From: a virus | IMG/VR virus record: IMGVR_UViG_3300022689_000178 | Coordinates: 12,825 to 76,824 of that record | Length of the DNA: 64,000 nucleotides | Direction: 5' to 3' (one strand) | Program-made: the position numbers and the translations under genes | Part shown: piece by piece, positions 1-64,000 of the stretch | Layout: every line of letters starts with the position of its first letter | Numbering within the stretch: the first letter of the stretch is position 1 | Notes under the pieces: model-generated | Seen by the model: only the letters and a program-made list of their open reading frames with translations | Told to the model about the DNA's origin: nothing | Database searches by the model: none

Positions 1-1
1 G

Positions 2-790
2 GTAGAAAAATTGAAGTGTGCGGCAAAATTAATGAATAGTTCTGTTTTTGTTAATACATTTAAAATACAGTTAGAAAAAGACTGTTTTGTGAAAAAAGAA
101 AAGGATTATTGGACAGATGATTTATATTTATTTTTGCTTGATTTGAAATATGATAAGGATATTAATTTTAATTTGTTTTGCGATCATGATAAAGCATTGA
201 ATTATTTTAAGAAAATAGAAGCGAAAGATTTATTTTTCCCATATTTTAGAATTGAAGTAAAAGAAGGATTAATTCGGGGTGTTTGGTGTATAAGGGCAAT
301 AAAAAAGAAAATAAAAGGTGCTGATAAAATAGATAAACGAACATTAGAACAATTAGAAGATGAATTGTCCCAAAAAGCAATTGATATAAATATGGTTTAT
401 AATTATAAACAAATTAGATTAAAAAAATTAGCCAATTCATTTGTTTGTTATGATTATAATAAACAATTAAATAGTGGCATATATGAAAACATGTTAATAC
501 CGGAAGATCATGAAGTGGGTATGTGTTTTAAATATTTAGGGTATGTTCATACAGTTAAAGAATTAAAGACAAAAAAAGGAAATCCGTATCAAAGAATTGA
601 TGTAGAAGGGAAAACGGATAATCATAAGTTTATGATATGGGATAACATGGGTTTAAAGTTTAAGCCAAATACTGCATATATATTTTTTATGAAAATTATA
701 TCAAAAAAAAACAAAAGAACTGGTATTGCTGGTAAAGAATTGAAAATTGTCGATGCAAAAAGAATATTAAAAAACACAGAGGTATATTGA
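2..790 (+). CDS. C-terminal part of a DNA polymerase III alpha (DnaE)-like protein; 5' end outside the window
   Basis: Frame is open to the window edge. C-terminal OB-fold pattern GYVHTVKELKTKKGNPYQRIDVEG..FMIWD resembles the DnaE OB domain. Next to a DnaQ-like exonuclease. Confidence 0.6.
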   Translation, partial: VEKLKCAAKLMNSSVFVNTFKIQLEKDCFVKKEKDYWTDDLYLFLLDLKYDKDINFNLFCDHDKALNYFKKIEAKDLFFPYFRIEVKEGLIRGVWCIRAIKKKIKGADKIDKRTLEQLEDELSQKAIDINMVYNYKQIRLKKLANSFVCYDYNKQLNSGIYENMLIPEDHEVGMCFKYLGYVHTVKELKTKKGNPYQRIDVEGKTDNHKFMIWDNMGLKFKPNTAYIFFMKIISKKNKRTGIAGKELKIVDAKRILKNTEVY

Positions 791-793
791 TAA

Positions 794-830
794 TTGTCAT
801 AAAATATTATATTTAATTAATTTAATTTTG
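794..830 (+). promoter_or_regulatory. Putative middle promoter: TTGTCATAAA-N19-TAATTTTG
   Basis: Bacteroidota -7 element TAnnTTTG. The same box at the same spacing recurs at 26105-26141, 37054-37090 and 38744-38780 on the minus strand. Confidence 0.65.
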
Positions 831-850
831 TAGTATAAAAAAAAGGAAAT

Positions 851-1429
851 ATGGATTTAAAAAGATGTTATATAGATGTTGAAACAACCGGTGTAAAGCA
901 TTGGAAAAATTGTGTCATACAATTAGCTGGCATTATTGAGATAAATAATAAAATTAAAGAAATATTTGAGTTTAAGCTTGCCCCTCATCCTAAAGCTAAA
1001 ATTGAACCTTCCGCATTAGAAGTGAGTGGTTATACATTAGAACAAATAAAAAAATTTCCTGATAGATTTATTTCATTCAATCAATTTACCGACATATTAA
1101 ATAAATATGTTGATAAGTATAATAAAAAAGATAAATTCTTTTTTGTTGGATATAATTCATCTTTTGATGTTAATTTCATACGGGGTTTATTTAAGCAATG
1201 TAATAATGATTATTATGGTGCATATTTTTGGTCAGGGAGTATTGATATAATGGCATTGAGTTTATATGGATTAGCGAATGAAAGATATAAAATGTCAAAT
1301 TTTAAATTAATGACAGTTGCAAGGCAATTAGGGATTCAAATAGATGAATCAAAATTACATGATGCCTTATATGACATTCAAATTACACGAGATATATTTT
1401 TAATATTTGAACGATCTATAATTAAATAA
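851..1429 (+). CDS. DEDDh 3'-5' exonuclease (DnaQ/Pol III epsilon-like)
   Basis: ExoI YIDVETTG, ExoII GYNSSFD, ExoIII LHDALYD. Confidence 0.9.
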   Translation: MDLKRCYIDVETTGVKHWKNCVIQLAGIIEINNKIKEIFEFKLAPHPKAKIEPSALEVSGYTLEQIKKFPDRFISFNQFTDILNKYVDKYNKKDKFFFVGYNSSFDVNFIRGLFKQCNNDYYGAYFWSGSIDIMALSLYGLANERYKMSNFKLMTVARQLGIQIDESKLHDALYDIQITRDIFLIFERSIIK

Positions 1430-1455
1430 AATTTATAAATTAAAATTTTAATACC

Positions 1456-2283
1456 ATGAATAAAGAATCACGTAGAGAAAGAAGGCGTAAAAATTTATCA
1501 GGCCAAACTATTCCAACACTTGATATAATATCACGGTTTTCTGTAAAGGAAAATGGAGGAAAACCCAAATTCCGTTATTGGAATAGAGATAATGGCGATA
1601 AGGGGGAAGAGGTTTTTTTTAATAATCAAATTGAAGGAATATTAATAGGTGAGGCGATGCAATTTAGCGCTTATGATAATGAAAATGAAGTAATGTATAA
1701 TAGTTCAATGTATTTACGGAAAAACAATAAAATTGCTTTATTTAAAAAAGGTAATAAGGTTGCAAGTGGTACATTGGAAAATTTGGAGAAATATCTTGTT
1801 AGTGAAGGGGTTTCACAAATAAAGAAAAGATGGATATATATAATTTTAACAAAAACCGGATTAATATCAGTTGAAACAAATGTATCTATTGCCATTGATC
1901 AAATAAAGCAAATTAAGAAAAATAATAAAGATGCTTTTATTGATAATTTCATTGTTTTAAAACCGGATGTATATGATCCTGATGATAAATATTTCTCACA
2001 GGGATTACATAAAAGAATGAAAATTACAAAGGCTAAGAAAAACTATCCATTTTTTGCACGTATTGAAGTTGGCGATGAAATTTCGGAAAATGATTTTGAT
2101 GAGTATAATGAAGAGTTTTATGCGGAACAATTTACCGAATGGACGGATTTTATCATGGCCGATGGATATGAAAAGGTAGATAATGATGGTGAAACTTATA
2201 ATGAAAATAGTAAGTCGAAAGATTCTTTTGTAGAAAATGGAGATGATATGGAATCAGACGAGACGGATGATTTGCCATTTTAA
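1456..2283 (+). CDS. Putative single-stranded DNA-binding protein
   Basis: Acidic C-terminal tail ending DDLPF, in replication cluster. Confidence 0.6.
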   Translation: MNKESRRERRRKNLSGQTIPTLDIISRFSVKENGGKPKFRYWNRDNGDKGEEVFFNNQIEGILIGEAMQFSAYDNENEVMYNSSMYLRKNNKIALFKKGNKVASGTLENLEKYLVSEGVSQIKKRWIYIILTKTGLISVETNVSIAIDQIKQIKKNNKDAFIDNFIVLKPDVYDPDDKYFSQGLHKRMKITKAKKNYPFFARIEVGDEISENDFDEYNEEFYAEQFTEWTDFIMADGYEKVDNDGETYNENSKSKDSFVENGDDMESDETDDLPF

Positions 2284-2295
2284 TTTTATGCAAAT

Positions 2296-2574
2296 ATGGT
2301 AGAGGCAGTTGCAAGATTCATAAAATTATACTTTCAAGAGTTTAATGGTGGAAAAAATAGCAGAGTATTAATTCGGTTATATATAAAAGATTTGAAATCA
2401 TTTATATTAACTAATAAATGCGATAATGAATGGATGGATGTGGATATGTATGTTTCTTTTAATTTGCGGTATCATATAAAATTGTTCAAGAAAAATGATC
2501 CGGTTAAAGTGCGATTTATGTTTAGTCATAAATATAAAGATTTTCAATTGTTGAATATTTCTATTTATAATTAA
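2296..2574 (+). CDS. Hypothetical protein (possible small OB-fold)
   Basis: Tightly packed ORF in operon. Confidence 0.5.
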   Translation: MVEAVARFIKLYFQEFNGGKNSRVLIRLYIKDLKSFILTNKCDNEWMDVDMYVSFNLRYHIKLFKKNDPVKVRFMFSHKYKDFQLLNISIYN

Positions 2575-2575
2575 A

Positions 2576-2995
2576 ATGATTAAAGAATATTTTGCAGTTA
2601 GAAATGAATCGGAAAAACGGAATTTATACAGATCATTGAAAAATACAGAATTTCCTTTTTGTGTTGTCATTCGGAATATAGAGAATGTACGATCAGTAAA
2701 AGAAAATTCTTATTTGTGGGGAGTTGTTTATGCTTATATTTCAGATTATACCGGACATACTATAGAATTTATTCATAAATTTTATAAAAAATTGTTTTTA
2801 CAAAAACTTGAAGTATTGTCCGGTAAATTAGTTTTAACGAATGCAAGCACTAAAGATATAAGTACATATATGTTTAATTATTATATTGAACGTGTAAAAG
2901 CACATGCGTTATTGGAGTTGGATATATATATACCTGATCCAAATGAATTATTAAATGATAGTGAAACATTGAGCTTACAGTTAAAATATGAATAG
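2576..2995 (+). CDS. NinB/Orf-like recombination accessory protein
   Basis: RS..ENSYLWGVVY..I...TG....IH...K and STKD.S...F..YIE.V..A.....IPDP pattern. Confidence 0.7.
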   Translation: MIKEYFAVRNESEKRNLYRSLKNTEFPFCVVIRNIENVRSVKENSYLWGVVYAYISDYTGHTIEFIHKFYKKLFLQKLEVLSGKLVLTNASTKDISTYMFNYYIERVKAHALLELDIYIPDPNELLNDSETLSLQLKYE

Positions 2996-3004
2996 AAACT
3001 AAAA

Positions 3005-3616
3005 TTGATTAAAATGCAAAAAAAAGATTTTTATTTTAAGGGAGTTAAATTATTGCAAGAAAAAGGCAAATCGGTAGTATACTATGATGAACGGATTGTA
3101 ATAAAAAATGAAAGTGGCGAGAATGAAGAGAAGTATATTTACACTACTTGTATGCCACCGTATTTCCCACACGATGATTTAAAAATGGAATTTAAACGAT
3201 TAATTCCGTTGTATGCTAAAATGTGTAAAAGGCACGAATCTGAAGTAAGAGTTACATATTTAGGCATAGAGAAAAAGAAGGAAAATATGATTTATGTTTT
3301 ACGTGGTGTGGTAAGAGAACCGGCTGGATACTATAATTCTTATAATCCGCATAAATTAAATGAAAAACTTAGAGAATATTATGATGAGAATAATATTTTA
3401 CATAAGATTGCAGAAAAAATCATTAAGGAAACATTTGATTGGGTAACAGGCAAGAAAAATAGTAATTCAAATATTCAACGATTGTGGGAAGAAGAGGATT
3501 TAAAAATAGCTCATGAAGGTATTCCAATTGAAGGTATATCGGATATTTTAATGGAAGAAGATGTAAGTTTTGAAACTGAAACTCAAATTGAATCTGAACC
3601 TGAATCCGAATCCTAA
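3005..3616 (+). CDS. Hypothetical protein with acidic C-terminus
   Basis: ORF track; followed by terminator. Confidence 0.6.
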   Translation: MIKMQKKDFYFKGVKLLQEKGKSVVYYDERIVIKNESGENEEKYIYTTCMPPYFPHDDLKMEFKRLIPLYAKMCKRHESEVRVTYLGIEKKKENMIYVLRGVVREPAGYYNSYNPHKLNEKLREYYDENNILHKIAEKIIKETFDWVTGKKNSNSNIQRLWEEEDLKIAHEGIPIEGISDILMEEDVSFETETQIESEPESES

Positions 3617-3626
3617 ATTGAAAAAT

Positions 3627-3660
3627 AAAAAAACCGTCTTTATTTATAAAGACGGTTTTT
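3627..3660 (+). terminator. Rho-independent terminator
   Basis: Hairpin AAAAACCGTCTTTA-TTTA-TAAAGACGGTTTTT. Confidence 0.8.
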
Positions 3661-3734
3661 AATGCTCTTTGAATTTGAACGATTAATACAATACAAAAAT
3701 AATAAATAATTTTCAATAAAACAAAGTTTTAATT

Positions 3735-4001
3735 ATGGAATTAATTCATGTATCAATTATCGTTTTAATTTTAGTTGTTATTAATATGATTGTATATAAA
3801 TTATTGAAAACAACAAATAAAAAATGGAAAGATAAAAATTCGTGCGAAGTAAGTAAAATAAAAAGAGAATTTGGACATAACCATACAGCATATATGCCGG
3901 GTTATCATAGGATAGAAAGTATTTGTGTATATTTTAATTTTTTTGGATTTATATTATTTATCATTTTATTGATTTTACAGATTGTTAATTACATTATTTA
4001 G
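3735..4001 (+). CDS. Small membrane protein
   Basis: Two hydrophobic segments. Confidence 0.6.
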   Translation: MELIHVSIIVLILVVINMIVYKLLKTTNKKWKDKNSCEVSKIKREFGHNHTAYMPGYHRIESICVYFNFFGFILFIILLILQIVNYII

Positions 4002-4009
4002 TTATAATT

Positions 4010-4159
4010 ATGGACAAAGAAAAGATACAAAAACAGATTGACAAGAACAGGGCACTGATTGAGAAAGCTCTTGAAATGAACGATACCGAAATGATGTACT
4101 ACATAGTGCGAAGATTAGCCAAAGACAATGAAAGATTAATAGAAAAGCTAAAGAAATAA
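4010..4159 (+). CDS. Small hypothetical protein, 49 aa (MDKEKIQKQIDKNRALIEKA...); not in ORF track
   Basis: Translated by hand; AATTATG start context; precedes the first attC-like site. Confidence 0.55.
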   Translation: MDKEKIQKQIDKNRALIEKALEMNDTEMMYYIVRRLAKDNERLIEKLKK

Positions 4160-4170
4160 TTTTTTATTAT

Positions 4171-4223
4171 TGGTAGCAGTTAGTATAACACACCGTTTTA
4201 ATGTGTGTTATACATTGTTAGCT
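4171..4223 (+). repeat. attC-like site A1 (left core degenerate, TGGTAGC)
   Basis: Stem GTATAACACAC/GTGTGTTATAC, right core GTTAGCT. Confidence 0.7.
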
Positions 4224-4266
4224 GACTGGTGCGGATAATTTAGTACAAATCTTAATAAATGAACGA

Positions 4267-5250
4267 ATGATAGTAAAAGAAAAAATAGGGAGGGGGTTTT
4301 TATATTTTATGGACGTATTGGAGGGTTTAAAATTACTACTTGACAATAGCCAAGATTTAATAATAGTTGACCCACCTTATTACAAGACTGTAAATGAGAA
4401 ATGGGATAAACAATGGAAGACCGAAAAAGAATATTTAGACTGGTGTAGATTATGGTTTGCTGAATGCGTAAGAGTACTGAAAGACACAGGTAGTTTTTAT
4501 TGCTATGGAAACTTTGACATACTGAGCAAACAAAAAGTATTGATATTTGATGATGCGCTGAACTTTAGGCAAAACATTACATTAAACAAAGGATTGAAAA
4601 GTATTGCTGGAAGAACAAGCGACAAACTTAGAATGTTCCCGACTGCAAGTGAATACTTGGTGTTTTACACTAAACAAGAAATGTGGTTTGAAACACCCTT
4701 TTCAATTATTATGAAAAGACAAATGAAAGAAAAGGGATTAACTCAGATTGATATTTCTAAACTTATACTTTCACGAAATGGTAATTTAACTGGATGGGTG
4801 CATAATAAGATTAAGGGCATACAATTGCCAACAGCAGAGCAATGGAACAAAATATGCAATTTGTTTGAAATTAAAAATGAATATGATTTATTGTGTGAAA
4901 GCTACGAAGAACAAAGGTTTACTTTTAACCTACCAACAGGACAAACCGATGTTTGGGATTTTACGCCCGACAAAGTTAGATTTGGAAATAAGACACAGAA
5001 ACCACAAGACATAAGTAGAAGAATTATAAAAGCAAGTAGTAACGAAGAACAAAGTGTATTGATACCATTTGCAGGGAGTGGAAGTGAATGTGAAGCTTGC
5101 GAAGTATTGGGTAGAAATTGGACTGCGTTTGAGAATGACCAATTTAGCATTGACATTATACACGAACGATTTAAAAACCTTAAAGCTTTTGAAAAAAGCA
5201 AAGAGCGTGGGCTTTTTTCTTTTACGGATGAACAGAACAAAGCTGATTAA
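4267..5250 (+). CDS. DNA amino-methyltransferase (m6A/m4C, beta class) with inserted HTH; cassette-borne
   Basis: Motif IV DPPY near N-terminus, TQKP, and motif I PFAGSGS near C-terminus. Confidence 0.9.
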   Translation: MIVKEKIGRGFLYFMDVLEGLKLLLDNSQDLIIVDPPYYKTVNEKWDKQWKTEKEYLDWCRLWFAECVRVLKDTGSFYCYGNFDILSKQKVLIFDDALNFRQNITLNKGLKSIAGRTSDKLRMFPTASEYLVFYTKQEMWFETPFSIIMKRQMKEKGLTQIDISKLILSRNGNLTGWVHNKIKGIQLPTAEQWNKICNLFEIKNEYDLLCESYEEQRFTFNLPTGQTDVWDFTPDKVRFGNKTQKPQDISRRIIKASSNEEQSVLIPFAGSGSECEACEVLGRNWTAFENDQFSIDIIHERFKNLKAFEKSKERGLFSFTDEQNKAD

Positions 5251-5271
5251 ATGCACCAACGTAGCACTTGC

Positions 5272-5357
5272 AGCTAATGAAAATACACTTGCATAGTTTG
5301 ATTTTTTGTGTAGTGCAACGGAACAAAAAACAAATTATGTCAAGTGTAATGTTATGA
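5272..5357 (+). repeat. attC-like site A2 (left core AGCTAAT, mutated)
   Basis: Stem TACACTTGCATAGTTTG/CAAATTATGTCAAGTGTA with one extrahelical base; right core GTTATGA. Confidence 0.8.
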
Positions 5358-5398
5358 GTATTTTTATTTATTTTTCCGTTGTGCCATATAATATCAAA

Positions 5399-5623
5399 AT
5401 GAAAAATACAATAACGATAAATAATATAGAATTTGAAATAGGAACTATAAGTATAAATGAATTTGGCGGGCAAACAGTGTCCTCATTAATTGTTGGTGTT
5501 TATGCTGAAAACAAGGATCAGAATATATTTGTAAAACATAATGTATTCAACAGTACAATAAAAAACTTAGAATTATTGAAAGATATTTTAACCGTTTTAA
5601 CTACAAAAAAATATGATTTTTAA
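5399..5623 (+). CDS. Cassette hypothetical protein (likely start MKNTITIN, not 5306)
   Basis: ORF-track start lies inside attC A2; ATG at 5399 follows the AT-rich leader. Confidence 0.55.
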   Translation: MKNTITINNIEFEIGTISINEFGGQTVSSLIVGVYAENKDQNIFVKHNVFNSTIKNLELLKDILTVLTTKKYDF

Positions 5624-5684
5624 AACAGGTTTTTCAAATAAATTAATGTCGAAAAAGAAAATATAAACTTTTAAATAAATAAAA

Positions 5685-6029
5685 ATGGAAAGTATAAAAA
5701 TAGAAATTGATAGAAAAAACATTCTTGATATTGTAAATAATAAAGTGTCGGAAAATATTTTATCTTATATGGACAAAAATATGGAAGATATTAATAAAAG
5801 TATTGAGAAATATTTTAAGTTATCTTTTTTTCAGGATAAAAAAACACAGTTTGAAAATGCACTCGATTGGACAATTGAAGATGCTTTTAGAGAAGGAATA
5901 AAGACAGCTATGGAGGATTTAAAATTCAAAGAACTTATTGCCGAAAAAGCAAAAGAAATTTTAACAAATGATGATTTTATTAAAGAATTAGCTGTTGCAA
6001 AAGTCAAAAGTTCGCTTGGTTTACATTAA
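5685..6029 (+). CDS. Cassette hypothetical protein
   Basis: Stop abuts left core CCATAAC. Confidence 0.65.
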   Translation: MESIKIEIDRKNILDIVNNKVSENILSYMDKNMEDINKSIEKYFKLSFFQDKKTQFENALDWTIEDAFREGIKTAMEDLKFKELIAEKAKEILTNDDFIKELAVAKVKSSLGLH

Positions 6030-6158
6030 CCATAACGGCTACTTGTAAGAATAGTAGCAGAATTGAAACACGAATATTGAAATAATTACAAACTTAAATA
6101 CAATGGTAGCAGCTAAAAAGACCCTATAACCTGCTATTATTTTTACAAATTGTTATAG
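6030..6158 (+). repeat. attC-like site A3
   Basis: CCATAAC ... stem TTGTAAGAATAGTAGCAG/CTGCTATTATTTTTACAA ... GTTATAG. Confidence 0.8.
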
Positions 6159-6177
6159 GGCGTTTATTTTAAAAATT

Positions 6178-6375
6178 ATGATTGCAAAAAAAAAAGGAAT
6201 AGAAATATTTCACAAACATTGGGATGAAGGATTATCTGATAGACAAGCAAAGGAATGTGCCTTAATAAGTGTTGGTGAAATTATTAAAGAATATGACGAA
6301 GAAATATTGGAATCTAACGATGTATATCGACAGCAATATTGGATAGAAGTAAGGGATTATTTAAATGCCCTATAA
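6178..6375 (+). CDS. Cassette hypothetical protein (AKECALI.V.EI...YW.EV small phage family)
   Basis: Stop TAA lies inside left core; flanked by GTTATAGGGCGTTTA/TAAATGCCCTATAAC. Confidence 0.7.
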   Translation: MIAKKKGIEIFHKHWDEGLSDRQAKECALISVGEIIKEYDEEILESNDVYRQQYWIEVRDYLNAL

Positions 6376-6470
6376 CGACAGGGGTTGGAGGCGGTTTTTT
6401 GCTTTGCAATTTTGCGAAGTGAAACGAGCAAATGTAAAGTTTAAAACTGACTTCCAAACCTCTGTTAGCA
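6370..6470 (+). repeat. attC-like site A4
   Basis: CTATAAC ... GGGGTTGGAGGCGGTTTT/AAAACTGACTTCCAAACCTC ... GTTAGCA. Confidence 0.8.
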
Positions 6471-6519
6471 ACACTTTTTTTTATCTTATCGAAATACAAA
6501 CATTTTAAATATAAATATT

Positions 6520-6846
6520 ATGAATACAGAATTGTACGATAAAGCATGGGAATTACTTGAAAGAAAAGGCTTAAAACTTGGCGAAAGAATAATGGTAAGA
6601 AGTTGTTTTGCAGGTGCTTACAAAAATGATTATCCTTTCATTGCCGCTAAACATAAAAAAGGCGAAGTTGAATATTATCATTCTCAAATAAAAGAAATAA
6701 ACAATTTAATGTTTAAATCTAAAAATGAAGTAATAATGGCAAATGCTATTTATGAAAACACAAAAGAGAATTTCAATCAAAATGATTTTATTCAGCATTT
6801 AAAATTTACTTTTAGAATTTTGGGTGTTAGTAGCGACTGGTGTTAG
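6520..6846 (+). CDS. Cassette hypothetical protein
   Basis: Flanked by GTTAGCAAC/GTTGCTAAC. Confidence 0.7.
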   Translation: MNTELYDKAWELLERKGLKLGERIMVRSCFAGAYKNDYPFIAAKHKKGEVEYYHSQIKEINNLMFKSKNEVIMANAIYENTKENFNQNDFIQHLKFTFRILGVSSDWC

Positions 6847-6850
6847 TTGT

Positions 6851-6918
6851 TGCTAACGTAATTTGCTTTATTTCTGTTTTTGATGTATGAAAAAATTAAA
6901 TTAAAGCAAATGATATGA
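6851..6918 (+). repeat. attC-like site A5 (right core mutated, GATATGA)
   Basis: TGCTAAC ... ATTTGCTTTA/TAAAGCAAAT ... GATATGAGTATTTT; compare GTTATGAGTATTTT at 5351 and 62586. Confidence 0.65.
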
Positions 6919-6969
6919 GTATTTTTATTTATTTCATTTGCAAGTTTTAAAAATAAATAAATTTCGTAA

Positions 6970-7515
6970 ATGGATATACCGGAAAAAATAAAGGCATCCG
7001 ATTTTCAAGAAATGATTAGTAAGGGAATCATTAATGTAGATGGCAAAAGAATAACACAAACTAAATTATTGCCCGAATATGAAAAGTATATTGAAAAAGA
7101 AAATCAATGTAAACAATCAGAAACAAATAAATACTTATTGATTGAATTTGAGGTATATCTTGAAAAAAAATATGAATGGAAAAAAAAGAAAGGACAAACA
7201 GTTGAAGTATTATTTAACGTCTTAGGTAATACAAAAAGAAAATTTAGAGCAGATTATTACATTCCAGAAATAAAAACAATTATTGAAATAAATGGTGGAG
7301 AATTTGGTTACCCGGTTGTATGTAATAATTGCGGAAATCATGTTAAAAATAAAAAAGGGAAACAAGTATTTTCTCAAGGTGGACGGCATACCAGAGGTGG
7401 CGGAGGCTATGAGAATGATTTATATAAAATGAATTTGTCTCAAAAAATGAATTTAAAGTATTATCAATTTACATATAAGCAATTAAAACAACGAATTTAT
7501 AAAAAATTTATATAA
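6970..7515 (+). CDS. PD-(D/E)XK endonuclease (DUF559/Vsr-like) with CxxC insertion
   Basis: RKFRADYY....IIEINGG ... GGRHTRG.GYENDLYKMN. Confidence 0.75.
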   Translation: MDIPEKIKASDFQEMISKGIINVDGKRITQTKLLPEYEKYIEKENQCKQSETNKYLLIEFEVYLEKKYEWKKKKGQTVEVLFNVLGNTKRKFRADYYIPEIKTIIEINGGEFGYPVVCNNCGNHVKNKKGKQVFSQGGRHTRGGGGYENDLYKMNLSQKMNLKYYQFTYKQLKQRIYKKFI

Positions 7516-7555
7516 TGATTAGTGATGAATATTTAGACAAATTTTTTAACAAGAA

Positions 7556-8314
7556 ATGGCAAGAACAATCATAACTGATCCATTTTATACGCCTAAAGGT
7601 AAGGCACGGGAATATACAGGAAAAGATAATATAGGGCTAAATGTATATAAATATTGTCCAAATGGATGTATTTATTGCTATTGTCCTTTTATGTTGTGTA
7701 AAAAACCTATTGAATTTTATAATGAGCCGGATTATACCGATAATATAATCGCACGTGTAAAATTATATGCTTATAGATATGCCAGAAAAGAAGTATTTTT
7801 AAGTTTTATTGGCGATATTGGAATTATCGATAAAAATAATTATTTTGTGCAAATATTAGAAATATTTAAAAATCATAATATAAGACCAAGAATTTTAACG
7901 AAATCAAATATTCATAATTTATTACCATTGTTGAAAGAATGTAATGCTATATTAGGTTGTACAATTGTTACTATAAAAGAATCAATAAGGGAAAAAAATG
8001 AGCCATTTGCATCCACAATTTCAGAAAGATTACAATTATTGAATGAAGCGAAATGTAATGGCATAAAAACATGGATTAGCATTGAACCAATTATAGATGT
8101 TTATGAAATTTTAACAATTGTAAGATATACACAGAAATATATTGATTATTATTTTATCGGAAAAATGAATTATAATGATATTGGAAGTAATGAAACTAAA
8201 TTAAAGGAAGTTTTGCCAATGGTATATGAATTTTTATCTATGGCAAAGATATCTTTTACTTTTGGAGAAGATACGAAATTATTAATAAATAAGTGTGGAT
8301 ATACCAAAGTTTAA
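7556..8314 (+). CDS. Radical SAM protein (spore photoproduct lyase/Rv2578c-like)
   Basis: CPNGCIYC cluster motif, ILTKS, EPFAST..ERL, WISIEPII. Confidence 0.85.
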   Translation: MARTIITDPFYTPKGKAREYTGKDNIGLNVYKYCPNGCIYCYCPFMLCKKPIEFYNEPDYTDNIIARVKLYAYRYARKEVFLSFIGDIGIIDKNNYFVQILEIFKNHNIRPRILTKSNIHNLLPLLKECNAILGCTIVTIKESIREKNEPFASTISERLQLLNEAKCNGIKTWISIEPIIDVYEILTIVRYTQKYIDYYFIGKMNYNDIGSNETKLKEVLPMVYEFLSMAKISFTFGEDTKLLINKCGYTKV

Positions 8315-8933
8315 ATATAATGAAAAATTAATATGTGAATTGATTTTTTATAATCGTAGGAAATTTGGTTATATTACCAAATATACAGCATTAGTAATAT
8401 GGCAAATGTGCCAGAAAATTATTCAAAGGGGTGTATATTTGTATAAAAAAAATGAATACAAGCATAAAACGAAATCAATATTTACCGAAGATGATATAAA
8501 AATTGATTTATATGAGTCAGTATTTTGTAATGTATTAATAAAATTTGATAAGAATAAAGGAACTTTTAGATATTTGTTAAATAAGTCTATAAATTACAGA
8601 ATACTTCGCTTAAAAGAATTAAATAGGGTAAAAAATAATATATCCGTAAAATTAAATGGACAGGATGAAACAAAAGGTAATGAAAGTATATTAAACGAAG
8701 ATTATAGAGTTTTATCCGGAACTGATTTTAATAGGGATTTAATAATATTTGGTTTAAAGAATTATGGTTTTACGGATAATGAGATTAATGTGATAAATGA
8801 TATTATAGATGGGTATAAAACAAGTAAAGAAGACAATATAAATGATGATATTTGTATACGAAATAATATTAGTTATTTTGAATACCAACAAATTAAAAAA
8901 AAATTTAAAAAAATTATACATAACTTAATTTAA
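8295..8933 (+). CDS. Phage sigma70-family sigma factor (candidate late sigma)
   Basis: Region 2-like KFDKNKGTFRYLLNKSI; region 4-like FTDNEINVI..IIDGYK...IC..NNIS...YQQIKKK. Confidence 0.65.
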   Translation: MDIPKFKYNEKLICELIFYNRRKFGYITKYTALVIWQMCQKIIQRGVYLYKKNEYKHKTKSIFTEDDIKIDLYESVFCNVLIKFDKNKGTFRYLLNKSINYRILRLKELNRVKNNISVKLNGQDETKGNESILNEDYRVLSGTDFNRDLIIFGLKNYGFTDNEINVINDIIDGYKTSKEDNINDDICIRNNISYFEYQQIKKKFKKIIHNLI

Positions 8934-8939
8934 AGAAAA

Positions 8940-9596
8940 ATGGATAAAGAATCAATACGTAAAGAATTAGAGAAAAAAATATATTTTCATAAACAGTTTA
9001 ATATGGTTTCCATGAAAGCATATTCTTTAAATGGAAATTTGTCAAAAGAATATGAATATTTATGCGAAATCTATGCCGATACTGACAAGTATTATATTGG
9101 TAATTGGTATAAAGAACCAGAAATATCTGTTTTGTTTCCTAAAAAAGTTACTTATCCGGTAACTGAAATGTTTAAATATAAAGTAAAAAAAGCAATTAAA
9201 AAAAATGATATTAATTATATAAATTTGGTGGGAATAGAATATAAACCCATGCCGGAAATAGAGGTAATTTATAAAAAATTAATTGGTCTAAAAGCAGCCG
9301 ATCAAAAAGATGTACTTAGTTTATCATTTGAAAAATCAAATGAATATTTTAAGTATGTATATCGACAAAAGAATAACATTGATTTATTATGGGTATTGAA
9401 TAACTGGGAGCAAAAAATATCGTGGCGATTATTGGACGTAAATTCATTATTATTTGGACAATATTTAAAGGATTGTATAGATAGAGAAAAAATAGATATA
9501 AGAACTAATACAATAAAACAGATGCATGTTGAACGAAATAAAATAATATTATTATTAAAAGAAAATATCCATGATAAGCAAACAGCAAATAATTAA
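8940..9596 (+). CDS. Hypothetical protein
   Basis: ORF in operon. Confidence 0.6.
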   Translation: MDKESIRKELEKKIYFHKQFNMVSMKAYSLNGNLSKEYEYLCEIYADTDKYYIGNWYKEPEISVLFPKKVTYPVTEMFKYKVKKAIKKNDINYINLVGIEYKPMPEIEVIYKKLIGLKAADQKDVLSLSFEKSNEYFKYVYRQKNNIDLLWVLNNWEQKISWRLLDVNSLLFGQYLKDCIDREKIDIRTNTIKQMHVERNKIILLLKENIHDKQTANN

Positions 9597-9852
9597 GATT
9601 ATTCCAAAATGTTTTTCATTGATTATAGTATCAATGTTATCAGCAAATAAAGATAAAGAATATTGGATTGGAACATTAATAGCTAAAACAGATTATACTG
9701 ATTTTTATCAAGTAGATGGTATTGATATTTCGGATATTGTATATAGTTCATTGAGTCATGTAGAACAGGAGGCCAGAATATTAAAATTATTGACAGAAGA
9801 GGAGTATTTAAGTGTTAAAATTTATGGTTATGTGCAATTGCAAGAGTATTAA
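9571..9852 (+). CDS. Hypothetical protein
   Basis: Overlapping operon ORF. Confidence 0.5.
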   Translation: MISKQQIIKIIPKCFSLIIVSMLSANKDKEYWIGTLIAKTDYTDFYQVDGIDISDIVYSSLSHVEQEARILKLLTEEEYLSVKIYGYVQLQEY

Positions 9853-10096
9853 TAAATTTAAAGTTGGACAAAAAGTGATAGCTAAAAAATTAGCTTGGTC
9901 GGGAGATGGCAATCAAACACCATTTCATAAAATTGATGTTGAGGGTGAAATAACATCAATAAAAGGAATATCGGATAAACATAATAGTATGTATAAATAT
10001 GAATTTACTTGGCATAAAGGACGGATGTATACAAATGGAAATCCACATAATTCGGGTGAAATTACAGGCAAATTAATTCCGGCAAATAATAAATAG
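9812..10096 (+). CDS. Hypothetical protein (SH3/KOW-like FKVGQKV)
   Basis: ORF in operon. Confidence 0.5.
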   Translation: MLKFMVMCNCKSINKFKVGQKVIAKKLAWSGDGNQTPFHKIDVEGEITSIKGISDKHNSMYKYEFTWHKGRMYTNGNPHNSGEITGKLIPANNK

Positions 10097-10116
10097 TAAT
10101 AAATTAATAGGGAGAA

Positions 10117-10338
10117 TTGAAAATGAGAATTAAGATTAATTTTAAAATAATTCAAGCAGGAAAAAATGAGGTGGGTTCTGTTGAATTAGATTTAAGCAAT
10201 TATGCAATTACTAAAAAAGAATGGAATATGATACGTGAAGATCAAAAAAAGAAATTACTTGAGGATTATATAGTGCTATGTTATGATACGATAGATTATG
10301 ATTCAATAGATAATATCAATTATTATGAAATTAAATAA
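10117..10338 (+). CDS. Hypothetical protein
   Basis: ORF in operon. Confidence 0.5.
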   Translation: MKMRIKINFKIIQAGKNEVGSVELDLSNYAITKKEWNMIREDQKKKLLEDYIVLCYDTIDYDSIDNINYYEIK

Positions 10339-10344
10339 AAAAAT

Positions 10345-10770
10345 ATGGATATATGTATTGATTTTGATGGAACATGTGTATCACATGAATTTCCAAAAGT
10401 AGGTAAGGATATTGGAGCAGTTCCGGTATTGAAAAAATTACTTAAAAATGGACATAGATTAATTCTATATACCATGCGAAGTAATATTAGTAAAGTTAAG
10501 ACAATAGATAATAATATTTGTGATAAGCCAGATAATTATTTAACTGATGCTGTAATGTGGTTTTGTGAAAATAAAATTGAATTGTATGGAATAAATAAAA
10601 ATCCTACTCAACATGGATGGACTAATAGCCCAAAGGTATATGGGCAATTATATATTGATGATTCAGGGTTAGGTATTCCATTAACATATAATTCTGAAAT
10701 TTCATTAAAACCGTATGTTAATTGGAAAATTGTTGAAAAAATGCTAATAAATAAAGGTTTAATAAAATAA
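10345..10770 (+). CDS. HAD-superfamily phosphatase (BT0820-like)
   Basis: DFDGTCV.HEFP..G, LILYT.R, SPKVYG.LYIDD. Confidence 0.85.
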   Translation: MDICIDFDGTCVSHEFPKVGKDIGAVPVLKKLLKNGHRLILYTMRSNISKVKTIDNNICDKPDNYLTDAVMWFCENKIELYGINKNPTQHGWTNSPKVYGQLYIDDSGLGIPLTYNSEISLKPYVNWKIVEKMLINKGLIK

Positions 10771-10779
10771 TATTAATTT

Positions 10780-11541
10780 GTGAAAGATAAAAGAAATAAA
10801 TTAGATAAATTTTATACTCCTAAAATAGTAGCTAAAAAATGTATTGATTTGACTTATGCAATATTTAATAATTTTTCTGAAATTATTGAACCATCGGCAG
10901 GGAATGGAAGTTTTAGTTTACAAATAAAAGATTGTATAGCTTATGATATTGATCCAGATCATGAAACAATTATAAAGCAGGATTTTTTAAAATTAAATTT
11001 ATTATATAAAAAGGATAGGCTTGTAATTGGAAATCCTCCATTTGGAGAAAGAAGTAATTTAACACGAACGTTTTATAAAAAATGTATTCATATATGCGAT
11101 TATATTGGTTTTATATTATCTATTGGATTTTTAAATAATATAGATAGTTTATATGAATTTGATTTAATTAAAAGTATTGATTTGGGTATTTTGAGTTATT
11201 CAAATATAAAAGTTCATTGTTGTTTTAATTTATATAAAAGGCCAAAACAATTAAATAGAAAACCTGTTTATGACAAAAAAGTTATTATATATGATGAAAG
11301 GCAAAAAAATTATGCGAATGTAAATTATGATTTTGCTATTTATAGGCGTGGTAGTAGTGTTGGTAAATTAAGAAATAAAAATTTACATACACAAACTTAT
11401 AAAATTTATGTCAAAAATCGTTCGGAAGTGGAAAATATTAAAAATAAAATTTTATCTACTGATTGGTTAAATTATAGGCTTTTCCCTTCTATTCCTTATA
11501 TTACAAAAAATGATATATATAAAATGTTAAATAAAAATTAA
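10780..11541 (+). CDS. DNA adenine methyltransferase (gamma-type motif order)
   Basis: DKFYTP, EPSAGNGSF, GNPPFG. Confidence 0.85.
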   Translation: MKDKRNKLDKFYTPKIVAKKCIDLTYAIFNNFSEIIEPSAGNGSFSLQIKDCIAYDIDPDHETIIKQDFLKLNLLYKKDRLVIGNPPFGERSNLTRTFYKKCIHICDYIGFILSIGFLNNIDSLYEFDLIKSIDLGILSYSNIKVHCCFNLYKRPKQLNRKPVYDKKVIIYDERQKNYANVNYDFAIYRRGSSVGKLRNKNLHTQTYKIYVKNRSEVENIKNKILSTDWLNYRLFPSIPYITKNDIYKMLNKN

Positions 11542-11985
11542 ATGAAAATTATGAAAAACTTATTTAAAAGAAAAAGAACGTGTGAAAGCTTAGACAGAAA
11601 GCATAAAGCATATTTTATTAATATGGCATTGCAAAATATGGGATTAATGGAACGTATGGATTCTGTATTTAGGAATTTAGATAAAATGGCCGGACAGTTT
11701 AGAAAAAATAATATGAGCCGGGATAAATTACAAAAAGTATTAATAGAGTATGTAAAAAAAATCGATCCTATATTAAATGAATTTGATGCAATTAAAAAAG
11801 AAACTCCTAATTTATTGTTAATTACTCTTAGCTTAATGGATTCAAAATTCATTAAAAATAATGTAGTACATGAAAATCCTAAAACGGATAGACAGAATTA
11901 TGAAAATTTTGAAGCAATAAGAAATTTTGCCTTACAATATGTAGAAGAAAATATGCCTAAAACTCTAAAATTGAAAAAAGTTTAA
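11542..11985 (+). CDS. Hypothetical protein
   Basis: ORF track. Confidence 0.6.
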   Translation: MKIMKNLFKRKRTCESLDRKHKAYFINMALQNMGLMERMDSVFRNLDKMAGQFRKNNMSRDKLQKVLIEYVKKIDPILNEFDAIKKETPNLLLITLSLMDSKFIKNNVVHENPKTDRQNYENFEAIRNFALQYVEENMPKTLKLKKV

Positions 11986-12072
11986 AATTGATCAAATCAA
12001 ATTAAGTATATATATTTTTCCGATCAATCGGTATTTTATGTATAGTTTATATTAAAGCAGATTTTATAATAT

Positions 12073-12216
12073 TTTTTTGTACAAAGAATTATACAAATAT
12101 AGAATCAAAGAGTATTTTCCATAACATTATTTTTTTTATTTTCGTTAAATGTAATGTAATTAGGCTTTTAATCAATATGTCTTTGATCAATATTTGATTT
12201 TTCTTTGTACAAAAAA
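12073..12216. repeat. 16-bp perfect inverted repeat TTTTTTGTACAAAGAA (12073-12088 and 12201-12216)
   Basis: Read directly in the 327-bp intergenic region before the putative terS. Confidence 0.75.
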
Positions 12217-12312
12217 GTATGGTATATGTTTGTAAGTTAGAATTTTATAAATTTAATTTGGTGATAATTTTGGGCAATAATGGATATGTGGTTTAACTAA
12301 AAGTTATTAAAA

Positions 12313-12969
12313 ATGTCAAGATGTAAAGAAGAGGCAAAACAATATGCAAAGGAGTTGTATATGACATTAGATGAGTATGGAAATCCCGCATATACGCAAA
12401 CAGATATAATAAAACGTGTACAAAAAAAGTTCGGTAGAAAGAAAGGAATTACACGAGGAACATTGGTAGGATTGATCAGGAGTGAGGACTGGCAATTGAA
12501 ATTAAATAATTTACGGGCTGCCATTCAATTAAAAGGTTTTGCTTCTTTTGAAAAGATTGTAGATAGTGATGGTTGCGAGATAGATGACGCTTTATTATTA
12601 TCAAAATTAGATTCTGAATTAAAGGTAGCAAATGGAGAAAGTTTTAATGAGATTGTAAAAGAGATTATACAAAATAGGAGTAATTTAGTTGTTAATGCCG
12701 GTATGATAGCTACTGAAATGAGTCATGTGGGAATGATTATAATACGTGTTCAGTTAGTCCGGTTTTTACAAGAATTACAAAAAAAACCTATTGAGGAGGT
12801 TGATCCAAATAAATTCTTTAAAATACCGGATGCAATTAATATGATTGGTCAGTTGAATAATTTTGTAACTAAAATTAATCAAATTAATGTAAATCAAACT
12901 AATTTGCAAATATTACCATCCGAGCAAAGAGAACAATTATTGGATATGATTAAAGGATTTGATATATGA
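12313..12969 (+). CDS. Putative terminase small subunit
   Basis: N-terminal HTH-like AKELY....YTQTDI..RV; upstream of terL; INVNQTN tail. Confidence 0.55.
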   Translation: MSRCKEEAKQYAKELYMTLDEYGNPAYTQTDIIKRVQKKFGRKKGITRGTLVGLIRSEDWQLKLNNLRAAIQLKGFASFEKIVDSDGCEIDDALLLSKLDSELKVANGESFNEIVKEIIQNRSNLVVNAGMIATEMSHVGMIIIRVQLVRFLQELQKKPIEEVDPNKFFKIPDAINMIGQLNNFVTKINQINVNQTNLQILPSEQREQLLDMIKGFDI

Positions 12970-13304
12970 TAGATAAAGACAGCATATTAACACAAATAGC
13001 AAATGATATTCATAAAAAACAAATTGAAAAAGGATTTTGGGACGAACCAAAAACATTTGAATTTTTAATAATGTGTTGTATTATAGAATTGTCTAAATTA
13101 TCAGAATCGCATTATGAACAAAAATATGTAAATGATTTTAGCAATAAAAAAGATGAATATAAAAACCAAGAATGGTTCAAAGAAAAAATAAAAAATAGTT
13201 TTGAAAGCAGGATAGCTAAATTGTTTATAAGGTTATTTGACATTTGTGGTTTTTTAGGAATAGATATAGATTTTTATATTGAGTTGGAAATATTTAAAAA
13301 ATGA
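12966..13304 (+). CDS. MazG-like NTP pyrophosphohydrolase (degenerate)
   Basis: IH....EKGFW, ELS...E, E..IA.LFIRLFD.CG..GID pattern with some acidic residues lost. Confidence 0.55.
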   Translation: MIDKDSILTQIANDIHKKQIEKGFWDEPKTFEFLIMCCIIELSKLSESHYEQKYVNDFSNKKDEYKNQEWFKEKIKNSFESRIAKLFIRLFDICGFLGIDIDFYIELEIFKK

Positions 13305-13486
13305 TATTAAGAAAAAATTGGAAATAAACGAAAATTGATGCTTATTCGGAGTTTAATAACCCTGTTATAATTGAAGAAGTAAAAAAAGGGAAAGATTAAA
13401 TGTAATTATTGTAGAAGAACGGGTAAACATCAAAAATCGTAGAGTAGAAATATTAATTAGAAATTATAATAATAAATTAACTTTAT

Positions 13487-15562
13487 TTGATCAAAAATTT
13501 AATGGAAATAAATAAATCAAATATATCACAAATAAAAGATGTTGAATTATTAAGATTATTAAAGGGTGAGGTTTCTAAAAGTTTATATGTGTTTGTACAA
13601 TTTGTTTTCCGGATATTACTTCCAAATGAGAAATTTCAAACAAACTGGCATATAAAATATATTTGTGATATTTTGCAAAAAGAAACTGAGCGAATTGTAC
13701 AGCAAAAACCAAAAGATAAAAATATACTTATTAATGTGCCCCCACGTAGTTTGAAATCAATTATATGTAATGTAGCATGGCCAGCATGGAGTTGGATAAA
13801 ATCACCTTCGTTAAAATGGATTAGCTCATCTTGCCGTAAAGATTTATCCTTAAAAATGAATGTAGATTGTAGAAAAGTAATAGAAAGTACATTATATAGA
13901 ACATTGTTTCCGGATTTAATGATTGCACACGGCCAAAACCAAAAATCAAGATTTGAAAATTTATATGGAGGCAGTAAATTAGCATGTTCAACGGAATCCG
14001 GTGTTGTAGGTGAAGGTGCTGATATTATAATTTTTGATGATCCATTAGAACCAAAAAAACGAAGATCAGATTTGGAACGTGAAAAAGCAATTGAACATGT
14101 AAAGCAATTGTCAACACGTTTAAATGATTCAAAAGTTGGATTAATAGCCGGTATAATGCAGCGATTACATGAAACTGACCCATCCGGTTATTTGTTGAAA
14201 AATAAAAGTGATTCATGGTTTCATATATGTATACCGGCTGTTCTGACAAGTAAAGTAAAGCCTAAAGAATTAGAAAAAAAATATATAGATAAATTATTTT
14301 TTCCGGATAGGTTTCCGGAGCTTGTATTGAAAGAAAAGGAATATGATTTGGGAGTGGTAGATTATGAAGGACAATTTTTGCAAAACCCATCTCCGGTTGC
14401 TGGTAATATAATAAAACGTGAATGGTTTCCTTTTATATCGTATGAGAAATTCACTGTATTATTAAAAAAAGCAAAAAATGCACAAAAGATATATATTACT
14501 GATAGTGCTTTAACAGAAGAAAAAGAAAATGATGCAACTGGAACAATAGGAGGAGTATTAATAAATGGATATTGTTATATATTTTGTGCCGAAAAAGTTA
14601 GATTAGAATTTCCTGAATTAATAGAATACATTCCGCTTTTTCTTGAAAGAAATGAATATGATTATAAAAGTATTTTACAAATAGAACCTAAAGTAAATGG
14701 CCATTCTATTGTCCAACAATTAAAAAAAGATACAACTATTAATGTAATGAAGTTAAAAGCTCCTACCGATTCAAAAGAAGAACGGTTGCAAACAAGGAGT
14801 TATGTGATTAAAACAGGGCGAGTTATTATAGTAACGGGCGTGTGGAATGAAGAATTTATAGATGATATTGTAGGTTTCCCATATAGGGATGATAAAGAAT
14901 TTGTAGATTGTTTATGTTATTTAATAGATGCTTGTTTTGATGAATCATTGAAAAAAATATTTACGTATGATACATTAATTATATCATTATTTGGAATGGA
15001 TAATGATATATTTTATAATATTATAAAAGATTGTCCGAGATGGGATAGTTTTGAGTATATCATAATGTCAATTTATGAAGGTTATGATGGTTCAGATTAT
15101 AATATTATATCTGTATTTGGAATTGATAAAGATAATACGTTTTATTTAATAGCATTTAAACGTATTAAATGTAATCCATTAGAATTTTCAAAAAGAATTA
15201 TGGCATTATATACCAATTTTCAACCAAATTATGTAATTACATTAAATAACAGTTTAATGCAAATACAAGATTATTTTAAAAACCAAGAAATTCGTATAAT
15301 ATCTGAGAAAGAAAGTAGATATAAATTATCATTAATTGAAAGTTTAGATGTAATTGCTGTTTGGTGGAAACAAGGCCGGATAAAATTACCGAATGGTAGT
15401 AAATATGCACGGGAACAAAGTGAAATTATAATGCAAGAATTTAATCAATTAAATTATATTGATATAAAAGATAAAAAACTGTTTATAAAGAAGGGTATTA
15501 TAAACACATTCTGGCTTGCATTTAAAGGTTTATATATAGTTAATAATGACATACAATTTTAA
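13487..15562 (+). CDS. terL: Terminase large subunit with extra C-terminal domain
   Basis: INVPPRSLKS (Walker A), IIFDDP (Walker B), IMQRLHE.D, nuclease DSA..D..G and DD.VD. Confidence 0.92.
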   Translation: MIKNLMEINKSNISQIKDVELLRLLKGEVSKSLYVFVQFVFRILLPNEKFQTNWHIKYICDILQKETERIVQQKPKDKNILINVPPRSLKSIICNVAWPAWSWIKSPSLKWISSSCRKDLSLKMNVDCRKVIESTLYRTLFPDLMIAHGQNQKSRFENLYGGSKLACSTESGVVGEGADIIIFDDPLEPKKRRSDLEREKAIEHVKQLSTRLNDSKVGLIAGIMQRLHETDPSGYLLKNKSDSWFHICIPAVLTSKVKPKELEKKYIDKLFFPDRFPELVLKEKEYDLGVVDYEGQFLQNPSPVAGNIIKREWFPFISYEKFTVLLKKAKNAQKIYITDSALTEEKENDATGTIGGVLINGYCYIFCAEKVRLEFPELIEYIPLFLERNEYDYKSILQIEPKVNGHSIVQQLKKDTTINVMKLKAPTDSKEERLQTRSYVIKTGRVIIVTGVWNEEFIDDIVGFPYRDDKEFVDCLCYLIDACFDESLKKIFTYDTLIISLFGMDNDIFYNIIKDCPRWDSFEYIIMSIYEGYDGSDYNIISVFGIDKDNTFYLIAFKRIKCNPLEFSKRIMALYTNFQPNYVITLNNSLMQIQDYFKNQEIRIISEKESRYKLSLIESLDVIAVWWKQGRIKLPNGSKYAREQSEIIMQEFNQLNYIDIKDKKLFIKKGIINTFWLAFKGLYIVNNDIQF

Positions 15563-15563
15563 A

Positions 15564-15573
15564 CAGTAATATT
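15564..15573 (+). promoter_or_regulatory. Putative late promoter CAGTAATATT (portal)
   Basis: Same 10-mer upstream of other structural genes. Confidence 0.7.
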
Positions 15574-15650
15574 TTTTATAAATTTGTAGCGATTAGATAA
15601 AAAAACAAATTAAATCCAATGAAAAAAAAAAGAATATACTAAAACGATTT

Positions 15651-17330
15651 GTGAGTCTTTTCAAAAAATCAAATAAGTTTTATACTCCTACGTATACACC
15701 CACATTAAAAAAAACAATTATTACACCGGAACAGCGAATAGTTGAAGAGGAGATGGTATTACAAAAAGCAATTAATAGCCAAAATCCTGAATTAATTGCA
15801 AAAGCATTACAAAATATAGAAAATAATTCCAATTTACAAGTAGAATCTAAAGGTAAAAAAATCAATCCTTTAGATTTTATTACTTTTTCCGGCTATAAAG
15901 AAAAATGGCAAGAACCATCATGGGAATTATTAGATGTAATGGGCAGACAAGAAAATGTTAATGCCATTAAAAAAGTAAGGAAAAATCAAACAATTCCTTT
16001 TACTCAAAGACAAAAGGATAAATTCAGTATTGGCTACACAATTAATAAAAAAGATAATTCAAAAATTACAAAAGTAGAAGAAAAACAAATTGAACAATTA
16101 TATAATTTCTTTGACAATTGTGGTTTTAATGAATATTCTGTATTGATTGGAAGTAAATTGGTTAAGAAAAAAAGAAGAGCTAAATTTTCAGATTGGATGA
16201 AAACAATGGTAGATAATAGTTACACTTATGATCATGCTCCCTATGAAATTGTTTTAAATAGTTTAGGTGAACCGATTTATTTTACAACTCTTGATGCAAA
16301 AACTATTAGACAAGCGGATTCTTATTTTGAAGAAATTTATTCAGGTTCAAGGGAACAGAAAAATGGAGAATATCCTAAATGGATTCAAATTATTAATGAT
16401 GTTGAAGTATCGGCTTTTTATGAGGATGAAATAGATGTTGTTATCCGAAATCCACAAGAAAACATATATAATTATGGATATGGCCGATCTGAATTGGAGG
16501 ATTTAATTAAGGTAGTTACTAATTTGATAAATGCTTATAAACATAATTCACGGGCTTTTTCTGAAATATTAGCTGACAGAATAATTAACATAAAAGGCAA
16601 TACCACTACTCCCCGTTTAAATGAATTTAGACAATTAGTTAGAGCTACTTTAATGGGTACAAATAATTCTCATGGCAATTTAATTACTGCAAGCGAGAAA
16701 GGAATGGAAATAATTAAATTGAATGAGAATAATAAAGATATGGAATATAGTCAATGGATTCGGATATTAGTATCTTTATTGTGTTCATTATATACCATTG
16801 CGCCTGAAGAGATAAATTTTGAATCCGTAAAAAGTGCCGCCGCCCCGTTAAATGAAAAAAATAATGAAAAATTATTAAAATATTCTAAAGATTTAGGTTT
16901 ACGCCCCATTCTTAAAACATTAGAAGATAGTTTAAATAATAAAATAACATGTAAATTTTTTGATAGCAAATATCAATTAAATTTTGTTGGATTGGATGCG
17001 GATTCACCGGAACAATACTTGCAAAATCAAAAATTAAAATTAGAAACTACCTATACAATTAATGAAATAAGGGCTGAGGATAATAGACCACCGATTGAGG
17101 GCGGAGATATTATATTAAGTCAAGTATTTACAGGTTATTTACAAGGATTACAACAATCACAACAAAATGACAATCAAGACCAGCAAAATAAAGAAGGTGA
17201 AGAACAATTGAAGGAACAAAATATAGAAACAGAACAGCAAGAAAAAGCATATAAAGCATTTAATACCGAAAATATATATCAAAATCTAATTGTTAATTAT
17301 TTGAATAAAATTGAAGAAAATAATGTGTGA
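15651..17330 (+). CDS. Portal protein
   Basis: YGYGRSELE, NKDMEYSQW, PEEINF, TINEIRAE...PPIEGGDIIL; follows terL. Confidence 0.92.
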   Translation: MSLFKKSNKFYTPTYTPTLKKTIITPEQRIVEEEMVLQKAINSQNPELIAKALQNIENNSNLQVESKGKKINPLDFITFSGYKEKWQEPSWELLDVMGRQENVNAIKKVRKNQTIPFTQRQKDKFSIGYTINKKDNSKITKVEEKQIEQLYNFFDNCGFNEYSVLIGSKLVKKKRRAKFSDWMKTMVDNSYTYDHAPYEIVLNSLGEPIYFTTLDAKTIRQADSYFEEIYSGSREQKNGEYPKWIQIINDVEVSAFYEDEIDVVIRNPQENIYNYGYGRSELEDLIKVVTNLINAYKHNSRAFSEILADRIINIKGNTTTPRLNEFRQLVRATLMGTNNSHGNLITASEKGMEIIKLNENNKDMEYSQWIRILVSLLCSLYTIAPEEINFESVKSAAAPLNEKNNEKLLKYSKDLGLRPILKTLEDSLNNKITCKFFDSKYQLNFVGLDADSPEQYLQNQKLKLETTYTINEIRAEDNRPPIEGGDIILSQVFTGYLQGLQQSQQNDNQDQQNKEGEEQLKEQNIETEQQEKAYKAFNTENIYQNLIVNYLNKIEENNV

Positions 17331-18498
17331 AATTTGTAAAGCATATAAGGATTTTGAACATTCTATTAAAATACATAATGCAAATAAGCAAAAGGAACAT
17401 TTATATCAAAGCGAATTTCCGGTTGTTAATGAATATGAACGTAAATTTAAAAATTATTTCGCAAATTTAGCCGGCAAAATAATGGATGATTTGGTTAAAG
17501 AAGCATTCAAAATAATAAAGGAAAAGAGTAAAATAAAAAAAGCATTGGTAATGGATATAAACGAAATTGACAGATTAAGACAAATAATAGATAAAAATGT
17601 ATTGTCTTTTATATCCCAAAATTTTGGGGTAGAACAATTAACTGATAGTGAAAAAGAATTTTTGTTAAAACATAACATTAATCCCTATGAATTATCAAAA
17701 GAACAATTATCTATTATTGATATTGCTTTTAAACACGGGATGTATCTACAAGATGCCGGCAGAGATAATGCAAAAAAAATTAACTTACATACATTTGAAC
17801 AAAAATTGAAAAGCAATAAATTCTTACCTTTAAGTGAAAAAGAAAAAGCGGCATTAAATTCTGTTAAATTAGAGAGTGCAAAACATATTAAAGGTTTAGG
17901 AAATAGATGGAATGATCAAACTCAATCTATATTAATTGAGGCGGATAAAAAGAAACGTAAAGAATTAGAACGTGTTATTACTGATAAAACAAAAGAGGCA
18001 ATTGTTAACAGATCGACTGTACAGGAATTTGCAAGCGATTTGGGACATGCAACTGGTCAATGGAGCAGGGATTTAATCCGAAATTCTCAATATATATTGC
18101 ATGATGCACATGAACAGGGTTCGGCACATGAGGCCGAAAGACTAAATGGAGGTGATGCTAAAGTATATAAAAGAGTATATACAGGTGCATGTAAACATTG
18201 TGAACGATTATTCCTTACGAATGGAATAGGTAGTAAGCCAATTGTATTTACATTATCTAAATTGAGAGATAATGGTAGTAATATAGGGAAAAAAGTAGAC
18301 CAATGGCAGGCAACTATTTCTCCGGTACATCCTTATTGTCGTTGTGAATTGGTAGTATTAGAAGATTGGGAAATATGGGATGAAGAAAAAGGCAAATTTG
18401 TTACTAAGAAAAAATCTAAAGATGAATTGGAACAAAAAAAGCAAGAAATAAGAAGGAAAATACTTGAAAAAAGAAAAAAAGAGAGATTAAATGTGTAA
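17323..18498 (+). CDS. Head morphogenesis protein (Mu gpF/SPP1 gp7-like)
   Basis: ACKHC and PVHPYCRC motifs; follows portal. Confidence 0.8.
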   Translation: MCEICKAYKDFEHSIKIHNANKQKEHLYQSEFPVVNEYERKFKNYFANLAGKIMDDLVKEAFKIIKEKSKIKKALVMDINEIDRLRQIIDKNVLSFISQNFGVEQLTDSEKEFLLKHNINPYELSKEQLSIIDIAFKHGMYLQDAGRDNAKKINLHTFEQKLKSNKFLPLSEKEKAALNSVKLESAKHIKGLGNRWNDQTQSILIEADKKKRKELERVITDKTKEAIVNRSTVQEFASDLGHATGQWSRDLIRNSQYILHDAHEQGSAHEAERLNGGDAKVYKRVYTGACKHCERLFLTNGIGSKPIVFTLSKLRDNGSNIGKKVDQWQATISPVHPYCRCELVVLEDWEIWDEEKGKFVTKKKSKDELEQKKQEIRRKILEKRKKERLNV

Positions 18499-18561
18499 AA
18501 TAGTATATTATATTTTACGAAATTAATATAGATATAAATTTAAAACTAAACTATATTAATT

Positions 18562-18870
18562 ATGAAAACTAAAGCGATTTGTTATCGCCCAAATGATAAA
18601 GACAATTTATTAAATGTTCCAAATTCATTAAATTTAGGACAAATAGAAGTAAATAATAAGGAAATAAGGATTGAAACATTTGACAATAAAGTCGTGGGAT
18701 TTGCTTATGTATTTAAACACAAAGATCAATTAACAACTGTAATTGAATATAAAGATGATATTGAATTAAATGAATATGATATAATTTTAGATTTTGAAAT
18801 AAAGGATAGAAAGTATATTTCTAAAAAAATATATTTGACTCATAAGAAATTTTACAATATGACATTATGA
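18562..18870 (+). CDS. Hypothetical protein
   Basis: ORF track. Confidence 0.55.
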   Translation: MKTKAICYRPNDKDNLLNVPNSLNLGQIEVNNKEIRIETFDNKVVGFAYVFKHKDQLTTVIEYKDDIELNEYDIILDFEIKDRKYISKKIYLTHKKFYNMTL

Positions 18871-20843
18871 ATAGAATTTATATAACAAAAGGCAGAAAAC
18901 CATCGCCGGAAGGAACTATTAGTGGCAATTTTAAAAAAGTTAAAGGTAAATGGATTCGTATATCAGGCGGAAATGGAAAAAGTAAAAGCACAAAGAAAAA
19001 AGAAAACCGGCCTAAAAAAAATGAATTATTAGAACTTCATAAGGATAAACCGGAATTGGTTAGTATAATGAAATTGCCAAAAACGGAATGGGAACAAATA
19101 GAAAAAAAGGATGATATTACAAATAAAACAAGAAAGGTTTGGATATTAAAAAATAAAAGTATTCAAAATGAAATCATAGATAAATATTATCCGATTTTTT
19201 TACATAAATCGGATAATATTGCCGGTGAAATTGGATTATCTAATGAAGATGTAATAGAGCTAAAAGCAGTCGCAATGTCATTATTAATTAATGGTATTGG
19301 AACGTATGGTAAAACACATGATCCTGATAACCCTAAAGATATATTAAGACATATTCATCAACAATTATTGCCTATTCGTTATGAGGCTACAAAATTAAAA
19401 AATGGTGATATAACCTTACCACAAAATATAATCCGATATACAAATAAATATAAAAAAGCAGTAGAAAAAGCTAATAGTACAGACCCACAAGAAGTATATA
19501 AACAAATAAATTGGACGATAGGCGATATACATCCGGATTTAAAAAGTTATGATATTGGTGCAATGAAAGTACCATATAAAGATTTTCAATTATTTGAAAT
19601 AAGCCTGGCCGTAAAAGCAAAAAAAGAGAAACAAATAAAAAAAGTGAAAGATAGGTTTCAGGAGATAAAAGAAATTGTATCAAAAAAACAATCAAATAGT
19701 AAAACAGATAATCAAAAATTAATCAATTCAAAAAAAAAGCTAAATAGTGCTTTAGAATCAGAAATAAAAAAAGAACAAAAAATAATACAAGAAAGAATTG
19801 ATAAGAAAAAGAGTCTATTTAAAAAAGAGATTCCACAAATAATACAAAATGATATTAAAAAATTAGAAGAGCAAAAATCAAATCCAACAAACCCGAAAAT
19901 TAAGCAAATCATAGAAAATTTAAAGGATATTGATAAACAATTGCAGCGAGGAGGAGGCATTACTAATATTTATGATAAAGTAAATGATTTTTTAGATACT
20001 AAAGAATCTGAGTTTTTAAATAAAATTGAAGATCAATATAAATTAGAAAAAAAACGTAGGGGGGCAAATTCTGTTTTTAAAGAGCTTGATAGCTATATAA
20101 ACAAAAGAAAAAAATCAATAGATGATGGTACATATACTAAAGATGGTGAATTTATTCCATCTTTTACAATACATGATACCGATTCTATTATTTCTGACCC
20201 GGATTATATGGAGGTAAATATAACACATGCAAATAGATTAAATTATTTAATAAATGAGATAGTGCCTGAACAAAAAGATGTAATGAAGCTATTTTTTGGC
20301 ACAAGTGAAAAAAGTCCGGATTTAGGTTTTGAGGAAAAAGTTAATTATGGAGAGCCTTTAAATAAAGTAAGTGAAATAATAAATCAATTATCGGATGATT
20401 ATTTCACAAGAAAGGATGACAAGCCAAAAACAAGTTATTTGTTAGATAGGGTAGATGCAAAACAATGGTTTAAAAATCCAAATTATCAAGCAGAAAAAAA
20501 GAAATATGAAGAGAAAAAAGAAGCGATAAAAAATAAAGGCATTAATTTAAAAGAATGGAAAAAGAGTAATCCCGAACCATTGAAAACGTTTCATAAAACA
20601 TCTAAGGAGGGACAAAAATTGTATAAAAAAGAACGGGATGAGGTGTATAAAAAAACGGTCAAAGAGGCAAAACGTAAAGGAAAACCATTATCCGAAAAAA
20701 CTAAAGCAGCAAAAGTATTATCGGATATACGAACAGCAAAGAAAAAGATATATAAAAATATACATTTGTTTATAGATAATCCATTCTTTTATGAACAAAA
20801 TGAAATATTAAAAAAATCATTTAAAGTTGTTTTTAGAAAATAA
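18867..20843 (+). CDS. Large basic protein with divergent sigma70-like regions; putative internal head protein
   Basis: Region 2/3-like segment (QNEIIDKYYP...ITLP...DPQEV) and region 4-like segment (EQKDVMKLFFG...EPL..VSEI); ITKG and LKKS motifs at the ends. Confidence 0.5.
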   Translation: MNRIYITKGRKPSPEGTISGNFKKVKGKWIRISGGNGKSKSTKKKENRPKKNELLELHKDKPELVSIMKLPKTEWEQIEKKDDITNKTRKVWILKNKSIQNEIIDKYYPIFLHKSDNIAGEIGLSNEDVIELKAVAMSLLINGIGTYGKTHDPDNPKDILRHIHQQLLPIRYEATKLKNGDITLPQNIIRYTNKYKKAVEKANSTDPQEVYKQINWTIGDIHPDLKSYDIGAMKVPYKDFQLFEISLAVKAKKEKQIKKVKDRFQEIKEIVSKKQSNSKTDNQKLINSKKKLNSALESEIKKEQKIIQERIDKKKSLFKKEIPQIIQNDIKKLEEQKSNPTNPKIKQIIENLKDIDKQLQRGGGITNIYDKVNDFLDTKESEFLNKIEDQYKLEKKRRGANSVFKELDSYINKRKKSIDDGTYTKDGEFIPSFTIHDTDSIISDPDYMEVNITHANRLNYLINEIVPEQKDVMKLFFGTSEKSPDLGFEEKVNYGEPLNKVSEIINQLSDDYFTRKDDKPKTSYLLDRVDAKQWFKNPNYQAEKKKYEEKKEAIKNKGINLKEWKKSNPEPLKTFHKTSKEGQKLYKKERDEVYKKTVKEAKRKGKPLSEKTKAAKVLSDIRTAKKKIYKNIHLFIDNPFFYEQNEILKKSFKVVFRK

Positions 20844-20866
20844 TAGTATTCCATTTATAATAATTT

Positions 20867-20895
20867 AAAGCCTGTTATTAAAGACAGGCTTTTTT
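20867..20895 (+). terminator. Rho-independent terminator
   Basis: AAAGCCTGT-loop-ACAGGCTTTTT. Confidence 0.8.
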
Positions 20896-20896
20896 G

Positions 20897-20939
20897 TTTT
20901 GTGTTAAATAGATTTATTTATTTCACAAATTTATAATAT
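20897..20939 (+). promoter_or_regulatory. Repeated early-type promoter element, copy 1
   Basis: 43-bp TTTTGTGTTAAATAGATTTATTTATTTCACAAATTTATAATAT identical at 53131; near-identical at 21408. Confidence 0.7.
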
Positions 20940-21037
20940 AGTGCAATAAAATTATAAGAGTAACCCGAAAATCTTATATTAAATAGAGTAAGGTATTCGT
21001 TAAAGCTGTAAAACGAAGAAAAATAAACAGCGACATT

Positions 21038-21349
21038 ATGACAAATTTAAAAGTTTATGAATTTTCAGGATTTGGAAATTATTCTCAATCTTTTGGTTGG
21101 GATAACGGTTTGAGTTGTTCTCTTGGCGAAAGTACAACTCTTAAAAGAGCATTGGAAGCCGAAACCGCCTTATCGGCGTATAATGGATGGTCTTATGGTT
21201 TGCCAGAAAGACCAGTACGTGGGGTTTATTACACGCTCAATGAGCATGGTGGAAGCCGTGAAGTTGAAGGGTTTGTTATAACTCGCTCACGCAGGGATGC
21301 GAGGCGTTTATTAGCCTCGTTAGAAGCATCCTTTATGGTTGTTGACTAA
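21038..21349 (+). CDS. Hypothetical protein (higher GC, moron-like)
   Basis: Own promoter element and downstream hairpin (21362-21406). Confidence 0.65.
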   Translation: MTNLKVYEFSGFGNYSQSFGWDNGLSCSLGESTTLKRALEAETALSAYNGWSYGLPERPVRGVYYTLNEHGGSREVEGFVITRSRRDARRLLASLEASFMVVD

Positions 21350-21407
21350 AAGGAGGTTAAATAAATAAACAGTTTGTATCTTTTATTTTGTATAGACTGT
21401 TTATTTG

Positions 21408-21460
21408 TTTTATGTTAAATAGATTTATTTATTTAACAAATTTATATAATAGTGAAATAA
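21408..21460 (+). promoter_or_regulatory. Repeated early-type promoter element, copy 2
   Basis: TTTTATGTTAAATAGATTTATTTATTTAACAAATTTAT. Confidence 0.65.
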
Positions 21461-21525
21461 ATAAATTTATTAATCTTAAAATTATTATTATTATAAAAAA
21501 AAAAATTAAATGGGATGTTGAAGAA

Positions 21526-22302
21526 ATGAAAATTTTCAACAAAAACGGTAACCCAATCCCAGGTTACAAACAATTGAGCCGTTCAGATAACGGCAATTTA
21601 TTGAATGTTTGCAAGGAGTCATATACTCCGATGCCAAACGAAATTTTTGAAGAGAGTGTTGAAAAACTTTCAGAGATTACCGGCTACAAAATTAAAGAAT
21701 ATCACGATTTAGTTGGCGGCAATATTATACTTGCATATTTAGATGCCAGTATAGTAAAATGGAATGGAGAAAAGGTACAAAGATTTATGGTCGTAGGTAA
21801 CAGCCATAATGGGAAAAGTGCTTTTTTTATCGGTGAACATACAGTTATGATCCGATGCGAAAACCAATTCAACTTGATTAGACAAGGGCTTAAAGTATAC
21901 CATACGCAGAACTATCAGGTGAATACGAATTCACTAATGACAAATATTAATGAATTTAAAAAATTGACAAAATCCACTGACAAAAAGATGTTGGATTTTG
22001 CAAGGGTGAAAATTACCCCCCAAATGATAGATGCCGGAATAAAGTATTTACTGCAATTACCACAAAACGAAACACAGAAAACCATTAGCACCCGTAAAAG
22101 AAATATTTGGGGTGAGATGGAAAGCGCAATTAATAAAGAAACTAAAGCGCTTGGTAGGAATTTATTTGGTTTCTTTAACGGTGTTACATATTACACCAGC
22201 AATATCCGAAAAGTTAAAGACTCTAATTATAACAGCTATTTTGGGAGTAACGCACGTTTAAATAACCATGCCATTGAATATTGTGAAACGGTAATGCAAT
22301 AA
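21526..22302 (+). CDS. DUF932/DUF945-family phage/plasmid protein (true start uncertain, about 21490-21526)
   Basis: RSDNG..L.V....Y.P..N, NSHNG.SA, IRCENQ, NLFGFFNGVTYY. Confidence 0.75.
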   Translation: MKIFNKNGNPIPGYKQLSRSDNGNLLNVCKESYTPMPNEIFEESVEKLSEITGYKIKEYHDLVGGNIILAYLDASIVKWNGEKVQRFMVVGNSHNGKSAFFIGEHTVMIRCENQFNLIRQGLKVYHTQNYQVNTNSLMTNINEFKKLTKSTDKKMLDFARVKITPQMIDAGIKYLLQLPQNETQKTISTRKRNIWGEMESAINKETKALGRNLFGFFNGVTYYTSNIRKVKDSNYNSYFGSNARLNNHAIEYCETVMQ

Positions 22303-22445
22303 TTGATAATTTAATAGCAGGGTAAAAAAATATAATTTATCCTGCTATTTATTTTAATAAACAATAAAAAAATTATTTTAATATATTATTTTGTGATTAT
22401 AAGATATTATCAATTCACAAATTTAATGGATATAAAAAAAGCATT

Positions 22446-22733
22446 ATGGAAGTACACCAATATATAATAAAACACAATTTAGACTCATCAATCGAATTTA
22501 ACAAAATAGCTAAAACAGCATTTTGCAATGATTTGAATGATGAATTTAATGAAAAAATTGTATTTTGGGACGCAAAAAATAGCTATATTAATTTCCAAAT
22601 AGCTGTTCAGAGCATCCGGAATAAATGGGATGCAATTAACAAAAAAACTGGAAAATTATCTGAGCTGTTTTGGGGATATTTTTATGCAAGCAATATAGTC
22701 CCTAAAAGAAAAAAGTTCTTTGGAAATTATTAA
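22446..22733 (+). CDS. Hypothetical protein
   Basis: ORF track; degenerate promoter element at about 22390. Confidence 0.6.
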   Translation: MEVHQYIIKHNLDSSIEFNKIAKTAFCNDLNDEFNEKIVFWDAKNSYINFQIAVQSIRNKWDAINKKTGKLSELFWGYFYASNIVPKRKKFFGNY

Positions 22734-22745
22734 TCTTAATTTTAT

Positions 22746-22934
22746 TTGAAAATGGAGAAAGTAGCAAAAATAATAATAATATCTTCATGGATATTAAGTC
22801 TTCTATTGTTAATGATTAGTATAGGACAATACATAATGTTAAAACAAGTTGAATGGATATATATCAGTATATTTGTATTATGTATCAATACAGCAATATT
22901 AAATTGGATTTATAAACTTAAAAAACATAAATAA
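22746..22934 (+). CDS. Small membrane protein
   Basis: Two hydrophobic helices. Confidence 0.55.
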   Translation: MKMEKVAKIIIISSWILSLLLLMISIGQYIMLKQVEWIYISIFVLCINTAILNWIYKLKKHK

Positions 22935-23305
22935 TGTATATAGTAGCATATCAGTATGGAAAAACTCATTGTAAGGGAAATAATGGTCATGAAAATTGTA
23001 TTTATTGGCCGGTTAAAAAAACAAGTTTAGAACTTGCAGAACTTGAATTGTTGAGGGCAGCTAACAGAACAAAACATTTAATTCCTATAATGGACGAAGA
23101 TTGTTCAAAGGAATATAAAGTTAAATGGAAAGATTTATATATGATATATGATAAAGAAAAAAATTATATTGTATGGACGAGTGGTAATGAAAAATTGCCA
23201 TTATCCAAAGATATAGATGTTGTGATAATACCTGAGAATAAATTTAAAAAATACAATTTAAAACCAGATAAACTTCATCAAAATTTAGGAGCATATAAAG
23301 AATAG
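22934..23305 (+). CDS. Hypothetical protein
   Basis: TAATG coupling. Confidence 0.55.
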   Translation: MYIVAYQYGKTHCKGNNGHENCIYWPVKKTSLELAELELLRAANRTKHLIPIMDEDCSKEYKVKWKDLYMIYDKEKNYIVWTSGNEKLPLSKDIDVVIIPENKFKKYNLKPDKLHQNLGAYKE

Positions 23306-23331
23306 ATTTATTAACTTTAAAAATTATTATT

Positions 23332-23823
23332 ATGAAAAAAAGAATAGTGTTTAGACAAGGAAGCAAAGATCGATTAATTTCAGAAATAATCACAAATCGC
23401 ATTAAAATAATTATAATTGCGGATTCTGAAATAAAAGACAGTATAGAAATCGGACGTGTATATGAAACTGAATTAAAACCTATGCGAAATGGCAATGGAT
23501 ATATCGCAAAACAAGTTAAATTAATAACAAAAGATGAAATTTCATTTATCCAAAGTAAAGATGAAATAAATATTTTAATAAACAAAAAAGAAACCGGAAT
23601 TAAATGGAAACCGGAACAAAGTGATGAGTATATAAAAAAGTTAATTGCCGAAATAAAATATTATATCAAATATAATAATATCATAATACAAGGTAATGAA
23701 TTTGATATATTTAGACAATCATTAACTGCTGCAATTAATGAAATGTATGATAAATATACAAGGAAAATTATTAAGTCATATACAAAACAAAAAAAAGAAA
23801 GAAAAATTGGAGTACTATGTTAG
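23332..23823 (+). CDS. Hypothetical protein
   Basis: ORF track. Confidence 0.55.
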   Translation: MKKRIVFRQGSKDRLISEIITNRIKIIIIADSEIKDSIEIGRVYETELKPMRNGNGYIAKQVKLITKDEISFIQSKDEINILINKKETGIKWKPEQSDEYIKKLIAEIKYYIKYNNIIIQGNEFDIFRQSLTAAINEMYDKYTRKIIKSYTKQKKERKIGVLC

Positions 23824-24518
23824 TAATTAATAAAAATAAAATATTGTTCCTTGCAATAAAAACTTGCCCTATATACCAATATGAAAACTTACCTAAAGTA
23901 TTAAGCATAGATTGGGATAGGGAAAGTAAATATATTGCTAATGAACAAAATTTATCCAAGAAAGAAATCTATGATAAATTTGCATCATATAATTCAAATT
24001 TTGCTAAAGTGATATTAATTTCATTAGCAAAATGGGAAGATGATAATATTGTTGTAAAAAATTATCACGGTTCGGATAAATTAAGCAGATTTGGGAAGGA
24101 CATAAGACATATATCATTAAAGCAATATGATATTTTAGCCTATAACGGATTTACGTTTGAATATCCTTTTTTAGCGCAAAGAATGTTAATGAATAAAATC
24201 CGTATACCGGAGGTTTTAAATTTATTTGGATTGAATATATGGCAATATCCGAAAAGATTATTAGATTTGCATAATTGGTTTAGCTGTGGTAATCATAAAA
24301 ACAAATATAGTCTGCTATCATTATGTAATAATTTCGGTTTAAATATTGAAAACTATAATATTTTACAACAAGATTGTATAAATGAATTTTACTTTAATAA
24401 AAAAGAAAATTCATTCAAAGCAATTGTTCAAAGCAATATAATAGAATTACAATTGTTAGTAAAATTGCTCTTAATAATAAATCGGAAAAACATAAATTTC
24501 AACATAACGTATAAATAA
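23817..24518 (+). CDS. PolB-type 3'-5' exonuclease-like protein, probably catalytically inactive
   Basis: AYNG.TFEYPFLAQRML.N.I.IP..L, SL..LC..FG; ExoI DIET replaced by AIKT. Confidence 0.65.
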   Translation: MLVINKNKILFLAIKTCPIYQYENLPKVLSIDWDRESKYIANEQNLSKKEIYDKFASYNSNFAKVILISLAKWEDDNIVVKNYHGSDKLSRFGKDIRHISLKQYDILAYNGFTFEYPFLAQRMLMNKIRIPEVLNLFGLNIWQYPKRLLDLHNWFSCGNHKNKYSLLSLCNNFGLNIENYNILQQDCINEFYFNKKENSFKAIVQSNIIELQLLVKLLLIINRKNINFNITYK

Positions 24519-24736
24519 TCGTTTCATATAATAGTTTTTTTTTCATAATAATAATTTTAAAGATAAAAGGTCGAATTTTAATATTTGGCCTTTTTTTATT
24601 TTTTATATATAAAATTTATCAGTAATATTTAAATTAAATTGATACTATGCAATTAGTGAAAGTTATAAAAGAAGGTAAATTTTATGAATTACCGGAAATA
24701 ATAGCTACAATATATTTATAATAATCCTTTTTTATT

Positions 24737-25180
24737 ATGAATAAGTTTAAATTGACGCATTCATATACTTTATTGTTTATTAGTTTATCATATAAATTAC
24801 AGGCATATATTTGTAATGAAATTAATAATAAATATATAGTCGGTAAAAATTATGTATTAACAAGTACTTATATAAAAATAGATAAAGGTTATAAATGGGA
24901 TGGTTGTAGTCCTAAATGGAAAATTGGCAAGTATATCATAGGTACACCGGACGGTAAAATAAATAAACAAGATAATTTACCTAAATTGTATTATCCAAGT
25001 TTAATTCACGATGTTTTATATGATAGTTTTGAAAAACATGGATTAACAAGGAAAATATGTGATTTATTATTTTATGAATTAGCAAAAGAATATGATTTTC
25101 ATTTTGCAAAGATTTACTATATTTTTGTGCAAATTTTGGGGGGAGTTTATCATAAATTAAGAAAAAAGAGAATAGCATGA
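24737..25180 (+). CDS. DUF1353-family protein
   Basis: KGYKWDGCS, SLIHDVLY, TRKICDLLF. Confidence 0.75.
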   Translation: MNKFKLTHSYTLLFISLSYKLQAYICNEINNKYIVGKNYVLTSTYIKIDKGYKWDGCSPKWKIGKYIIGTPDGKINKQDNLPKLYYPSLIHDVLYDSFEKHGLTRKICDLLFYELAKEYDFHFAKIYYIFVQILGGVYHKLRKKRIA

Positions 25181-25698
25181 ATATTTTATATATATTATTA
25201 GAGGTAGGAAAACAAGCGGTAAAAGCAATTGAAGGTACATATAATCCAGATAGTACTTCTGATGTATTTAAGTTAGTTATAATTGTGATTAGTTCTATTA
25301 TTAGTGGTTTAATAGGATTAAATATGTATTGGACAAAAAGATATATCAATGAAAATAAAAAATTTAATGAAACATTAAACGGTAAATTTGAAATATTTGC
25401 CGATAAAATGAAAACTGATATATTTGGAGTAAAATTGGATAGTAAACAGTTAGAAAAAGAGATAGAAAGAATAGACAAACAAAATAATGTGGATAGGCAA
25501 AATAGTACTGAGAGAATAAATAGACATTCAAACGAAATAAAAAAGTTATTATCCAATTATGCTGTTTTACAAAATATATTGGAACGGGTAGAAACTACAA
25601 TTATAAACGTATCTAATGATATTAAACATACCGGAATACTTTCAGAATCTATACGATCACTTCAAGAGCAAATAAAAGAGTTGAAATCAAAACAATAA
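25177..25698 (+). CDS. Membrane-anchored coiled-coil protein (holin-like candidate)
   Basis: One TM helix followed by coiled coil; downstream of CAGTAATATT at 24620. Confidence 0.45.
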   Translation: MNILYILLEVGKQAVKAIEGTYNPDSTSDVFKLVIIVISSIISGLIGLNMYWTKRYINENKKFNETLNGKFEIFADKMKTDIFGVKLDSKQLEKEIERIDKQNNVDRQNSTERINRHSNEIKKLLSNYAVLQNILERVETTIINVSNDIKHTGILSESIRSLQEQIKELKSKQ

Positions 25699-25713
25699 TC
25701 AATTACATAGATA

Positions 25714-26073
25714 TTATTTTGTAATATCATTTAAAATAACTTTTGGTTTCCAAATTCTTTGTGATGAATGTTGGTTTTCTTGCCAATGAATAGTACAATT
25801 TTTAGTTATTCGTATTGAAATAAATCTAATGAATTTAATAATATCTGAATCTTTTTTCAATTCTATTGGTGGCCATAACCAATTTGATTTGTTTTTTATA
25901 TATGGATTATAATATCCTGCAATAATTTCATTATCCCTTAAAGTAATTATTAAATCATATTCAAAATTATTATAAATTATACTTTCATATAATCTTTGTT
26001 TTAATTCTCGGATTATATCAAAATTTGTTTTATTATAAGTAGAATAAGATTTGTGTTTAAATAAATGAAACAT
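25714..26073 (-). CDS. Hypothetical protein (inverted island)
   Basis: Has its own minus-strand promoter at 26105-26141. Confidence 0.6.
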   Translation of the reverse strand: MFHLFKHKSYSTYNKTNFDIIRELKQRLYESIIYNNFEYDLIITLRDNEIIAGYYNPYIKNKSNWLWPPIELKKDSDIIKFIRFISIRITKNCTIHWQENQHSSQRIWKPKVILNDITK

Positions 26074-26104
26074 TTTAATTAATTATTAATTTTTCTAATT
26101 AACA

Positions 26105-26141
26105 CAAAATTAAAATAAATATTTATTTGCACTTATGATAA
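26105..26141 (-). promoter_or_regulatory. Putative middle promoter TTATCATAAG-N19-TAATTTTG
   Basis: Conserved box and spacing. Confidence 0.6.
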
Positions 26142-26174
26142 TTGTCAGTAATATTTTAATAAAAATTTTATAAT

Positions 26175-29100
26175 ATGAAAAAATATATGGTTAAATACAT
26201 TAATGAAAAAGTAATACTTTGTCATACTACATTAAATAAATCCTTTTTTTTATCACATGAATTAGAAGTAGTTGAAACGAATAATAAAATAATTTCAACT
26301 ATAAAAAAAGCAAATGCACCCACTAATATATCTACCCCCAAACAAGGTTCTTCATGGTCAGTTGAATTATTGAGAAATAATCCAGGTTCAAGATGGATTA
26401 CATTCAGGGGACATAAAGTATTAATAAGGGGTAATGCTGATGGTACGGCCACAGTCGTATATAGTGGAAATCCTTCACATGAACATTTACGAATTATTCC
26501 TAAAGAACATAAAGAATATGCAAAAATAAAAGAAGCAAAACAAAAAAGTAATGAACAAAAAGCCGGTGATAGTACAGAAGTTAAAAGAACAATTACAGAA
26601 GTAGGTAAAAAAATTACCAAACAAAAACAAAATTTAATAGTAAATAAAATTACCGAAGGTGAACCATCGGGTGTGGAAAAAGACATACCAAAAATAGGTA
26701 ATGAAAAAATTGATATACCAAGCATAAAAAAAGAGGATATACCAGAAAAAAATAAAAATTTTACAAAAGAATTTGATAAACTCAATGATAAAGAAAAACA
26801 GAAAACTCTCGATGAGTTATTAGATCATGCTAAAAATAAAATAACACAAGATCATGAAGATTCTGTAAAATATTCGGATTTTGATTCACATAAAAAAGTG
26901 AATATTAAAAGTCAAAATCCTTTATTAGATGGAATGGAGATTGACAAGGAAACTGCAATAAATATTGTGGGACATGAGTTAGCTGCAAAACAAATAAAAA
27001 AAGAAGCTGTAAAAGACATCAAAAAAAATGATATTACAAGTCTTGGCAATATAGGTATTACTGATTATGACTTGGAGGCATTACCATCTGATCCGGTTGC
27101 AATAACAGAAACCGTTTTACGTGAAAAGGAAAACAGGATTCGTGCAGAAAAAAATACACAATTTTATAATAATTTAGATAAAAAATTAGAAGGCCGGTCT
27201 AAGCAAATTTCAAATGAAATTACAAAAGGCGCTCATGCCGAATTATATGCGATGTCCAGTTTAATAATGGATGGAAATGGTTTTTCTAAAGATATGTTAA
27301 AATTTTTGGGTATTGATAATGCCACAAAAATTTTAGCTTCATTAATAGATAAAAAAACAGATAGAGATAAAATAGAAAAAGATTTAGAAAAAGTTTTATC
27401 TAAAAAAAATCAAATTATTGTTAATAACACCTTAGATGCCTACCAACAACAAAATGATATTATTAATGCTTATAAAGAACAATCAAAGGATATTTATGAC
27501 GAAAACGGAAATTTAGTATCAAAAAAAATGTTAGCGGCTGCAACTGCTAATGCTAATATTGCGCGTGTTACTAAGGAACAAAATAAAGAATTAGGAAACG
27601 CAACCGGATCGCTACAAACGGCTGCAAGTTTATTAGAAAACATACGTGAAATAAAAGATACTGGTTCTAACGACATGGTTTTAGATGGAGGATTAAGCAA
27701 AAGAAGTTTGATTCATAAATTGAAAAAATTTGGATTAATAGATTCAGTTAATATAGAAAAAGGAGAAGATGGCAGATATAAAGTAACAATCCCAAAAAAT
27801 CAATTTAATAAAATACTTTCTAATAATACAACAAATGCTAAAATAGATGAAAAAGTAAAAAAAATAAAGGAGGGTGCAACAGTACGATATGGTAAAGATA
27901 GTTTGGCTGCCGGTCAACCTGATTCATTTATTGATTTTATGACTGAAAAAGAATTTAATAAGAACAATGACAAATTAAATCAAATAAGGCGCAAACAAGC
28001 TAATGGAACAAATTTGACAGAAGAAGAGGAGAAATTTTATAATAAATATAATGGATATAATAAGTATGTTAATACAAAAGGTGAGGAGGGATATACAAGT
28101 TCTCAAAAAGAAGGAACAATATTATATGGTAAAAAAATGAAGGCAAGGCTTGATCCTCACCAACAGAAAGCTGTTGCTATGGCTAATAGTCAAAAACGTT
28201 ATATAATGGATTTTGGTGCTGGTACTGGGAAAACAATTGCACATTTAGCTTCAATTTCAGATTTGAAAGCAAAAGGAAAATTGCATAGTGTTGCTGTTAT
28301 GAGTCCACCATCAAGATTAGTAAAAGAGTTTTTTAAAGATCAAGAAAAATTTTTCCCAAATTTAAAAATGTTAAATTTAGATGAGGTTAAAGGAGGGATC
28401 GAGGCTAAAAGAAAAGCGATTGAAGATGTTAAAAAAAACGGATATGATATAATAATATCTGGTCATGATTCAATTAAAAGTGGCATGTTAAAAAATGACA
28501 ATCCTACTGATTTTGTCGATAATAAGATGAAAGAATTAAGTAAAGCAATAAATACAAATCATGTAAGGAGAACTAAAAAACAAAAAGAATTGGTAAGTAA
28601 ATATAAAAGCATTTATTCTAAAAAAGATGGAATAAATCAAATGCGAGAATTATTTAATAAACAATTTGAGGATAATAAAGGTTTACCGGAAATAATAGCA
28701 AATGTAAAACCATCTTATTTGGGAGTAGATGAGGCACATGAAGTATGGGGTGAAAAAACACAAAGTCAAAAATCTGAATCTTTACGAAAAATGGCTGATA
28801 GTGCAAATCATTTTGTTCCATCGACCGGTACATTAATGAGATCGGGTATAGGAGATTTTGCTAATATTATGAATTTAACACGGCCAGATTTAGTTCCGGA
28901 TGTTGATGAATTTAAAAATAAATATGCGCAAGGTATAACCGGAAATGTAACAGAAGGCATCATTAATAATGAAATGGCAAAAGAAGTAGATGCTGGCATA
29001 TTAACACATAAAACAGATATTACTCCACAAAAAAAACGAAATATTGATAATCCAGAACATGAAAAATTAGACTTATCATTAAATCAAAAAATTGCGTATG

Positions 29101-30971
29101 CAAATAATGAAAATATGTATAGGCAAGACAGAAATTTTAATAAAAAAAATGGATTAAATAGAAGTTTTGGTGTATGGGATATTGAAAAGAATAGATTAAT
29201 TACACATCCAAACGGAAATATTAAAGATATTAAAGAATTGCGAAATCATGATACATTACAAGTAAATGAATCGGATAGTGCAAATCAAACAAAAGAAGCA
29301 TTACAAGAATTAAAAAAAGCAGGTTATAAAAATGCAGATAAATATAAACTAGTTGAATTGGGTGGTACAGGTGCGGCTGCCCGGAGAGATTCAATGCACG
29401 ATAACATTATTAATAACGGTGATTATAAAAATAATGTTAAAGTTCAAAATATGCTACAAGATATTGAGGAGAATCCAGATCATAATCACGGTGTATTTTA
29501 TACAAATAGGAAAACAAAAAATACAATTACTGATGCCTTATTGTCTAAAGGATACAAAAGAGAAGATATTGCATTCATAGATGCCGATAATAATAAAAAA
29601 CAAAATAATCAAATATTATCGGATTATATGACAGGCAAGAAAAAAATATTAGTTGGTTCACAGGTTGCAATGACAGGTTTAAATATTCAAAAAATGGATA
29701 CTATACATTTTATCGGAGTACCTAAAACATATAATCAGGAGCAACAGGCAGAGGCACGGGCACACAGAAAAGGCAGAGAAAATTATGCAAATGAATCTAA
29801 TCCGGCGGCTGATGTAAGAATATTACACCATGAAACAAATACAGTAATTGACAATAATGCAAGAAAAAATATTACAAGGCAAAAAAAAGAGGCTGCAAAA
29901 ATAAAACAATATGAAGAAAATTATGGACTGAAACAAGAGGCGCAAGTAAGTAAATCTTATATAAGTAAATCAATTATAAATAAAAAAAGAAATATTAAAT
30001 ACATAATAAAAGGAAGAAAGGCTGCTTCCATAGGAGCTAAAAGTCCTGATGGAAAACGTATTAAAATTGCTAATGAATGGATTCCTGTTAAAAATGTAAA
30101 ATTAACAAAAATTGATTATAATAAACTTTTAAATGCGAAAAAAGCAATACAAGCTCAACCAGTATTAAGAAATGACCCGAATGCAAAAGGACAAACTGCA
30201 TTAAAAAAAGAATCATTACCTGAAAAATATGTTTTTCGGAAAACAACCGGAAAAAAGAAAGTTGAACGAGTAATGCAAGAGTTTAAAGAAGGTAATTTGA
30301 AAGATAAATATGGTAAAATTATTACTAATAGAAAACAGGCAATTGCTATTGCACTAAACGAAGCCGGGTTATCTAAAGATATTGTAAATGAATATGAACA
30401 ATGGCAAAATGATAATTTAGACAAAAATATAATAGATTTTATCGATCAACGAAACAATCAATTATTTATAAAAAATATTGCTATTGGTCGTAAATACAAA
30501 GATGGTCAAAATATAAAAACATTACAAGGCCGGAAAAAAATAAATCCGTTAAAACAAGAATTAAAAAAATACACAGCTAATAGTAATGTTAATATAAAAC
30601 AATTGCCAGAAAACATAAAAAATCAAATTATTGATATAATGGCAAAAAATCCATTTTTAACACCACAGCAAGCATATAATAAATTAAAGATTACTAAAGG
30701 TCATAAAGATCAATTTCAGGGACAAATTTTGCAAACCGGAATTATTGATGGATGGGATATTAATAATATATTCAAATTTGATTCTAATGCAATAGATTGG
30801 AAAAATATTAAGGTATTAAATACGCAAGAAAATAATAGTTTAAAACAATTTATTGATAGGATAAAAAATATTAAAGATTGGAATAAGCTCAAAGATATTG
30901 CAAGAAAAATGATTAATAGGAATGATTGGTATAAATTCATAAAACTATATTTTAATTATGGCAAAAGATAA
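26175..30971 (+). CDS. Giant putative virion-packaged SF2/SNF2-type helicase (DarB-like role) with DUF6496-like domain
   Basis: DFGAGTGKT, VDEAH, STGT, TGLNIQ, QAEARAHRKG; N-terminal SRWIT..GHKVLI; KVERVMQEFKEG...RKQAIAIAL.EAG; late promoter at 26146. Confidence 0.8.
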   Translation: MKKYMVKYINEKVILCHTTLNKSFFLSHELEVVETNNKIISTIKKANAPTNISTPKQGSSWSVELLRNNPGSRWITFRGHKVLIRGNADGTATVVYSGNPSHEHLRIIPKEHKEYAKIKEAKQKSNEQKAGDSTEVKRTITEVGKKITKQKQNLIVNKITEGEPSGVEKDIPKIGNEKIDIPSIKKEDIPEKNKNFTKEFDKLNDKEKQKTLDELLDHAKNKITQDHEDSVKYSDFDSHKKVNIKSQNPLLDGMEIDKETAINIVGHELAAKQIKKEAVKDIKKNDITSLGNIGITDYDLEALPSDPVAITETVLREKENRIRAEKNTQFYNNLDKKLEGRSKQISNEITKGAHAELYAMSSLIMDGNGFSKDMLKFLGIDNATKILASLIDKKTDRDKIEKDLEKVLSKKNQIIVNNTLDAYQQQNDIINAYKEQSKDIYDENGNLVSKKMLAAATANANIARVTKEQNKELGNATGSLQTAASLLENIREIKDTGSNDMVLDGGLSKRSLIHKLKKFGLIDSVNIEKGEDGRYKVTIPKNQFNKILSNNTTNAKIDEKVKKIKEGATVRYGKDSLAAGQPDSFIDFMTEKEFNKNNDKLNQIRRKQANGTNLTEEEEKFYNKYNGYNKYVNTKGEEGYTSSQKEGTILYGKKMKARLDPHQQKAVAMANSQKRYIMDFGAGTGKTIAHLASISDLKAKGKLHSVAVMSPPSRLVKEFFKDQEKFFPNLKMLNLDEVKGGIEAKRKAIEDVKKNGYDIIISGHDSIKSGMLKNDNPTDFVDNKMKELSKAINTNHVRRTKKQKELVSKYKSIYSKKDGINQMRELFNKQFEDNKGLPEIIANVKPSYLGVDEAHEVWGEKTQSQKSESLRKMADSANHFVPSTGTLMRSGIGDFANIMNLTRPDLVPDVDEFKNKYAQGITGNVTEGIINNEMAKEVDAGILTHKTDITPQKKRNIDNPEHEKLDLSLNQKIAYANNENMYRQDRNFNKKNGLNRSFGVWDIEKNRLITHPNGNIKDIKELRNHDTLQVNESDSANQTKEALQELKKAGYKNADKYKLVELGGTGAAARRDSMHDNIINNGDYKNNVKVQNMLQDIEENPDHNHGVFYTNRKTKNTITDALLSKGYKREDIAFIDADNNKKQNNQILSDYMTGKKKILVGSQVAMTGLNIQKMDTIHFIGVPKTYNQEQQAEARAHRKGRENYANESNPAADVRILHHETNTVIDNNARKNITRQKKEAAKIKQYEENYGLKQEAQVSKSYISKSIINKKRNIKYIIKGRKAASIGAKSPDGKRIKIANEWIPVKNVKLTKIDYNKLLNAKKAIQAQPVLRNDPNAKGQTALKKESLPEKYVFRKTTGKKKVERVMQEFKEGNLKDKYGKIITNRKQAIAIALNEAGLSKDIVNEYEQWQNDNLDKNIIDFIDQRNNQLFIKNIAIGRKYKDGQNIKTLQGRKKINPLKQELKKYTANSNVNIKQLPENIKNQIIDIMAKNPFLTPQQAYNKLKITKGHKDQFQGQILQTGIIDGWDINNIFKFDSNAIDWKNIKVLNTQENNSLKQFIDRIKNIKDWNKLKDIARKMINRNDWYKFIKLYFNYGKR

Positions 30972-31224
30972 GAATACTATACGGTTAAATAATGTAATGC
31001 GGGTAACAGCGGCACATGATATAAAAACTAAAAAACATATTGACGATATGATTGCGCAAAATGAATTATTTACAAAAGAATATGATAAAAAAATGAAACA
31101 ATTAAAACAAATTGATTCAAAACAATATCCAAAAGAATATTTAAGGTTAAGTAATGAAATTACAGATATGGCTGTTGCTATTAAAATGAATGAAAATACT
31201 ATTAAAGAATTACAATTAACATAA
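30958..31224 (+). CDS. Hypothetical protein
   Basis: Overlapping ORF in head operon. Confidence 0.5.
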   Translation: MAKDKNTIRLNNVMRVTAAHDIKTKKHIDDMIAQNELFTKEYDKKMKQLKQIDSKQYPKEYLRLSNEITDMAVAIKMNENTIKELQLT

Positions 31225-31235
31225 TACAATTTGAT

Positions 31236-32144
31236 ATGAATACAACGGCACAATTTATAAATCCTGAAAGTGAATTTAATTTTAATGTTAATGCTGATAT
31301 AATTAAATCGGATGGCAATAAAATTGAGAAAGAAGCGGATTTGGATTATAACAATATGTGGATTCAGGGTGTGGCATCCGATAATACTAATGATGCGGAG
31401 GGTGAATCCTTATCACCAAAAACTTTTCAATTAGATTATTTTATGAAAGTTGGTAAAATAACCTATGAACATGGACATAAAGAAACTCCGACAAAAGCAA
31501 TTGGTGAACCAAGAAAAGCAATTATAACACCACAAAATCAATTTTTCGTAAAGGCTATATTGTATTCAAGTAGTGATTTGGCCAAAGATGTATATAAACA
31601 AACTTGGATATTACAAAATGACCCAAACTCAACACGAAGAATGCAATGGAGTATTGAAGGAAAAAGAATATGGGAAAATAACAAAGTCGTTGGTGCAATT
31701 ATCACTCATGTTACTTTAACACAAAATCCAATTAATTATAAAAATACCTATGCAGAGGTTGTGAAAAAAGCATTTAATATAAATTCAGATAAACCGGAAC
31801 AATTAAATACTGATGATGAAATTCAAAAATCAATTAAAGAATCTGAATTAATGTTATGGTTACATAGTATTGATTCAAATATTTATAGTCAAATACAAAA
31901 GGCAGAAAAATATTGTGAAATATTAATGTACTGTGAAAAATATCCAAATTATAAACAATATTTTACAAATAATACAATTGATAAATTAAATCAATTGGTA
32001 CAATTAAATGATATTAAAAAAAGCTATCAATATATTGATATTATATTCGGATTAATAAATAAATATCCCTCCGCAAGTGATTATTTCAATAAAGATATTG
32101 TCAAAAAAACAAATGAAATAATTACACGGGCAGAAAATCAATAA
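31236..32144 (+). CDS. Prohead protease
   Basis: IQGVASD...D.EGE, I.YEH, AIGEP, WSIEG, VTLT.NPIN. Confidence 0.88.
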   Translation: MNTTAQFINPESEFNFNVNADIIKSDGNKIEKEADLDYNNMWIQGVASDNTNDAEGESLSPKTFQLDYFMKVGKITYEHGHKETPTKAIGEPRKAIITPQNQFFVKAILYSSSDLAKDVYKQTWILQNDPNSTRRMQWSIEGKRIWENNKVVGAIITHVTLTQNPINYKNTYAEVVKKAFNINSDKPEQLNTDDEIQKSIKESELMLWLHSIDSNIYSQIQKAEKYCEILMYCEKYPNYKQYFTNNTIDKLNQLVQLNDIKKSYQYIDIIFGLINKYPSASDYFNKDIVKKTNEIITRAENQ

Positions 32145-32189
32145 AATAAACAGTAATATTTTTTTAAAAATAATTAAAAATCAAGAATC

Positions 32190-32990
32190 ATGAATTTAGA
32201 GGAAAAGATTGAAAAAGCATTTGCAAATATAATTGATGAGAACATCAAAAAAGCAGAGGATGGAGAAAACATAGAAAATCAAAATGTTGAAAATCCCGAA
32301 TCTGATGAGGATAAAAATGTCGAAATGGCTTTATCTTTTTTGAAAAAAGGCAATTATAAAAATGAAAATGAAATGATTGCTGCAATGAAAAAAGAAGGTT
32401 ATGATAAGGCTATTTGTAAAAAAGCCATTATGAAGTATAATACCGGTAAAATGAAAAAATCAATTGATGAAAATTTATCGGTACAAGAAACAAAAGAAGA
32501 TATTAAAAAATCTTTTGATTCGGAAAAAGATTCGGAAATAGATGTTACTGAATATCTGGAAAATTTGCCCGGCTTATTTGACAATTTTGAAACAAATATT
32601 GTTAAATCAATGCAAGAAGGTCGTGATGTTAATATTGCAATTGCTAAAGGAATGAAAATTATTGGCCATGCCATTGCAGACATTAATGAAAGGATAAATG
32701 AAGTGAATGATATTGTAAAAGCATTTGCCAAACAGCCTATACAAAAAGGAGTTAAAGGTGGTATAATTGAAAAAAGTTTTGATAAATCCGAAAAGGATGA
32801 TAAAGAAGTAAAAGATGATAGCATTTTAAAATCATCTGATTCCATAGAAATTCAACAAGCATTACTAAAAATTAATACTCCGGAATCACGTGAAACATTA
32901 CGAAAATTTTCCACTAATGCAAATTTTGAATTATTGAAAAATTTCCGTAATGAAATAGAAAGCCATACCGGAAAAAAAATGCCGGCATAA
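32190..32990 (+). CDS. Capsid scaffold protein
   Basis: Lies between protease and MCP; many hydrophobic-x-K-[SAG] motifs; acidic. Confidence 0.7.
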   Translation: MNLEEKIEKAFANIIDENIKKAEDGENIENQNVENPESDEDKNVEMALSFLKKGNYKNENEMIAAMKKEGYDKAICKKAIMKYNTGKMKKSIDENLSVQETKEDIKKSFDSEKDSEIDVTEYLENLPGLFDNFETNIVKSMQEGRDVNIAIAKGMKIIGHAIADINERINEVNDIVKAFAKQPIQKGVKGGIIEKSFDKSEKDDKEVKDDSILKSSDSIEIQQALLKINTPESRETLRKFSTNANFELLKNFRNEIESHTGKKMPA

Positions 32991-33043
32991 TTGCAAACAA
33001 ATAAAACAGTAAATAAAGTAATAAACACTAAAATATTAAAAAA

Positions 33044-34606
33044 ATGGATTACAATAGCTTTAAAAAATTAGTACTCAGCAAAAATAATTCAGAAGATATT
33101 GATCAATTATTGAAAGCAGTTGAAACTGAATATGAATTGGGGAGTAGTACAAGTGCGACCGGACTTGACCCGTTAAAACTTGAAAATTTATCGGCATACA
33201 TGGCATCTATTGTTGCCGATAATGAAACAATTAAATTATCAAAATCATTAAAACGAATTCCATGTACATCAAATATGTACGAAGTACCAAGACATTTAAC
33301 ACATGGAACTTGGTTTGGTAATTATGGTAATTTCGGAGAACAATTAGGGCTTGGTGATAACCAAGAAACCGATCATGATCGTGCATTAGTTAAAATTAAA
33401 TATCAGGTTGAAAATAGAGAAGTATCAATTGCTGCAAGTTTAATTAATTTATACGGTGGACAGGGAACAAATAAAACAAGTGGTGGCCGAATTGATGGAA
33501 AAGCATATAATCAGGCATTGGAAATTGAAACAACCAGTGGTTTGCAAGAAATGGCTATTAATGAAAATAAAGGATTATGGTTTGGTAATTCAAGTGTTGA
33601 TCCTCGTGCTTTTGATGGCATATTAGAATTACATAAATACAAAAAACAAGGCGATCCTACATCAAAGCATACACCGGAAGAATATAGTCAATTGAAAAAT
33701 GTATTTGACTTGCGGGGTTCTAAATTAACGTATGGCAAATTAAATGAAGTACAACGTGCAATTATGAGTCAATGGGGTATGGCCAATTCATTCTTTGGCG
33801 CACCTTCAATAATTGACGATTTATCCAGTGCTGATTTAGAATTGATTCGTAGGATAAATCAAAATGAACCTAAACAATTAGAAAATTTAACAGTTGGACA
33901 AAGTATTTCGGCATTTAATAGTCAACTTGGAGGTAAGATAGCATTAAATTGGGACTTTCATTTAGAACGGCATGTTGAAGGCACAGGTACAGGTGAAAAT
34001 TATGGGGATAGTTGGAAAATAAATGATCCAAATCAAAACATTAGAACCAATGCACCTGCAAGTCCTGGTACTACTTCAAATACAGCCGTTGGTGATGCAT
34101 TATCTAAATTTGGAGCTACTGATGCCGGCGATTATTTTTATGCGGTTGCCGCCGTTGGAGATTATGGATTATCAAAACTTGTATTAATGAATGCAACTGC
34201 CGTAACAGTAGCGGCTGGACAATCAGTTGATTTAGTATTTGCTGATGGTGCTGGCACCTATCCGACCAGAGGTTATGTAATTTATCGTTCGGAAAAAGAT
34301 GCACCAGACGCAACAGGTTATTTTTATCCAATTTTTGAAATTAGCACTTCTGAACTTGCCGCAGGTTATGATGGAGGCGCTGCAACAGTAGTGAGAGATA
34401 GGAATAGAACGTTAGTACATACCCAGGATGCTGTAATGTTTTATAATGATCCTCGCATTATACATGTACCGGAATTATTGCCATTAACACGTATTCCATT
34501 AGCACGTACTCAATTAAGTGATAAATTTGCATTAGCCCATTTTTACGCTTTAGCAATGCCAACACCACAAAAAATTGCGATTATACGAAATGTTGGTAAT
34601 TCCTAA
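33044..34606 (+). CDS. Major capsid protein
   Basis: LLKA cleavage-type motif, LK.ENL, WFGNS...FDGI, NVFDLRG, ELLPLTRIPLA, P.KIAIIRNV (Herelleviridae-like MCP). Confidence 0.92.
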   Translation: MDYNSFKKLVLSKNNSEDIDQLLKAVETEYELGSSTSATGLDPLKLENLSAYMASIVADNETIKLSKSLKRIPCTSNMYEVPRHLTHGTWFGNYGNFGEQLGLGDNQETDHDRALVKIKYQVENREVSIAASLINLYGGQGTNKTSGGRIDGKAYNQALEIETTSGLQEMAINENKGLWFGNSSVDPRAFDGILELHKYKKQGDPTSKHTPEEYSQLKNVFDLRGSKLTYGKLNEVQRAIMSQWGMANSFFGAPSIIDDLSSADLELIRRINQNEPKQLENLTVGQSISAFNSQLGGKIALNWDFHLERHVEGTGTGENYGDSWKINDPNQNIRTNAPASPGTTSNTAVGDALSKFGATDAGDYFYAVAAVGDYGLSKLVLMNATAVTVAAGQSVDLVFADGAGTYPTRGYVIYRSEKDAPDATGYFYPIFEISTSELAAGYDGGAATVVRDRNRTLVHTQDAVMFYNDPRIIHVPELLPLTRIPLARTQLSDKFALAHFYALAMPTPQKIAIIRNVGNS

Positions 34607-34637
34607 AGATTAAATTCATTTTTTTAAAAATATTTTG

Positions 34638-34670
34638 GCCTTCAATTTTTTAATTGAAGGCTTTTTTTTT
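34638..34670 (+). terminator. Terminator after major capsid gene
   Basis: GCCTTCAATT/AATTGAAGGC plus T run. Confidence 0.85.
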
Positions 34671-34725
34671 ATCATTTATTTACAGTAATATTATAATAAA
34701 TTATTAATTTTTAAAATTTAACACC

Positions 34726-34965
34726 ATGCTAATTAAACGAAAAAGTACATATTTGCGAAAAAAATCAATTATTGGAAATCGTGAAATAAATTGGTTGAAT
34801 GAACCGGTAGAATTTTCTGCTAAAGAGGGAAAAGAATTAATCAAAAATTTTCCGGATCGTTATGAAGAGGTTATATCTAAAGATATTAAATCTAATGAAA
34901 ATGAACCTAAAAAAATAACACAAAAAACTTTGAAAAAAAAGACATCTAAAAATTTTACTGAATAA
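34726..34965 (+). CDS. Small head-associated protein
   Basis: Directly after MCP; late motif at 34683. Confidence 0.55.
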   Translation: MLIKRKSTYLRKKSIIGNREINWLNEPVEFSAKEGKELIKNFPDRYEEVISKDIKSNENEPKKITQKTLKKKTSKNFTE

Positions 34966-34968
34966 AAT

Positions 34969-35733
34969 ATGGAATTAGATTTAGAAATAACATGTAAAAT
35001 TGATAATACTCTTGCAATGAGTTGTGATGAGTTAAAAACAACTTATGCAACAGATATTGCTTTTGAGGGATTAGGTGGACAAAGATTGACATGCTCAACA
35101 GTTGAAAATAAAATTAAAACTGAGCAAGTCAAATTGGAAAACATGTTGGATATAAAAATTGTAAAACAACAATTAAAAGAACAGCAAGAATACTATCGAG
35201 AACAATTCCGAGAATGGGGCTATATAAAAGTGCATAATAATATATCCGAAGTTATTTCTGTTAATGGTTATGTAAATAATAACAAAGTAATTGAATTAGA
35301 ATTAACTGATTTATCAATTAAACAACAAATTGATAAATTCAGGAATATATATATAATGCCGGCGGGTATTGGATTATGGCAAACTACATTATGGCCATTT
35401 ATATTCCGGTATGGTTACCGGACAGATTATATTCCAAATTTTTGGCATATTGAATATATATCCGGTTTTGACCAAATACCGGAAGATATAAAAGAGGCAA
35501 TTGGAAAAAAAACAATGTTACAAGTATATAATATTTTAGGTAACATATTATTTGGAACTGGTATCGCATCAACCTCCAAATCAATAGATGGATTAAGTCA
35601 ATCAGTCGGTACAACACAATCGGCTACAAATGCTTTATTCGGAGCATCTATTAATCAATTTCAAGATGAATTAAAGCAAGAAATCCCTGCTTTAAAAGAT
35701 AAATATAGAGGTATCACCGCACTAAAATTATAA
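34969..35733 (+). CDS. Head-tail adaptor (neck) protein
   Basis: IEYISGF..IP.DI..AIGK, GIASTS.SIDGLSQS. Confidence 0.75.
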   Translation: MELDLEITCKIDNTLAMSCDELKTTYATDIAFEGLGGQRLTCSTVENKIKTEQVKLENMLDIKIVKQQLKEQQEYYREQFREWGYIKVHNNISEVISVNGYVNNNKVIELELTDLSIKQQIDKFRNIYIMPAGIGLWQTTLWPFIFRYGYRTDYIPNFWHIEYISGFDQIPEDIKEAIGKKTMLQVYNILGNILFGTGIASTSKSIDGLSQSVGTTQSATNALFGASINQFQDELKQEIPALKDKYRGITALKL

Positions 35734-35738
35734 AACAC

Positions 35739-36494
35739 ATGCGAAGTAAGCAACAATTAAGGAGCGATTTTGATACTATTGGTTTTGAAAATCTTGTTTA
35801 TCAAAATGCAGCCAAAATAAAACTTGAAAAAGCTATACTTTGTCCATGTGGACGAAAAGATAACCAACATTCAAAACGTTGCATTAATTGTAATGGTACA
35901 GGATTTTTCTTTGATGAGTATTCTCAAAATATTTGGGGTATGATAACAAGTTTAAATTATAACCAAATATTAGGGTTAACACGTGAGGAGCTTAATGCAA
36001 CGGCTAATTTAACATTATCTAAAACTTATGATGCACGGTTACAAGTGTATGACAAATTAACTATATTAGATGGAAAAGGAATTACCACCTACAAACAAAT
36101 ATTCCCTGAAATAAGGGAGAATAATTTAGGAATTGATGTATTGGATGTGCAAGTAAATCAAAAGATACAATCTATTGAAATGATTTATTTATATATTGAT
36201 GATAAAACACCACTGCAAAAATTAAATGAATCCGATTATAGTTATTATAACAATATCATTCAATTTTCAGATGTATTAAAAAATCAATTACAACAATCCG
36301 GAAATGATTCTTATAGTATGACTGTACGATATAGATATTTGCCTACATATCAAGTTATGCGAACAGAACATAATATAAGACAAACAAGAATTTTGCAAAC
36401 TGGTGGAATAGAAGCATTAGAATTTTTACCATTAATGTATTTAATTCAAGAATCATGGTATTTTGCCCAAAATACCGGATATGAAAATAATTAA
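35739..36494 (+). CDS. Head closure/neck protein with Zn finger
   Basis: EKA.LCPC...CINCNGTG as in Twort-like neck proteins. Confidence 0.7.
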   Translation: MRSKQQLRSDFDTIGFENLVYQNAAKIKLEKAILCPCGRKDNQHSKRCINCNGTGFFFDEYSQNIWGMITSLNYNQILGLTREELNATANLTLSKTYDARLQVYDKLTILDGKGITTYKQIFPEIRENNLGIDVLDVQVNQKIQSIEMIYLYIDDKTPLQKLNESDYSYYNNIIQFSDVLKNQLQQSGNDSYSMTVRYRYLPTYQVMRTEHNIRQTRILQTGGIEALEFLPLMYLIQESWYFAQNTGYENN

Positions 36495-36673
36495 ATATTT
36501 TCCATATCAATATTACCTTCACATTTAGGACAAAGTAATTTATCAAATTTTTTATCTGTCAATAAATTTTCAATATCATTTGTTTCAAAATCACAATTCA
36601 AACAATAAAACGTAAAATTAATATTAGCATCCTGTATGCTACCATCTATATTAATTATTATATCATTTTCCAT
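36491..36673 (-). CDS. Small zinc-ribbon protein
   Basis: CLNC ... CPKC. Confidence 0.6.
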   Translation of the reverse strand: MENDIIINIDGSIQDANINFTFYCLNCDFETNDIENLLTDKKFDKLLCPKCEGNIDMENI

Positions 36674-36677
36674 GATC

Positions 36678-37022
36678 TCAATATTTAAAATTATTTTTTG
36701 TTTTCATTACTACTTCAAAAAATTCAGTAAATCTATTTTGTAATTCAGTAAATAAATATTGTTTCAATCGTGCATTAATATCATGCGAAATCATAGCAAA
36801 AATGGACATATTAAATTCAATTGTATCTTCTGTAATAACATTTTTTGTAAAAATATTATTTAATTGGGTTTCATTAATCCGTTTACGTTTTATTTCAGGA
36901 TGGTTAATATGAATCCATTTTCCTTTATGAATTACTTCAACCGGATTAATAATATTAATGATACAATTAGAATCATTTAAAGTTATTTCACCATACACTA
37001 AATTATATTTTTTTTCAGTCAT
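36678..37022 (-). CDS. Hypothetical protein (inverted island)
   Basis: Own minus-strand promoter at 37054-37090. Confidence 0.6.
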   Translation of the reverse strand: MTEKKYNLVYGEITLNDSNCIINIINPVEVIHKGKWIHINHPEIKRKRINETQLNNIFTKNVITEDTIEFNMSIFAMISHDINARLKQYLFTELQNRFTEFFEVVMKTKNNFKY

Positions 37023-37053
37023 TATATATTATTATTTATTGTTAATAATAAGG

Positions 37054-37090
37054 CAAAGATATTAATAGTAATATTAAATATAAATGACAA
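37054..37090 (-). promoter_or_regulatory. Putative middle promoter TTGTCATTTA-N19-TATCTTTG
   Basis: Conserved box and spacing. Confidence 0.65.
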
Positions 37091-37109
37091 TTATCATAAA
37101 CTTAAAATT

Positions 37110-37994
37110 ATGGTTATACAAGAAATAAATTTAGGAGATTATATATATGATATTGGTTTAAATGCGCAAGAAATTGAAGAAATTACTAAATTAACAGTAC
37201 AACAAATAACCAATAAAATAAAAAAGAATATTGTAGAAAAAGCCAGCAATGAATTATTTAGAACTAAATCCAATTACATAAAAAATGTAAACACTCAATT
37301 TTCAAATGATGGATTAAAGGGATATATTTTTCTTGCAAATAAAAAAGCATTAATGATTGAAGAAGGATTATCTCCTTTTGATATGAAAACCGGTTTTGCT
37401 AATTCTGAAAAAGCAAAAAGGACTGAAACAAATAAAGAAAAATTGCAAAAAAAAGGTAAACAAAAATGGATGGAAAAAGGATGGCATCTAACCATTCCAT
37501 TTAGATTAGGTGTACCGGAATCAATTGGTGAAGAATTTTCCGGTAATTTGAATGATAGTATATACAATATTGCTTTACGTGATTTGGAAAAAAAAGTATC
37601 ACAACGGGCAGAAAATACGAAAACCGGAGAATCATTTATAAAAAATAAATATAGTGGAATAGGTATAAATCAATTAGCGAACTTAAATAAAGGATATGAA
37701 ATTCCTTCAATAAATAGGAGGGACAAATGGACATCACCTGCTCCTCCTATATATACACATAAATCCGCAATGTTTGAGGGTGTAACTAAAATAGAAGAGG
37801 TTTATAAAAAAACAGTACAAAGTACATATTTAAAATTTAGACGTGTAAGTAGTAATTCCGATCCGAATTCATGGATGCATCCTGGCATAAAAGCTCATAA
37901 ATATTTTGATAAAGTAATGCAAGAAATAGATTTTGACCAAGAAACATCAAATTACATAGATAAAGTATTGTTACAATTAGGATTTATTGAATAA
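37110..37994 (+). CDS. Neck/tail completion protein
   Basis: MIEEG.SPFDMK, LTIPFR, FRRVSSNSDPNSWMHPG. Confidence 0.75.
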   Translation: MVIQEINLGDYIYDIGLNAQEIEEITKLTVQQITNKIKKNIVEKASNELFRTKSNYIKNVNTQFSNDGLKGYIFLANKKALMIEEGLSPFDMKTGFANSEKAKRTETNKEKLQKKGKQKWMEKGWHLTIPFRLGVPESIGEEFSGNLNDSIYNIALRDLEKKVSQRAENTKTGESFIKNKYSGIGINQLANLNKGYEIPSINRRDKWTSPAPPIYTHKSAMFEGVTKIEEVYKKTVQSTYLKFRRVSSNSDPNSWMHPGIKAHKYFDKVMQEIDFDQETSNYIDKVLLQLGFIE

Positions 37995-38694
37995 TATTTT
38001 TATCCTTAAAATGTTCTAATGTCCATGTGTCAAAATCAAAATTGATATAATCATTTTCTTGTAAATATGTTTCAATTATTTGAGCAATTTGTTTCCGATT
38101 CCCATCTTTAGTTTTATTAAATCTGCCTTTTATATAATAATAATAAGCAATTTTATATATTTGACATTCCTTATCATTATATTTATTACTATTAGTTACT
38201 TTTTGTAATTCATTATACTTTTCAGTTAATTCTATTAATTGATTATTCTTTACTTTAATCAAACTATTTAATTTATCAATTTCATATTTACTACTATTAT
38301 TTACTTTTTTTGTTTTTTGTCTAACAAAACCAACACCTAAAGTAACTAATATAGTAAAAAATGAGTACAATATAGATACATATTCAATTCGTTTAGTTTC
38401 TTCTATTAATGTATTGTACCATAAAAAAATTACTAATCCATCAAATATGGCAAAACAAAATTTCAATAAAAAGTCATTACTTCTTTTTTCAAATATTTTA
38501 TTTTGTGCGATTACATAAATTGTTGCTGCCGAATAACAAAAAGCAAATATAGCATTTGCAATATTTTCTATTAAATCGTTGACCGTTTCAAAATTTGCAG
38601 CCCAAAATATTAATCGTGTATTACTGATTAATAAATGAAACAATAAGGAAATTAAAATGATAATTGAAAAGTGTTTTGTCATAAAATTTTTCAT
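37984..38694 (-). CDS. Multi-pass membrane protein with coiled-coil tail (inverted island)
   Basis: About 4 hydrophobic helices; own promoter at 38744-38780. Confidence 0.65.
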   Translation of the reverse strand: MKNFMTKHFSIIILISLLFHLLISNTRLIFWAANFETVNDLIENIANAIFAFCYSAATIYVIAQNKIFEKRSNDFLLKFCFAIFDGLVIFLWYNTLIEETKRIEYVSILYSFFTILVTLGVGFVRQKTKKVNNSSKYEIDKLNSLIKVKNNQLIELTEKYNELQKVTNSNKYNDKECQIYKIAYYYYIKGRFNKTKDGNRKQIAQIIETYLQENDYINFDFDTWTLEHFKDKNIIQ

Positions 38695-38743
38695 AATAAT
38701 AGTATTTGAAAAGTTATTAATTATATTTAAAAAACAACATTTG

Positions 38744-38780
38744 CAATAATAAAGTAATTTAAAACTAATCTTTATGACAA
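38744..38780 (-). promoter_or_regulatory. Putative middle promoter TTGTCATAAA-N19-TATTATTG
   Basis: Conserved box and spacing. Confidence 0.6.
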
Positions 38781-38821
38781 AAATCAGTAATATTGAAATA
38801 AATAATAAATTTTAAAAAAAT

Positions 38822-39808
38822 ATGATAGTATTACCGGAAATTGCAATAAAGAAAAATTTAGATATATTATTAAAAAAGTATTATACTGAATATAAAGATA
38901 CTAATCAAGCTAATCAAATAGGTACAATATCATTGAAAAATGGATATGATTGGAGCGCAAATAATGAGGCAATTAATATTAATGGTACAGATATTATATT
39001 CAATCAAAATAATGGTTCTATAACAGATGTAATTACACATTTCAATACTCAATTATCATTAGCAGGTATAAATAATATTTATGTATATGATGCGGGTGTT
39101 GGTCGTGTTGGATTACAAACTAATGTAAAAACAGAAAGTGTTCAATCATATACTCTATCCGATCCAATATCTGGAAATTCTGCTATTAGCACATTTGGTT
39201 TTAGAGTAGGAACATTTACCGGAACATTGGACAAATATTATAGTAGATTGTATTTATTATTTGCAGGGTTAGAATATGATAATTATATATGGTTAGATGA
39301 AATTGTCAAAATTTTAAAAGATACATATACAACTAAAAAACGACCAATAAAAATTTATCAAAACTATAATCGTATACCTAAAGAATCGCCACCATTAATT
39401 ATTATTACTTTTTCAGGCGAACAGCAAGATCAAAGGAATATTGGTATATCCGCTCGTGCTATACATTCACAAGATAAATCAATAAGTGAATGCTATTTTG
39501 AACATTACAAGGCAAATTTCTCATTACATATAATATCCGATAATAACAATGAATGTGCTTTATTATATAATTTTTTAAAATGTGTTATTAGGTCTAATCT
39601 TGCACAATTTAGAAGGGATGGATTACATGAATTTGAAATTAGCGGTGGAAATACAAATGTAGAAACCCAAATGCCAAATTTATTTGATTGGATAATAAAT
39701 TTATCATTCAGTTATGATTATAATATTCCATTTGGTTTTGAAAGAAATATATCACCGGAAACATTTGAACAAAATTTTGACAAAATCAATGGACAGGTGA
39801 TTATATAG
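38822..39808 (+). CDS. Tail terminator-like protein with inserted domain
   Basis: Position before sheath; LHIISDN..EC.LLY..LK. Confidence 0.55.
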   Translation: MIVLPEIAIKKNLDILLKKYYTEYKDTNQANQIGTISLKNGYDWSANNEAININGTDIIFNQNNGSITDVITHFNTQLSLAGINNIYVYDAGVGRVGLQTNVKTESVQSYTLSDPISGNSAISTFGFRVGTFTGTLDKYYSRLYLLFAGLEYDNYIWLDEIVKILKDTYTTKKRPIKIYQNYNRIPKESPPLIIITFSGEQQDQRNIGISARAIHSQDKSISECYFEHYKANFSLHIISDNNNECALLYNFLKCVIRSNLAQFRRDGLHEFEISGGNTNVETQMPNLFDWIINLSFSYDYNIPFGFERNISPETFEQNFDKINGQVII

Positions 39809-39846
39809 TTTTAAATAAACAGTAATATTTTAATAAAATTTTTGTT

Positions 39847-40017
39847 ATGGCTAATACTCCAAACAAGTCTAAAAAGACAGAACGTAAATTTACTCATATT
39901 GATTATATTGATACATTAAATATACCGATTGAAAAAAGAAATATGTTTAAACGACAATATAATTATTTATCAAAAGAAGTTAAAACTTTAACTGAATGGT
40001 CTAAAATCATAAAATAA
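39847..40017 (+). CDS. Small protein, 56 aa (MANTPNKSKK...); not in ORF track
   Basis: Translated by hand; 17 nt after CAGTAATATT and directly before the sheath gene. Confidence 0.55.
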   Translation: MANTPNKSKKTERKFTHIDYIDTLNIPIEKRNMFKRQYNYLSKEVKTLTEWSKIIK

Positions 40018-40024
40018 TTGAATC

Positions 40025-41674
40025 ATGCCACAAATAGTAAATTTTGACAATAAAACATTTATAGAACCGGTTGTATATTCCAGAATTATTTCCGGTATTA
40101 TTAATCCTCCAATTCCGCAAGAGTATGGAACAATTTTAATTATAGATACTGGTTTGGGGGCAAATTATGGAGGCGGCAAAGGTGTAAAAACAGGAGGTTC
40201 TGTTAATACTTTACAAGATTTTATTTACCAAATTAATAATGTGCAAGAAATATTGTCATTATTTAAAGGTGGAGCGCTTTATGACATATCTAAGAAATTT
40301 TACAATCCTGTACCAGGTGTGGCCGGTGCAAATAAAATTTTTGTTGCCCGTGCATCAGATACAACACAGGGCACTCTTACGTTAACCTTCACAGATACAA
40401 AACAAATAGTACAAAAAACAAGAGATGAGGGTATTATCGCAAATGGAGATATTACTACTATAACAGCGAAATTGTTAAAAGGATATGCCTGTAAACTTGT
40501 GGCTGGTACAATTGATCCTACTAAATTTAAAATCCAATATTGGATTGGCACATATAAAGGCAAAGATACAAACGGATATTATTACAGTAAAGAAGATGAA
40601 AATACTGCTGCCGATAGCCCTCAATTATTAATAGAAAGTGATGAATTTACAGATTTTCAAGATTTTATTGATTGGGCAGTAAACAATGAAACATATAACG
40701 AATGGTTTGAACTTGATACATTAAATACAGATACGGATGGGGTTGTGGCAACCGCCGATTTAACTTTATTAGCTGGATTTAATGTATTTGCAGGAGGGAC
40801 GGAAACTTATGATGCAAGTGCTTTAACCGCTGTATTAAATGCTATTGAAGAACTGGAATATACTTTCATTTTTTCTACTGAAATTGGAGCTACTACAAAT
40901 AATATTACAATTTTAAATCATATCCTTAATGATACCAAAAACTACAAGAAATTTTTGTATGTTGGAGGTTTTGCGACTAAAGATGAACGGGGTAATGCAA
41001 GTTCTACTGGCAATACTACAAGTATTGGAGCAGCAAAATTATTTGATTCTGAATATGCAAGCGTTGTTCATGGAGCTATTTATGAACCAGATTACAGAAA
41101 TCAATCTGCTTTTCCTACGATTAAAGTACAAAAGAATGCAATGTATAAAACCGCAATGTTGGTAGGGAGAAAGGCCGGAGCAAATCCAAATACAACAATG
41201 ACTTATAAAACGTTAGGTATTTTAATGGAAGTTGATCCATTAGAAAAACAAACAGATAGGGAATTGTTGTTATTATATGGTGTATTACATACAAGACAAA
41301 TATCGGAAGGTAATGTTGTTAACATGGACATTAACACATTACAAGGTAATAAAAACAAATACTTGTTTAATCCTAATGGTAGTTCTTATCAAAATTCAGT
41401 AATGCAAATTGAAGAACAAGTTAATAAAACATTAGTATTCAATTTGACTCCTAAAATTATTGGTCAATCCCGATCTTCTTTATCAAAAGCAGAAATTATT
41501 GAGGCTGTAAATTTAGAACTTACAGCATTATCTAATATTAATTTGATTATTGCTTTTGGTAATATAACAGCGGAACGAAATGGCACAAAATGGTTTATTA
41601 ATTATGAATTAGAAGTAGATACACCGTATGATGGTGCATTCATTACTGGCGTTGTATTAGATACTGGAAACTAA
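40025..41674 (+). CDS. Tail sheath protein
   Basis: IEP.VYS, FKGG.L, F.GGT, T.TYK.L, L..GVL, DINTLQ. Confidence 0.88.
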   Translation: MPQIVNFDNKTFIEPVVYSRIISGIINPPIPQEYGTILIIDTGLGANYGGGKGVKTGGSVNTLQDFIYQINNVQEILSLFKGGALYDISKKFYNPVPGVAGANKIFVARASDTTQGTLTLTFTDTKQIVQKTRDEGIIANGDITTITAKLLKGYACKLVAGTIDPTKFKIQYWIGTYKGKDTNGYYYSKEDENTAADSPQLLIESDEFTDFQDFIDWAVNNETYNEWFELDTLNTDTDGVVATADLTLLAGFNVFAGGTETYDASALTAVLNAIEELEYTFIFSTEIGATTNNITILNHILNDTKNYKKFLYVGGFATKDERGNASSTGNTTSIGAAKLFDSEYASVVHGAIYEPDYRNQSAFPTIKVQKNAMYKTAMLVGRKAGANPNTTMTYKTLGILMEVDPLEKQTDRELLLLYGVLHTRQISEGNVVNMDINTLQGNKNKYLFNPNGSSYQNSVMQIEEQVNKTLVFNLTPKIIGQSRSSLSKAEIIEAVNLELTALSNINLIIAFGNITAERNGTKWFINYELEVDTPYDGAFITGVVLDTGN

Positions 41675-41688
41675 AAAACTTATAAAAA

Positions 41689-42195
41689 ATGACTGAAGTA
41701 GATGTTTTACATAGTGCGCTTTTAAAAATCAAAATTGACAATGAAGTTGTAGGCGCTGCAACTGGTCTTACCTTCAATGAAGGTTTTAATATTATTGAAG
41801 CTAAAGGAATTGGTGATTTTTACCCTCAAGAATTAATTAAAACAGGTGGAACTATTCGGGTAACTGCAAATGTTTTTTATATTGAAGCATTGGAGAATCA
41901 TCCATTTACCAAAAAATCTTTAAAAAGAGATACGGGTTTGGGTAGAGAAGGTGTGGAAAAATTTATAAATAATCAATTATTTAATACAAAAAATGTTGCT
42001 ATTGAAATTTACCGGAAAATTGGTGAAGAAATTGATGCCGATGGAAATGTTATTGCAGAAGAAGAATCACTTTTCACAATTGACGGTTTGATTATGGAAA
42101 GTAATGATTGGTCAATAAATGTTGATCAAATGATTACTGGCAGTTGTACATTCAGGGGTAAAAATCCAATTGTTCGACCAGTGGTGAAAGAGTAA
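41689..42195 (+). CDS. Tail tube protein
   Basis: Follows sheath; KID..VVG.A.GL...E......GIG.FYPQE. Confidence 0.85.
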   Translation: MTEVDVLHSALLKIKIDNEVVGAATGLTFNEGFNIIEAKGIGDFYPQELIKTGGTIRVTANVFYIEALENHPFTKKSLKRDTGLGREGVEKFINNQLFNTKNVAIEIYRKIGEEIDADGNVIAEEESLFTIDGLIMESNDWSINVDQMITGSCTFRGKNPIVRPVVKE

Positions 42196-42224
42196 TTTTT
42201 TCATATAATTATAATTTTTAGATA

Positions 42225-42256
42225 AAAAGGAATATATTTGTATATTCCTTTTTTTT
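42225..42256 (+). terminator. Terminator after tube gene
   Basis: AAAAGGAATATA/TATATTCCTTTT. Confidence 0.8.
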
Positions 42257-42290
42257 CATGTAGAATATTTACAAATTAAAACATAATAAA

Positions 42291-42743
42291 ATGAATGAGA
42301 ATGAAAAAATAAAAATCGTATTTGAAACGAATGGGGCAAAATGCGAATTTAATTTAACATTAGGAACAAAAATAAAAGATGTACGGAATATTGAATTAAA
42401 TACAGTAAGAATTGCACCGGATTTACTTCAATATCCTACAACGAATGAAGGTAATTTTCTTTTTAGATTATTAAGAGGTTGCGTGGTATTTTATTCATTA
42501 ACAAAAAATGAAAAATCACAAGAAAGTGAATTTAGTAGTTTTTTTTGGACTAACAAAGATGCAATGATTAAATGGCTTCAAGATGGCGATTTTGATATTA
42601 CAGATACAATAGCGAATCAAATTGTCAAACAATATGATTCATATTCTATACATAGAAGTAAAATTATAGAAACTGATGGATTGTATTTTTTTCGTAGACA
42701 GCCGGACAAATCAAAAACAAAGATTGATAAACCCGGCAAATAA
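42291..42743 (+). CDS. Tail assembly chaperone (G-like)
   Basis: Between tube and tape measure genes. Confidence 0.55.
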   Translation: MNENEKIKIVFETNGAKCEFNLTLGTKIKDVRNIELNTVRIAPDLLQYPTTNEGNFLFRLLRGCVVFYSLTKNEKSQESEFSSFFWTNKDAMIKWLQDGDFDITDTIANQIVKQYDSYSIHRSKIIETDGLYFFRRQPDKSKTKIDKPGK

Positions 42744-43038
42744 AAAAGAATCAATTGCATATTTCAATAAAAAATTTGTAAGACAAATAAATCGGTTTGT
42801 TGAATATTGGAATAAATTGTATTATTTTGATTATTTTTATCGTAAAGAATTTAAAATACCAGCGTTTTGTAAAAAACATTTAAAAACAGATATACGAAAT
42901 ATTTTGTTTTGGTATAAAGAAACATTGTATTATAAAGAGATTGAAAATAGAAATAATCCAAACTATATAACTGATGAGCAAAAAGAATCAGCGTTAAATG
43001 AAGCCAAAAGACTAATAGGAAACAAAAAAAAGGGATAA
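42676..43038 (+). CDS. Tail assembly chaperone (T-like), probably reached by frameshift
   Basis: Overlaps the previous ORF in the +1 frame across a T7 run; WN..Y.FD...RK...IP motif. Confidence 0.5.
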   Translation: MDCIFFVDSRTNQKQRLINPANKKESIAYFNKKFVRQINRFVEYWNKLYYFDYFYRKEFKIPAFCKKHLKTDIRNILFWYKETLYYKEIENRNNPNYITDEQKESALNEAKRLIGNKKKG

Positions 43039-43084
43039 TATCCCTTTTTTTGTTTTCAGTAATATTGATATAAAATAAAACAAT

Positions 43085-45355
43085 ATGGCAGAAAAAAAAA
43101 TAAATATTACCGGAGATTCGCAACAATACCAACAAGCAATAAAAGATGCTCAAAATGCACAAAAACAAGCATCGGAAAGTTACGTAAATGAAACTAATAA
43201 AAGAATACGTAAATTATCGGAGGAGCAAAAAATTTTAGATGATCAAAAAAAAAATTCACAAGATTTACAAAACACACAACAAAATTTAATAGGCAAATTA
43301 GATAATGATACTACTAAAAGAATTGATAGTTTACAAAAAGAAAAACAATTAGTATCCGATATAACAAGAGAAAATCAAAAATTATCGGATTCTTTGCGTA
43401 AAAATATGTCTATTGAAGACAAAGATAGATCTAAAACAGCATCGGATAGAATCAAAGAAAGTAATTATAATGCACGTAAAAAGGTACAAGAAACTGAAAC
43501 AAGTGAACAGCAAAAAGAGATACAAAAACAAACAAAAGAAGAAATACAGAATAAAGAAAAATTACAACAAATAGAACAAAAAAAACAAAGACAAAGAAGA
43601 AGGGAACAGCGGAGCGGAGGAGGTGTTGGTCAGGTGGCCGAAACCGGATTAAATACTACTATTGCACGAATGGGGCAAGCCATACAAACAGGAAAACCGG
43701 CTGAGGCATTAATGGGTGCAATGGGGGGTATGACAGGTTCATTATTAAGTATGATACCGGGTGTTGGTGGTTTATTAGGTGGAATTACCAATACTATTAC
43801 AAGTGTGGCAACATCCGCAATGGGAGCAGCATCCGAACGTTCAATGCAAAATTTATTAACAAAAAATTTAACTGGTGAATCATTAGAAGGAATATCCGGT
43901 TTAATGACTGCTACTGATGCAGCACCTTATATACGTAGTATATCAAAAGAGCGAGGACGTGCTGGTCAAGGTGAAATACAAGAACAATTACTTTTAGAAC
44001 GAAGGACAGGGCAAGATTTTGGAACATTCAGTCCATTAAATCGTTTTGAACAAATGTATGAGACGGAAGATATGAGTGCCGCAAGGTTAATGCAAAAGTT
44101 TTTAGAAAATGCCGCTAATAGTAAATTATGGAATATTGATAAAGGAGATTTTTCTGCTTTAGGTGATAAATTACAAATACAAGCTCAATTAATGCAAAGA
44201 GAAGCGGAATTGTCTGAAAATATAACAGGTGATAGAGCAATGGCAATTCAGATGGCTTTTGGTGCAATAGGTGGAGGTTTTGCAGATAATAGGTCTCAAG
44301 AACGTATTAGGAATATTGACGAGGCAATAAGAAATCCTACAAATAAATATATGCAAAATGTTGTACGTAGTGCAATAATGGCAGAAAATCCGGATGTTAG
44401 TTTATCTGAATTAAAAGATATACAAGCCGGAGGATTATTAAGTCCCCGTGTATTTGGTCGTGTATTACAAAATATTAGTACTTTGCCGGCCGAACAGCAA
44501 CATTTATTTTTACAAACTATGATACCATCTTTTGTAGGTAACAGAGAGGCACGGGAATTATTATTAGAAAATAAAGATTTATTTATGGGTGATTTTACAC
44601 CGGAAGAAATCACAGAAAAAATTACTGCAAGGGTAGGAGGTGGAGAAAAAGAAAGAAAAAAAATTGAGGATATTGTAAGTAAAACAACATCTACTCCCGC
44701 CGATGATTATCGTAGAAAAATGGTAACATTATTAGAACGGATTGGATTTTACCTTAATGATAAAATTTATCCAATTTTAGAATCCGTTCTACGTGTTGTT
44801 ACTGTAATTGGTGAAATGTCAGGAGAAGATTTTATTCATAAATTAATTGGCAAATCAAGTTTAGCCGGGTTTGGTTTTGAATCTGTTAGAGATTGGGTGG
44901 GTGATAGAGATTTTGGCGATGCTATGTATGAAGCAGTTTTTGGAGAAAGAGCACCAAGTTTTAAAGGAACACCCACTAAAGAAGAAACTGAAAAAATGGC
45001 CGGAAGTATAACCGGAGGTAAAGTAAATATGGTATTAGACCCTGAAACAGGATCGTATATACCTGAACATTTAGTTAATGTATTAATACCTGAAGCAATG
45101 GGAATAAAAGACCCAGTAGGTCGTAAAAAAGAATTATCACAAACATTAAAAAAAGGTTTTGAAGGTTATTCTGAATATGAATCTATAAAACTTGAAAAAG
45201 AATTAACAACTATCAAAGATGTATATAAAGAAAATACAGAATTAACAAAATTAATTAGTAAATTACTTATAAAAATTGATGGATATATGGAAAAACAAAA
45301 ATTTGACGAGACTAAAGGAAAAACAGATATGGGTACACCAAATATATATAGATAA
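43085..45355 (+). CDS. Tape measure protein
   Basis: N-terminal coiled coil, G/A-rich LLSMIPGVGGLLGG; position; late motif at 43057. Confidence 0.75.
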   Translation: MAEKKINITGDSQQYQQAIKDAQNAQKQASESYVNETNKRIRKLSEEQKILDDQKKNSQDLQNTQQNLIGKLDNDTTKRIDSLQKEKQLVSDITRENQKLSDSLRKNMSIEDKDRSKTASDRIKESNYNARKKVQETETSEQQKEIQKQTKEEIQNKEKLQQIEQKKQRQRRREQRSGGGVGQVAETGLNTTIARMGQAIQTGKPAEALMGAMGGMTGSLLSMIPGVGGLLGGITNTITSVATSAMGAASERSMQNLLTKNLTGESLEGISGLMTATDAAPYIRSISKERGRAGQGEIQEQLLLERRTGQDFGTFSPLNRFEQMYETEDMSAARLMQKFLENAANSKLWNIDKGDFSALGDKLQIQAQLMQREAELSENITGDRAMAIQMAFGAIGGGFADNRSQERIRNIDEAIRNPTNKYMQNVVRSAIMAENPDVSLSELKDIQAGGLLSPRVFGRVLQNISTLPAEQQHLFLQTMIPSFVGNREARELLLENKDLFMGDFTPEEITEKITARVGGGEKERKKIEDIVSKTTSTPADDYRRKMVTLLERIGFYLNDKIYPILESVLRVVTVIGEMSGEDFIHKLIGKSSLAGFGFESVRDWVGDRDFGDAMYEAVFGERAPSFKGTPTKEETEKMAGSITGGKVNMVLDPETGSYIPEHLVNVLIPEAMGIKDPVGRKKELSQTLKKGFEGYSEYESIKLEKELTTIKDVYKENTELTKLISKLLIKIDGYMEKQKFDETKGKTDMGTPNIYR

Positions 45356-45358
45356 AAA

Positions 45359-47551
45359 ATGAAAACAAAAATACTACATACAAAATTAATTATTGACTCA
45401 TTAGAAAATCAAATTATTGCTGAATATGGAGTTAATTCAAATGATTTAGATAAAATTGATATATCCGTTGATGATATTTTTAATTTAGAAATCAATGGTA
45501 TTAAAGTTAATCAACAAAATATTTTAGCAAAATATAATGAACGTGAAAAAAAACAAAACAATCAACAGGCACAACCAGAATATATAAAAAGTGGGAGTAC
45601 AATAACTATTCCGGCTGATTTTGATAAAAAAATAAAAACAATACAAAAACAAAAAACAGACACAGAGTGGCAATTAAAACAATATGGTTCAGTTTCGGAA
45701 TTTTTACCACAAAAAATAAAAGATTTATTAGAAGATCAAAAAAATAGACCTATTTATGATCAATCTGAATTTTTATCTGGTTCAAGTAGAAATTTATCAT
45801 TCGATGTAAAAAATATTTCTATTAGAATATTTGCAATATGTAAAAGTTTAAATGAAAAAGTAGTTAATATAAGTCCATATATAATAACTTGTAATTGGAA
45901 TACTACAATGGAAGGGGGTAATTTTTCATTAACAATAGCAAGTCCAACAGCCAGTTATGATAATCCTAAAACAAATGCAATACTAACTAATAGGGCGCAT
46001 TGGCAAAAAAATAATACTCAAACATATATAGCAAATAATGAATTAAATTTTCAATTTACAGATAGTGTTAATTATTCACAAGATGTCGATGGTCAAAATC
46101 GGAAAACTAACAGATATAAAAATTTTTATTTTGAGAAAATATTGCAATGTAATGATATTGTATTTATACGTGGTGAACGTATGTTAAACGAAGAAATTGA
46201 GAATACCGAAAATATTGATATATTAGAATATTGTGAACCAAAAGATTTAAAAGGGCGTGTTTGGGATATGATTGGATTAATTGATACAATTACAATTAGT
46301 CAAAATAATGCTGCCGGTGTTGTTACAATAAATGTAACTGGAAGAGATTTAATGAAAATATTAATTGAAGATAATCAATTGATATATCCAGAACTAATTA
46401 AATCAGATGGCACTACCGATATTGAAGCATTTTTACCCAATAAAATAATCAATTCACAAAACATGAAACAATCACAGGTATATAAACGATTGTTAGGTGA
46501 AATAATGGATATTACATTACAAACAAAACAAACAGTCAATAGATTAATTAATTATATTTTTGATGTGATGGCTAATATTCAAGTTACATATAAACCAGAA
46601 ACATTAAAAGCATTTGAAGAAGATCAAATATTTGTTTCTTATAATGAAAGACAAAATATATCAAAACGTATTGGAATATGGAATTTACATGAAGTATTCA
46701 TAGATGAAAGTGTGAAAAATAGATATGTACAAGATAGTTCAATTGGTACGGCGGGGGGTAATATACTTTCATTTATAAAAAAAGTATGTATGCCACCATT
46801 AGTTGAATTTTATACAGATACGTATAATGATAGATTTTATTGGATAGTAAGACAAACTCCGCATGATTACAAAAGTTATAAAGAAAATTTAAATTATGAA
46901 TTTCAAACAATTACTGATAAACAGGTATTAAATTTTGATATAAATATGAGTGGTGAAGATTTTTATTCTTTGTATAAATTTGATCCAAAAACATATATTT
47001 TCGGAGATGAGGATGAGGCTATTTATAAATTTCCTGCTGTATTTTTTAAAGAAATTGCAGAAATATACGGTATACGCTCATTAGAAATACCAAGCGATTA
47101 CATGATAAATGATGACCAAATTGCAAATTCAGAAAAACAAGCTATAAATGATTTACGTTACTTAATAGAAACATATTTATATAAACCATTTACCCGAAAA
47201 GGTTCTATAACACTAACAGGTGATAGGAGATTCAAAAAAGGAATGAATTGTTATTTTGAGGCTACTGATGAAATGTTTTATATTACAGGTGTATCTAATC
47301 AATACAATATATCAAATTCAGAAACAAGTAGAGTAACGGTTTTAAATGTTGAACGTGGTATGATAATAAAACATTATGATAAATATTTTAATATTGTAGA
47401 TTTTTCCGGTAACCCGGCCAATAATCCTATTACTAAAAAACAACAAAAAGAATGGAAAATAAATACACCGATTTGGGAATTTTTTCTGCAAAAAAAACAA
47501 TTTGATCCAATAAATTTATATAATGATTTACCATTACCAAATAAAAAATAA
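45359..47551 (+). CDS. Baseplate hub protein
   Basis: MIGLID.I, VTGRDLMK, PLVEFY.D, GSITL.GDRR.K.G, FYI.GV...Y, T.L.VERG. Confidence 0.75.
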   Translation: MKTKILHTKLIIDSLENQIIAEYGVNSNDLDKIDISVDDIFNLEINGIKVNQQNILAKYNEREKKQNNQQAQPEYIKSGSTITIPADFDKKIKTIQKQKTDTEWQLKQYGSVSEFLPQKIKDLLEDQKNRPIYDQSEFLSGSSRNLSFDVKNISIRIFAICKSLNEKVVNISPYIITCNWNTTMEGGNFSLTIASPTASYDNPKTNAILTNRAHWQKNNTQTYIANNELNFQFTDSVNYSQDVDGQNRKTNRYKNFYFEKILQCNDIVFIRGERMLNEEIENTENIDILEYCEPKDLKGRVWDMIGLIDTITISQNNAAGVVTINVTGRDLMKILIEDNQLIYPELIKSDGTTDIEAFLPNKIINSQNMKQSQVYKRLLGEIMDITLQTKQTVNRLINYIFDVMANIQVTYKPETLKAFEEDQIFVSYNERQNISKRIGIWNLHEVFIDESVKNRYVQDSSIGTAGGNILSFIKKVCMPPLVEFYTDTYNDRFYWIVRQTPHDYKSYKENLNYEFQTITDKQVLNFDINMSGEDFYSLYKFDPKTYIFGDEDEAIYKFPAVFFKEIAEIYGIRSLEIPSDYMINDDQIANSEKQAINDLRYLIETYLYKPFTRKGSITLTGDRRFKKGMNCYFEATDEMFYITGVSNQYNISNSETSRVTVLNVERGMIIKHYDKYFNIVDFSGNPANNPITKKQQKEWKINTPIWEFFLQKKQFDPINLYNDLPLPNKK

Positions 47552-47554
47552 ATT

Positions 47555-47860
47555 ATGTTTGCTCAAGTAAAAATAATATTAAATTACAGGGAAATAGATG
47601 ATGCCAGAGAACAAAAAGAAATCAATAATATTAATATAACAATACCAAAACCATTATACGATTATGATGATTTTTATTTTAATATCATAGATGTTCATTC
47701 ATTCCGAATAAACGAAAAAAGAAAAGAAATTATTATAAAAATGAATAATAATGATATTCATATATGTAAATATAATAAACAATTAAAAAATTCATTAATT
47801 GAATTTTTTAAAAAAAATGATCCGGTTGTAATAAATGAAATCAAACTAAATGGAAACTAA
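47555..47860 (+). CDS. Hypothetical protein
   Basis: In tail operon. Confidence 0.5.
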   Translation: MFAQVKIILNYREIDDAREQKEINNINITIPKPLYDYDDFYFNIIDVHSFRINEKRKEIIIKMNNNDIHICKYNKQLKNSLIEFFKKNDPVVINEIKLNGN

Positions 47861-48756
47861 TGAATACGTATGAATCATATATAGTAATACCAAAAAATGT
47901 AGATAGAAATGATTTTGTTAAACGTTGTTTAAATAACAATGAAGTAGCGATCGGAAATCCGTATGGTTCATATCGTATTGCAAAAGATGCTGCAAGCATG
48001 GTTAATGATAATGATGGTATTATATCTACATTGGATTTTCCGGCCACATATAAAGAAATTGGTTCAAAAGTTATTGTTTTAGAATTACCATATTTCAAAA
48101 TTCCGCTTGTATTTTTAACCGGAAATGTAAAAAATCGATTTACTGCAAGTGAAGAAAAACAAATTAAATTATTTAAGCAAGGTGATGACAATAATAATGG
48201 ATTAATTGATATACGTGGCTTAAAAGGTATAATGGATTTGTCAGTATTATCCAATGTGGAAAATGGAGGTAAAATTAATATTGAGGCAATAAATAATAAT
48301 AAAGATATTGATAGTGAAATTAAAATAAAAGCAAATGTAGTTAATCATATTGTAACAATACTAAATACAACAGTAGAAAATTATTATTCATTAATAATTC
48401 GGAATAGTGAAAAAAAAGATGGATTCATGGAGTTGAAATATGAATTGGAAACCGGATTATCTTTTATAGATGAATTTAATAATCAAATTATTCAGATTGA
48501 GGATTATTTACAATTATTGCATCAAAAAAAAATAATATTTGGAGATGGAAATGAACCTTTATTATTAGGTGATACAACGGTAGATTTTATGAAAGACTTT
48601 TTAGAAACAATTAGAGACACTTATGCGGCTTGTACTGTTCCAACTGCTTTAGGTTTATCCGGAACTCCGGTAAATGCTCCTACTTTTGTAACGAAAATAA
48701 ATGATTTATTAGCACAAATTAATGAAATTAAATCACAATATACATTTACAGACTGA
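47860..48756 (+). CDS. Baseplate central spike (gpV-like)
   Basis: C-terminal FGDGNEPLLLGD...VPT..G.SGTPVN motif. Confidence 0.65.
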   Translation: MNTYESYIVIPKNVDRNDFVKRCLNNNEVAIGNPYGSYRIAKDAASMVNDNDGIISTLDFPATYKEIGSKVIVLELPYFKIPLVFLTGNVKNRFTASEEKQIKLFKQGDDNNNGLIDIRGLKGIMDLSVLSNVENGGKINIEAINNNKDIDSEIKIKANVVNHIVTILNTTVENYYSLIIRNSEKKDGFMELKYELETGLSFIDEFNNQIIQIEDYLQLLHQKKIIFGDGNEPLLLGDTTVDFMKDFLETIRDTYAACTVPTALGLSGTPVNAPTFVTKINDLLAQINEIKSQYTFTD

Positions 48757-49223
48757 TGCCATTAGATTTTAAAAAAACAAAAATAGAATTAAGAAAATTT
48801 ATGGATAATGAATATGAAAATTTTGTAGATTATCCAAGATCGGATGAAGAGGCAGCCGAAAAATGGGCTAATGCTGTAAATGAAGGCGCAAAAGGTGTTA
48901 TACCAATTTCATTAAATAGTGAAATAGCAAAAGAATCTTTTTATACAGCATTATTAGCTGCAATAAAAAGTAAAACAGTTTTAACGTTATTTCCAAGTAT
49001 TTTTCAAATATATGCAGTACAATTGGCGGCGGGTATGACAACACCGGATAAAACAGGAAATCCACCACCAGTAGCAATTGTTTTTATGCCTGTATATATT
49101 TTAGGTTTTGCAGGTGCAAAACAAATAGATTGTATTAATGCAATGATTCCGATCATAGATACATGGTTTAAAACTGGCTTTGTGGTTAATAATAGTACGG
49201 GTGTAACTATAATATGGCAATAA
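48756..49223 (+). CDS. Baseplate-associated protein
   Basis: Coupled to spike gene; IDTWFKTG motif. Confidence 0.5.
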   Translation: MPLDFKKTKIELRKFMDNEYENFVDYPRSDEEAAEKWANAVNEGAKGVIPISLNSEIAKESFYTALLAAIKSKTVLTLFPSIFQIYAVQLAAGMTTPDKTGNPPPVAIVFMPVYILGFAGAKQIDCINAMIPIIDTWFKTGFVVNNSTGVTIIWQ

Positions 49224-49236
49224 AATAAATAATAAT

Positions 49237-49953
49237 ATGGCAACAATAATACAACAAGCGGAAGATACAAGGCAAGCTTTATATAATGTTGGAGAGGCAT
49301 TTGCACATGCTTTGTTTCCAAACCAGTTTGAATATTACTTTTTTGCATTTGAATTGGAGGATGATAAACAAGTTACGGATAGATTTATTTTTCCTATTTC
49401 ACCTAAAAGTATAAGTATATCTGAATCAAAAATTGCAAATGTTCAAAAAACAAGTGGAGGTGTGGTAAATTTATTTAATACAAGTTACAATCCTTTAACT
49501 ATTACAATACAAGGTAATTTCGGAAGAGACTTTAAGTTATTTTATGCAAACAAAAAAAATGCAGATACTAACTTAATTTCAAATGAAAGTGAGTCAACAT
49601 GGGTAGATATATTTAATTTTATTAAACCGTTTGTAAATGAATTTTTATATACAGGTTTTGGCGCTTTTAATGAATTAAAAAGAATCATTAGAAAAAGTAC
49701 ACAATTAACTCCGACCGGTAAACCTTACAAATTAATATTTTATAATTTAGCTTTTTCGGAAATATATTTAGTTCAAATATTGAATTTTAATCCTACTATG
49801 ACAAATGAAAATAATTATATACATGAATTTTCATTAAGCATGCAGGCAATTTCATATTATAATTTTTATGATGCCATAACTGAAAAATATAATAATTTAT
49901 CTAATAGTATTAAATCAGTAGCTACACGGCTAAAAACTGCAATAAATAGTTAA
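49237..49953 (+). CDS. Baseplate/tube initiator protein
   Basis: F.FPISP.SISI.E....NVQKT.GG, ITIQGNFG. Confidence 0.65.
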   Translation: MATIIQQAEDTRQALYNVGEAFAHALFPNQFEYYFFAFELEDDKQVTDRFIFPISPKSISISESKIANVQKTSGGVVNLFNTSYNPLTITIQGNFGRDFKLFYANKKNADTNLISNESESTWVDIFNFIKPFVNEFLYTGFGAFNELKRIIRKSTQLTPTGKPYKLIFYNLAFSEIYLVQILNFNPTMTNENNYIHEFSLSMQAISYYNFYDAITEKYNNLSNSIKSVATRLKTAINS

Positions 49954-49956
49954 GAT

Positions 49957-50871
49957 ATGTTAGCAAATGAGACAATAGAAACATTTAAGAAATTTATAAA
50001 TTTTGACATTGAAAGTTATTTTAATGACTTTATAAATTTCAATGAATCAGAATTAATAAAATTAGAATCTTTTTATTTAGGAAAAAGTGAAACAAAAGAT
50101 ACTAAGGCACAAACTGAATTAAATAGATTGTTGAAATTAGGTATTGAATTAGATACATTATGTCAACAAAAATTACATAACTTTGAAAGAGGTGATTATG
50201 TGAATTTAATGGAATATATTGATGAGGTTTTTTATACTTTAAAAAAAATAAATTTATTGTCAGTATTTTTACGCTCTGTATTAACTGAAAAAATGCAAAG
50301 TAGTACAATTGTTTCGGATAGATTTGTTCGGAATTATGAAACTCCGGAAAAAGTGGTTGAAAAAGAACAAAATGATTGGATGGATAGCTGGGTAGATATT
50401 TACATTAAAAATCGTAAATTAGAAACTGACTATAAAGTAAATGAAGGTTACTATATTCAATTAAATAAGTCAATATTTACAAACTTTAATCTAAATTCAG
50501 TCATTGATAATTTAATAGGTGAAAATTTATATGGTAAGGATATTCGTAAAAATATTGATATTGAAAATAATGATTTTATTACTTTAAATGGAAAGGAAAC
50601 ATTATTACAATCAGTTGAGATATTATCAAATTTAAAACGTGGGGATATTCCACAATATCCAAATATTGGTATTGATGAGACATTATTGAAAGGTAATTTT
50701 GAGATAAATTTTCCTTTAATTGTCCGGTCTAAACAAAAAGATTTTTCAATAGATGATACATTATTGGGATTTTCAATAACTGATATACAAAAACAAAATG
50801 GTCAATTAAAAATCACATTTGAAGTTCAATCATTTTATTCTACGATAGTTAACGAAGAAGTGGTTTTATAA
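49957..50871 (+). CDS. Baseplate wedge protein (gp25-like C-terminus)
   Basis: YGKDI....ND...L.G.E.L.Q.......RG.IP.YP.IG. Confidence 0.65.
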   Translation: MLANETIETFKKFINFDIESYFNDFINFNESELIKLESFYLGKSETKDTKAQTELNRLLKLGIELDTLCQQKLHNFERGDYVNLMEYIDEVFYTLKKINLLSVFLRSVLTEKMQSSTIVSDRFVRNYETPEKVVEKEQNDWMDSWVDIYIKNRKLETDYKVNEGYYIQLNKSIFTNFNLNSVIDNLIGENLYGKDIRKNIDIENNDFITLNGKETLLQSVEILSNLKRGDIPQYPNIGIDETLLKGNFEINFPLIVRSKQKDFSIDDTLLGFSITDIQKQNGQLKITFEVQSFYSTIVNEEVVL

Positions 50872-50998
50872 TTTGTCATAGTTTTATATTTTAATTAATA
50901 AAAGCTGTATTTATGTTACGGCTTTTTTTGTGATAAATAGCATATTATATTTTACATTTTCAATGTGCAATAAATGTTAAACTTAAATTGTACTAAAA

Positions 50999-51148
50999 AT
51001 GAGAACTACAACGATTTATTTTAATGATTGCACGACTATTAGTATGAGTGCTAATAGTAAATATAAAAGCAAAATATTGGATTTTCTATTGCGGTTATAT
51101 AAAGGGCGGGTAAAAAAAGTGGAAAATAATTGCAGTAATAAGAAATAA
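50999..51148 (+). CDS. Small hypothetical protein, 49 aa; not in ORF track
   Basis: Translated by hand; flanked by a degenerate early element and a terminator at 51159-51192. Confidence 0.45.
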   Translation: MRTTTIYFNDCTTISMSANSKYKSKILDFLLRLYKGRVKKVENNCSNKK

Positions 51149-51281
51149 TTATTTACATAAAAGGGAACAAAATTAATTTGTTCCCTTTTTTTATATTATT
51201 CTGTGCGAAATAAAAAATATTTATTTTATAAATTTAATATATTGCACATTAATTAAAATTTATAAAAAATAAAATAATAGT

Positions 51282-52916
51282 ATGAAAACAATAACAATTA
51301 ATGACCAGGAAAAAAGAATTGAAATAAAATTTCCTTTTGATTATTCTTTAGTAAATGCTGTGAAAAAAATTCCAAATAGAAAATTTTCCGGTAAAAATAA
51401 ATTGTGGCATATTCCATTGAATACCGATCTTAATCCAATAATCCGATTTGGTAAAGATCATGATTTTGATATACAACCTGAAATCATTGATACATTTATA
51501 AAAAAAGAAAAACAGCAAACAATAAATTTTGAAAATAGTAAACAAAAAGATACTACTTTTGAGGTGAAAGGATTAAAAATGAAACCATATCCTTACCAAA
51601 AAGCTGGTATTGCGTATGCGGTTCAAAATAAAAAAGTGATTATTGGGGATGAAATGGGACTAGGGAAAACTATTCAGGCTATTGGGACAATATATCATTT
51701 AAAAGAATATCCGGTAATGATTGTTTGCCCGGCTTCATTAAAATATAATTGGAAAAAAGAAGTAAAAAAATGGACAGATTTACATGCAACTATAATAGAA
51801 AGTAATGGTATTTTTTATCAAAAATCTGATATTTACATTATTAATTATGATATTGTAGATAAATTGAAAAAACGAATAGAAAAACTTAATATAAAAACAT
51901 GGATTTTTGATGAATCCCATTATTTGAAATCTAAAAAAGCAAAAAGAACAAAAGCATGTATGGAATTGAGTAAAAATTCTGAAACAATCCTTTGTTTAAG
52001 TGGAACAATGATAAAAAATCGACCATCAGAATTAATTTCAATACTTGAAATATTAGGAAAATTGAATGAATTTGGCGGGTATTGGCATTTTACAGAGAAG
52101 TATTGCGCTGCATATAAAACTCAATATGGAAGAGATATTAATGGCAGTCCTAGCCCTAATGTAATGAAACAATTACATGAAAAGTTAAGAAGAATTTGTT
52201 ATATTAGAAGGGAAAAGAAAAATGTATTAAAGGAATTACCGGACAAAACAATACAAGAAATATCTCTTGATATTGACAATATACAAGAATATAGGTTTGC
52301 GGAACAAAATTTAATTGAATATTTGCAAAAAAATAAACGAAAAATCAATGAAAATATAGAAATGGCACAACATTTAGTCCGCATATCGGAATTAAAAAAA
52401 CTTGCCGCAAAAGGAAAATTAAAATCTATTGTTAAAGATTTAAAAAATATTATTGATAATGATCAGAAAGTTGTAGTTTTTGTATATCATAAATTTGTTG
52501 CGGATTTGTTAGTAAAAGAATTTAATTGTAATAAAATAACCGGTGATGTAAAAGCAATAGATCGTCAAAAATATGTGGATGACTTTCAAGAAAATCTAAA
52601 TACTAAAATATTAGTATTAAATATTCAAGCTGGTGGAGTTGGAATTACATTAACGGCAAGTAATATTGTATGTTTTGTGGAACTTGGATGGACGCCAGCG
52701 GATCATGATCAAGCTATTGATAGATGTCATAGAATTGGTCAAAAAAACAATGTTTTGGCTAAATTTTATCTTGGTAAAAATACTATTGATGAAAAGATAA
52801 GTCAAATTATAAATGAAAAACGTAAAATTACTAATGCTTTAAATAAGGGAGAGGTTAGTGATATGGATAGCAATAAAAATATTGTAAAAGAAATATTAAA
52901 AGCATTTAATATATAA
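51282..52916 (+). CDS. SNF2-family helicase (SMARCAL1/HARP-like)
   Basis: GDEMGLGKT, DESH, LSGT..KNRP.EL, GGVGITLTA, QAIDRCHRIGQ; N-terminal F.YD..LV..VK.IP.R.F. Confidence 0.92.
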   Translation: MKTITINDQEKRIEIKFPFDYSLVNAVKKIPNRKFSGKNKLWHIPLNTDLNPIIRFGKDHDFDIQPEIIDTFIKKEKQQTINFENSKQKDTTFEVKGLKMKPYPYQKAGIAYAVQNKKVIIGDEMGLGKTIQAIGTIYHLKEYPVMIVCPASLKYNWKKEVKKWTDLHATIIESNGIFYQKSDIYIINYDIVDKLKKRIEKLNIKTWIFDESHYLKSKKAKRTKACMELSKNSETILCLSGTMIKNRPSELISILEILGKLNEFGGYWHFTEKYCAAYKTQYGRDINGSPSPNVMKQLHEKLRRICYIRREKKNVLKELPDKTIQEISLDIDNIQEYRFAEQNLIEYLQKNKRKINENIEMAQHLVRISELKKLAAKGKLKSIVKDLKNIIDNDQKVVVFVYHKFVADLLVKEFNCNKITGDVKAIDRQKYVDDFQENLNTKILVLNIQAGGVGITLTASNIVCFVELGWTPADHDQAIDRCHRIGQKNNVLAKFYLGKNTIDEKISQIINEKRKITNALNKGEVSDMDSNKNIVKEILKAFNI

Positions 52917-52948
52917 TTTGGAATAGATAAAATTATATGGTATTTTTG
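52917..52948 (+). promoter_or_regulatory. Bacteroidota-type housekeeping promoter TTTG-N20-TATTTTTG
   Basis: Matches the -33/-7 consensus. Confidence 0.6.
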
Positions 52949-52977
52949 TATAGATATTTAAGTTATAATTTATAATT

Positions 52978-53129
52978 GAAACGGAAACGTTTCGGACGTT
53001 AAGGTGTTGGGATTTGTGTTTTTGTGTAATTTTCACAAATAGCATTTAACCGCCGTTTAGACTTAAAGAGTAATAGATATATGCCGGAGTGATAGTAATC
53101 GCCAAATGATATATTTATTGCTCTTTTTT
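52978..53129 (+). ncRNA. Candidate structured small RNA
   Basis: ORF-less; nested stems AAACGG/CCGTTT, GTTAAGGTGTT/AGCATTTAAC, ATTTGTG/CACAAAT; then long hairpin AAAGAGTAATAGATATAT/ATATATTTATTGCTCTTT plus T run. Confidence 0.45.
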
Positions 53130-53130
53130 A

Positions 53131-53173
53131 TTTTGTGTTAAATAGATTTATTTATTTCACAAATTTATAATAT
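53131..53173 (+). promoter_or_regulatory. Repeated early-type promoter element, copy 3
   Basis: Identical 43 bp to 20897-20939. Confidence 0.7.
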
Positions 53174-53203
53174 GGTGAAATATATAATTTAAAGATTAAA
53201 ATT

Positions 53204-53755
53204 ATGAAAGAAAATATTTTTAAAATAATCGTTAGTAACGAATATAAAGAAGTTACTACGATAGAAGACAATGAAATTAATTTTTCTTGGGGCGGAAACT
53301 CTATGAGCCGCAGCTCAGCGGTTGAAAGAACAAAAAAAGTCTTTGTAGGTGCAAGGATTAGCTTGTACCGAATAGAGGACGTAAAAGCCTCAAATTATGG
53401 CGGGTACTGGTCAAATGGGCTGACAAACATCATTGCTGACTATAAGCAAATGATGAAATTTAGCGAACTCTACGGAGCATCGCTTCCAGACCACGTAACA
53501 GCACAAGCGGTATTTTCAGAAAAAGCCGAATTCAGTTTTGTGATAGAAACTGAAGAGGAGGAGGAGGTAGATGTATTCTATGCTCAATATGAAAAAAATG
53601 ATGGAGAATGGTTTTTCTCTGACGATGAAGAGGTGAGGCTGATACCTCATAAGAGATTTTTCAAATATGCTTTCAAAGATTGCATATTAGAGAAAGTGTC
53701 GGATGATGATTTTTCATTTTATTCAGAAATGTTCTCAGAAAATATAAAGCTATGA
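53204..53755 (+). CDS. Hypothetical acidic protein (moron-like)
   Basis: Own promoter element and terminator at 53769-53800. Confidence 0.65.
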   Translation: MKENIFKIIVSNEYKEVTTIEDNEINFSWGGNSMSRSSAVERTKKVFVGARISLYRIEDVKASNYGGYWSNGLTNIIADYKQMMKFSELYGASLPDHVTAQAVFSEKAEFSFVIETEEEEEVDVFYAQYEKNDGEWFFSDDEEVRLIPHKRFFKYAFKDCILEKVSDDDFSFYSEMFSENIKL

Positions 53756-53855
53756 AAATAAAACTTTTAAAAGCTCTCGAACCGTATTCGGGGGCTTTTT
53801 GTTAGTAGTATATCATCACTTATTTATTTATTAATTATCAAAAAAAAACAGAAGT

Positions 53856-54641
53856 ATGAAAAAAGTAAAAGTAATCACACACGCAGGCGTGTTTCACGCC
53901 GACGAAACTATTGCTATTGCAATCGCTAAAAATGTTTTCGGAGAAGTTGAAGTTGAACGAACGTTCAAACCAACAGCCGAACATTTAGAAAATCCCGAAA
54001 TTATAGTTTTGGATGTTGGTAGAAGTTATAATCCTGAAAAAAGAAACTTCGACCATCACCAAGATAGCAAACTTGGTGCAAGTAATTTGCTTGTTTTTTG
54101 GAATTTCGTAGATGTTATTTCTGAAAAATTCGGTATTTCAGAAAATGAAAAAGATGAGTTTAATTTACTTGTTACTGAAAAATTCCTTAACTATATATCT
54201 GATGTGGATTGTGGAAAAGTATTAGAGCAAAACACGCCTAATATTCCAACTATCAACAGTATTATCCGCTCGCTTAATAATATTGAAAACGGTTTTGATT
54301 TTGCGTTGCAGATTGTCGAAAGTGCTTTTACGGGAGCTTGCGAAGCTGCAAAGTTAGTTGTGAAAGGTCGAACTTTGTGGTATAGTTTTGAAAAACTTTC
54401 AGAAAAAGTTAAACTGCAAGAAACAAAAGACTTTATACCTAATTGGAAAGAACTTGCAAAAGAAGAAGGTATTTACCTTTTAGTTCAAGAAAATTTGAGA
54501 GGCGGTTGGCAAGTTGTAAGCCGATCTACTGATGAGTTGGTTTTACCCGAACACGAAAAGCAAACATTCCGACACAATTCAGGATTTATGTGTGTATTTG
54601 CCGAAAAAGAAGAAGCTATTGAATTTGCATTGTCCTTGTAA
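53856..54641 (+). CDS. MYG1-family (DHH-like) exonuclease
   Basis: THAGVFHADE, DVG..Y......FDHHQ, D.DCG, F.H.SGF. Confidence 0.88.
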   Translation: MKKVKVITHAGVFHADETIAIAIAKNVFGEVEVERTFKPTAEHLENPEIIVLDVGRSYNPEKRNFDHHQDSKLGASNLLVFWNFVDVISEKFGISENEKDEFNLLVTEKFLNYISDVDCGKVLEQNTPNIPTINSIIRSLNNIENGFDFALQIVESAFTGACEAAKLVVKGRTLWYSFEKLSEKVKLQETKDFIPNWKELAKEEGIYLLVQENLRGGWQVVSRSTDELVLPEHEKQTFRHNSGFMCVFAEKEEAIEFALSL

Positions 54642-54675
54642 TTTCTACTGCGTTAAGGATGTAGCTTGCTATTGC

Positions 54676-54803
54676 CCTTAACGTACAAGTATATGGCAAG
54701 GTGGGTTTAAAGTACTGACCTATCGAGCCACAATAAACTTAATTTAAAGCACTAAAGTAGCGATTTGGAACGATGCCCCACTTTGCTATATACATTGTTA
54801 GGC
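54676..54803 (+). repeat. attC-like site B1
   Basis: CCTTAAC .. GTATATGGCAAGGTGGG/CCCACTTTGCTATATAC .. GTTAGGC. Confidence 0.85.
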
Positions 54804-54822
54804 ATCTGTAAATTTTACGATT

Positions 54823-55050
54823 ATGGAAAACGTACTAAGATTTGAATACGAAAAAGGTGTACAGAAAGTGTATCCTGCAAATTGGATGGTAAAGAACTGG
54901 ATATTCAAAGAAGATGAAAAAGACGAAGCAACACTTGCACACGCAATGGCTATTGTCGCAGAAAAGAACGGTATGAGTAGTAATGACCTACAACACCTTT
55001 TTCCTGCTGTACTAAGGATGCTTAAAAGTGATATTGATTGGGCTAAGTAA
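54823..55050 (+). CDS. Cassette hypothetical protein
   Basis: Between B1 and B2; extended flank match TAAATTTTAC/GTAAAATTTA. Confidence 0.7.
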   Translation: MENVLRFEYEKGVQKVYPANWMVKNWIFKEDEKDEATLAHAMAIVAEKNGMSSNDLQHLFPAVLRMLKSDIDWAK

Positions 55051-55060
55051 AATTTATTGC

Positions 55061-55189
55061 CCTTAACGGCTTGTATATGATTTTGCAGGCATTATGAGAG
55101 CCGAAACTTTGATTATCTACATACTTGAAACGAGAAATAAAAATTGAATTATAAACATAACTGCCTATAAATTATATACTTTGTTATAT
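55061..55189 (+). repeat. attC-like site B2
   Basis: CCTTAAC .. GTATATGATTTTGCAGGCA/TGCCTATAAATTATATAC .. GTTATAT. Confidence 0.85.
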
Positions 55190-55223
55190 GCTTTTATAGT
55201 GCGGTGGCAAAAACATAGAAACG

Positions 55224-55511
55224 ATGAAATTAATAATATGCTTAGAGTGTATGGATGTATTTAACCTAACTAAAGAAACTAAAACTTGTAAATGTGGAGA
55301 AAGTAGCGGTAAATACATAGATAACTTAAATGCAGAGATAAAAGGAAACTGTAAAGGTATCGGATTTGCAAATAGTAAATTTCAAATTGCTTACCAAATA
55401 CAAAAAATGGAAGATGAAGCACAAAAAGAAAAACCAAGTTGTTGTGATGGAGTGGAATTTACGGCTTTCTTTATTCCTGAAACTGCTACGAGTATAAAGC
55501 GTGTAAGCTAA
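55224..55511 (+). CDS. Cassette Cys-rich (zinc-binding) protein
   Basis: CLEC.D...CKCG; flanks GTTATATGC/GCATATAAC. Confidence 0.7.
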   Translation: MKLIICLECMDVFNLTKETKTCKCGESSGKYIDNLNAEIKGNCKGIGFANSKFQIAYQIQKMEDEAQKEKPSCCDGVEFTAFFIPETATSIKRVS

Positions 55512-55515
55512 TTGC

Positions 55516-55580
55516 ATATAACGGCAATGTACTTAAATAGTTGTGAGGCACGAACAATTATTTTAAGTGTAATGTTAAGG
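55516..55580 (+). repeat. attC-like site B3
   Basis: ATATAAC .. ACTTAAATAGTTGT-GAGGCACGA-ACAATTATTTTAAGT .. GTTAAGG; near-identical to B11. Confidence 0.85.
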
Positions 55581-55642
55581 GCTTTTATTTATTAATTTAT
55601 CGTGCTGTTAATTAGTAATTTATTCACATAAAAAATATTAAG

Positions 55643-56569
55643 ATGAAAAACACAAGTGTGAAAAAAAGAAGTATTAAAAGTTTAATGGTTGCAAGAAATG
55701 CACTTGCAAAACTTTCAAAAGAAGAAGTTTCAGAATTAGAAAGTCAAATTTACATAGATAAAAAAATCAGATGCGTTGATGCTGTTCACATTGACCAGAG
55801 TGGAAACGTAAGTGAAAGTGAAAGTTCTACGTGGTTCATTCCTGAAAACTTAGATTTTGACATCGAAGTTGGAGACACACTTGTCGTTCAACAGGTTGCC
55901 GGAATCGGGCTTGCTTTCGTGAAAGTCATTTCAGAAATCTACGAAATGACAAAAGAAGAACATGAATACAATCTCCATCCTTATTGTCCTATAATCTCAA
56001 ATTTTGGGCAGCGTTTAAATAATACGTTCACAGACGAACGTGACGGAACTGTTTATAAAACCGTCAAAATTGGCAACCAGATATGGATGGCTGAAAATAT
56101 GAGATATAAAACAAATAAAGGGTGTTTGGCTTATGATAACAAACGAAGCAATGTTGAAAAATACGGTTATTTATATACATGGAAAGCAGCCAAAAAAGTT
56201 TGCCCCGCAGGTTGGCATTTGCCAAGCGATGAAGAATGGAAAACCCTTGAAATGCATCTTGGTATGAGCCAAGCTGATGATAATGGATACCGTGGAACAG
56301 ATGAAGGTTCTAAACTGAAAAGCACAAGTGGATGGTATGATAATGGCAACGGAACTAACAAAAGTGGTTTTAATGCTTTGCCTGGTGGTTTTTGCTACTA
56401 CTACGATGGCACGTTCGTCTACGCTGGCAAGCGCGGCTACTGGTGGACGAGTACTCGAAACGAAAGTAAAGACGTATACTACCGCTTTCTGGGCTATGAC
56501 GGCGGCGGAGCGACCCGCTACTATTGGCACCGCAAGAATTTGTTCAGTGTCCGCGCGATAAAAGATTGA
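55643..56569 (+). CDS. Fib_succ_major (FISUMP, CLec-fold) domain protein with DGR-type variable C-terminus
   Basis: FTDERDG.VYKTVKIGNQIWMAEN, YG.LYTW, CPAGWHLPS..EW, SGFNALPGG, G.WW.ST, FSVR.IKD; last ~180 nt are GC-rich and full of NNC codons. Confidence 0.88.
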   Translation: MKNTSVKKRSIKSLMVARNALAKLSKEEVSELESQIYIDKKIRCVDAVHIDQSGNVSESESSTWFIPENLDFDIEVGDTLVVQQVAGIGLAFVKVISEIYEMTKEEHEYNLHPYCPIISNFGQRLNNTFTDERDGTVYKTVKIGNQIWMAENMRYKTNKGCLAYDNKRSNVEKYGYLYTWKAAKKVCPAGWHLPSDEEWKTLEMHLGMSQADDNGYRGTDEGSKLKSTSGWYDNGNGTNKSGFNALPGGFCYYYDGTFVYAGKRGYWWTSTRNESKDVYYRFLGYDGGGATRYYWHRKNLFSVRAIKD

Positions 56570-56702
56570 ACGTTTTGATGTTGCCAACCAGAACGACAAG
56601 AACCTCATTTTGCGTGCTATCGTACTTGCAAAATTCAGACTACACAAAGCATTATAAAAGAATATTTTAATTATTAATCTAAAAAATTAAAAAACATAAA
56701 TT

Positions 56703-57044
56703 ATGGGAACTACTAAAAAAATAGGAAACTGGAAAATTAGAGAAACTAATTATGGTAATATTATAAAAATAAATGACATAAGAATAATGTCATTTGAAGA
56801 ATTTGGAGGCGATTATGAAAACACGCACTATTCCTTCGATGAGGAGAAGTGCAATAAACTTGGAGTAAAATGCAGGTTCGTACCTTCAGATGAAACTCCC
56901 TCGCAGGTAATAAAAACCCTTGAGAAAGAAGGGGCTACTGTGTTAGGTACTACAAAATTTGGTTACAGCACTTGTAACTTCCGTACTCCACAATGCGACA
57001 GAAACCCGTTAGACGTCGTTCTCTATATTCACAGATCGGAGTAG
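56703..57044 (+). CDS. Hypothetical protein
   Basis: ORF track. Confidence 0.6.
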   Translation: MGTTKKIGNWKIRETNYGNIIKINDIRIMSFEEFGGDYENTHYSFDEEKCNKLGVKCRFVPSDETPSQVIKTLEKEGATVLGTTKFGYSTCNFRTPQCDRNPLDVVLYIHRSE

Positions 57045-57107
57045 AACAATCGGAAATGGAGGAAATTTAGTCTTAATTTCGTTATGTGTAGCGGTGTATT
57101 TCGTTGC

Positions 57108-57187
57108 ACATAACGACTACGGCTTTGTGCAGTGAGCGTCAGGATTTTTTGAGCGGTGGGAAAATTGCACCAAAGCCGCTGTTATGG
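57108..57187 (+). repeat. attC-like site B4 (preceded by ORF-less mini-cassette 57081-57114)
   Basis: ACATAAC .. CGGCTTTGTGCAGT/ATTGCACCAAAGCCG .. GTTATGG. Confidence 0.85.
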
Positions 57188-57249
57188 TTTTTATTAATCA
57201 TTTCAGCGTATAATTTTCAAAATATTAATCTTAAAAAAACTTAGGAATT

Positions 57250-57573
57250 ATGTATAACTATTATAAATTTATTCCAGAAATTGTAAAAATAGTTAATGAT
57301 AACAAAAGTTTCTCATTAACAGACGACAATATAGAAAAAGTACTTTCCTCATTGTCGAATGCGGCGGATTTAGAAACAGAATACCCGGGTAACGTAGAAA
57401 TGTGGGCTGGTTTTTTGCTGTTAGGGTATAGATTAGGACAAATAAACAGTCTTAACGAAATTAGTAATAAAGTTCCTTTAATTAAGGAAAATATAATCAA
57501 AACAGGAATGAAGGATTTAGCTGTTTGTTTAAAAACCGAATTCCCTGATTTGAATGTAGAGTATTCAGATTAA
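57250..57573 (+). CDS. Cassette hypothetical protein
   Basis: Flanks GTTATGGTT/AACCATAAC. Confidence 0.7.
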   Translation: MYNYYKFIPEIVKIVNDNKSFSLTDDNIEKVLSSLSNAADLETEYPGNVEMWAGFLLLGYRLGQINSLNEISNKVPLIKENIIKTGMKDLAVCLKTEFPDLNVEYSD

Positions 57574-57642
57574 CCATAACGGCATAGTGTTTAGGGAGTT
57601 TTGCCTTTTTCAGGCAAAATTACCTTAAACACTGTGTTACCC
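57574..57642 (+). repeat. attC-like site B5
   Basis: CCATAAC .. CATAGTGTTTAGGGAGTTTTGCC/GGCAAAATTACCTTAAACACTGTG .. GTTACCC. Confidence 0.88.
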
Positions 57643-57793
57643 ACCTTTTTTTTATTTCATCTGATTATCAGTACAATAAAAAATAAATAAAAAATAATTA
57701 CAATAATTGCAATCATATACAATAATCATACTTATCTTTGCGTTATATTAATACAAACAAAGTTTAATTATTCATTTATAAAAACAAGAAATT

Positions 57794-58114
57794 ATGTTAC
57801 ATTTAGAAAAAGCAATCACCGCAAAAGAAATTAGAAATTCAAATCTAACTGAAAATTGTGTGTTATCACATGATTTTCAAAATGGAATGTATTTTCTTTG
57901 TATAAATTCAGTGAGAAAATATAGTTTCAAATGTTCTTCTGACGTTACTAAGTCAGTTAACAAGATAAAAAAAATGGGTTTTGGTTTTGGAACACATGAA
58001 AAACAATTAACAGATGAAGAAGAGGGATTAATCCAAGCAACAAAAAACGGTGAAAATCCTTTTGCCTATTCTATTATTTGTGCAAACCCAAAACTAAATA
58101 AAATCGTAAAATGA
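57794..58114 (+). CDS. Cassette hypothetical protein (gene 1 of a two-gene cassette with its own promoter)
   Basis: TATCTTTG at 57733-57740; ATGA overlap with next gene. Confidence 0.65.
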   Translation: MLHLEKAITAKEIRNSNLTENCVLSHDFQNGMYFLCINSVRKYSFKCSSDVTKSVNKIKKMGFGFGTHEKQLTDEEEGLIQATKNGENPFAYSIICANPKLNKIVK

Positions 58115-58344
58115 AAAACGAAAACATATTAAAAGCTCTCGACTGTTTGTCGGGGGCTGCCTTTGCAAAGGCTGTTTGGAATATTGATTGGGTTGAATTG
58201 TCAAAAACAGAAAAGAACAGCTATAATCAAATGATTTTCCACCGGAGAAAAACCGGAGCTTTCAAACTACACGAAATAAATAGTATTAAAAGTTACTTGC
58301 AATCTAAAATAACGGACTTTGATGTCGTTTTAAATTGTGGGTAA
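58111..58344 (+). CDS. Cassette small HTH-like protein (gene 2)
   Basis: LSGAAFAKAVW ... FKLHEI..I..YL pattern; stop lies in left core. Confidence 0.55.
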   Translation: MKNENILKALDCLSGAAFAKAVWNIDWVELSKTEKNSYNQMIFHRRKTGAFKLHEINSIKSYLQSKITDFDVVLNCG

Positions 58345-58392
58345 CGAAAATGTAATAAAAGCGTTTTAATGCTTTTTAATACAATGTTATGG
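58339..58392 (+). repeat. attC-like site B6
   Basis: GGGTAAC .. TGTAATAAAAGCGTT/AATGCTTTTTAATACA .. GTTATGG. Confidence 0.85.
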
Positions 58393-58447
58393 TTTTTAAT
58401 CATTTCATTGTGTTAATTATCAAAATATTAACATTAAATAATATATA

Positions 58448-58897
58448 ATGAAACCATATAAGTATTTCAGTTCTCTACATAATTTATATGACGATAATTT
58501 CAAGTTACTGAAGAAGAACAGATTAAAAATAGAAAAAGAGGCAATAAAGTGGCTTTCTGGATTTGGCTATTCATTTGGAACACACAATGTAGGATGTAAC
58601 GATGATATAGTTTATTATTACACTACGGGGAGTCTATCCTTTTCAGTTAAAGGATTAGGTGATTATACGTTTAGATTTATAATTCAAATGTATCATTTTT
58701 GCAATTATAAAACTTCTTTTTTCATGGAAGGATATAAGTATGGAAAGAGAGTAAAATCAGGGGACAAATCAGGGAAATTGAGAGATGAAAATCCTTACGA
58801 TGATTTTCGTTATTACGAGAATATTAATTGGGATTGCGGTTACATATTAGGATTATCAGATTATACAATAGATAGTTTTCTGGATTTGTTTCATTAA
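58448..58897 (+). CDS. Cassette hypothetical protein
   Basis: Flanks GTTATGGTT/AACCATAAC. Confidence 0.7.
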   Translation: MKPYKYFSSLHNLYDDNFKLLKKNRLKIEKEAIKWLSGFGYSFGTHNVGCNDDIVYYYTTGSLSFSVKGLGDYTFRFIIQMYHFCNYKTSFFMEGYKYGKRVKSGDKSGKLRDENPYDDFRYYENINWDCGYILGLSDYTIDSFLDLFH

Positions 58898-58966
58898 CCA
58901 TAACGGCATAGTGTTTAGGGAGTTTGGGCTTTTTCTGCCTAAATTACCTTAAACACCATGTTAGCA
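58898..58966 (+). repeat. attC-like site B7 (near-copy of B5)
   Basis: Arms GTGTTTAGGGAGTTT/AAATTACCTTAAACAC identical to B5; right core GTTAGCA. Confidence 0.88.
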
Positions 58967-58996
58967 ACTCTTTTTCATCCAACAAACATAAAACAA

Positions 58997-59941
58997 ATGA
59001 CTGAAATACTACATACAGGCGATAATTTAGAGTATATGCAGACGCTACCAAGTGAAAGCATTGACTTAATTTATTCAGATATTTTATACGGTACAGGTCG
59101 CGATTTTGGTAATTATAAAGATATAAAAGCAAACCGTAAAGATGTAGAAGAGTTTTATATTCCACACATTAAAGAGATGCACCGTTTGTTAAAAAAAACA
59201 GGTAGTATTTATTTGCAAATGGATACGCGAATTAATCATTATATAAGGTTAATTTTGGAAAATATTTTTGGAGTAAAAAATTTTATAAATGAAATTGTTT
59301 GGAAAAAAAGGAATAATACAAATAACATAGAGACTAATTATTTTAACCTTAATCATGATTTAATTTTATGGTATTCAAAAAGCAAAAATTATATATTTAA
59401 TAATGCTTATTTGCCTTTGTCTTCCGAAACAATAAAAAGGTATAACAGGAAAGATGAAAATGGTTTCTATTGTTTACAACCTATTTATAACAAATCTGGC
59501 AATTATAATAAATACACTACTTTAACATTAAATGGTAAGGAATATAAAGGATTTTATTCTTGGACGCAAAAAACATTAGATAAAAGATTACAAGAAAACT
59601 ACATTGTTGAAGAAAATACAAATGAATACTTATGCTACCGAAAATATTTGCAGACTTCAAAAGGTTCTCAAATAAGCGATGTTTGGACTGATTTAATTGA
59701 AGGTAGTGGAATTAAAAGGGAATACCAAACTCAAAAATCTATTGAATTAATGTCCCGAATAATAAAAGCAAGCTCAAATGTTGGTGATGTTTGCGCTGAC
59801 TTCTTTTGCGGTTCGGGCAGTTTTGGAGTTGCAGCAAAAAAATTAAACAGAAACGTAATTTTAAACGACATAAATCCCGAAGCAATTAAATTAAGTCAAA
59901 AGCGGTTGAACGATGCTTGCGACTTATTTAATTGTTGCTAA
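58997..59941 (+). CDS. Cassette DNA amino-methyltransferase (beta class)
   Basis: GDNLEYM, IDLIYSDILY (variant motif IV), TQKS..L, DFFCGSGS. Confidence 0.85.
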   Translation: MTEILHTGDNLEYMQTLPSESIDLIYSDILYGTGRDFGNYKDIKANRKDVEEFYIPHIKEMHRLLKKTGSIYLQMDTRINHYIRLILENIFGVKNFINEIVWKKRNNTNNIETNYFNLNHDLILWYSKSKNYIFNNAYLPLSSETIKRYNRKDENGFYCLQPIYNKSGNYNKYTTLTLNGKEYKGFYSWTQKTLDKRLQENYIVEENTNEYLCYRKYLQTSKGSQISDVWTDLIEGSGIKREYQTQKSIELMSRIIKASSNVGDVCADFFCGSGSFGVAAKKLNRNVILNDINPEAIKLSQKRLNDACDLFNCC

Positions 59942-60064
59942 CGGCTGGCGGTATGCGCTGGCTGGGATTAAAAGCAGAAACTTTCAAAAACAGATAAACA
60001 ATGAATAAAATTACAGACAATAAAAATAGCACGAACCCCAGCTTGCGTATAACGCATGTTAGCG
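59936..60064 (+). repeat. attC-like site B8 (loop contains the ATG of the next ORF)
   Basis: TGCTAAC .. GCGGTATGCGCTGGCTGGG/CCCAGCTTGCGTATAACGC .. GTTAGCG. Confidence 0.85.
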
Positions 60065-60369
60065 GTTCGGCTTTAATCGCTAAGTTTATGAAAAATACTG
60101 GTAGAAACGCTTTGGTTAAAGAATTTCAAAAGATGCAAGGATTACCAGAAAAGGACTACTATAATAGTTGGGATTGGCTTATGCCGGTTTATCGTAAAAT
60201 ACGAGATATTATAAATGAGCGGTCAAAATATGATAAACATACAAGGACTGAATATGATTTACTTGAACTTGATGCACAGATGGCAATTTGCGAAGTGGAC
60301 ATTGAAAAGGCGTTTATTTCAATCGTAAAGTTTATTGAATGCTGGAATGTTTCCAAAGCTGACCGCTAA
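60001..60369 (+). CDS. Cassette protein (LIAxFM...SWDWLMPV phage family); start codon inside attC B8
   Basis: Family motif LIAKFM lies upstream of the first internal ATG. Confidence 0.7.
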   Translation: MNKITDNKNSTNPSLRITHVSGSALIAKFMKNTGRNALVKEFQKMQGLPEKDYYNSWDWLMPVYRKIRDIINERSKYDKHTRTEYDLLELDAQMAICEVDIEKAFISIVKFIECWNVSKADR

Positions 60370-60496
60370 CGTTGAGCATATGCGGTCGTTGCTGTTTTAA
60401 ATAGAATTACGAACTTTCAAAAACAGATGTAATATGGAAAAAGAGACTAAACAACAAATTGACTACACGGCAATGCCGTATGATGCATTGTTAGGT
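60364..60496 (+). repeat. attC-like site B9 (loop contains the ATG of the next ORF)
   Basis: CGCTAAC .. GCATATGCGGTCGTTGCTGT/ACGGCAATGCCGTATGATGC .. GTTAGGT. Confidence 0.85.
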
Positions 60497-60787
60497 GTAG
60501 TTGTTTCGGGCTGCAAGTTCAAATACTTCTCATATGACCATAAGAAAGCCATAGAAGAGTACTGCACAAGTGATGATTATAAAGACGTGCGTAAGTGGAT
60601 TTCTAATCCAAATAGCTATGAAATGCCTGATAAGCTGAAAGAAAAATATAAGACTGAAAGAATTGGTAAACTACGAGAAATACACTTTGCTCCAACGGGT
60701 AAAGCATATAAATTTAAAATAGGTGCTAAATATGCAAAAACATACGGGTTAGATGATTTTGGTGTAAAAGTATTCCCGTTGGTTTAA
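60434..60787 (+). CDS. Cassette hypothetical protein; start codon inside attC B9
   Basis: No in-frame ATG in the first ~44 codons after GTT. Confidence 0.65.
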   Translation: MEKETKQQIDYTAMPYDALLGVVVSGCKFKYFSYDHKKAIEEYCTSDDYKDVRKWISNPNSYEMPDKLKEKYKTERIGKLREIHFAPTGKAYKFKIGAKYAKTYGLDDFGVKVFPLV

Positions 60788-60791
60788 TTAC

Positions 60792-60844
60792 ACCTAACGA
60801 AAGTATTAAAAGCATTTTAATGCTTTTTAATACTTTCGTTATAC
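60792..60844 (+). repeat. attC-like site B10 (minimal, 53 bp)
   Basis: TAACGAAAGTATTAAAAGCATT-TT-AATGCTTTTTAATACTTTCGTTA, perfect except for one extra T. Confidence 0.9.
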
Positions 60845-60901
60845 CTGTTTTTTTATCGGTGTAACATTATCAAAATAAATATTAATCTAAAATATATAAT
60901 T

Positions 60902-61204
60902 ATGAAATTTGAAAAAGAAATCTTAAAAGCATTAGATGTGTCATTTCCGATGAATGGTGTAGAGTTTTCAAAGTGCGAAAAAATAGAGTATTTAATATCT
61001 GAGTTGCTCGAAAAACAACACGAAGCAACAAAAAAAGCGTGTGCCCAAAATGCTAAAATAAAACTATATAATGAAGATTTATCAGGAAAAGAAATAGATA
61101 TTTATGAAACTGATAATTATATCGAATGTGCAAAAGAAATGAATAGTTTTGCTGAAATATCAAAAAATAGTATTTTATCAGTTAATATGTCAGATGTTAG
61201 TTAG
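60902..61204 (+). CDS. Cassette hypothetical protein
   Basis: Flanks GTTATACCT/AGGCATAAC. Confidence 0.7.
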   Translation: MKFEKEILKALDVSFPMNGVEFSKCEKIEYLISELLEKQHEATKKACAQNAKIKLYNEDLSGKEIDIYETDNYIECAKEMNSFAEISKNSILSVNMSDVS

Positions 61205-61269
61205 GCATAACGAACATGCACTTGAAAAGTTGTGAGGCACGAACAATTATTTTAAGTGTAATGTTATAG
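61205..61269 (+). repeat. attC-like site B11 (near-copy of B3)
   Basis: AGTTGTGAGGCACGAACAATTATTTTAAGTGTAATGTTA shared with B3. Confidence 0.88.
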
Positions 61270-61310
61270 GTTTTATTATTCATTTATTCGTGTCGCAAAA
61301 TATTAAAGTT

Positions 61311-61712
61311 ATGTTCAAAACATTAAACAAAGTAGCTGGTTTTTTTGATAAAAACGTTGAATTGTCTAAAAAAGATTTATCTGATTGGTTCACTCCGCAA
61401 GGTATCAGGTGTTTGGAAAAAGATGGTTATATTGAAAATCAAATAACTAATCCCGATTTTGAAAATGTAACGATGGAAGTTGGAAAGATGTATTTCATTT
61501 CCTTCGGCGAAAATACTCAGTTGATTGTAAGGTTGAGAAAAAAAGATAGTGTCCATTATCATTTTACCTCTTGTTTGCATTATTGGAATGGTTTTGAAAG
61601 TTTCAAGTATTCTGATTATTGCCAGATTTCAGGCATTACAGAAATAAGAGAAGCTTCAAAGCCTGAAAAATTCAAATTATTTGAAATGGAAGTTGAACAC
61701 GGTATTATTTAG
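61311..61712 (+). CDS. Cassette hypothetical protein
   Basis: ATG at 61311 after leader. Confidence 0.65.
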   Translation: MFKTLNKVAGFFDKNVELSKKDLSDWFTPQGIRCLEKDGYIENQITNPDFENVTMEVGKMYFISFGENTQLIVRLRKKDSVHYHFTSCLHYWNGFESFKYSDYCQISGITEIREASKPEKFKLFEMEVEHGII

Positions 61713-61716
61713 TTAT

Positions 61717-61848
61717 CGATAACGTTGAGCATATGAAGCGTACAGGATTTATAAGCAGTAGCCTGTCCGGTACGTAAAATGACAAATAAAGGCACAACTG
61801 CAAAAACATGGCACAAACACCTGTATGCTTTATGATGCAGTGTTATAG
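61717..61848 (+). repeat. attC-like site B12
   Basis: CGATAAC .. GCATATGAAGCGTACAGG/CCTGTATGCTTTATGATGC .. GTTATAG. Confidence 0.85.
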
Positions 61849-61865
61849 CCAGTTAATTTAATATT

Positions 61866-62060
61866 ATGAAAGAAGTATCTAAATATGAGCGATGGGAGTT
61901 TGTTAAAGATAAAAATGTAACATATACCGCTTCCGGTGATTATCCATATACTGGATTATGGAAAGATAAGGGTGGGAATATTATAGCAAAAGATGTTCCA
62001 GTTGGTAAACACATTGGTGCAAATTCAGACAAATATAAACATTACATAGCCTCTGTTTAA
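61866..62060 (+). CDS. Cassette hypothetical protein
   Basis: Flanks GTTATAGCCAGTTAA/TTAATTGGCTATAAC. Confidence 0.7.
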   Translation: MKEVSKYERWEFVKDKNVTYTASGDYPYTGLWKDKGGNIIAKDVPVGKHIGANSDKYKHYIASV

Positions 62061-62064
62061 TTGG

Positions 62065-62155
62065 CTATAACGACAAGCATTGTAAACGTTTAATTTTGAG
62101 CGTTTGCAATGTGTGTCAGCAGAAAATTAAATGTTTAACAATGCCATGGTTATGC
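62065..62155 (+). repeat. attC-like site B13
   Basis: CTATAAC .. GCATTGTAAACGTTTAATTTT/AAAATTAAATGTTTAACAATGC .. GTTATGC. Confidence 0.85.
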
Positions 62156-62193
62156 TTATTTTTAATCATTTCATGGCGCAAAAATTAAAATAT

Positions 62194-62547
62194 ATGAAGG
62201 CTAAAATTTACATAAAAAATTACTTATCAGATTTTCAAAATAGGTGTTTTAATGAAATACCGATTGATGAAATAAAAACAAAATCAGGCGAATTAGCAGT
62301 TAATATACTTTCTGAATTTCACGAAATATGCAAAGCGCGTGGAATAAAAAAGGGTAGTACCGAAATAGCATTAGTAAATGTAATTAAGGAATTTAATCAT
62401 AAATGGAAGATTATTTGTTTCGGTGTTAATAATTTCTTTGAAAAAACTTTTGATATATCTGTTTTAAAAACAGAAGGTTTCCTGGAATTGTTTAAAGCGT
62501 CAGAGCACAAACTTGAATATCTTATTGACATGTATTGTATCAAGTAA
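62194..62547 (+). CDS. Cassette hypothetical protein
   Basis: Flanks GTTATGCTTA/TAAGCATAAC; start at 62173 or 62194. Confidence 0.65.
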   Translation: MKAKIYIKNYLSDFQNRCFNEIPIDEIKTKSGELAVNILSEFHEICKARGIKKGSTEIALVNVIKEFNHKWKIICFGVNNFFEKTFDISVLKTEGFLELFKASEHKLEYLIDMYCIK

Positions 62548-62592
62548 GCATAACGACAAGCGTTGTTAATGCACCCCAAAGCAATGTTATGA
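62548..62592 (+). repeat. attC-like site B14 (short, internally deleted or hybrid)
   Basis: Left arm TAACGACAAGC.TTGT as in B13, but right arm not complementary; 45 bp. Confidence 0.65.
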
Positions 62593-62655
62593 GTATTTTT
62601 TCTCATTTCGTTGCTTATACAAAAAATAAAGTATTCACTATTAAATCATTATCAA

Positions 62656-63015
62656 ATGCAAAATTCAGATTTTATAAAAATATTAACCGAAAACAACAGA
62701 TTATTACGCGAACATACTGCTATGAATTCTAAAAATGAAAAATTATCAAATAATTCAATACTCCAAATAAATGCTAACAATCAATTCATTGACAAATTAA
62801 AGGATTGCAAACTTCCTGAAATAAACGAATTTAAGGTCTCTAAAATAATTGCATCTGTTGACAGATATAAACATCCATTTAACACGATGAATATAAAGCA
62901 AATTGAAGATTATTTACATTTAAAGCTTCAATCGAATATAAAAAAGGATAATATCTTATTTCAAGAGCGTATCGGGTATATTGAAGCTATAATGCTACTT
63001 TGTGAGCTTATTTAG
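62656..63015 (+). CDS. Cassette hypothetical protein
   Basis: Flanks GTTATGAGTA/TACTCATAAC. Confidence 0.65.
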   Translation: MQNSDFIKILTENNRLLREHTAMNSKNEKLSNNSILQINANNQFIDKLKDCKLPEINEFKVSKIIASVDRYKHPFNTMNIKQIEDYLHLKLQSNIKKDNILFQERIGYIEAIMLLCELI

Positions 63016-63019
63016 TTAC

Positions 63020-63113
63020 TCATAACGGTTAAGTATTGCAACCGTTTTTAAACGCAATACGTAAATATTAACGCAACACTGTATTAAAAATGGTTTGCAA
63101 TACAGTGTTATAA
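63020..63113 (+). repeat. attC-like site B15
   Basis: TCATAAC .. GTATTGCAACCGTTTTTAA/TTAAAAATGGTTTGCAATAC .. GTTATAA. Confidence 0.88.
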
Positions 63114-63124
63114 ACTTAATTATT

Positions 63125-63307
63125 ATGAATACAATATATTTATTTTTAGGATTAGTTGCTTTTTTTATTCTTATTTATTTAATAACAAGAAATATTAAAT
63201 GCCCAAAATGTAAAAAAAAATCAGTTAAACACTCTCATACGGAAAGAATTGGAAATACGGACAAAGATGTTTATGAGTGTAGAAATTGTAACGAAAAATT
63301 TGTTTAA
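63125..63307 (+). CDS. Cassette membrane-anchored zinc-ribbon protein
   Basis: N-terminal TM helix, CPKC...CRNC. Confidence 0.65.
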   Translation: MNTIYLFLGLVAFFILIYLITRNIKCPKCKKKSVKHSHTERIGNTDKDVYECRNCNEKFV

Positions 63308-63308
63308 T

Positions 63309-63536
63309 ATGAAAAAATTAGACGAAAAAGGTTTTGTTTTTTTAGATGCGAATAAAAAACCTTATTGGGTAGCTATCAGATGTGGAAACCCAATGCTCGC
63401 ATATTGGAATAACGATGGTTGGGTTAATTTAAGACAGATTAATCAAACACAAATTTGGCAATATTATCAATATGTTATTTCAGAAGAAGAAGCTGAAATT
63501 TATCATAAAAAATATTTAGCTAATCATTGTTTATAA
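63309..63536 (+). CDS. Cassette hypothetical protein (second gene)
   Basis: Stop lies in left core GTTTATAAC. Confidence 0.6.
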   Translation: MKKLDEKGFVFLDANKKPYWVAIRCGNPMLAYWNNDGWVNLRQINQTQIWQYYQYVISEEEAEIYHKKYLANHCL

Positions 63537-63595
63537 CGATGGTTATAAGATTAAGCGATAGCGACCCGTAGGGTTAATTTTATAACGTGTTACCT
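63531..63595 (+). repeat. attC-like site B16
   Basis: TTATAAC .. GTTATAAGATTAA/TTAATTTTATAAC .. GTTACCT. Confidence 0.85.
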
Positions 63596-63655
63596 ACTGG
63601 CACGGTAAATACAGTAGTATGTTGATTAAAAGTACTAACGTAATAATTTTTAAAA

Positions 63656-64000
63656 ATGTGGGATGGACAATATGCTTTTGAAAAAAGCATAATAATACAA
63701 GGTGATTGCCTTGAAAAAATGGAATTAATACCTGAGAAGAGTGTTGATTTTATTTGTTGTGATTTACCTTATGGAATGACAGCTCCGAAATGGGATGAAA
63801 TATTACCTGCTGATAAACTTTGGGAACAATATAATAGGATAATAGCAGAAAATGGAACAATTGCCCTATTTGCTTCACAACCATTTACAACCAAGCTAAT
63901 AAGTAGTAACGAGAAGGATTACAGGTATGTTTGGTATTGGGTGAAAAATCAAGCAACAAACTTCTTTCACGCAAAACGAATGCCAACAAGGAAGATTGAG
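63656..64000 (+). CDS. Cassette DNA amino-methyltransferase, N-terminal part (runs off the window); not in ORF track
   Basis: Hand translation MWDGQYAFEKSIIIQGDCLEKMELIPEKSVDFICCDLPYGMTAPKWD...FASQPFTTKLI.SN. Confidence 0.85.
   Translation, partial: MWDGQYAFEKSIIIQGDCLEKMELIPEKSVDFICCDLPYGMTAPKWDEILPADKLWEQYNRIIAENGTIALFASQPFTTKLISSNEKDYRYVWYWVKNQATNFFHAKRMPTRKIE

Follow-up and report, generated by a model that had tools for sequence, protein, structure and literature searches.

Gene content of the array

The window, that is, the whole 64,000-nucleotide stretch of phage DNA analysed here, lies on a 76.8-kb contig that is about 72% complete and whose 3' end falls inside a cassette array. Between 54.65 and 64.0 kb (54,652-64,000), 16 TAAC...GTTA hairpins separate co-oriented small genes, all on the + strand, with TAAC-to-GTTA spans of 39-127 nt; a preliminary description had counted 16 attC-like hairpins between small ORFs, and every one was found in its place. 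Its view of the cargo as phage-like also held, the genes comprising two N6_N4 methyltransferases, a Fib_succ_major protein and ORFans.

The array opens with a small palindrome (54652-54682; GTTAAGG..CCCTTAAC), whose R'-type end faces an R''-type end across 16 nt. As read from the sequence, this palindrome resembles an empty cassette and supplies, with its TAAC, the left core of site S1 (54679-54800, 122 nt; hairpin scan and folding); the same form recurs at 57081-57114 (GTTATGTG..CACATAAC), directly 5' of S5, and in locus L198 of another phage. S1 is followed by ORF C1 (54823-55050, 75 aa, no family), with unmatched ends (AGGCAT versus AAGGGC), by S2 (55064-55186, 123 nt), a paralogue of S1, and by C2 (55224-55511, 95 aa; ends GTTATATGC/GCATATAAC). 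Beyond S3 (55519-55577, 59 nt), whose loop motif recurs in S12 and in Polaribacter phage P12002L, the Fib_succ_major protein (55643-56569) and a 113-aa ORF (56703-57044) have no site between them; because the ends of this unit (55643-57044) are unmatched, it is probably decayed or fused. Next come S5 (57111-57184, 74 nt), C5 (57250-57573, 107 aa; GTTATGGTT/AACCATAAC), S6 (57577-57639, 63 nt), the two-ORF cassette C6a/C6b (57794-58344, 106 and 77 aa; GTTACCCAC/GTGGGTAAC), S7 (58342-58389, 48 nt; apical motif CGTTTTAATG), the ORFan C7 (58448-58897, 149 aa; again GTTATGGTT/AACCATAAC) and S8 (58901-58963, 63 nt), of which S6 is a near-copy; the hairpins downstream of C5 and C7 are thus alike, and their upstream hairpins are not.

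C8 (58958-59941; GTTAGCAAC/GTTGCTAAC) encodes an N6_N4 DNA methyltransferase homologous to P12002L_0036. The left arm of S9 (59939-60061, 123 nt) is homologous to P12002L_attC1, and its loop consists of a leader plus the ATG of the next ORF; S10 (60367-60493, 127 nt) repeats this arrangement with the same leader, such that C9 (60001-60369, 122 aa; GTTAGCGGT/ACCGCTAAC) and C10 (60434-60787, 117 aa; GTTAGGTGTA/TACACCTAAC) both begin within the loop of their upstream site, both early in-frame ATGs of C10 lying 5' of the GTTA core. Downstream are S11 (60795-60841, 47 nt), a nearly perfect palindrome, C11 (60902-61204, 100 aa; ends matching at 5/6), S12 (61208-61266, 59 nt), C12 (61290-61712, 140 aa; 4/6), S13 (61720-61845, 126 nt), C13 (61866-62060, 64 aa; GTTATAGCCA/TGGCTATAAC), S14 (62068-62152, 85 nt) and C14 (62131-62547, up to 138 aa, the ATG at 62196 being the more likely start; GTTATGCTTA/TAAGCATAAC). 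The weak stem of S15 (62551-62589, 39 nt) precedes C15 (62611-63015, up to 134 aa; GTTATGAGTA/TACTCATAAC), S16 (63023-63110, 88 nt), the two-ORF cassette C16a/C16b (63095-63536; GTTATAAAC/GTTTATAAC), S17 (63534-63592, 59 nt) and C17 (63656-64000), a DNA methyltransferase gene of which only the 5' part precedes the contig end.

The site family forms a second, smaller array at 4186-6915 (+ strand), with a methyltransferase (4267-5250), four small ORFs and sites at 4186-4220, 5275-5354 (core TAAT), 6033-6155, 6373-6467 and 6854-6915 (core GATA). When the whole 76.8-kb contig was scanned for hairpins, 15 of the 16 main-array sites (all but S15) and two in the second array were recovered; the remaining ~64 kb gave only 3 matches.

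Cassette ends are matched across genes

A cross-gene match was defined as 6 nt or more of unbroken pairing past GTT/AAC, which makes 9-10 bp in all. Such a match was present at 11 of 15 genes, where the 6-7 bases beyond GTTA paired perfectly with those beyond the next TAAC; as controls, the two cores within one site never matched (0/16) and non-adjacent pairs did so in 4 of 225 cases, all four being repeats of the same core. Against this 1.8% background, the binomial probability of 11/15 is ~1e-16. Every complementary pair listed in the preliminary description was present, and matching across genes rather than within sites was borne out; its range of 9-15 bp was too wide for the main array (9-10 bp), the 15-bp match belonging to the second array (6152/6360). 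Of the stop codons that had been placed in the left core, those of 4 genes lie in TAAC itself and those of several more in the adjacent bases. The pairing spans genes rather than sites because cassettes are cut inside the core and carry their own ends. The region from 54.65 to 64.0 kb is best explained as part of a phage-borne integron-like system, with 16 or more mobile gene cassettes linked through folded DNA sites.

A six-frame profile search of the whole contig (PF00589, PF00239, PF01797) detected no tyrosine, serine or HUH recombinase. This bears on whether hairpin-dependent single-strand transposition elements (IS200/IS605-type HUH or REP/RAYT-like) lie between the genes: the sites do form imperfect hairpins whose foot carries a conserved tetranucleotide, but elements of that kind do not leave every flanked gene with inverted ends of its own, the contig holds no Y1/HUH transposase and the enzyme linked to the sites in relatives is a tyrosine recombinase. 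We regard this explanation as highly improbable.

The sites depart from canonical attC

The preliminary description read the sites as attC-like; they are not canonical attC: GTTRRRY was fitted by only 2 of the 16 window sites, there was no UCS/L-box/EHB layout, and the coding (top) strand folded better than the bottom strand in 15/16 sites and in 12/13 arm duplexes. Between S3 and S12, the changes keep pairing only on the + strand (G.T). The sites have a conserved asymmetry, with a 5-nt spacer after TAAC versus 1-2 nt before GTTA. An extrahelical base in the right arm, also reported, was seen in about 7 window sites and is no feature of the family, in which 364 sites carried 192 versus 190 unpaired bases per arm; across family sites the top strand was more stable by 1.75 kcal/mol. 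The top-strand folding bias could instead reflect selection on RNA.

These properties weigh on the possibility of a classical CALIN, in which canonical attC cassettes come from, and are serviced by, a host IntI with bottom-strand crossover at G|TT. The conserved AAC/GTT cores, site lengths within the attC range and a cassette-end signature identical to that of integrons all agree with it; furthermore, HattCI called the homologous P12002L site attC, and IntI1 recombined 5 of 6 other phage attC sites (PMC9892861). However, P12002L_attC1, the homologous site tested, was the only failure with IntI1 in that study (PMC9892861), GTTRRRY is rare, the spacers differ from a 5-6-nt UCS on both arms, bulges show no arm bias, classical attC sites have the more stable bottom strand, and the arrays of relatives adjoin a non-IntI recombinase at their 3' end. 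A classical CALIN therefore appears unlikely.

A recombinase adjoins related arrays in other phages

The site family is widespread among IMG/VR phage contigs; one loop motif pattern alone matched at least 120 IMG/VR stretches, in which 53% of adjacent pairs were matched versus 2-3% in controls. A tyrosine recombinase was present in 5 of 30 array-bearing records, each time beside the array. This conserved enzyme of ~266 aa, encoded by 179 IMG/VR contigs, sits at the 3' end of arrays in 47 independent loci (unique loci whose upstream flank spans 3 kb or more). At least three sites lay upstream of it in 45 of the 47, 70% of adjacent pairs were matched, and ORFs followed the recombinase strand (51,035 versus 8,057 aa). 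Around the recombinase gene, site density was 1.76 per kb in the 2 kb upstream versus 0.03-0.16 per kb downstream. A junction of the form TAAC|TAnnWTATA was found in 41/47 loci; in these relatives, the conserved TAAC|TAYNATATA junction before the recombinase gene looks like attI. In L198, the penultimate cassette ahead of the recombinase shares 82% aa identity with C17.

The enzyme carries the Pfam domains Phage_int_SAM_4 and Phage_integrase; its best NCBIfam match is XerA/integron integrase, below that model's cut-off, and its best PDB match, aligned end to end, is P. abyssi XerA. The IntI insertion is missing, because 29 residues face 77 in VchIntIA. By its sequence, the protein is a simple, XerA/IntI-like tyrosine recombinase of the Xer/IntI clade. 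The first proposal, an IntI-like recombinase encoded elsewhere, was right as to its location outside the window; the relatives' enzyme is XerA-like, lacks the insertion and lies 3' of the array. It was absent from three complete or nearly complete site-bearing records (P12002L, G018 and G014). Because the present contig has no recombinase and a search for a close relative of this phage found none, the link between array and Xer-like enzyme rests on other phages sharing the site family. Since the contig ends inside the array, this phage's recombinase gene would lie beyond the contig end or be supplied in trans.

Mobility and junction polarity

Three loci (L128, L129 and L139) are 97-100% identical, yet their cassette order differs, with breakpoints at TAAC. 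The fixed gene order that the preliminary description had set against its own proposal was not found, because near-identical relatives of the system reorder cassettes with breakpoints at cores; together with the matched ends, this upholds shuffling by site-specific recombination at folded-site cores. Its placement of the junction at G|TT of R' was not borne out, the junction in relatives being mostly at the left core (TAAC): homology endpoints fell 15 times at the 5' core versus 4 at the 3' core, and the hairpin went with the downstream gene in 12 cases and with the upstream gene in 4, counts that are small and non-independent. Counter to the left-core/top-strand model, the C17 cassette shared with L209 (89% nt identity, closing there with GTAGGTAAC) starts at GTTA and is preceded by a different hairpin, and C5 and C7 have only their downstream hairpins in common; the model is not uniform across cassettes.

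Reordering might also arise if the hairpins were regulatory stem-loops (terminator/promoter) of the PeSL kind, shuffled by homologous recombination between repeats with no site-specific enzyme. The better-folding sense strand (G.U pairs), the T-run and conserved leader after most sites and the near-identical hairpins recurring within arrays fit such a role, and both recombination of PeSLs and mini-circles have been documented (PMC2839356, PMC4122927). Repeats that recombine by homology cannot, however, make gene-specific 6-7-nt inverted ends starting exactly outside an invariant 4-nt core; promoter-like and terminator-like scans showed no enrichment, the hairpins were not called terminators, and a dedicated recombinase and conserved junction accompany the arrays. 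This alternative seems even less probable than a classical CALIN. A PeSL-type regulatory role and a cassette role need not exclude each other.

We favour, with a probability of about 0.7, a phage-borne mirror image of an integron: cassettes, folded sites, an Xer-like recombinase in relatives and reversed polarity. Each cassette unit starts with a hairpin site (TAAC-G...T-GTTA), continues with a T-rich leader and then one or two ORFs, and closes with 6-7 nt that are reverse-complementary to those directly following its own GTTA; pairing of the two ends in an excised circle would turn the hairpin into a single long stem. Cutting and joining would occur inside the invariant TAAC/GTTA core, the variable ends moving with each cassette. 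We infer that the Xer-like enzyme recombines the folded top strand at 5'-AAC-3' of the left core, that the hairpin travels with the downstream gene and that new cassettes enter beside the recombinase gene; cargo genes would face the recombinase, the polarity of a classical integron mirrored.

Relation to known systems

Phage CALINs, clusters of attC without an integron-integrase, have been published (Qi et al. 2023, Front Microbiol, PMC9892861); the recombinase link and reversed polarity were not found in print. That study predicted 2-4 sites per phage, as against 16 + 5 here, read them as canonical attC, tested them with IntI1 and described no dedicated recombinase, reversed polarity or family-wide distribution (PMC9892861). 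The nearest case, Polaribacter phage P12002L, is the same kind of object and partly homologous: like this contig it has no integrase, TAACG...TGTTA hairpins surround its methyltransferase genes with cross-gene complementarity (GTTGTATG/CATACAAC, GTTAGGCAC/GTGCCTAAC), loop motifs and the S9 left arm are common to both, and its methyltransferase resembles C8.

PeSL cassettes of T4-type phages likewise consist of small accessory ORFs in hyperplastic regions, with stem-loops followed by a conserved leader, and shuffling with small circles as exchange vectors has been proposed for them (Arbiol et al. 2010, PMC2839356; Comeau et al. 2014, PMC4122927). Unlike that of the phage array sites, PeSL exchange is attributed to homologous recombination, and PeSLs have no invariant AAC/GTT core, gene-specific inverted ends or linked recombinase. 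A simple Xer-type tyrosine recombinase acting on a hairpin from one DNA strand recalls CTXphi-type IMEX elements (mentioned in PMC8138268), in which folded single-stranded phage DNA is integrated in an Xer-dependent manner; these use one attachment site, a whole phage genome and host XerC/D, not a cassette array with a phage-encoded enzyme.

With classical integrons (IntI, attI, attC; among them sedentary chromosomal ones, e.g. the Vibrio superintegron), the system has in common co-oriented arrays of single-gene cassettes, sites that fold from single strands and keep AAC/GTT invariant, mutually pairing cassette ends, site families within one array and a recombinase of the Xer/IntI branch beside an attI-like junction. 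It differs in its recombinase, which has no IntI insertion and is found at the 3' end, in the same orientation as the cargo; in its sites, of which the coding strand folds better, spacers are 5 versus 1-2 nt and GTTRRRY is not kept; and in its junction, which falls mostly at the left core, so that the hairpin goes with the downstream gene.

A hairpin-separated gene array in a tailed phage

The source record is a linear contig of 76,824 bases, estimated by CheckV to be ~72% complete; the window covers its bases 12825-76824 and so shares its end. It belongs to a tailed phage, with genes for the large terminase (13487-15562), the portal (15651-17330) and the major head protein (33044-34606; all window coordinates). 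Queries with three of its proteins and two site sequences returned no close relatives in IMG/VR; the closest DNA matches to the array region were methyltransferase genes of Flavobacterium, Polaribacter and Cellulophaga phages, at ~70% identity.

From 54.68 to 63.59 kb, the + strand ORFs are separated by 16 imperfect hairpins, each with TAAC at its 5' end and GTTA at its 3' end. All of the hairpins listed in the preliminary description were found again, both at the cores (16/16 sites, spanning 39-127 nt) and by folding, which bore out the stems. The further claim, that cores match across a gene and not within a site, also held: when the bases flanking GTT on its outer side were compared with those flanking AAC, the latter taken as reverse complement, a perfect match of 6-7 nt (9-10 bp including the core) was found across the gene in 11 of 15 pairs, as against 0/16 within one site and 4/225 among other pairings, all four from repeated cores. 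At the observed background of 1.8%, the probability of 11/15 is near 1e-16.

A scanner for TAAC..GTTA pairs, whose inner arms had to form a duplex of -7 kcal/mol or better, recovered 15 of the 16 sites and two in a second array, with three further hits in the remaining ~64 kb of the contig; it is blind to variant cores (TAAT, GATA, GTTG) and to weak stems, such as that of site S15 (62551-62589). The second array, of the same site family, occupies window 4186-6915 and consists of five sites, two with the degenerate cores TAAT and GATA, together with a methyltransferase gene and four small ORFs; the ends of one of its genes match 14/15, and the genes downstream are ordinary, with no recombinase among them. 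For a covariance model of the sites, the variable loops could not be aligned by MAFFT and RNAalifold gave no consensus; Rfam returned sub-threshold chance hits only, to the palindrome of site S11 (60795-60841).

Several smaller regularities accompany the sites. At window 58360-58372, 60812-60824 and 62565-62577, and at 6030-6040 of one compared locus (L001), the apical loop has the motif CGTTTTAATG or a close variant. Together with a second loop motif, that of sites S3 and S12, this apical motif recurs in the Polaribacter phage P12002L and in over 120 IMG/VR contigs, with arm sequences that are unlike; loops with shared motifs may bind protein. At three 'empty cassettes' (window 57081-57114 and 54652-54682, and 9651-9679 of the compared locus L198) a GTTA-type end lies 16-18 nt from a matching TAAC-type end, and the ends of the L198 example flank the loop motif itself. 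In most cassettes, GTTA and 5-6 variable bases are followed on the 3' side by a T-run and then a conserved, TTTTTAATCATTTC-like leader (window 57181-57250, 58386-58448, 62149-62196, 62586-62656, 5351-5400 and 6912-6970), which may act as a promoter or a terminator tail, or may belong to the recombination site. The cassette ORFs C5 and C7 have a common leader and downstream hairpin, and encode unrelated proteins.

Related arrays and a linked tyrosine recombinase

At least 120 stretches in IMG/VR, many of them with several copies, were hit by a pattern that combined the cores with the apical motif CGTTTTAATG. By the scanner, these loci contain 0.49 sites per kb, and the largest arrays have 19 sites; of 282 adjacent pairs, 53% have a match that extends at least 4 nt past the 4-nt core, compared with 2.1% within sites and 3.4% of non-adjacent pairs. 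The family consensus is (A/C)TAAC-G ... T-GTTA-(T/G), and the window has the traits of the family: TAACG...TGTTA hairpins, spacers of 5 versus 1-2 nt, matched ends and ORFs on the better-folding strand.

When 30 array-bearing records were searched with PF00589, five matches of 265-270 aa and 65-78% mutual identity were obtained, all five within or beside an array. A profile built from them hit 179 IMG/VR contigs, from which 80 loci, selected by protein alone, were fetched. On the gene strand, the 2 kb preceding the recombinase have a site density of 1.76 per kb, which falls to ~0.3 at -8 kb; downstream it is 0.03-0.16 per kb. Of the 47 unique loci whose upstream flank is 3 kb or longer, 45 have at least three sites within 5 kb upstream. 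Ends were matched in 70% of 321 adjacent pairs at recombinase loci, versus 3-4% in controls. In the same 47 loci, coding on the recombinase strand amounted to 51,035 aa versus 8,057 aa on the opposite strand, and the recombinase gene forms the 3' end of the array, co-oriented with the cargo.

By Pfam, the recombinase has a Phage_int_SAM_4 and a Phage_integrase domain. Its top NCBIfam model, 'XerA / integron integrase', scored 184-195 bits, short of the cut-off of 220, and the IntI model TIGR02249 gave a two-piece match below cut-off; the best solved structure, Pyrococcus abyssi XerA, aligned end to end. The alignment with Vibrio IntI4 (2A3V, VchIntIA) contains a gap, the recombinase having 29 residues where IntI has 77, and we therefore regard the IntI-specific insertion as missing from the phage enzyme. 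That insertion defines the integron integrases, which cannot function without it (PMC8138268). The IntI-like enzyme that had been proposed for the array is not what accompanies such arrays in relatives.

Among bacterial genomes, one close homologue was found, on a 2-kb MAG contig; further homologues are at most 53% identical and mostly from Bacteroidota, with site density at background (0.125 per kb) except in one Bacteroidales MAG. In that genome (JAQVVM010000005.1, 2858-8814), a recombinase of 48% identity is preceded by eight TAAC..GTTA hairpins, perhaps a form of the system that resides in the chromosome or in a prophage. The integrases of the flavobacterial phages Freya and Ingeline, at 37-40% identity, had no clear array upstream. 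Among Freya_1 to Freya_10 (MT732463-MT732472), isolates of one Polaribacter phage, the region directly 5' of the 37%-identical integrase varies by as much as 4.1 kb of small ORFs, with the gene start at 83 to 4180; in Freya_10 the scanner found no regular array, and isolated GTATAAC/GTTATAC pairs are present.

Site geometry, polarity and the point of exchange

In 364 unique sites upstream of recombinases, with a median length of 110 nt, TAAC is followed by a 5-nt spacer in 70% (consensus G-K-T-T-K) and GTTA is preceded by one of 1-2 nt in 84%; unpaired stem bases are evenly divided between the arms (192 versus 190). The coding strand folds more stably in 82% of these sites, by a mean of 1.75 kcal/mol, and 15 of the 16 window sites likewise have their more stable fold on the top strand; the differences between S3 and S12 preserve G.T pairs on the + strand only.

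This sense-strand bias, along with the T-rich leader after each site, would suit PeSL-type stem-loops, which recombine by homology (PMC2839356, PMC4122927). Homology, however, could not produce gene-specific inverted ends outside an invariant core. PeSL units combine a strong sigma70-like early promoter with a terminator stem-loop; consensus scans gave no excess of promoters (43 versus 49 expected) or terminators (5 versus 4.4), Bacteroidota-type promoters being outside the scope of the tool. The folding bias and the leader still allow the sites a second role at the level of RNA.

Directly 5' of the recombinase gene, 41 of the 47 loci have a variable stretch that ends in TAAC and is followed without a gap by conserved TAYNATATA..., which places the boundary between cassette-specific and conserved sequence at the left core. 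Three loci (L128, L129 and L139) have recombinase regions 97% identical and yet share blocks of 960 bp and 1.8 kb that stand in different order, the reordered blocks beginning and ending at TAAC. Over all loci, internal endpoints of 95%-identical matches fell at the 5' core in 15 cases and at the 3' core in 4, and where a recurring cassette had kept one flanking hairpin, the hairpin kept lay upstream 12 times and downstream 4 times. In the window, the ORFs C9 and C10 start inside the loop of the upstream site, behind the shared leader; C10 has no in-frame ATG from the GTTA core to codon 64, although a TTG straddling the core is a possible start.

Together, the polarity evidence favours a model in which the folded top strand is recombined at the left core, at AAC, and each hairpin goes with the gene downstream of it. 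Not every cassette conforms: the methyltransferase cassette C17 (63656-64000) recurs in the compared locus L209 at 89% nt identity, starting at GTTA of site S17 (63534-63592) and with another hairpin upstream, and C5 and C7 have the downstream hairpin in common and not the upstream one. Of the original proposal, the reshuffling of cassettes is thus borne out in relatives, whereas its G/TT junction gives way to exchange mostly at the left core.

The recombinase is missing from this contig

A search of the whole contig in all six frames found no tyrosine recombinase, in agreement with the absence of an integrase noted at the outset, and no serine recombinase or IS200-type transposase; HUH-type elements, which would employ the last of these, consequently have no support as an explanation of the hairpins. 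The attI-like junction TAAC|TAYNATATA is likewise absent from the contig, matches to its motif in the window being no more frequent than chance. The array runs to the contig end inside C17, so that the position of the recombinase relative to the array can be read in relatives only. In L198, a methyltransferase 82% identical to that of C17 occupies the last cassette but one ahead of the recombinase; a recombinase gene a short way past the end of our contig would fit that order, which is no proof of it. Past the contig end, the rest of the C17 methyltransferase cassette would be expected to close with GTAGGTAAC. Sites lacking a recombinase also occur in P12002L, in a complete 362-kb record and in a 94%-complete record.

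Cargo of the cassettes

N6_N4 DNA methyltransferases are encoded by C8 and by the second array; C17 has no significant Pfam match, and was called a methyltransferase from DNA and protein matches to annotated phage methyltransferase genes. One cassette gene has a Fib_succ_major domain, and all others are without a Pfam family. C7 had no relative among 5.8 billion proteins, and 2.2 Mb of other arrays contained no match to most cassette ORFs. In the Fib_succ_major gene, the final ~60 codons (window 56381-56640) have 52% G+C within a region of ~30% G+C; a DGR was considered for this gene end and rejected, as the contig contains no reverse transcriptase and no template repeat. Outside the arrays, a 1598-aa ORF (window 26175-30971) matches a phage DNA helicase and the DarB-like antirestriction family. 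With this ORF and three methyltransferases, the window phage is heavily invested in anti-restriction.

Proposed system

We propose, at odds slightly better than even (a probability of about 0.55), that many large Bacteroidota-type phages carry a self-contained 'mirror integron', of which the window holds a large, recently active array with its recombinase just past the contig end. The enzyme would be a compact XerA-like tyrosine recombinase without the IntI insertion, which captures and reorders cassettes of accessory genes. The folded coding strand would be recombined at AAC of the left core, and insertion would occur beside the attI-like TAAC|TAYNATATA site, where the array has its 3' end. 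Read on the opposite strand, such a system would have the classical integron layout (recombinase, attI, then sites that fold on the far strand), except that its cargo genes would be inverted. If true, this would explain the turnover of ORFan and anti-restriction genes, such as methyltransferases, in large phages; it would also be relevant to how IntI arose from Xer-type enzymes, and a new, compact pair of recombinase and site would become available for engineering single-strand DNA.

Comparison with integrons and phage CALINs

Integrons have been treated as a bacterial invention tied to a single enzyme, IntI, and phage CALINs have been taken for bacterial cassettes gone astray. The present evidence points to a separate and widespread phage system, with the recombinase in at least 179 IMG/VR contigs and the sites in many more; the window contains one large, well-preserved array of this system, without its recombinase.

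Two integron traits are shared. The attC hairpin (57-141 nt, with a foot of 5'-AAC...GTT-3') has its counterpart in all 16 window sites, and cassette ends pair while the cores of a site do not, in the window as in the wider family (53-70% versus 2-4% elsewhere). The integron core RYYYAAC / GTTRRRY is not kept; GTTRRRY, which the preliminary description had cited in its comparison with integrons, fits only two of the 16 sites (S1 and S10). Classical attC sites have an unpaired 5-6-nt spacer (UCS) in both arms, an L box and 2-3 extrahelical bases on the '' arm, and their bottom strand is the more stable (PMC5027507), whereas the phage sites have spacers of 5 versus 1-2 nt and bulges equal on the two arms, and lack the UCS/L-box/extrahelical layout. 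Crossover at G|TT of R' on the bottom strand, with the hairpin going with the upstream ORF, is likewise not the pattern of the phage sites, with C17 as the counter-example. Finally, integrons have intI and attI at the 5' end of the array and cassettes reading away from them; in the 47 phage loci this is reversed.

Integrase-less attC clusters are known from phages: 17 were described in 10,705 phage genomes, among them P12002L with methyltransferase cassettes, a CALIN being defined there as at least two attC sites (by IntegronFinder or HattCI+Infernal) within a few kb and no IntI (Qi et al. 2023, PMC9892861). The P12002L region has TAACG...TGTTA hairpins and cross-gene complementarity as in the window, and shares with it the two loop motifs and the left arm of site S9. 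Servicing of the arrays by a host IntI might be argued from the same study, in which five of six tested phage sites recombined with IntI1; the sole site without recombinants is P12002L_attC1, which, by the supplementary primer table, is the site whose left arm is homologous to that of S9 (PMC9892861). The P12002L site that does work with IntI1 differs in sequence and lies in the opposite orientation. Phage attC-like arrays are therefore known, and the fit of IntI to this site family is doubtful; the host-IntI reading is weakened by this failure, by site geometry and by polarity.

The link of such arrays to a phage recombinase and their reversed polarity may be new, as no paper that we found describes either. 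The proposed phage system and the integron would thus share one trick, folded single-strand sites and self-closing cassettes, which the phages would perform with a simpler Xer-like enzyme and in the opposite polarity.

Follow-up and report, generated by a model that had tools for sequence, protein, structure and literature searches.

How two unrelated genes can come to stand within nearly the same non-coding surroundings is the question raised by the array described here, at a time when the origin of integron cassettes is still unknown (PMC4889954). The initial annotation of this locus had proposed that new cassettes are made by loading different ORFs into a few standard leader-plus-attC frames. 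The window, by which we mean the whole 64,000-nt stretch that was analysed, belongs to a 76.8-kb contig (CheckV completeness estimate 72%, with 28% of the genome missing) from a tailed phage of Flavobacteriia-type hosts. Its array resembles an integron: at least 20 TAAC...GTTA hairpin sites (20 curated and folded, 43-131 nt each) are found at positions 5256-6918 and 54678-63595, where they form imperfect AAC...GTT-closed hairpins that lie in the same direction between ORFs, and TAACG is enriched on the + strand of both site regions. Between array ORFs the hairpin is accompanied by a T-run and a conserved leader; about half of the units have a promoter-like leader of their own, and two mini-units hold no ORF (57084-57181, which adjoins unit A, and 54652-54797). 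An Rfam scan at gathering thresholds returned no match at the sites, and a scan for sigma-70 promoters and terminators gave no enrichment over shuffles. When all array ORFs were compared with one another as proteins (351 pairs), the methyltransferases were the sole matches.

The question is posed most sharply by cassette A (57181-57642) and cassette C (58386-58966), which have in common a 59-nt leader block and an 82-nt hairpin block (Table 1). By local alignment, the 3' block (57569-57650 vs 58893-58975) scores 114 and the 5' block (57180-57238 vs 58385-58441) scores 64, as against a mean of 25.5 in 200 shuffles (sd 3.0, max 34). The claim that the two cassettes have the same leader and near-identical attC sites (B5/B7) is thus borne out, both blocks lying far above the shuffles, and in a repeat search the 3' block came out as family D5, in which 87% of 83 nt are identical. 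The flanks are 85-87% identical overall, with leader, boxes and hairpin diverged alike (about 13-15%), and this identity ends ~10 nt 5' of the ATG and resumes at the last codon; the ORF interiors give no alignment above shuffle level. A stretch of 33 nt, which begins at the stop codon and takes in the 5' arm, is identical in A and C; the remaining hairpin differs, and two apical pairs are changed on both sides with pairing kept, as compensatory changes. The matched end boxes GTTATGGTT and AACCATAAC are also common to A and C. Their leaders are the top pair of 153 (Z 12.8) without being private to them, as they are the closest pair of a motif (TTTTTAWTYATTTCA ... AAAATATTAA) that stands 3' of the GTTA box in ~10 cassettes.

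Table 1. Features of the array segment around cassettes A and C (window coordinates)
Feature	Position	Strand	Remarks
Hairpin site a5 (ATAACG ... GTTATGG)	57110..57187	+	Upstream of ORF A; GTT at 57181 begins shared leader
Unit A 5' frame: end box GTTATGGTT and promoter-like leader (TTTTATTAATCATTTCA ... TCAAAATATTAA)	57181..57249	+	From A/C alignment
ORF A, 107 aa, no assigned function	57250..57573	+	No family match
Unit A inverse end box AACCATAAC	57572..57580	+	Overlaps stop codon; perfect complement of GTTATGGTT at 57181
Hairpin A (B5), ATAACGGCATAG ... GTTACCC	57576..57642	+	3 extra unpaired nt in 5' arm; twin of hairpin C
Intervening unit B: end box GTTACCCAC, leader, two ORFs, inverse box GTGGGTAAC	57636..58345	+	Box run of 9
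Unit B ORFs	57794-58114, 58111-58344	+	No family matches
Hairpin B (B6)	58341..58392	+	Twin of hairpin F at 60794-60844
Unit C 5' frame: GTTATGGTT and leader	58386..58447	+	From A/C alignment
ORF C, 149 aa	58448..58897	+	Unnamed protein family
Unit C inverse end box AACCATAAC	58896..58904	+	Run of 9 with GTTATGGTT at 58386
Hairpin C (B7)	58900..58966	+	Its GTTAGCAAC opens next unit
N6/N4 DNA methyltransferase unit, 3' of hairpin C	58997..59941	+	Pfam PF01555, E 9e-44

The proteins encoded between these flanks are unrelated, as had been suggested: BLASTP gives E = 0.49, and a profile of the ORF-C family, built from 27 relatives, reaches an hhalign probability of 0.2% against ORF A. These two comparisons bear on the test set by the initial annotation, paralogy by simple duplication, and give no refutation of its claim. 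That A and C are paralogues which have drifted past recognition was already disfavoured, and we consider it very improbable. Their first 18 residues are alike (YKFIPEIVKIVNDN vs YKYFSSLHNLYDDN), weakly and non-significantly, but drift of this extent would have to leave the flanks well preserved around ORF DNA at shuffle level, the products differ in length (107 vs 149 aa), the profile misses ORF A, and the predicted secondary structures differ, the model of C being unreliable. ORF A has no Pfam or PHROG match and no homologue other than its self match in a word-index protein search, and its single-sequence AF2 model is an all-helical prediction of seven helices (pLDDT 60). A protein-atlas comparison of ORF A gave weak helical-repeat leads only. 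ORF C belongs to no Pfam family but to an unnamed one with 32 representatives at E<=1e-3, 22 of them at E<=1e-10, in an exhaustive HMMER search; it is predicted to form a helix and a beta-hairpin (AF2 pLDDT 38). The word-index search likewise gave ORF C its self match only. Relatives of ORF A or ORF C were found neither in viral contigs nor, by tblastn, in GenBank phages, and two members of the ORF-C family (P0006, P0011) have no related loci among genome, viral and metagenome contigs.

The end boxes link the two sides of each ORF throughout the array. In 13 of 18 units the 5' GTT box (GTT+6) is perfectly complementary over 9-10 nt to the unit's own AAC box, compared with a mean match of 4.5 nt between adjacent boxes and with 3.8% of non-cognate pairs that reach 7; the end boxes of the other five units are mismatched. 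Complementarity of this kind is a classical mark of cassettes. The AACCATAAC box of unit A has a complementary run of 9 with its own GTTATGGTT vs 4 with the physically adjacent GTTACCCAC, and the methyltransferase unit ends in GTTGCTAAC, complementary (run of 9) to the GTTAGCAAC at 58960. Reuse of end boxes is above chance among 20 units (ATGGTT twice, AGCAAC twice, ATGAGT three times). Because an inverted box pair of this kind closes the hairpin only when the unit is circularised, the own-box complementarity implies that the units moved as circles, with site-specific exchange inside the AAC/GTT core. Insertion of the hairpin body by itself, as a small palindromic mobile element, into pre-existing palindromes was also considered, and was rejected since the complementarity spans the ORF and not the adjacent boxes. 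Most boxes break the RYYYAAC / GTTRRRY consensus (GTTATGG, GTTACCC, GTTATAG, GTTAGCA); GTTAGGT fits it fully, and the agreement of GTTAGGC and GTTAGCG is limited to the GTT side, their cognate AAC boxes being different. Nearly all sites carry 3-5 extra unpaired nt beside AAC, in the 5' arm of the coding strand. With unpaired bases on this arm and junctions at TAAC (see below), neither canonical attC orientation fits cleanly. Under canonical attC geometry, the unpaired bases of the 5' arm would lead one to expect the bottom strand to be exchanged at G|TT rather than at TAAC.

Beyond A and C, the proposal of a few standard leader-plus-attC frames does not hold as a rule. Leader and downstream hairpin are both shared in 1 of 153 cassette pairs, A/C only, and the hairpin twins a3/G, B/F, I/J, E/H and D/E have unrelated leaders. 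The individual resemblances that had been listed are all found: B3/B11 (55518-55604 vs 61207-61292) and B6/B10 (58342 vs 60795) are near-copies, B9 and B12 have CGnTAACGTTGAGCATATG in common, and the leader AATG(T/A)TATGAGTATTTTT recurs at 5348, 6909 and 62583. Leader similarity is correlated with similarity of the upstream hairpin (rho 0.24, P 0.003) vs a rho of 0.02 with the cassette's own downstream hairpin. The similarity blocks a3/G, B/F, I/J and I4/J begin at TAAC and extend 30-63 nt beyond GTT into the next leader, and that of B/F (58342-58449 vs 60795-60900) runs through the leader up to the next ATG. The body of a5 is unrelated to hairpin B, the hairpin upstream of ORF C (Z_prev 0.3). 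Similarity runs across the AAC box in four blocks (A/C, a1/a2, E/H, I2/C) and across the GTT box in about six; neither box is an absolute boundary of similarity in the window. Such multi-copy families of leaders and hairpins could supply templates for concerted evolution, by which the flanks of A and C, unrelated at first, would have been homogenised by gene conversion between repeats 1.2-1.3 kb apart, and the 33 identical nt could be a conversion tract. We find this quite unlikely: at least two separate tracts would be required between A and C, both complementary boxes would have to be co-converted on either side of a heterologous ORF, and leader and hairpin are about equally diverged, with no sign of different ages.

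No sister genome of the source phage was found when viral contigs were searched with the hairpin, leader, ORF and methyltransferase, and metagenome contigs with the hairpin. In exact-pattern scans, the A/C hairpin was absent from other viral and metagenome contigs and the leader from other viral contigs; the search for sister contigs by the methyltransferase gave no match. These scans bear on the idea that A and C stem from two separate captures out of a single homogeneous array, of the kind found in large sedentary chromosomal integrons, so that their flanks would mark origin only. The occurrence of the site types across several phage genera could be read in its favour, but we judge it improbable, as no such donor was found in the contigs scanned and as the puzzle of a single frame with two ORFs would be passed on to another genome.

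Phages of other genera that carry the same site types allow exchange to be located. The Polaribacter phages P12002S and P12002L differ by one 845-nt unit between two TAACG boxes, and two more identity breaks between them both fall at AACG. Among four Muminvirus phages of Flavobacterium, whose shared blocks are 99.6-100% identical, all of the at least 10 junctions lie in TAAC(GTT), and these 4-7 nt are all that the junction partners have in common. Recent indel junctions in the Incheonvirus and Muminvirus sisters are thus all at TAAC, 5' of the hairpin, and none points to a crossover at G|TT. Hairpin, leader and methyltransferase form one conserved block in Cellulophaga phi12:1 and P12002L, whose ORFs upstream of it differ. 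Because the sister-phage junctions sit 5' of the hairpin, we infer that the mobile hairpin goes with the downstream gene. On this view the mobile unit would extend from the hairpin body over the GTTA box, leader and ORF to the inverse box, with exchange on the coding strand at TAAC, and what the initial annotation called a chassis would cover two mobile units, the A/C version linking one unit's frame with the hairpin of the unit after it. For the source phage itself, the TAAC junction is an extrapolation from other genera. The simplest description of A and C is a canonical unit (leader, ORF and downstream hairpin, crossover at G|TT), and the similar divergence of leader, boxes and hairpin is what copying of one canonical cassette would be expected to leave.

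Reuse of whole frames is also seen in these relatives. In filifjonk9-1, gp021 and gp004 are unrelated ORFs with a common 163-nt upstream block, which stops exactly at the ATG, and a common 22-nt downstream block, which begins at the stop codon; for gp012 and gp007, identity ends at +50 nt from the ATG, the first 16 codons being shared. Seven strongly similar upstream regions were found among 60 array ORFs, five of them before unrelated proteins. The proposed loading of ORFs into frames keeps part of its basis, namely the unrelated cargo, the identity that ends near the ORF edges, the shared end boxes and the recurrence in filifjonk9-1; its precision does not survive, since the limits of identity vary (-10, 0 and +50 nt from the ATG). 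Manufacture from templates, with different ORFs placed in a few standard leader-plus-attC frames and A and C as products of one of them, would explain why all non-coding parts of A and C are shared, matched boxes included, why the gp021/gp004 blocks are flush with ATG and stop codon, why end boxes are reused above chance and why mini-units without an ORF exist. We nevertheless hold it to be unlikely: the full pattern is confined to the one pair, the leaders of the other twins differ, the gp012/gp007 limit lies 50 nt inside the ORF, the five mismatched box pairs among 18 are expected under recombination within the frame, and a loading enzyme or intermediate is neither known nor seen.

Based on these comparisons, the best explanation, to which we give a probability of about 0.5, is that A and C descend as two copies from a single non-coding frame, the coding interior having been swapped by recombination. 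The frame would consist of the end box GTTATGGTT, the promoter-like leader, the complementary box AACCATAAC and the following hairpin, and hairpin bodies, leaders and end boxes would be small sequence families reused across units and phage genera. A unit or a junction would have been duplicated, after which the interior may have been replaced by recombination, either illegitimate or guided by short homology, on the right-hand side of the leader. The variable identity limits fit such recombinational mosaicism, and a dedicated template-loading process would be unnecessary. The replacement of an ORF is itself an unobserved event, and no donor was found.

The enzyme behind the exchange of units did not come to light in the searches made. 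The 76.8-kb contig has no PF00589 or TIGR02249 match that would indicate an integron integrase, which is also absent from six complete related phages; in neither the contig nor four related phages did a Y1 (HUH) transposase of IS200/IS605 type (PF01797) score above the cut-off, and intI, attI and Pc were not found in the array. Presumably the recombinase is supplied by the host, is encoded in the missing part of the genome, or belongs to an unrecognised type.

With regard to cassette creation, on which this locus had been thought to bear, nothing in the window shows how cassettes arise; the A/C pair leaves that question unanswered, and it is the system that could offer an approach to it. In small lytic phages with culturable hosts (Flavobacterium, Polaribacter, Cellulophaga), single units come and go at a defined 4-nt core with no recognisable integrase, and complete non-coding frames are reused around unrelated genes. 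We tentatively suggest, as a possibility that we hold with more doubt than confidence, that virulent Flavobacteriia phages harbour an integrase-less system mirroring the integron, made of units that are exchanged at TAAC on the coding strand and that each run from a hairpin and end box through their own promoter leader and the ORF to an inverse box, in which repeated full frames (A/C, gp021/gp004) are the footprint of unit-building. If this is true, cassette genesis would be directly testable in a culturable lytic phage-host pair. Confirmation of TAAC exchange and frame reuse would establish a second, mirror-oriented cassette biology, and a phage route to assembling anti-restriction methyltransferases and orphan genes.

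Several elements of this picture have precedents. Clusters of attC sites without integrase (CALIN) have been published in phage genomes (Qi et al., 2023, PMC9892861), and our array agrees with them in its unidirectional ORFs, the imperfect AAC/GTT hairpins between these, the missing integrase and the methyltransferase cargo. The site P12002L_attC1 of that study (TGCTAACGGCTACGG...CATTGTTAGGC) is of the same type as those of the source phage; it did not recombine with IntI1, whereas attC2, predicted on the opposite strand, did. The CALIN minimum there is two predicted sites, as against at least 20 in the source contig, and leaders, matched end boxes and TAAC junctions are not described. That similar attC sites can stand beside unrelated cargo has also been published, as has the idea that such sites possibly reflect local cassette creation (PMC4889954). 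Sedentary chromosomal integrons likewise have near-identical sites beside unrelated cargo and a 5' end that complements its own inverse core; unlike them, our array mostly breaks the consensus, carries the extra unpaired bases on the other arm and has own leaders in about half of its units, and exchange in its relatives maps to the coding-strand box 5' of the hairpin. The PeSL cassettes of T4-like phages (PMC2839356, PMC4122927) also combine a stem-loop with a promoter-like sequence among small accessory ORFs, and these elements bound indels and replacements between sister phages, with regulatory flanks conserved around unrelated ORFs; circular intermediates have been proposed for them as well. 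PeSL exchange is described as homologous recombination within the conserved motif (PMC2839356, PMC4122927); in contrast, the Muminvirus junction partners share 4-7 nt only, and the ORFs of the source phage have their own complementary end boxes.

Two cassettes of the array, A and C, carry near-identical flanks around different genes (Table). Local alignment recovered a 5' block (57180-57238 vs 58385-58441, score 64) and a 3' block (57569-57650 vs 58893-58975, score 114; 87% identity over 83 nt). Shuffles scored 25.5 on average and 34 at most, and nothing inside the ORFs of A and C aligned above that level. No difference falls in the initial 33 nt of the 3' block, which reach from the last codon across the 5' arm, both differences in the apical stem are double changes that keep the pairing, and the units have the end-box pair GTTATGGTT / AACCATAAC. 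The shared leader and the near-identical hairpins described in the initial annotation are therefore borne out, and its remaining near-copies were recovered in the window by repeat search and block mapping. The cargo of A and C is also truly unrelated, as had been proposed: BLASTP of one protein against the other gave E = 0.49, and ORF A went undetected with a profile built from 27 ORF C family members (0.2% probability in hhalign), so that the alternative of diverged paralogues, which would have refuted the proposal, is disfavoured. Neither ORF matched a Pfam or PHROG family. ORF C is a real gene by an exhaustive HMMER search, in which 32 family representatives of similar length were found at E<=1e-3, 22 of them at E<=1e-10. 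Single-sequence AF2 models were all-helical for ORF A (pLDDT 60) and a helix plus beta-hairpin for ORF C (pLDDT 38, unreliable). Among 27 array ORFs (351 pairs), the three N6/N4 methyltransferases resembled each other and no other pair did.

The array as a whole has an integron-like organization. The 20 curated sites, in 5256-6918 and 54678-63595, start with (A/T/C)TAACG, mostly overlapping a stop codon or at most 15 nt from one, and end with GTTA; all sites form imperfect hairpins 43-131 nt long, in which the 5' arm carries 3-5 extra unpaired bases beside AAC. In 13 of 18 units, the GTT box upstream of an ORF and the AAC box downstream of the same ORF show perfect 9-10-nt complementarity; the physically adjacent GTT box in the same hairpin matches over just 4-6 nt, and only 3.8% of non-cognate box pairs reach 7 nt. 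Such own-end complementarity across the ORF is the classical integron-cassette signature, and implies that the units circularise and recombine inside the AAC/GTT core. Searches of the contig with tyrosine recombinase and integron-integrase models gave no match, nor did the tyrosine recombinase search of six complete related phages, and no Y1 transposase match exceeded the cut-off.

The source IMG/VR virus contig (76,824 bp, linear, G+C 27.8%, 72% complete by CheckV estimate), of which the window covers 12825-76824, encodes a large terminase, portal, major head protein and helicase. Among GenBank phages, only methyltransferase genes of Flavobacterium, Cellulophaga and Polaribacter phages matched it at the DNA level. 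Together, these genes and matches mark it as a tailed phage, most likely with a host in the Flavobacteriia. Each of the three methyltransferases forms an array unit and related phages have 2-5 such units; the arrays have the look of anti-restriction gene collections. Integrase-less attC clusters with methyltransferase cargo have been reported in phages, including Polaribacter phage P12002L (Qi et al. 2023, PMC9892861). P12002L_attC1, of the same type as the sites of the window, was the one of six sites failing to recombine with IntI1, and the P12002L site that did recombine was predicted on the opposite strand (PMC9892861). Cury et al. 2016 (PMC4889954) describe the mechanism creating cassettes as unknown. 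In the light of this literature, similar sites with unrelated cargo are an established observation, and our array is a large phage example of a published kind of element.

Both possible crossover points account for the cognate-box complementarity; one would carry the hairpin body along with the upstream ORF, the other with the downstream ORF. Comparison of sister phages settles the side for the arrays of these phages. P12002L and P12002S are ~99% identical around the arrays, and identity ends directly after CAGGTAACG; P12002S has an extra unit of 845 nt (hairpin body, GTTACCTGG, leader, methyltransferase, TTGCTAACG), after which identity resumes, and two more identity breaks both lie at AACG. 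In four Muminvirus Flavobacterium phages, whose shared blocks are 99.6-100% identical, five or more events of gain, loss or replacement gave at least 10 junctions, all of which lie inside TAAC(GTT), and the partner sites have nothing in common beyond this motif. Between Cellulophaga phi12:1 and P12002L, hairpin, GTT box, leader and methyltransferase start are kept as one block and the upstream ORFs differ. In related phages, almost all small ORFs and methyltransferases are followed by TAACG hairpins like those of the window, with body types in common. By homology, the most likely mobile unit runs from the hairpin through GTTA box, leader and ORF to the inverse box. If so, the hairpins of A and C (B5 and B7 of the initial annotation) would form part of the units after them (ORFs 57794-58344 and the methyltransferase, respectively), and the leader-plus-attC frame would thus span two units. 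For the present phage we only infer this layout, because no sister genome was found, the similarity blocks in the window span both AAC and GTT boxes, and the bulge geometry of the hairpins would predict the canonical crossover, opposing the TAAC reading. As a separate observation, the leader (GTTACCTGnCGAAGTGAACAG) of the small-ORF unit just ahead is used again in the inserted P12002S methyltransferase unit.

The initial annotation had proposed that new cassettes are made by loading different ORFs into a few standard leader-plus-attC frames. When leaders, own hairpins and upstream hairpins were scored against shuffles for all 153 pairs of 18 cassettes, the clear hairpin twins were a3/G (Z 28), A/C (26), B/F (20), I/J (8), D/E (7) and E/H (5). 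Only A/C also had the leader in common (leader Z 12.8, at most 0.4 for the remaining twins), so that a leader and own hairpin are shared in 1/153 pairs and the proposal fails as a rule in the window. Leader similarity correlated with that of the upstream hairpins (rho 0.24, P 0.003); for own hairpins there was no correlation (rho 0.02). In block mapping, the similarities of a3/G, B/F, I/J, I4/J and I1/a3/G began at TAAC or in the 3' arm and extended 20-63 nt beyond GTT, reaching the leader that follows. The leader core TTTTTAWTYATTTCA has ~10 + strand copies almost only directly after GTTA boxes, and also occurs in three stand-alone intergenic elements (20.9, 21.4 and 53.1 kb), consistent with the leader being a putative promoter class of the phage. 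End boxes also recur together with leaders: ATGGTT (A, C), AGCAAC (6464, 58960) and ATGAGT (5351, 6912, 62586).

Frame reuse itself is real and recurrent. In Flavobacterium phage filifjonk9-1, gp021 and gp004 (61 and 82 aa, unrelated) have in common a 163-nt block of TAACG, hairpin, GTTATAAGAAG and leader up to the ATG (87% identity overall, final ~60 nt identical), as well as CGTAGnTATTTCTTATAAC after the stop. Among 60 array ORFs of five phages, upstream similarity was above every shuffle for seven pairs, five of them ahead of unrelated proteins. The part of the proposal that is not supported is ORF loading: the right-hand limit of identity varies from ~10 nt before the ATG (A/C) to the ATG (gp021/gp004) and 50 nt inside the ORF (filifjonk9-1 gp012/gp007, which share the leader and first 16 codons, MNTNKTQAEQLPQDAV, and are then unrelated). 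These variable limits, with mismatched end boxes in 5/18 units, argue for recombinational mosaicism, since whole-ORF template loading would not leave them. For A/C, the best reading is a single duplicated non-coding frame with its interior replaced; it is not established that a few standard frames give rise to cassettes. The most interesting result adjoins the A/C finding: a site family common to several genera of lytic Flavobacteriia phages, which exchange units at TAAC and reuse frames, and encode no recognisable integrase.

Table. Coordinates of array features in the window and in related phages
Feature	Coordinates	Remark
Cassette A	leader from 57181; ORF 57250-57573; hairpin 57576-57642	sequence reading of 56800-59400
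Cassette C	leader from 58386; ORF 58448-58897; hairpin 58900-58966	sequence reading of 56800-59400
N6/N4 DNA methyltransferase units	4267-5250, 58997-59941, 63656-64000	window
Stand-alone intergenic repeats	20890-20956, 21401-21467, 53124-53190	GTGTTAAATAGATTTATTTATTTCAC...TATAAT, leader core without hairpin
P12002S methyltransferase insertion, between two TAACG boxes	P12002L 4503-4566 vs P12002S 6848-6904 and 7763-7826	
gp012/gp007 similarity	filifjonk9-1 6343-6450 vs 9819-9926	fusion point inside ORFs

Several smaller features accompany the array. Two ORF-less mini-units with a similar GTAGC..TATT core, 'empty frames' adjoining full units, lie at 57049-57181 (GTTATGTG at 57084 ... CACATAAC at 57114, 18 nt enclosed) and 54652-54803 (GTTAAGG at 54652 ... 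CCCTTAAC at 54682, 16 nt enclosed). The loops of the long hairpins 59938-60064 and 60366-60496 share AACTTTCAAAAACAGAT directly ahead of an ATG, and ORFs 60001 and 60434 start within these loops and continue across the GTT box; a comparable case in P12002L (4090-4297) has an annotated 50-aa ORF in the loop. Short hairpins at 58360-58372, 60812-60824 and 4188-4200, at 5850 and 6750 of P12002L and at 8250 of a further phage (L003) have a common apical loop, (C)GTTTTAATG, kept across three phage genera; in canonical attC sites, the loop sequence is not known to be conserved. After the Fib_succ_major-domain gene (55643-56569), a degenerate site (56567-56650; TGAACG ... CAAAATTCAG, TTC replacing GTT) may be a dead site fusing two units. 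Finally, ORF 53204-53755 is followed, with an identical ATGA stop/start overlap, by a truncated copy of the beginning of ORF 58111 (MKIKLLKALEPYSGAFC*; 53753-53806 vs 58111-58165). This copy itself also forms a terminator-like hairpin, and looks like what is left of a previous gene order.

Follow-up and report, generated by a model that had tools for sequence, protein, structure and literature searches.

Two small phage genes appear to start inside the recombination sites that precede them. In the 64,000 nucleotides of viral DNA analysed here (the window), the reading frames ORF-A and ORF-B open within the loops of two attC-like sites, B8 and B9, and run through the right arm and GTT core of each site into the gene behind it. 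The best explanation, and one we regard as probable, is that these are inverted phage cassettes, in which each gene has its own attC in front and the start travels with the gene. The first-pass annotation had described the same frames correctly but proposed that shuffling would act as a neighbour-dependent, frame-specific switch. The comparisons below do not bear this out: gene and upstream site go together as one unit, so ordinary shuffling should move the start with the gene rather than create a switch.

A family of long attC sites

The features discussed are the following:
59936..60064, + strand: attC-like site B8, 129 nt, with a left arm of about 22 nt (core TGCTAAC), a 70-nt loop and a right arm
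59939..59942, + strand: B8 left core with the TAA stop of the methyltransferase gene; proposed cassette boundary (crossover TAA|C, between 59941 and 59942)
59942..60369, + strand: predicted ORF-A cassette unit, own attC body plus gene, ending at the TAA of the next core
59979..59995, + strand: conserved loop box AACTTTCAAAAACAGAT of B8, which doubles as the A-rich context 5' of ATG 60001
60001..60369, + strand: ORF-A, 122 aa, no assigned function, phage-associated family
60058..60064, + strand: B8 right core GTTAGCG, read as Val-Ser-(Gly) by ORF-A; complement of CCGCTAAC (60363-60370)
60364..60496, + strand: attC-like site B9, 133 nt, with cores CGCTAAC (left) and GTTAGGT (right)
60370..60797, + strand: predicted cassette unit of ORF-B, comprising its own attC body and the gene, between the complementary cores GTTAGGTGT and ACACCTAAC
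60412..60428, + strand: conserved loop box of B9, a 17-mer match to that of B8
60434..60787, + strand: ORF-B, 117 aa, no assigned function, of a family with SGCKFKYxSYDHKKA
60473..60475, + strand: in-frame ATG (ORF-B Met14) in the B9 right arm, at most one residue from the start of attC-less homologues, in poor start context
60790..60844, + strand: next site, a short one (53 nt from core to core) with a left core that ends the proposed ORF-B cassette

Judged by sequence and predicted structure, B8 and B9 are members of an attC family of about 125 nt found in integron-like cassette arrays of Flavobacteriaceae and phages. A single consensus, with TAAC/GTTA, an asymmetric spacer and a 14-bp helix, accommodates 27 long sites taken from metagenome loci, the window and arrays next to an integrase. 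All 27 keep TAAC and GTTA (or CAAC and GTTG) without variation, and the full RYYYAAC/GTTRRRY consensus is often broken (e.g. TGCTAAC, GTTAGCG, GTTATAG). Eighteen pairs make up the consensus structure, and 13 of these show compensatory double changes; by this covariation the imperfect hairpin is kept in structure rather than in sequence, as is characteristic of attC. A G.U pair on the + strand, present in 20 of the 27 sites, is a C/A mismatch on the other strand. As single-stranded DNA, B8 is predicted to form a long, imperfectly paired hairpin around its 70-nt loop (dG -16.6 kcal/mol, z -2.0). The folding strand is the + strand, which by homology would be the canonical ‘bottom’ strand. B9 (left arm containing TATGCGGTCGTTGC, right arm CGGCAATGCCGTATGATGCATT) folds poorly alone (z +0.2) and nonetheless matches the consensus helix of the family.

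The placement of unpaired bases is unusual. Extrahelical bases opposite the cleaved AAC of the presumed recombined strand were not found; the surplus (G9, C10 and G13 in B8, 3 nt family-wide) sits on the AAC arm instead. Bottom-strand cleavage occurs within 5'-AAC-3' (Nivina 2016, PMC5027507) and, by the rule given there for class 1 and Vibrio sites, a surplus like that of B8 identifies the top strand, the one not recombined.

Between 54.6 and 63.6 kb the window has about 15 sites, and T-runs follow several of the short ones. A hairpin scan at a loose threshold gave no excess (37 in the window vs 27-51 in shuffles), whereas a stricter threshold did (17 vs 4-12). An Rfam search with these sites returned no family, only three sub-threshold chance matches. 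The arrays consist of single-gene units with their own complementary cores, as cassettes do: flanking core pairs are perfectly complementary over 8-14 nt, the pairs in the window including GTTAGCAAC/GTTGCTAAC, GTTAGCGG/CCGCTAAC and GTTAGGTGT/ACACCTAAC, and locus L098 has a 10/10 pair.

The common leader that had been noticed before both loop ATGs is genuine but not private to them. The window has just two exact copies of its 17-mer, AACTTTCAAAAACAGAT, at 59979 and 60412; allowing up to three mismatches there are seven matches vs 1.5 expected, a number reached in 0 of 100 shuffles. It is the conserved loop box of the family, however, and is also present in members without a loop ATG, such as the integrase-adjacent sites of L061, which carry the box although no gene starts in the loop. 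We rejected the 17-mer as a phage-wide promoter or leader, as TTTCAAAA shows no enrichment 5' of starts elsewhere in the genome.

Reading frames that open in the loops

ATG 60001 lies 57 nt 5' of GTT 60058 and ATG 60434 lies 56 nt 5' of GTT 60490, and the two cores are crossed in different frames (CAT GTT AGC and TTG TTA GGT). In ORF-A, codons 1-19 come from the loop and right arm of B8 and codons 20-21 (VS) from the GTTAGC core, while the next left core supplies the C-terminal ADR along with the TAA stop. In ORF-B, codons 1-18 come from the loop and right arm of B9, and TTG TTA spans the core. As had been reported, the cassette after B9 lacks an early ATG (the next one in frame after GTT is 60623, 44 codons on) and the LIAKFM motif of ORF-A ends at the first internal ATG, 60088. 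Neither protein belongs to a family in Pfam or PHROGs, and neither has a tblastn match among GenBank phages; 12 kb of the window, compared by megablast with the phage collection, gave no match, and 24 pattern matches obtained by scanning the ORF-A alignment over viral contigs yielded none that tblastn confirmed.

The loop ATGs are most likely the real starts, to judge from homologues, start context and lost alternative Mets, and would be the ones used in vivo. The competing idea, that translation starts 3' of the GTT core (at ATG 60088, at ATG 60473 or 60623, or at a non-ATG codon) and that the loop frames are incidental gene-caller extensions, seems quite improbable to us. Scored against the starts of 50 long phage ORFs, the contexts of ATG 60001 (6.3, 54th percentile) and ATG 60434 (5.3, 38th percentile) are favoured over those of ATG 60088 (0.1, 10th percentile) and ATG 60473 (-8.3, 0th percentile, below all 50). 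As the first-pass annotation had suggested an alignment might reveal, ORF-A homologues vary before the junction and are conserved from VSGS (GTT AGC GGT TCG) on. The Met of FMG (ATG 60088) is Leu in L004, L005 and L007, where the next Met lies within the conserved core, and a 2-nt deletion in L006 restores the frame in a subgroup of ORF-A that crosses GTT in another frame; both observations speak against a downstream start. ORF-A relatives that lack an attC start 12-15 residues before LIAEFMG.

For ORF-B, homologues without any attC open with the same PYDxL residues that the B9 right arm encodes, an outcome that the first-pass annotation had named as one that would refute its proposal. The native start of these relatives falls at ATG 60473, which favours a downstream start, as does the high variability of head residues among close homologues; several ORF-B homologues, however, have lost the native Met and retain the upstream one. 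Among the 22 long sites with a downstream frame of at least 45 codons, the first in-frame ATG lies in the loop in 16, at 38-87 nt (mostly 51-60) from GTT. All 12 B9-type sites have a loop ATG that keeps 51-56 nt away from GTT (54 or 56 in 11 of the 12), a regularity that is hard to reconcile with incidental frames. The open-frame test 5' of GTT across the 22 sites was weak (Mann-Whitney p = 0.01, Fisher p = 0.057); open frames alone are weak evidence for loop starts because other frames in the arms are also fairly stop-free, a point in favour of downstream starts.

Across the compared loci the first 18-20 or so residues follow the type of site, not the protein family. The 12 B9-type sites, 11 of which are in other viral contigs, put two stereotyped heads on ten unrelated tails, and L005 and L008 have the same site and GTTAGCGGTTCG in front of unrelated proteins. 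In alignment A1 one gene body carries three head types, and the B9-type arm is read as GNAV before relatives of ORF-A and as AMPY before ORF-B. Some near-identical gene bodies have unrelated upstream sites and a breakpoint at GTT, most clearly L011 vs L012 at 94% identity; these, like the L005/L008 pair, count against inverted cassettes. A few cases (L011 vs L012, L005 vs L008, L098) show occasional GTT-side exchange of heads and tails over evolutionary time, and no evidence of such exchange acting as a switch was found in the compared loci. A bolder version, which we think rather unlikely, would make the heads exchangeable modules: rare recombination at G|TT on the other strand, or within the conserved cores, would swap N-termini between unrelated proteins in a frame-dependent manner, and heads such as MNTEKSINEAxGNAVLPL might themselves be functional. 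If true, attC would be a natural means of fusing N-termini and of switching genes on or off.

Strand polarity and cassette boundaries

In four Flavobacteriaceae loci (L060-L063), arrays lie directly 3' of a recombinase gene encoding 375-378 aa. The cassette genes there are co-directional with the recombinase, and antisense to the strand on which the sites show the YAAC-G..TATG pattern and the AAACTTTCA loop box. An nhmmer profile built from the antisense strand of 14 integrase-adjacent sites placed 31 of 32 matches in the window and metagenome loci on the gene-sense strand. Genes of the window, of L001 (ORF-A), of L003-L012 and of 11 viral contigs have the opposite polarity to the integrase-adjacent arrays, and the canonical arrangement (gene on the top strand, attC downstream) was not found in any of these sets. 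Relative to the bacterial arrays of this site family the phage genes lie on the opposite strand, and we therefore read their cassettes as inverted.

The array-adjacent recombinases are Xer/IntI-like. They score 199-205 bits on TIGR02249 against a cut-off of 265, leaving model positions ~180-240 (the IntI-specific stretch) unmatched, and pass NF040815 (‘tyrosine recombinase/integron integrase’) with 224-240 bits against a cut-off of 220; on this profile evidence they are not canonical IntI. TIGR02249 had no match in the 76.8-kb viral record, so that neither this record nor the related bacterial arrays are associated with an IntI-domain integrase. Ten other viral records with B9-type sites yielded no recombinase of the NF040815 type; one of the ten has a weak generic tyrosine recombinase (51 bits).

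Shared DNA marks out the units. The window matches L001 over 59940-60372 at 91.7% nucleotide identity, and L002 over 59935-60090 plus 60168-60371, with unrelated flanks on both sides in each comparison and a different gene upstream of the B8 unit in all three. In a 204-aa family, L080 and L133 share 678 nt at 90.7%, from 3 nt past AAC to TAAC, again with both flanks unrelated. Two independent cassette families thus agree on the extent of the shared DNA, with the AAC of the upstream site at one end and, past the stop, TAAC at the other. Co-inheritance ties the upstream site to ORF-A (three contexts), to the L080/L133 gene and to ORF-B (window and L036); the site 3' of the gene is co-inherited in 0 of about 8 comparisons. 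In L036/L139 a B9-type site is linked to the ORF-B homologue behind a gene different from the one in the window. Counting against such units, one metagenome contig has the B8 body (59940-60062) flanked differently at either end. In contigs from four runs of one study (library type unrecorded, small shares), site bodies recur with other flanks. Shared units end within the TAAC cores, where the folded single strand would be recombined at A|C of AAC. The array of L001 has two cassettes and consists of a recombinase, an inverted ORF-A with a B8-type site, and a canonical reductase gene with its own site, flanked by cores GTTGTGCG and CGCACAAC. Its ORF-A unit sits between the attI-side junction and the reductase cassette, and no cassette gene lies 5' of the B8-type site that could own it.

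These observations bear on a reading in the canonical orientation, with crossover at G|TT, under which the loop, the ATG and the head would belong to the preceding cassette. A start-less cassette would then obtain translation and an N-terminus from the attC in front of it, and shuffling would be a frame-specific switch or fusion generator. The ORF-A unit would be bounded by G|TT 60058 and G|TT 60490, with a junction of ..GATGCATTG to TTAGCGG.., i.e. ..ATGATGCATTG to TTAGCGGTTCG... The unpaired extra bases on the AAC arm of the + strand, a ‘top strand’ feature (Nivina 2016), agree with it. So do the exact divergence of L011 and L012 at the GTT core, the three head types on one gene body, the two readings of the B9-type arm, and the in-frame TAA between loop ATG and junction in L009, the sole locus with a stop there. 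Within the window, ORFs 57250 and 58448 have a common 5' leader and a common downstream site (B5/B7); this linkage of B5 and B7 with the genes upstream of them fits the canonical gene-then-site order and counts against inverted cassettes. We nevertheless hold this reading to be distinctly unlikely, given the polarity relative to the four integrase-adjacent arrays and the nhmmer strand test, the B8-type site of L001 that has no preceding cassette gene as owner, the co-inheritance of the upstream site and never the downstream one, and the residues native to the ORF-B family that the B9 arm encodes.

The hairpins might also be phage regulatory elements (terminators, promoters or translational signals) rather than recombination sites, with genes shuffled by homologous recombination. 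In T4-type phages, promoter-stem-loop cassettes have been proposed to shuffle genes in this way. The T-runs after several short sites would suit such elements, as would the failure to find a recombinase in the contig or in three complete phages with B9-type sites, and homologous recombination in conserved cores could yield head/tail mosaics. We rate this as very improbable, however: in L001 and in Flavobacteriaceae chromosomes, arrays of this site family directly adjoin a tyrosine recombinase gene, IntI1 recombined phage attC sites of a similar general kind (Qi 2023, PMC9892861), the perfectly complementary 8-14-nt cores of each gene are a hallmark of circle-excised cassettes, and covariation keeps the structure while the sequence varies.

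The genes of the bacterial arrays run with the recombinase gene, opposite to the YAAC-G..TATG strand, and the phage genes lie on that strand. If the cassettes are inverted, as we favour, a phage cassette taken in gene direction would begin with its own attC and end at the TAA of the next TAAC core, the crossover being TAA|C; we infer this point, like the identity of the acting recombinase, from sequence. The circle junction of ORF-A would join ..CCGCTAA to CGGCTGG.., that is, the 3' end ..GCTGACCGCTAA to CGGCTGGCGG... The A-rich initiation region and the ATG would occupy the 3' half of the 70-nt loop, because a separate leader has no room. Translation would continue through the right arm and the GTT core, so that site type and reading frame would set the first ~18-20 residues, and the last codons and stop would be set by the inverse core of the cassette itself. 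The earlier proposal that attC supplies start and N-terminus would thus hold for the loop start and the site-encoded codons, but polarity and shared-unit boundaries argue against its assignment of the site to the previous cassette.

Comparison with known integron systems

Integron cassettes are usually described as a promoterless gene followed by its attC, expressed from a platform promoter. Here a whole attC family, present in Flavobacteriaceae chromosomal arrays and many phages, would be used in reverse, with the gene on the recombined strand and the start in its own attC. A natural stretch of DNA could then serve as both recombination hairpin and coding sequence, an overlap engineered in 2020, and unrelated accessory phage proteins could have a common, site-dictated N-terminus. 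Both ORF families exist in attC-less and attC-bearing versions, which makes the way an attC joins a gene comparable by sequence. Annotation calls for caution, as boundaries placed at G|TT, or ORFs trimmed at attC, will mis-call such genes.

The nearest relatives are the integrase-less attC clusters (CALINs) of phage genomes described by Qi et al. 2023 (PMC9892861). In the part of that paper considered here, these resemble the present array in having attC-type hairpins between small accessory genes of virulent phages, including a flavobacterial (Polaribacter) phage, as well as DNA methyltransferase cassettes and no phage integrase. Cassettes ‘oriented in the same direction’ are typical there, with some divergent sites noted; the same part does not describe genes on the attC bottom strand or starting in the loop, whereas in the window array all genes are inverted and two start in the loop. 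Canonical cassettes and VCR-type attC of sedentary chromosomal integrons (PMC5027507; PMC8876359) likewise have AAC/GTT cores, a structure-defined hairpin, a long variable loop, families of ~125 nt, complementary cores for each cassette and, often, a stop codon in the inverse core. They differ in that here the gene is on the other strand and the site precedes and overlaps its 5' end. Their extrahelical bases lie near the L box on the opposite arm, against ~3 extra nt by the R box on the AAC arm here, and the bacterial recombinase associated with the present family is without the IntI-specific stretch.

A folded attC and a protein frame also coincide in the synthetic attC placed in coding sequence by Nivina et al. 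2020 (PMC7439510), which was engineered, tested with IntI1 and proposed for protein-module shuffling; our case, in which such shuffling is not demonstrated, is natural and at gene 5' ends. Closest in translational terms are ORF-11, ORF-17 and ORF-18 of attI1, short ORFs in attC and the fused gcuF1-blaOXA-28 (PMC8876359), where a site gives translation signals, a frame crosses the core and context can alter the N-terminus. Those cases involve a short upstream ORF with translational coupling, or an accidental fusion. Coupling of the ORF-11 type, with a short ORF ending near the core and re-initiation, was not found for ORF-A or ORF-B, whose loop ATGs open full-length proteins of 122 and 117 aa in frame. 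Unlike in attI1, the start and ~19 codons would lie in the site of the gene's own cassette, as a regular design of a whole site family.

Reading frames that open inside attC loops

The window covers the final 64 kb of a 76.8-kb IMG/VR viral record with an estimated completeness of 72%. Genes for a large terminase, a portal and a major head protein mark it as part of a tailed phage. Its G+C content is about 27%, and the + strand carries nearly all genes. From about 54.6 to 63.6 kb, small genes alternate with imperfect hairpins that start with ..TAAC and end with GTTA... Far from the main array, among early or accessory genes, a second small group of attC-like hairpins from this family occupies positions 6030-6158 and 6370-6470 (about 6.0-6.5 kb). 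No integron-integrase match was found in the 76.8-kb record.

Sites and reading frames at the centre of the analysis
59936-60064, + strand: attC-like site B8, 129 nt
60364-60496, + strand: attC-like site B9, 133 nt
60001-60369, + strand: ORF-A, ATG 57 nt before the GTT at 60058, read CAT GTT AGC
60434-60787, + strand: ORF-B, ATG 56 nt before the GTT at 60490, read TTG TTA GGT

The first-pass annotation had described two ORFs that open inside attC loops and cross GTT in different frames, and these coordinates and frames are all present in the sequence. So are the 17-mer common to both loops (AACTTTCAAAAACAGAT, whose only exact copies in the window are at 59979 and 60412) and the lack of an early in-frame ATG after the B9 crossover, the next after GTT 60490 being at 60623. 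As single-stranded DNA, B8 forms a clean hairpin with the ATG inside a 70-nt loop (dG -16.6 kcal/mol, z -2.0). B9 alone folds no better than shuffled sequence; the family consensus nevertheless fits it. The B9 loop also holds an out-of-frame ATG followed at once by TAA (ATGTAA, 60427-60432), 7 nt before the ORF-B start and in a poor context (-4.9).

Candidate starts scored with a start-context matrix trained on 50 long ORFs of the same phage
ATG 60001: score 6.3, 54th percentile of true starts
ATG 60434: score 5.3, 38th percentile of true starts
ATG 60088: score 0.1, 10th percentile of true starts
ATG 60473: score -8.3, below all true starts

In a blunt test on 22 sites, openness of the gene frame further upstream than that of the other two frames is only weakly significant; the argument for these starts rests on family evidence instead. 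Among the 37 database homologues of ORF-A, the alignment is conserved from VSGSALIAxFMG on, where VSGS is encoded by the GTTAGCGGTTCG core and its flank, and the 15-25 residues before VSGS fall into several unrelated types; the N-termini do, as had been anticipated, vary before GTT and stay conserved after it. In a whole ORF-A subgroup, Leu stands in place of the FMG Met (ATG 60088), and no further Met occurs until well within the conserved core. In the L006-type subgroup (LLAVRLIANFMGW) the same nucleotides are present, GTT is crossed in another frame, and a 2-nt deletion restores the frame. Distant relatives in ordinary phage contexts and without a hairpin have their start 12-15 residues ahead of the corresponding LIAEFMG (M..ILEGNKLIAEFMG), so the protein requires residues preceding that Met. 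Similarly, several ORF-B homologues keep the upstream Met and have none at the Met14 position (ATG 60473).

At the other end of the gene, an extended inverse core at 60355-60370 (GCTGACCGCTAAC) encodes the C-terminal ADR and the TAA stop of ORF-A. Both are kept in nearly all cassette-borne homologues and are missing from attC-less relatives. Recombination cores shape the ORF-A protein at either end.

The loop-start layout is general for the site family. An alignment of 27 long sites, which were also compared side by side, gives one order: YAAC, a spacer with about 3 extra nt on the 5' arm, a helix of 14 bp, the loop, the right arm and GTTA/G; compensatory double changes occur in 13 of 18 pairs. 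Of 22 long sites with a following frame of 45 codons or more, 16 have their first in-frame ATG within the loop, in most cases 51-60 nt before GTT. At the beginning of the loop stand (G)ATTAAA.. and a box resembling A(A/C)TTTCAAAA; the 3' half is variable. Because this box is also found in members without a loop ATG (window 54680, L009 1490, L005 2276), the 17-mer is not a private translation leader of ORF-A and ORF-B: it does stand in both loops, just before each ATG, but as a family box that is not specific to the two ORFs. A G.U pair is conserved on the + strand in 20 of the 27 sites, which fits folding of that strand; more G:T pairs are reported for the recombined strand (Nivina 2016, PMC5027507).

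At the start of the DNA methyltransferase (N6/N4) ORF (58958-58999), the first ATG overlaps the GTT core of site B7 (ATGTTAGC). Its second in-frame ATG, at 58997, scores 8.3 for context, versus 7.6 for the first.

Ownership of the site in front of the gene

Is the attC in front of a gene the neighbour's, as the first-pass annotation had assumed, or the cassette's own? Shared DNA speaks for the latter. The window has 59940-60372 in common with L001, a small bacterial array, at 91.7% identity, and 59935-60090 and 60168-60371 in common with a second locus, L002. In both comparisons the sequence is unrelated upstream of B8's AAC and also downstream of the TAAC after the stop codon. The gene upstream also differs each time: the window has a methyltransferase, L001 a flavin reductase on the opposite strand, and L002 something different again. 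An unrelated 204-aa family behaves in the same way (L080 vs L133), with 678 nt common at 90.7%, from 3 nt after AAC to TAAC, between differing flanks. About eight pairwise comparisons between ORF-A relatives gave no instance of a shared site downstream of the gene.

Polarity points the same way. L001 reads recombinase, spacer of about 100 nt, ORF-A, reductase gene, 128-nt site. Its tyrosine recombinase (379 aa, L001:3470-4609) scores 224 bits on NF040815, against a cut-off of 220. ORF-A is convergent with it and carries a B8-type site, whereas the reductase gene is co-directional with it and followed by its own 128-nt site. The reductase gene lies between GTTGTGCG and CGCACAAC and so counts as a canonical cassette; ORF-A is an inverted cassette of this array. 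Of 151 Flavobacteriaceae genomes sampled, 106 contain homologues of the recombinase (35-52% identity). In the four loci that were extended (L060-L063, in G108, G142, G095 and G040), the array begins just 3' of the recombinase gene, all genes are co-directional with it, and the long sites belong to the window's family, with the YAAC-G..TATG.. strand and its AAACTTTCA box antisense to the genes. A profile of 14 such sites, built on the antisense strand, matched the gene-sense strand in 31 of 32 cases in the window and metagenome loci. Since the bottom strand is the one cleaved in its 5' AAC (Nivina 2016, PMC5027507) and corresponds to the YAAC-G..TATG strand, the boundary would be TAA/C, giving an ORF-A cassette bounded at 59941/59942 and 60369/60370 with its own attC first. 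The limits of shared DNA likewise point to a TAA/C boundary.

The interpretation in the first-pass annotation is partly supported: start and head (the residues encoded by loop and right arm) are written into the site, but this site is most likely the cassette's own, and a neighbour-dependent switch is not supported. One pairing does not fit a cassette with its own attC in front. ORFs 57250 and 58448 of the window share both a 5' leader and the downstream site (B5/B7).

Heads and tails across the core

The right arm of B9 encodes ..AMPYDALLG.. The attC-less relatives of ORF-B open MIPYEILKELL (L040, a Bacillota MAG with no hairpin upstream) or ..LIPYEVLKELM (L037), at the same spacing to the conserved SGCKF/GVRF motif, so the conserved protein includes residues encoded ahead of the GTT core. 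The proposal of a foreign N-terminus for ORF-B falls here, such retention by attC-less homologues having been named beforehand as counting against it. A B9-type site also precedes an ORF-B relative in L036, after a different upstream gene.

A search with the B9 left-arm 14-mer found eleven more B9-type sites in other viral contigs, three from records estimated complete. In every one of them an ATG lies in the loop 51-56 nt before GTT, the distance being 54 or 56 nt in ten. Their heads form two types by frame, MNTEKSINEAxGNAVLPL/VS.. and MxKxTKQxxDYTAMPYDA/LL.., and the twelve tails after the core (window included) fall into ten families with no detectable similarity between them. The site, and not the protein family, accordingly sets the N-terminus.

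L011 and L012 are 94% identical from the core on, behind unrelated sites; L005 and L008 have a common site and GTTAGCGGTTCG before unrelated proteins; L098 has the AMPYDA/LL head on a protein other than ORF-B. In an ORF-A relative (L009:2955-3040), the loop ATG meets an in-frame TAA nine codons on, before the right arm and junction; this copy is possibly dead, or its translation may begin at the FMG Met further inside. Heads and tails have therefore been exchanged at or near GTT over evolutionary time. This exchange could stem from the other strand being recombined on rare occasions, or from homologous recombination within the cores. No evidence points to a role as a regulatory switch.

Two viral contigs (L138 at about 4966-5114, L147 at about 2552-2699, both minus strand) have one attC in common, and in both the cassette is bounded on either side by the same 14-nt extended cores (GTTAGCACCAGTAC / GTAYTGGTGCTAAC), with unrelated proteins in between: 'same chassis, different cargo'. 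ORFs 57250 and 58448 with B5/B7 behave likewise. In metagenome contigs from four runs of one study, the bodies of B7 (58900-58960) and B8 (59940-60062) have other flanks on both sides, so these site types recur in other cassette contexts in nature. In L010 (816-1352), an ORF-A relative is fused in frame to a methyltransferase-like N-terminal motif region (..LIHGDSLQALKSYGDNHFDV..) just upstream of IIADFMG, which looks like a deletion joining two cassettes.

Relation to known integron systems

The strand inferred to be recombined has its extra unpaired bases on the AAC arm, the opposite of the class 1 and Vibrio rule. On TIGR02249, whose cut-off is 265, the bacterial recombinases score about 200 bits, split over two pieces, and no IntI-specific stretch is found; their chemistry may therefore not be that of canonical integrons. 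The array recombinases (L060-L063, L001) have an N-terminal extension of about 105 aa, pass NF040815 and lack the IntI-specific stretch. Directly 3' of such a Xer-like recombinase (375-379 aa), Flavobacteriaceae chromosomes carry arrays with as many as 9 sites within 10 kb, and these arrays may be under-recognised, because IntegronFinder 2.0 reports complete integrons to be rare in Bacteroidetes.

Translation signals in attI1 (ORF-11, -17, -18), short ORFs in attC and fusions such as gcuF1-blaOXA-28 have been reviewed (PMC8876359). The literature searched contained no description of inverted cassettes with genes starting in their own attC's loop. Qi et al. 2023 (PMC9892861) describe phage CALINs, one in a Polaribacter phage, methyltransferase cassettes included; the window's array resembles them in its attC clusters, its methyltransferase gene and the lack of an integrase match in the record. 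Finally, the window's sites share with those of Nivina et al. 2020 (PMC7439510), where attC was embedded in coding sequence by engineering, the overlap of attC and coding frame.
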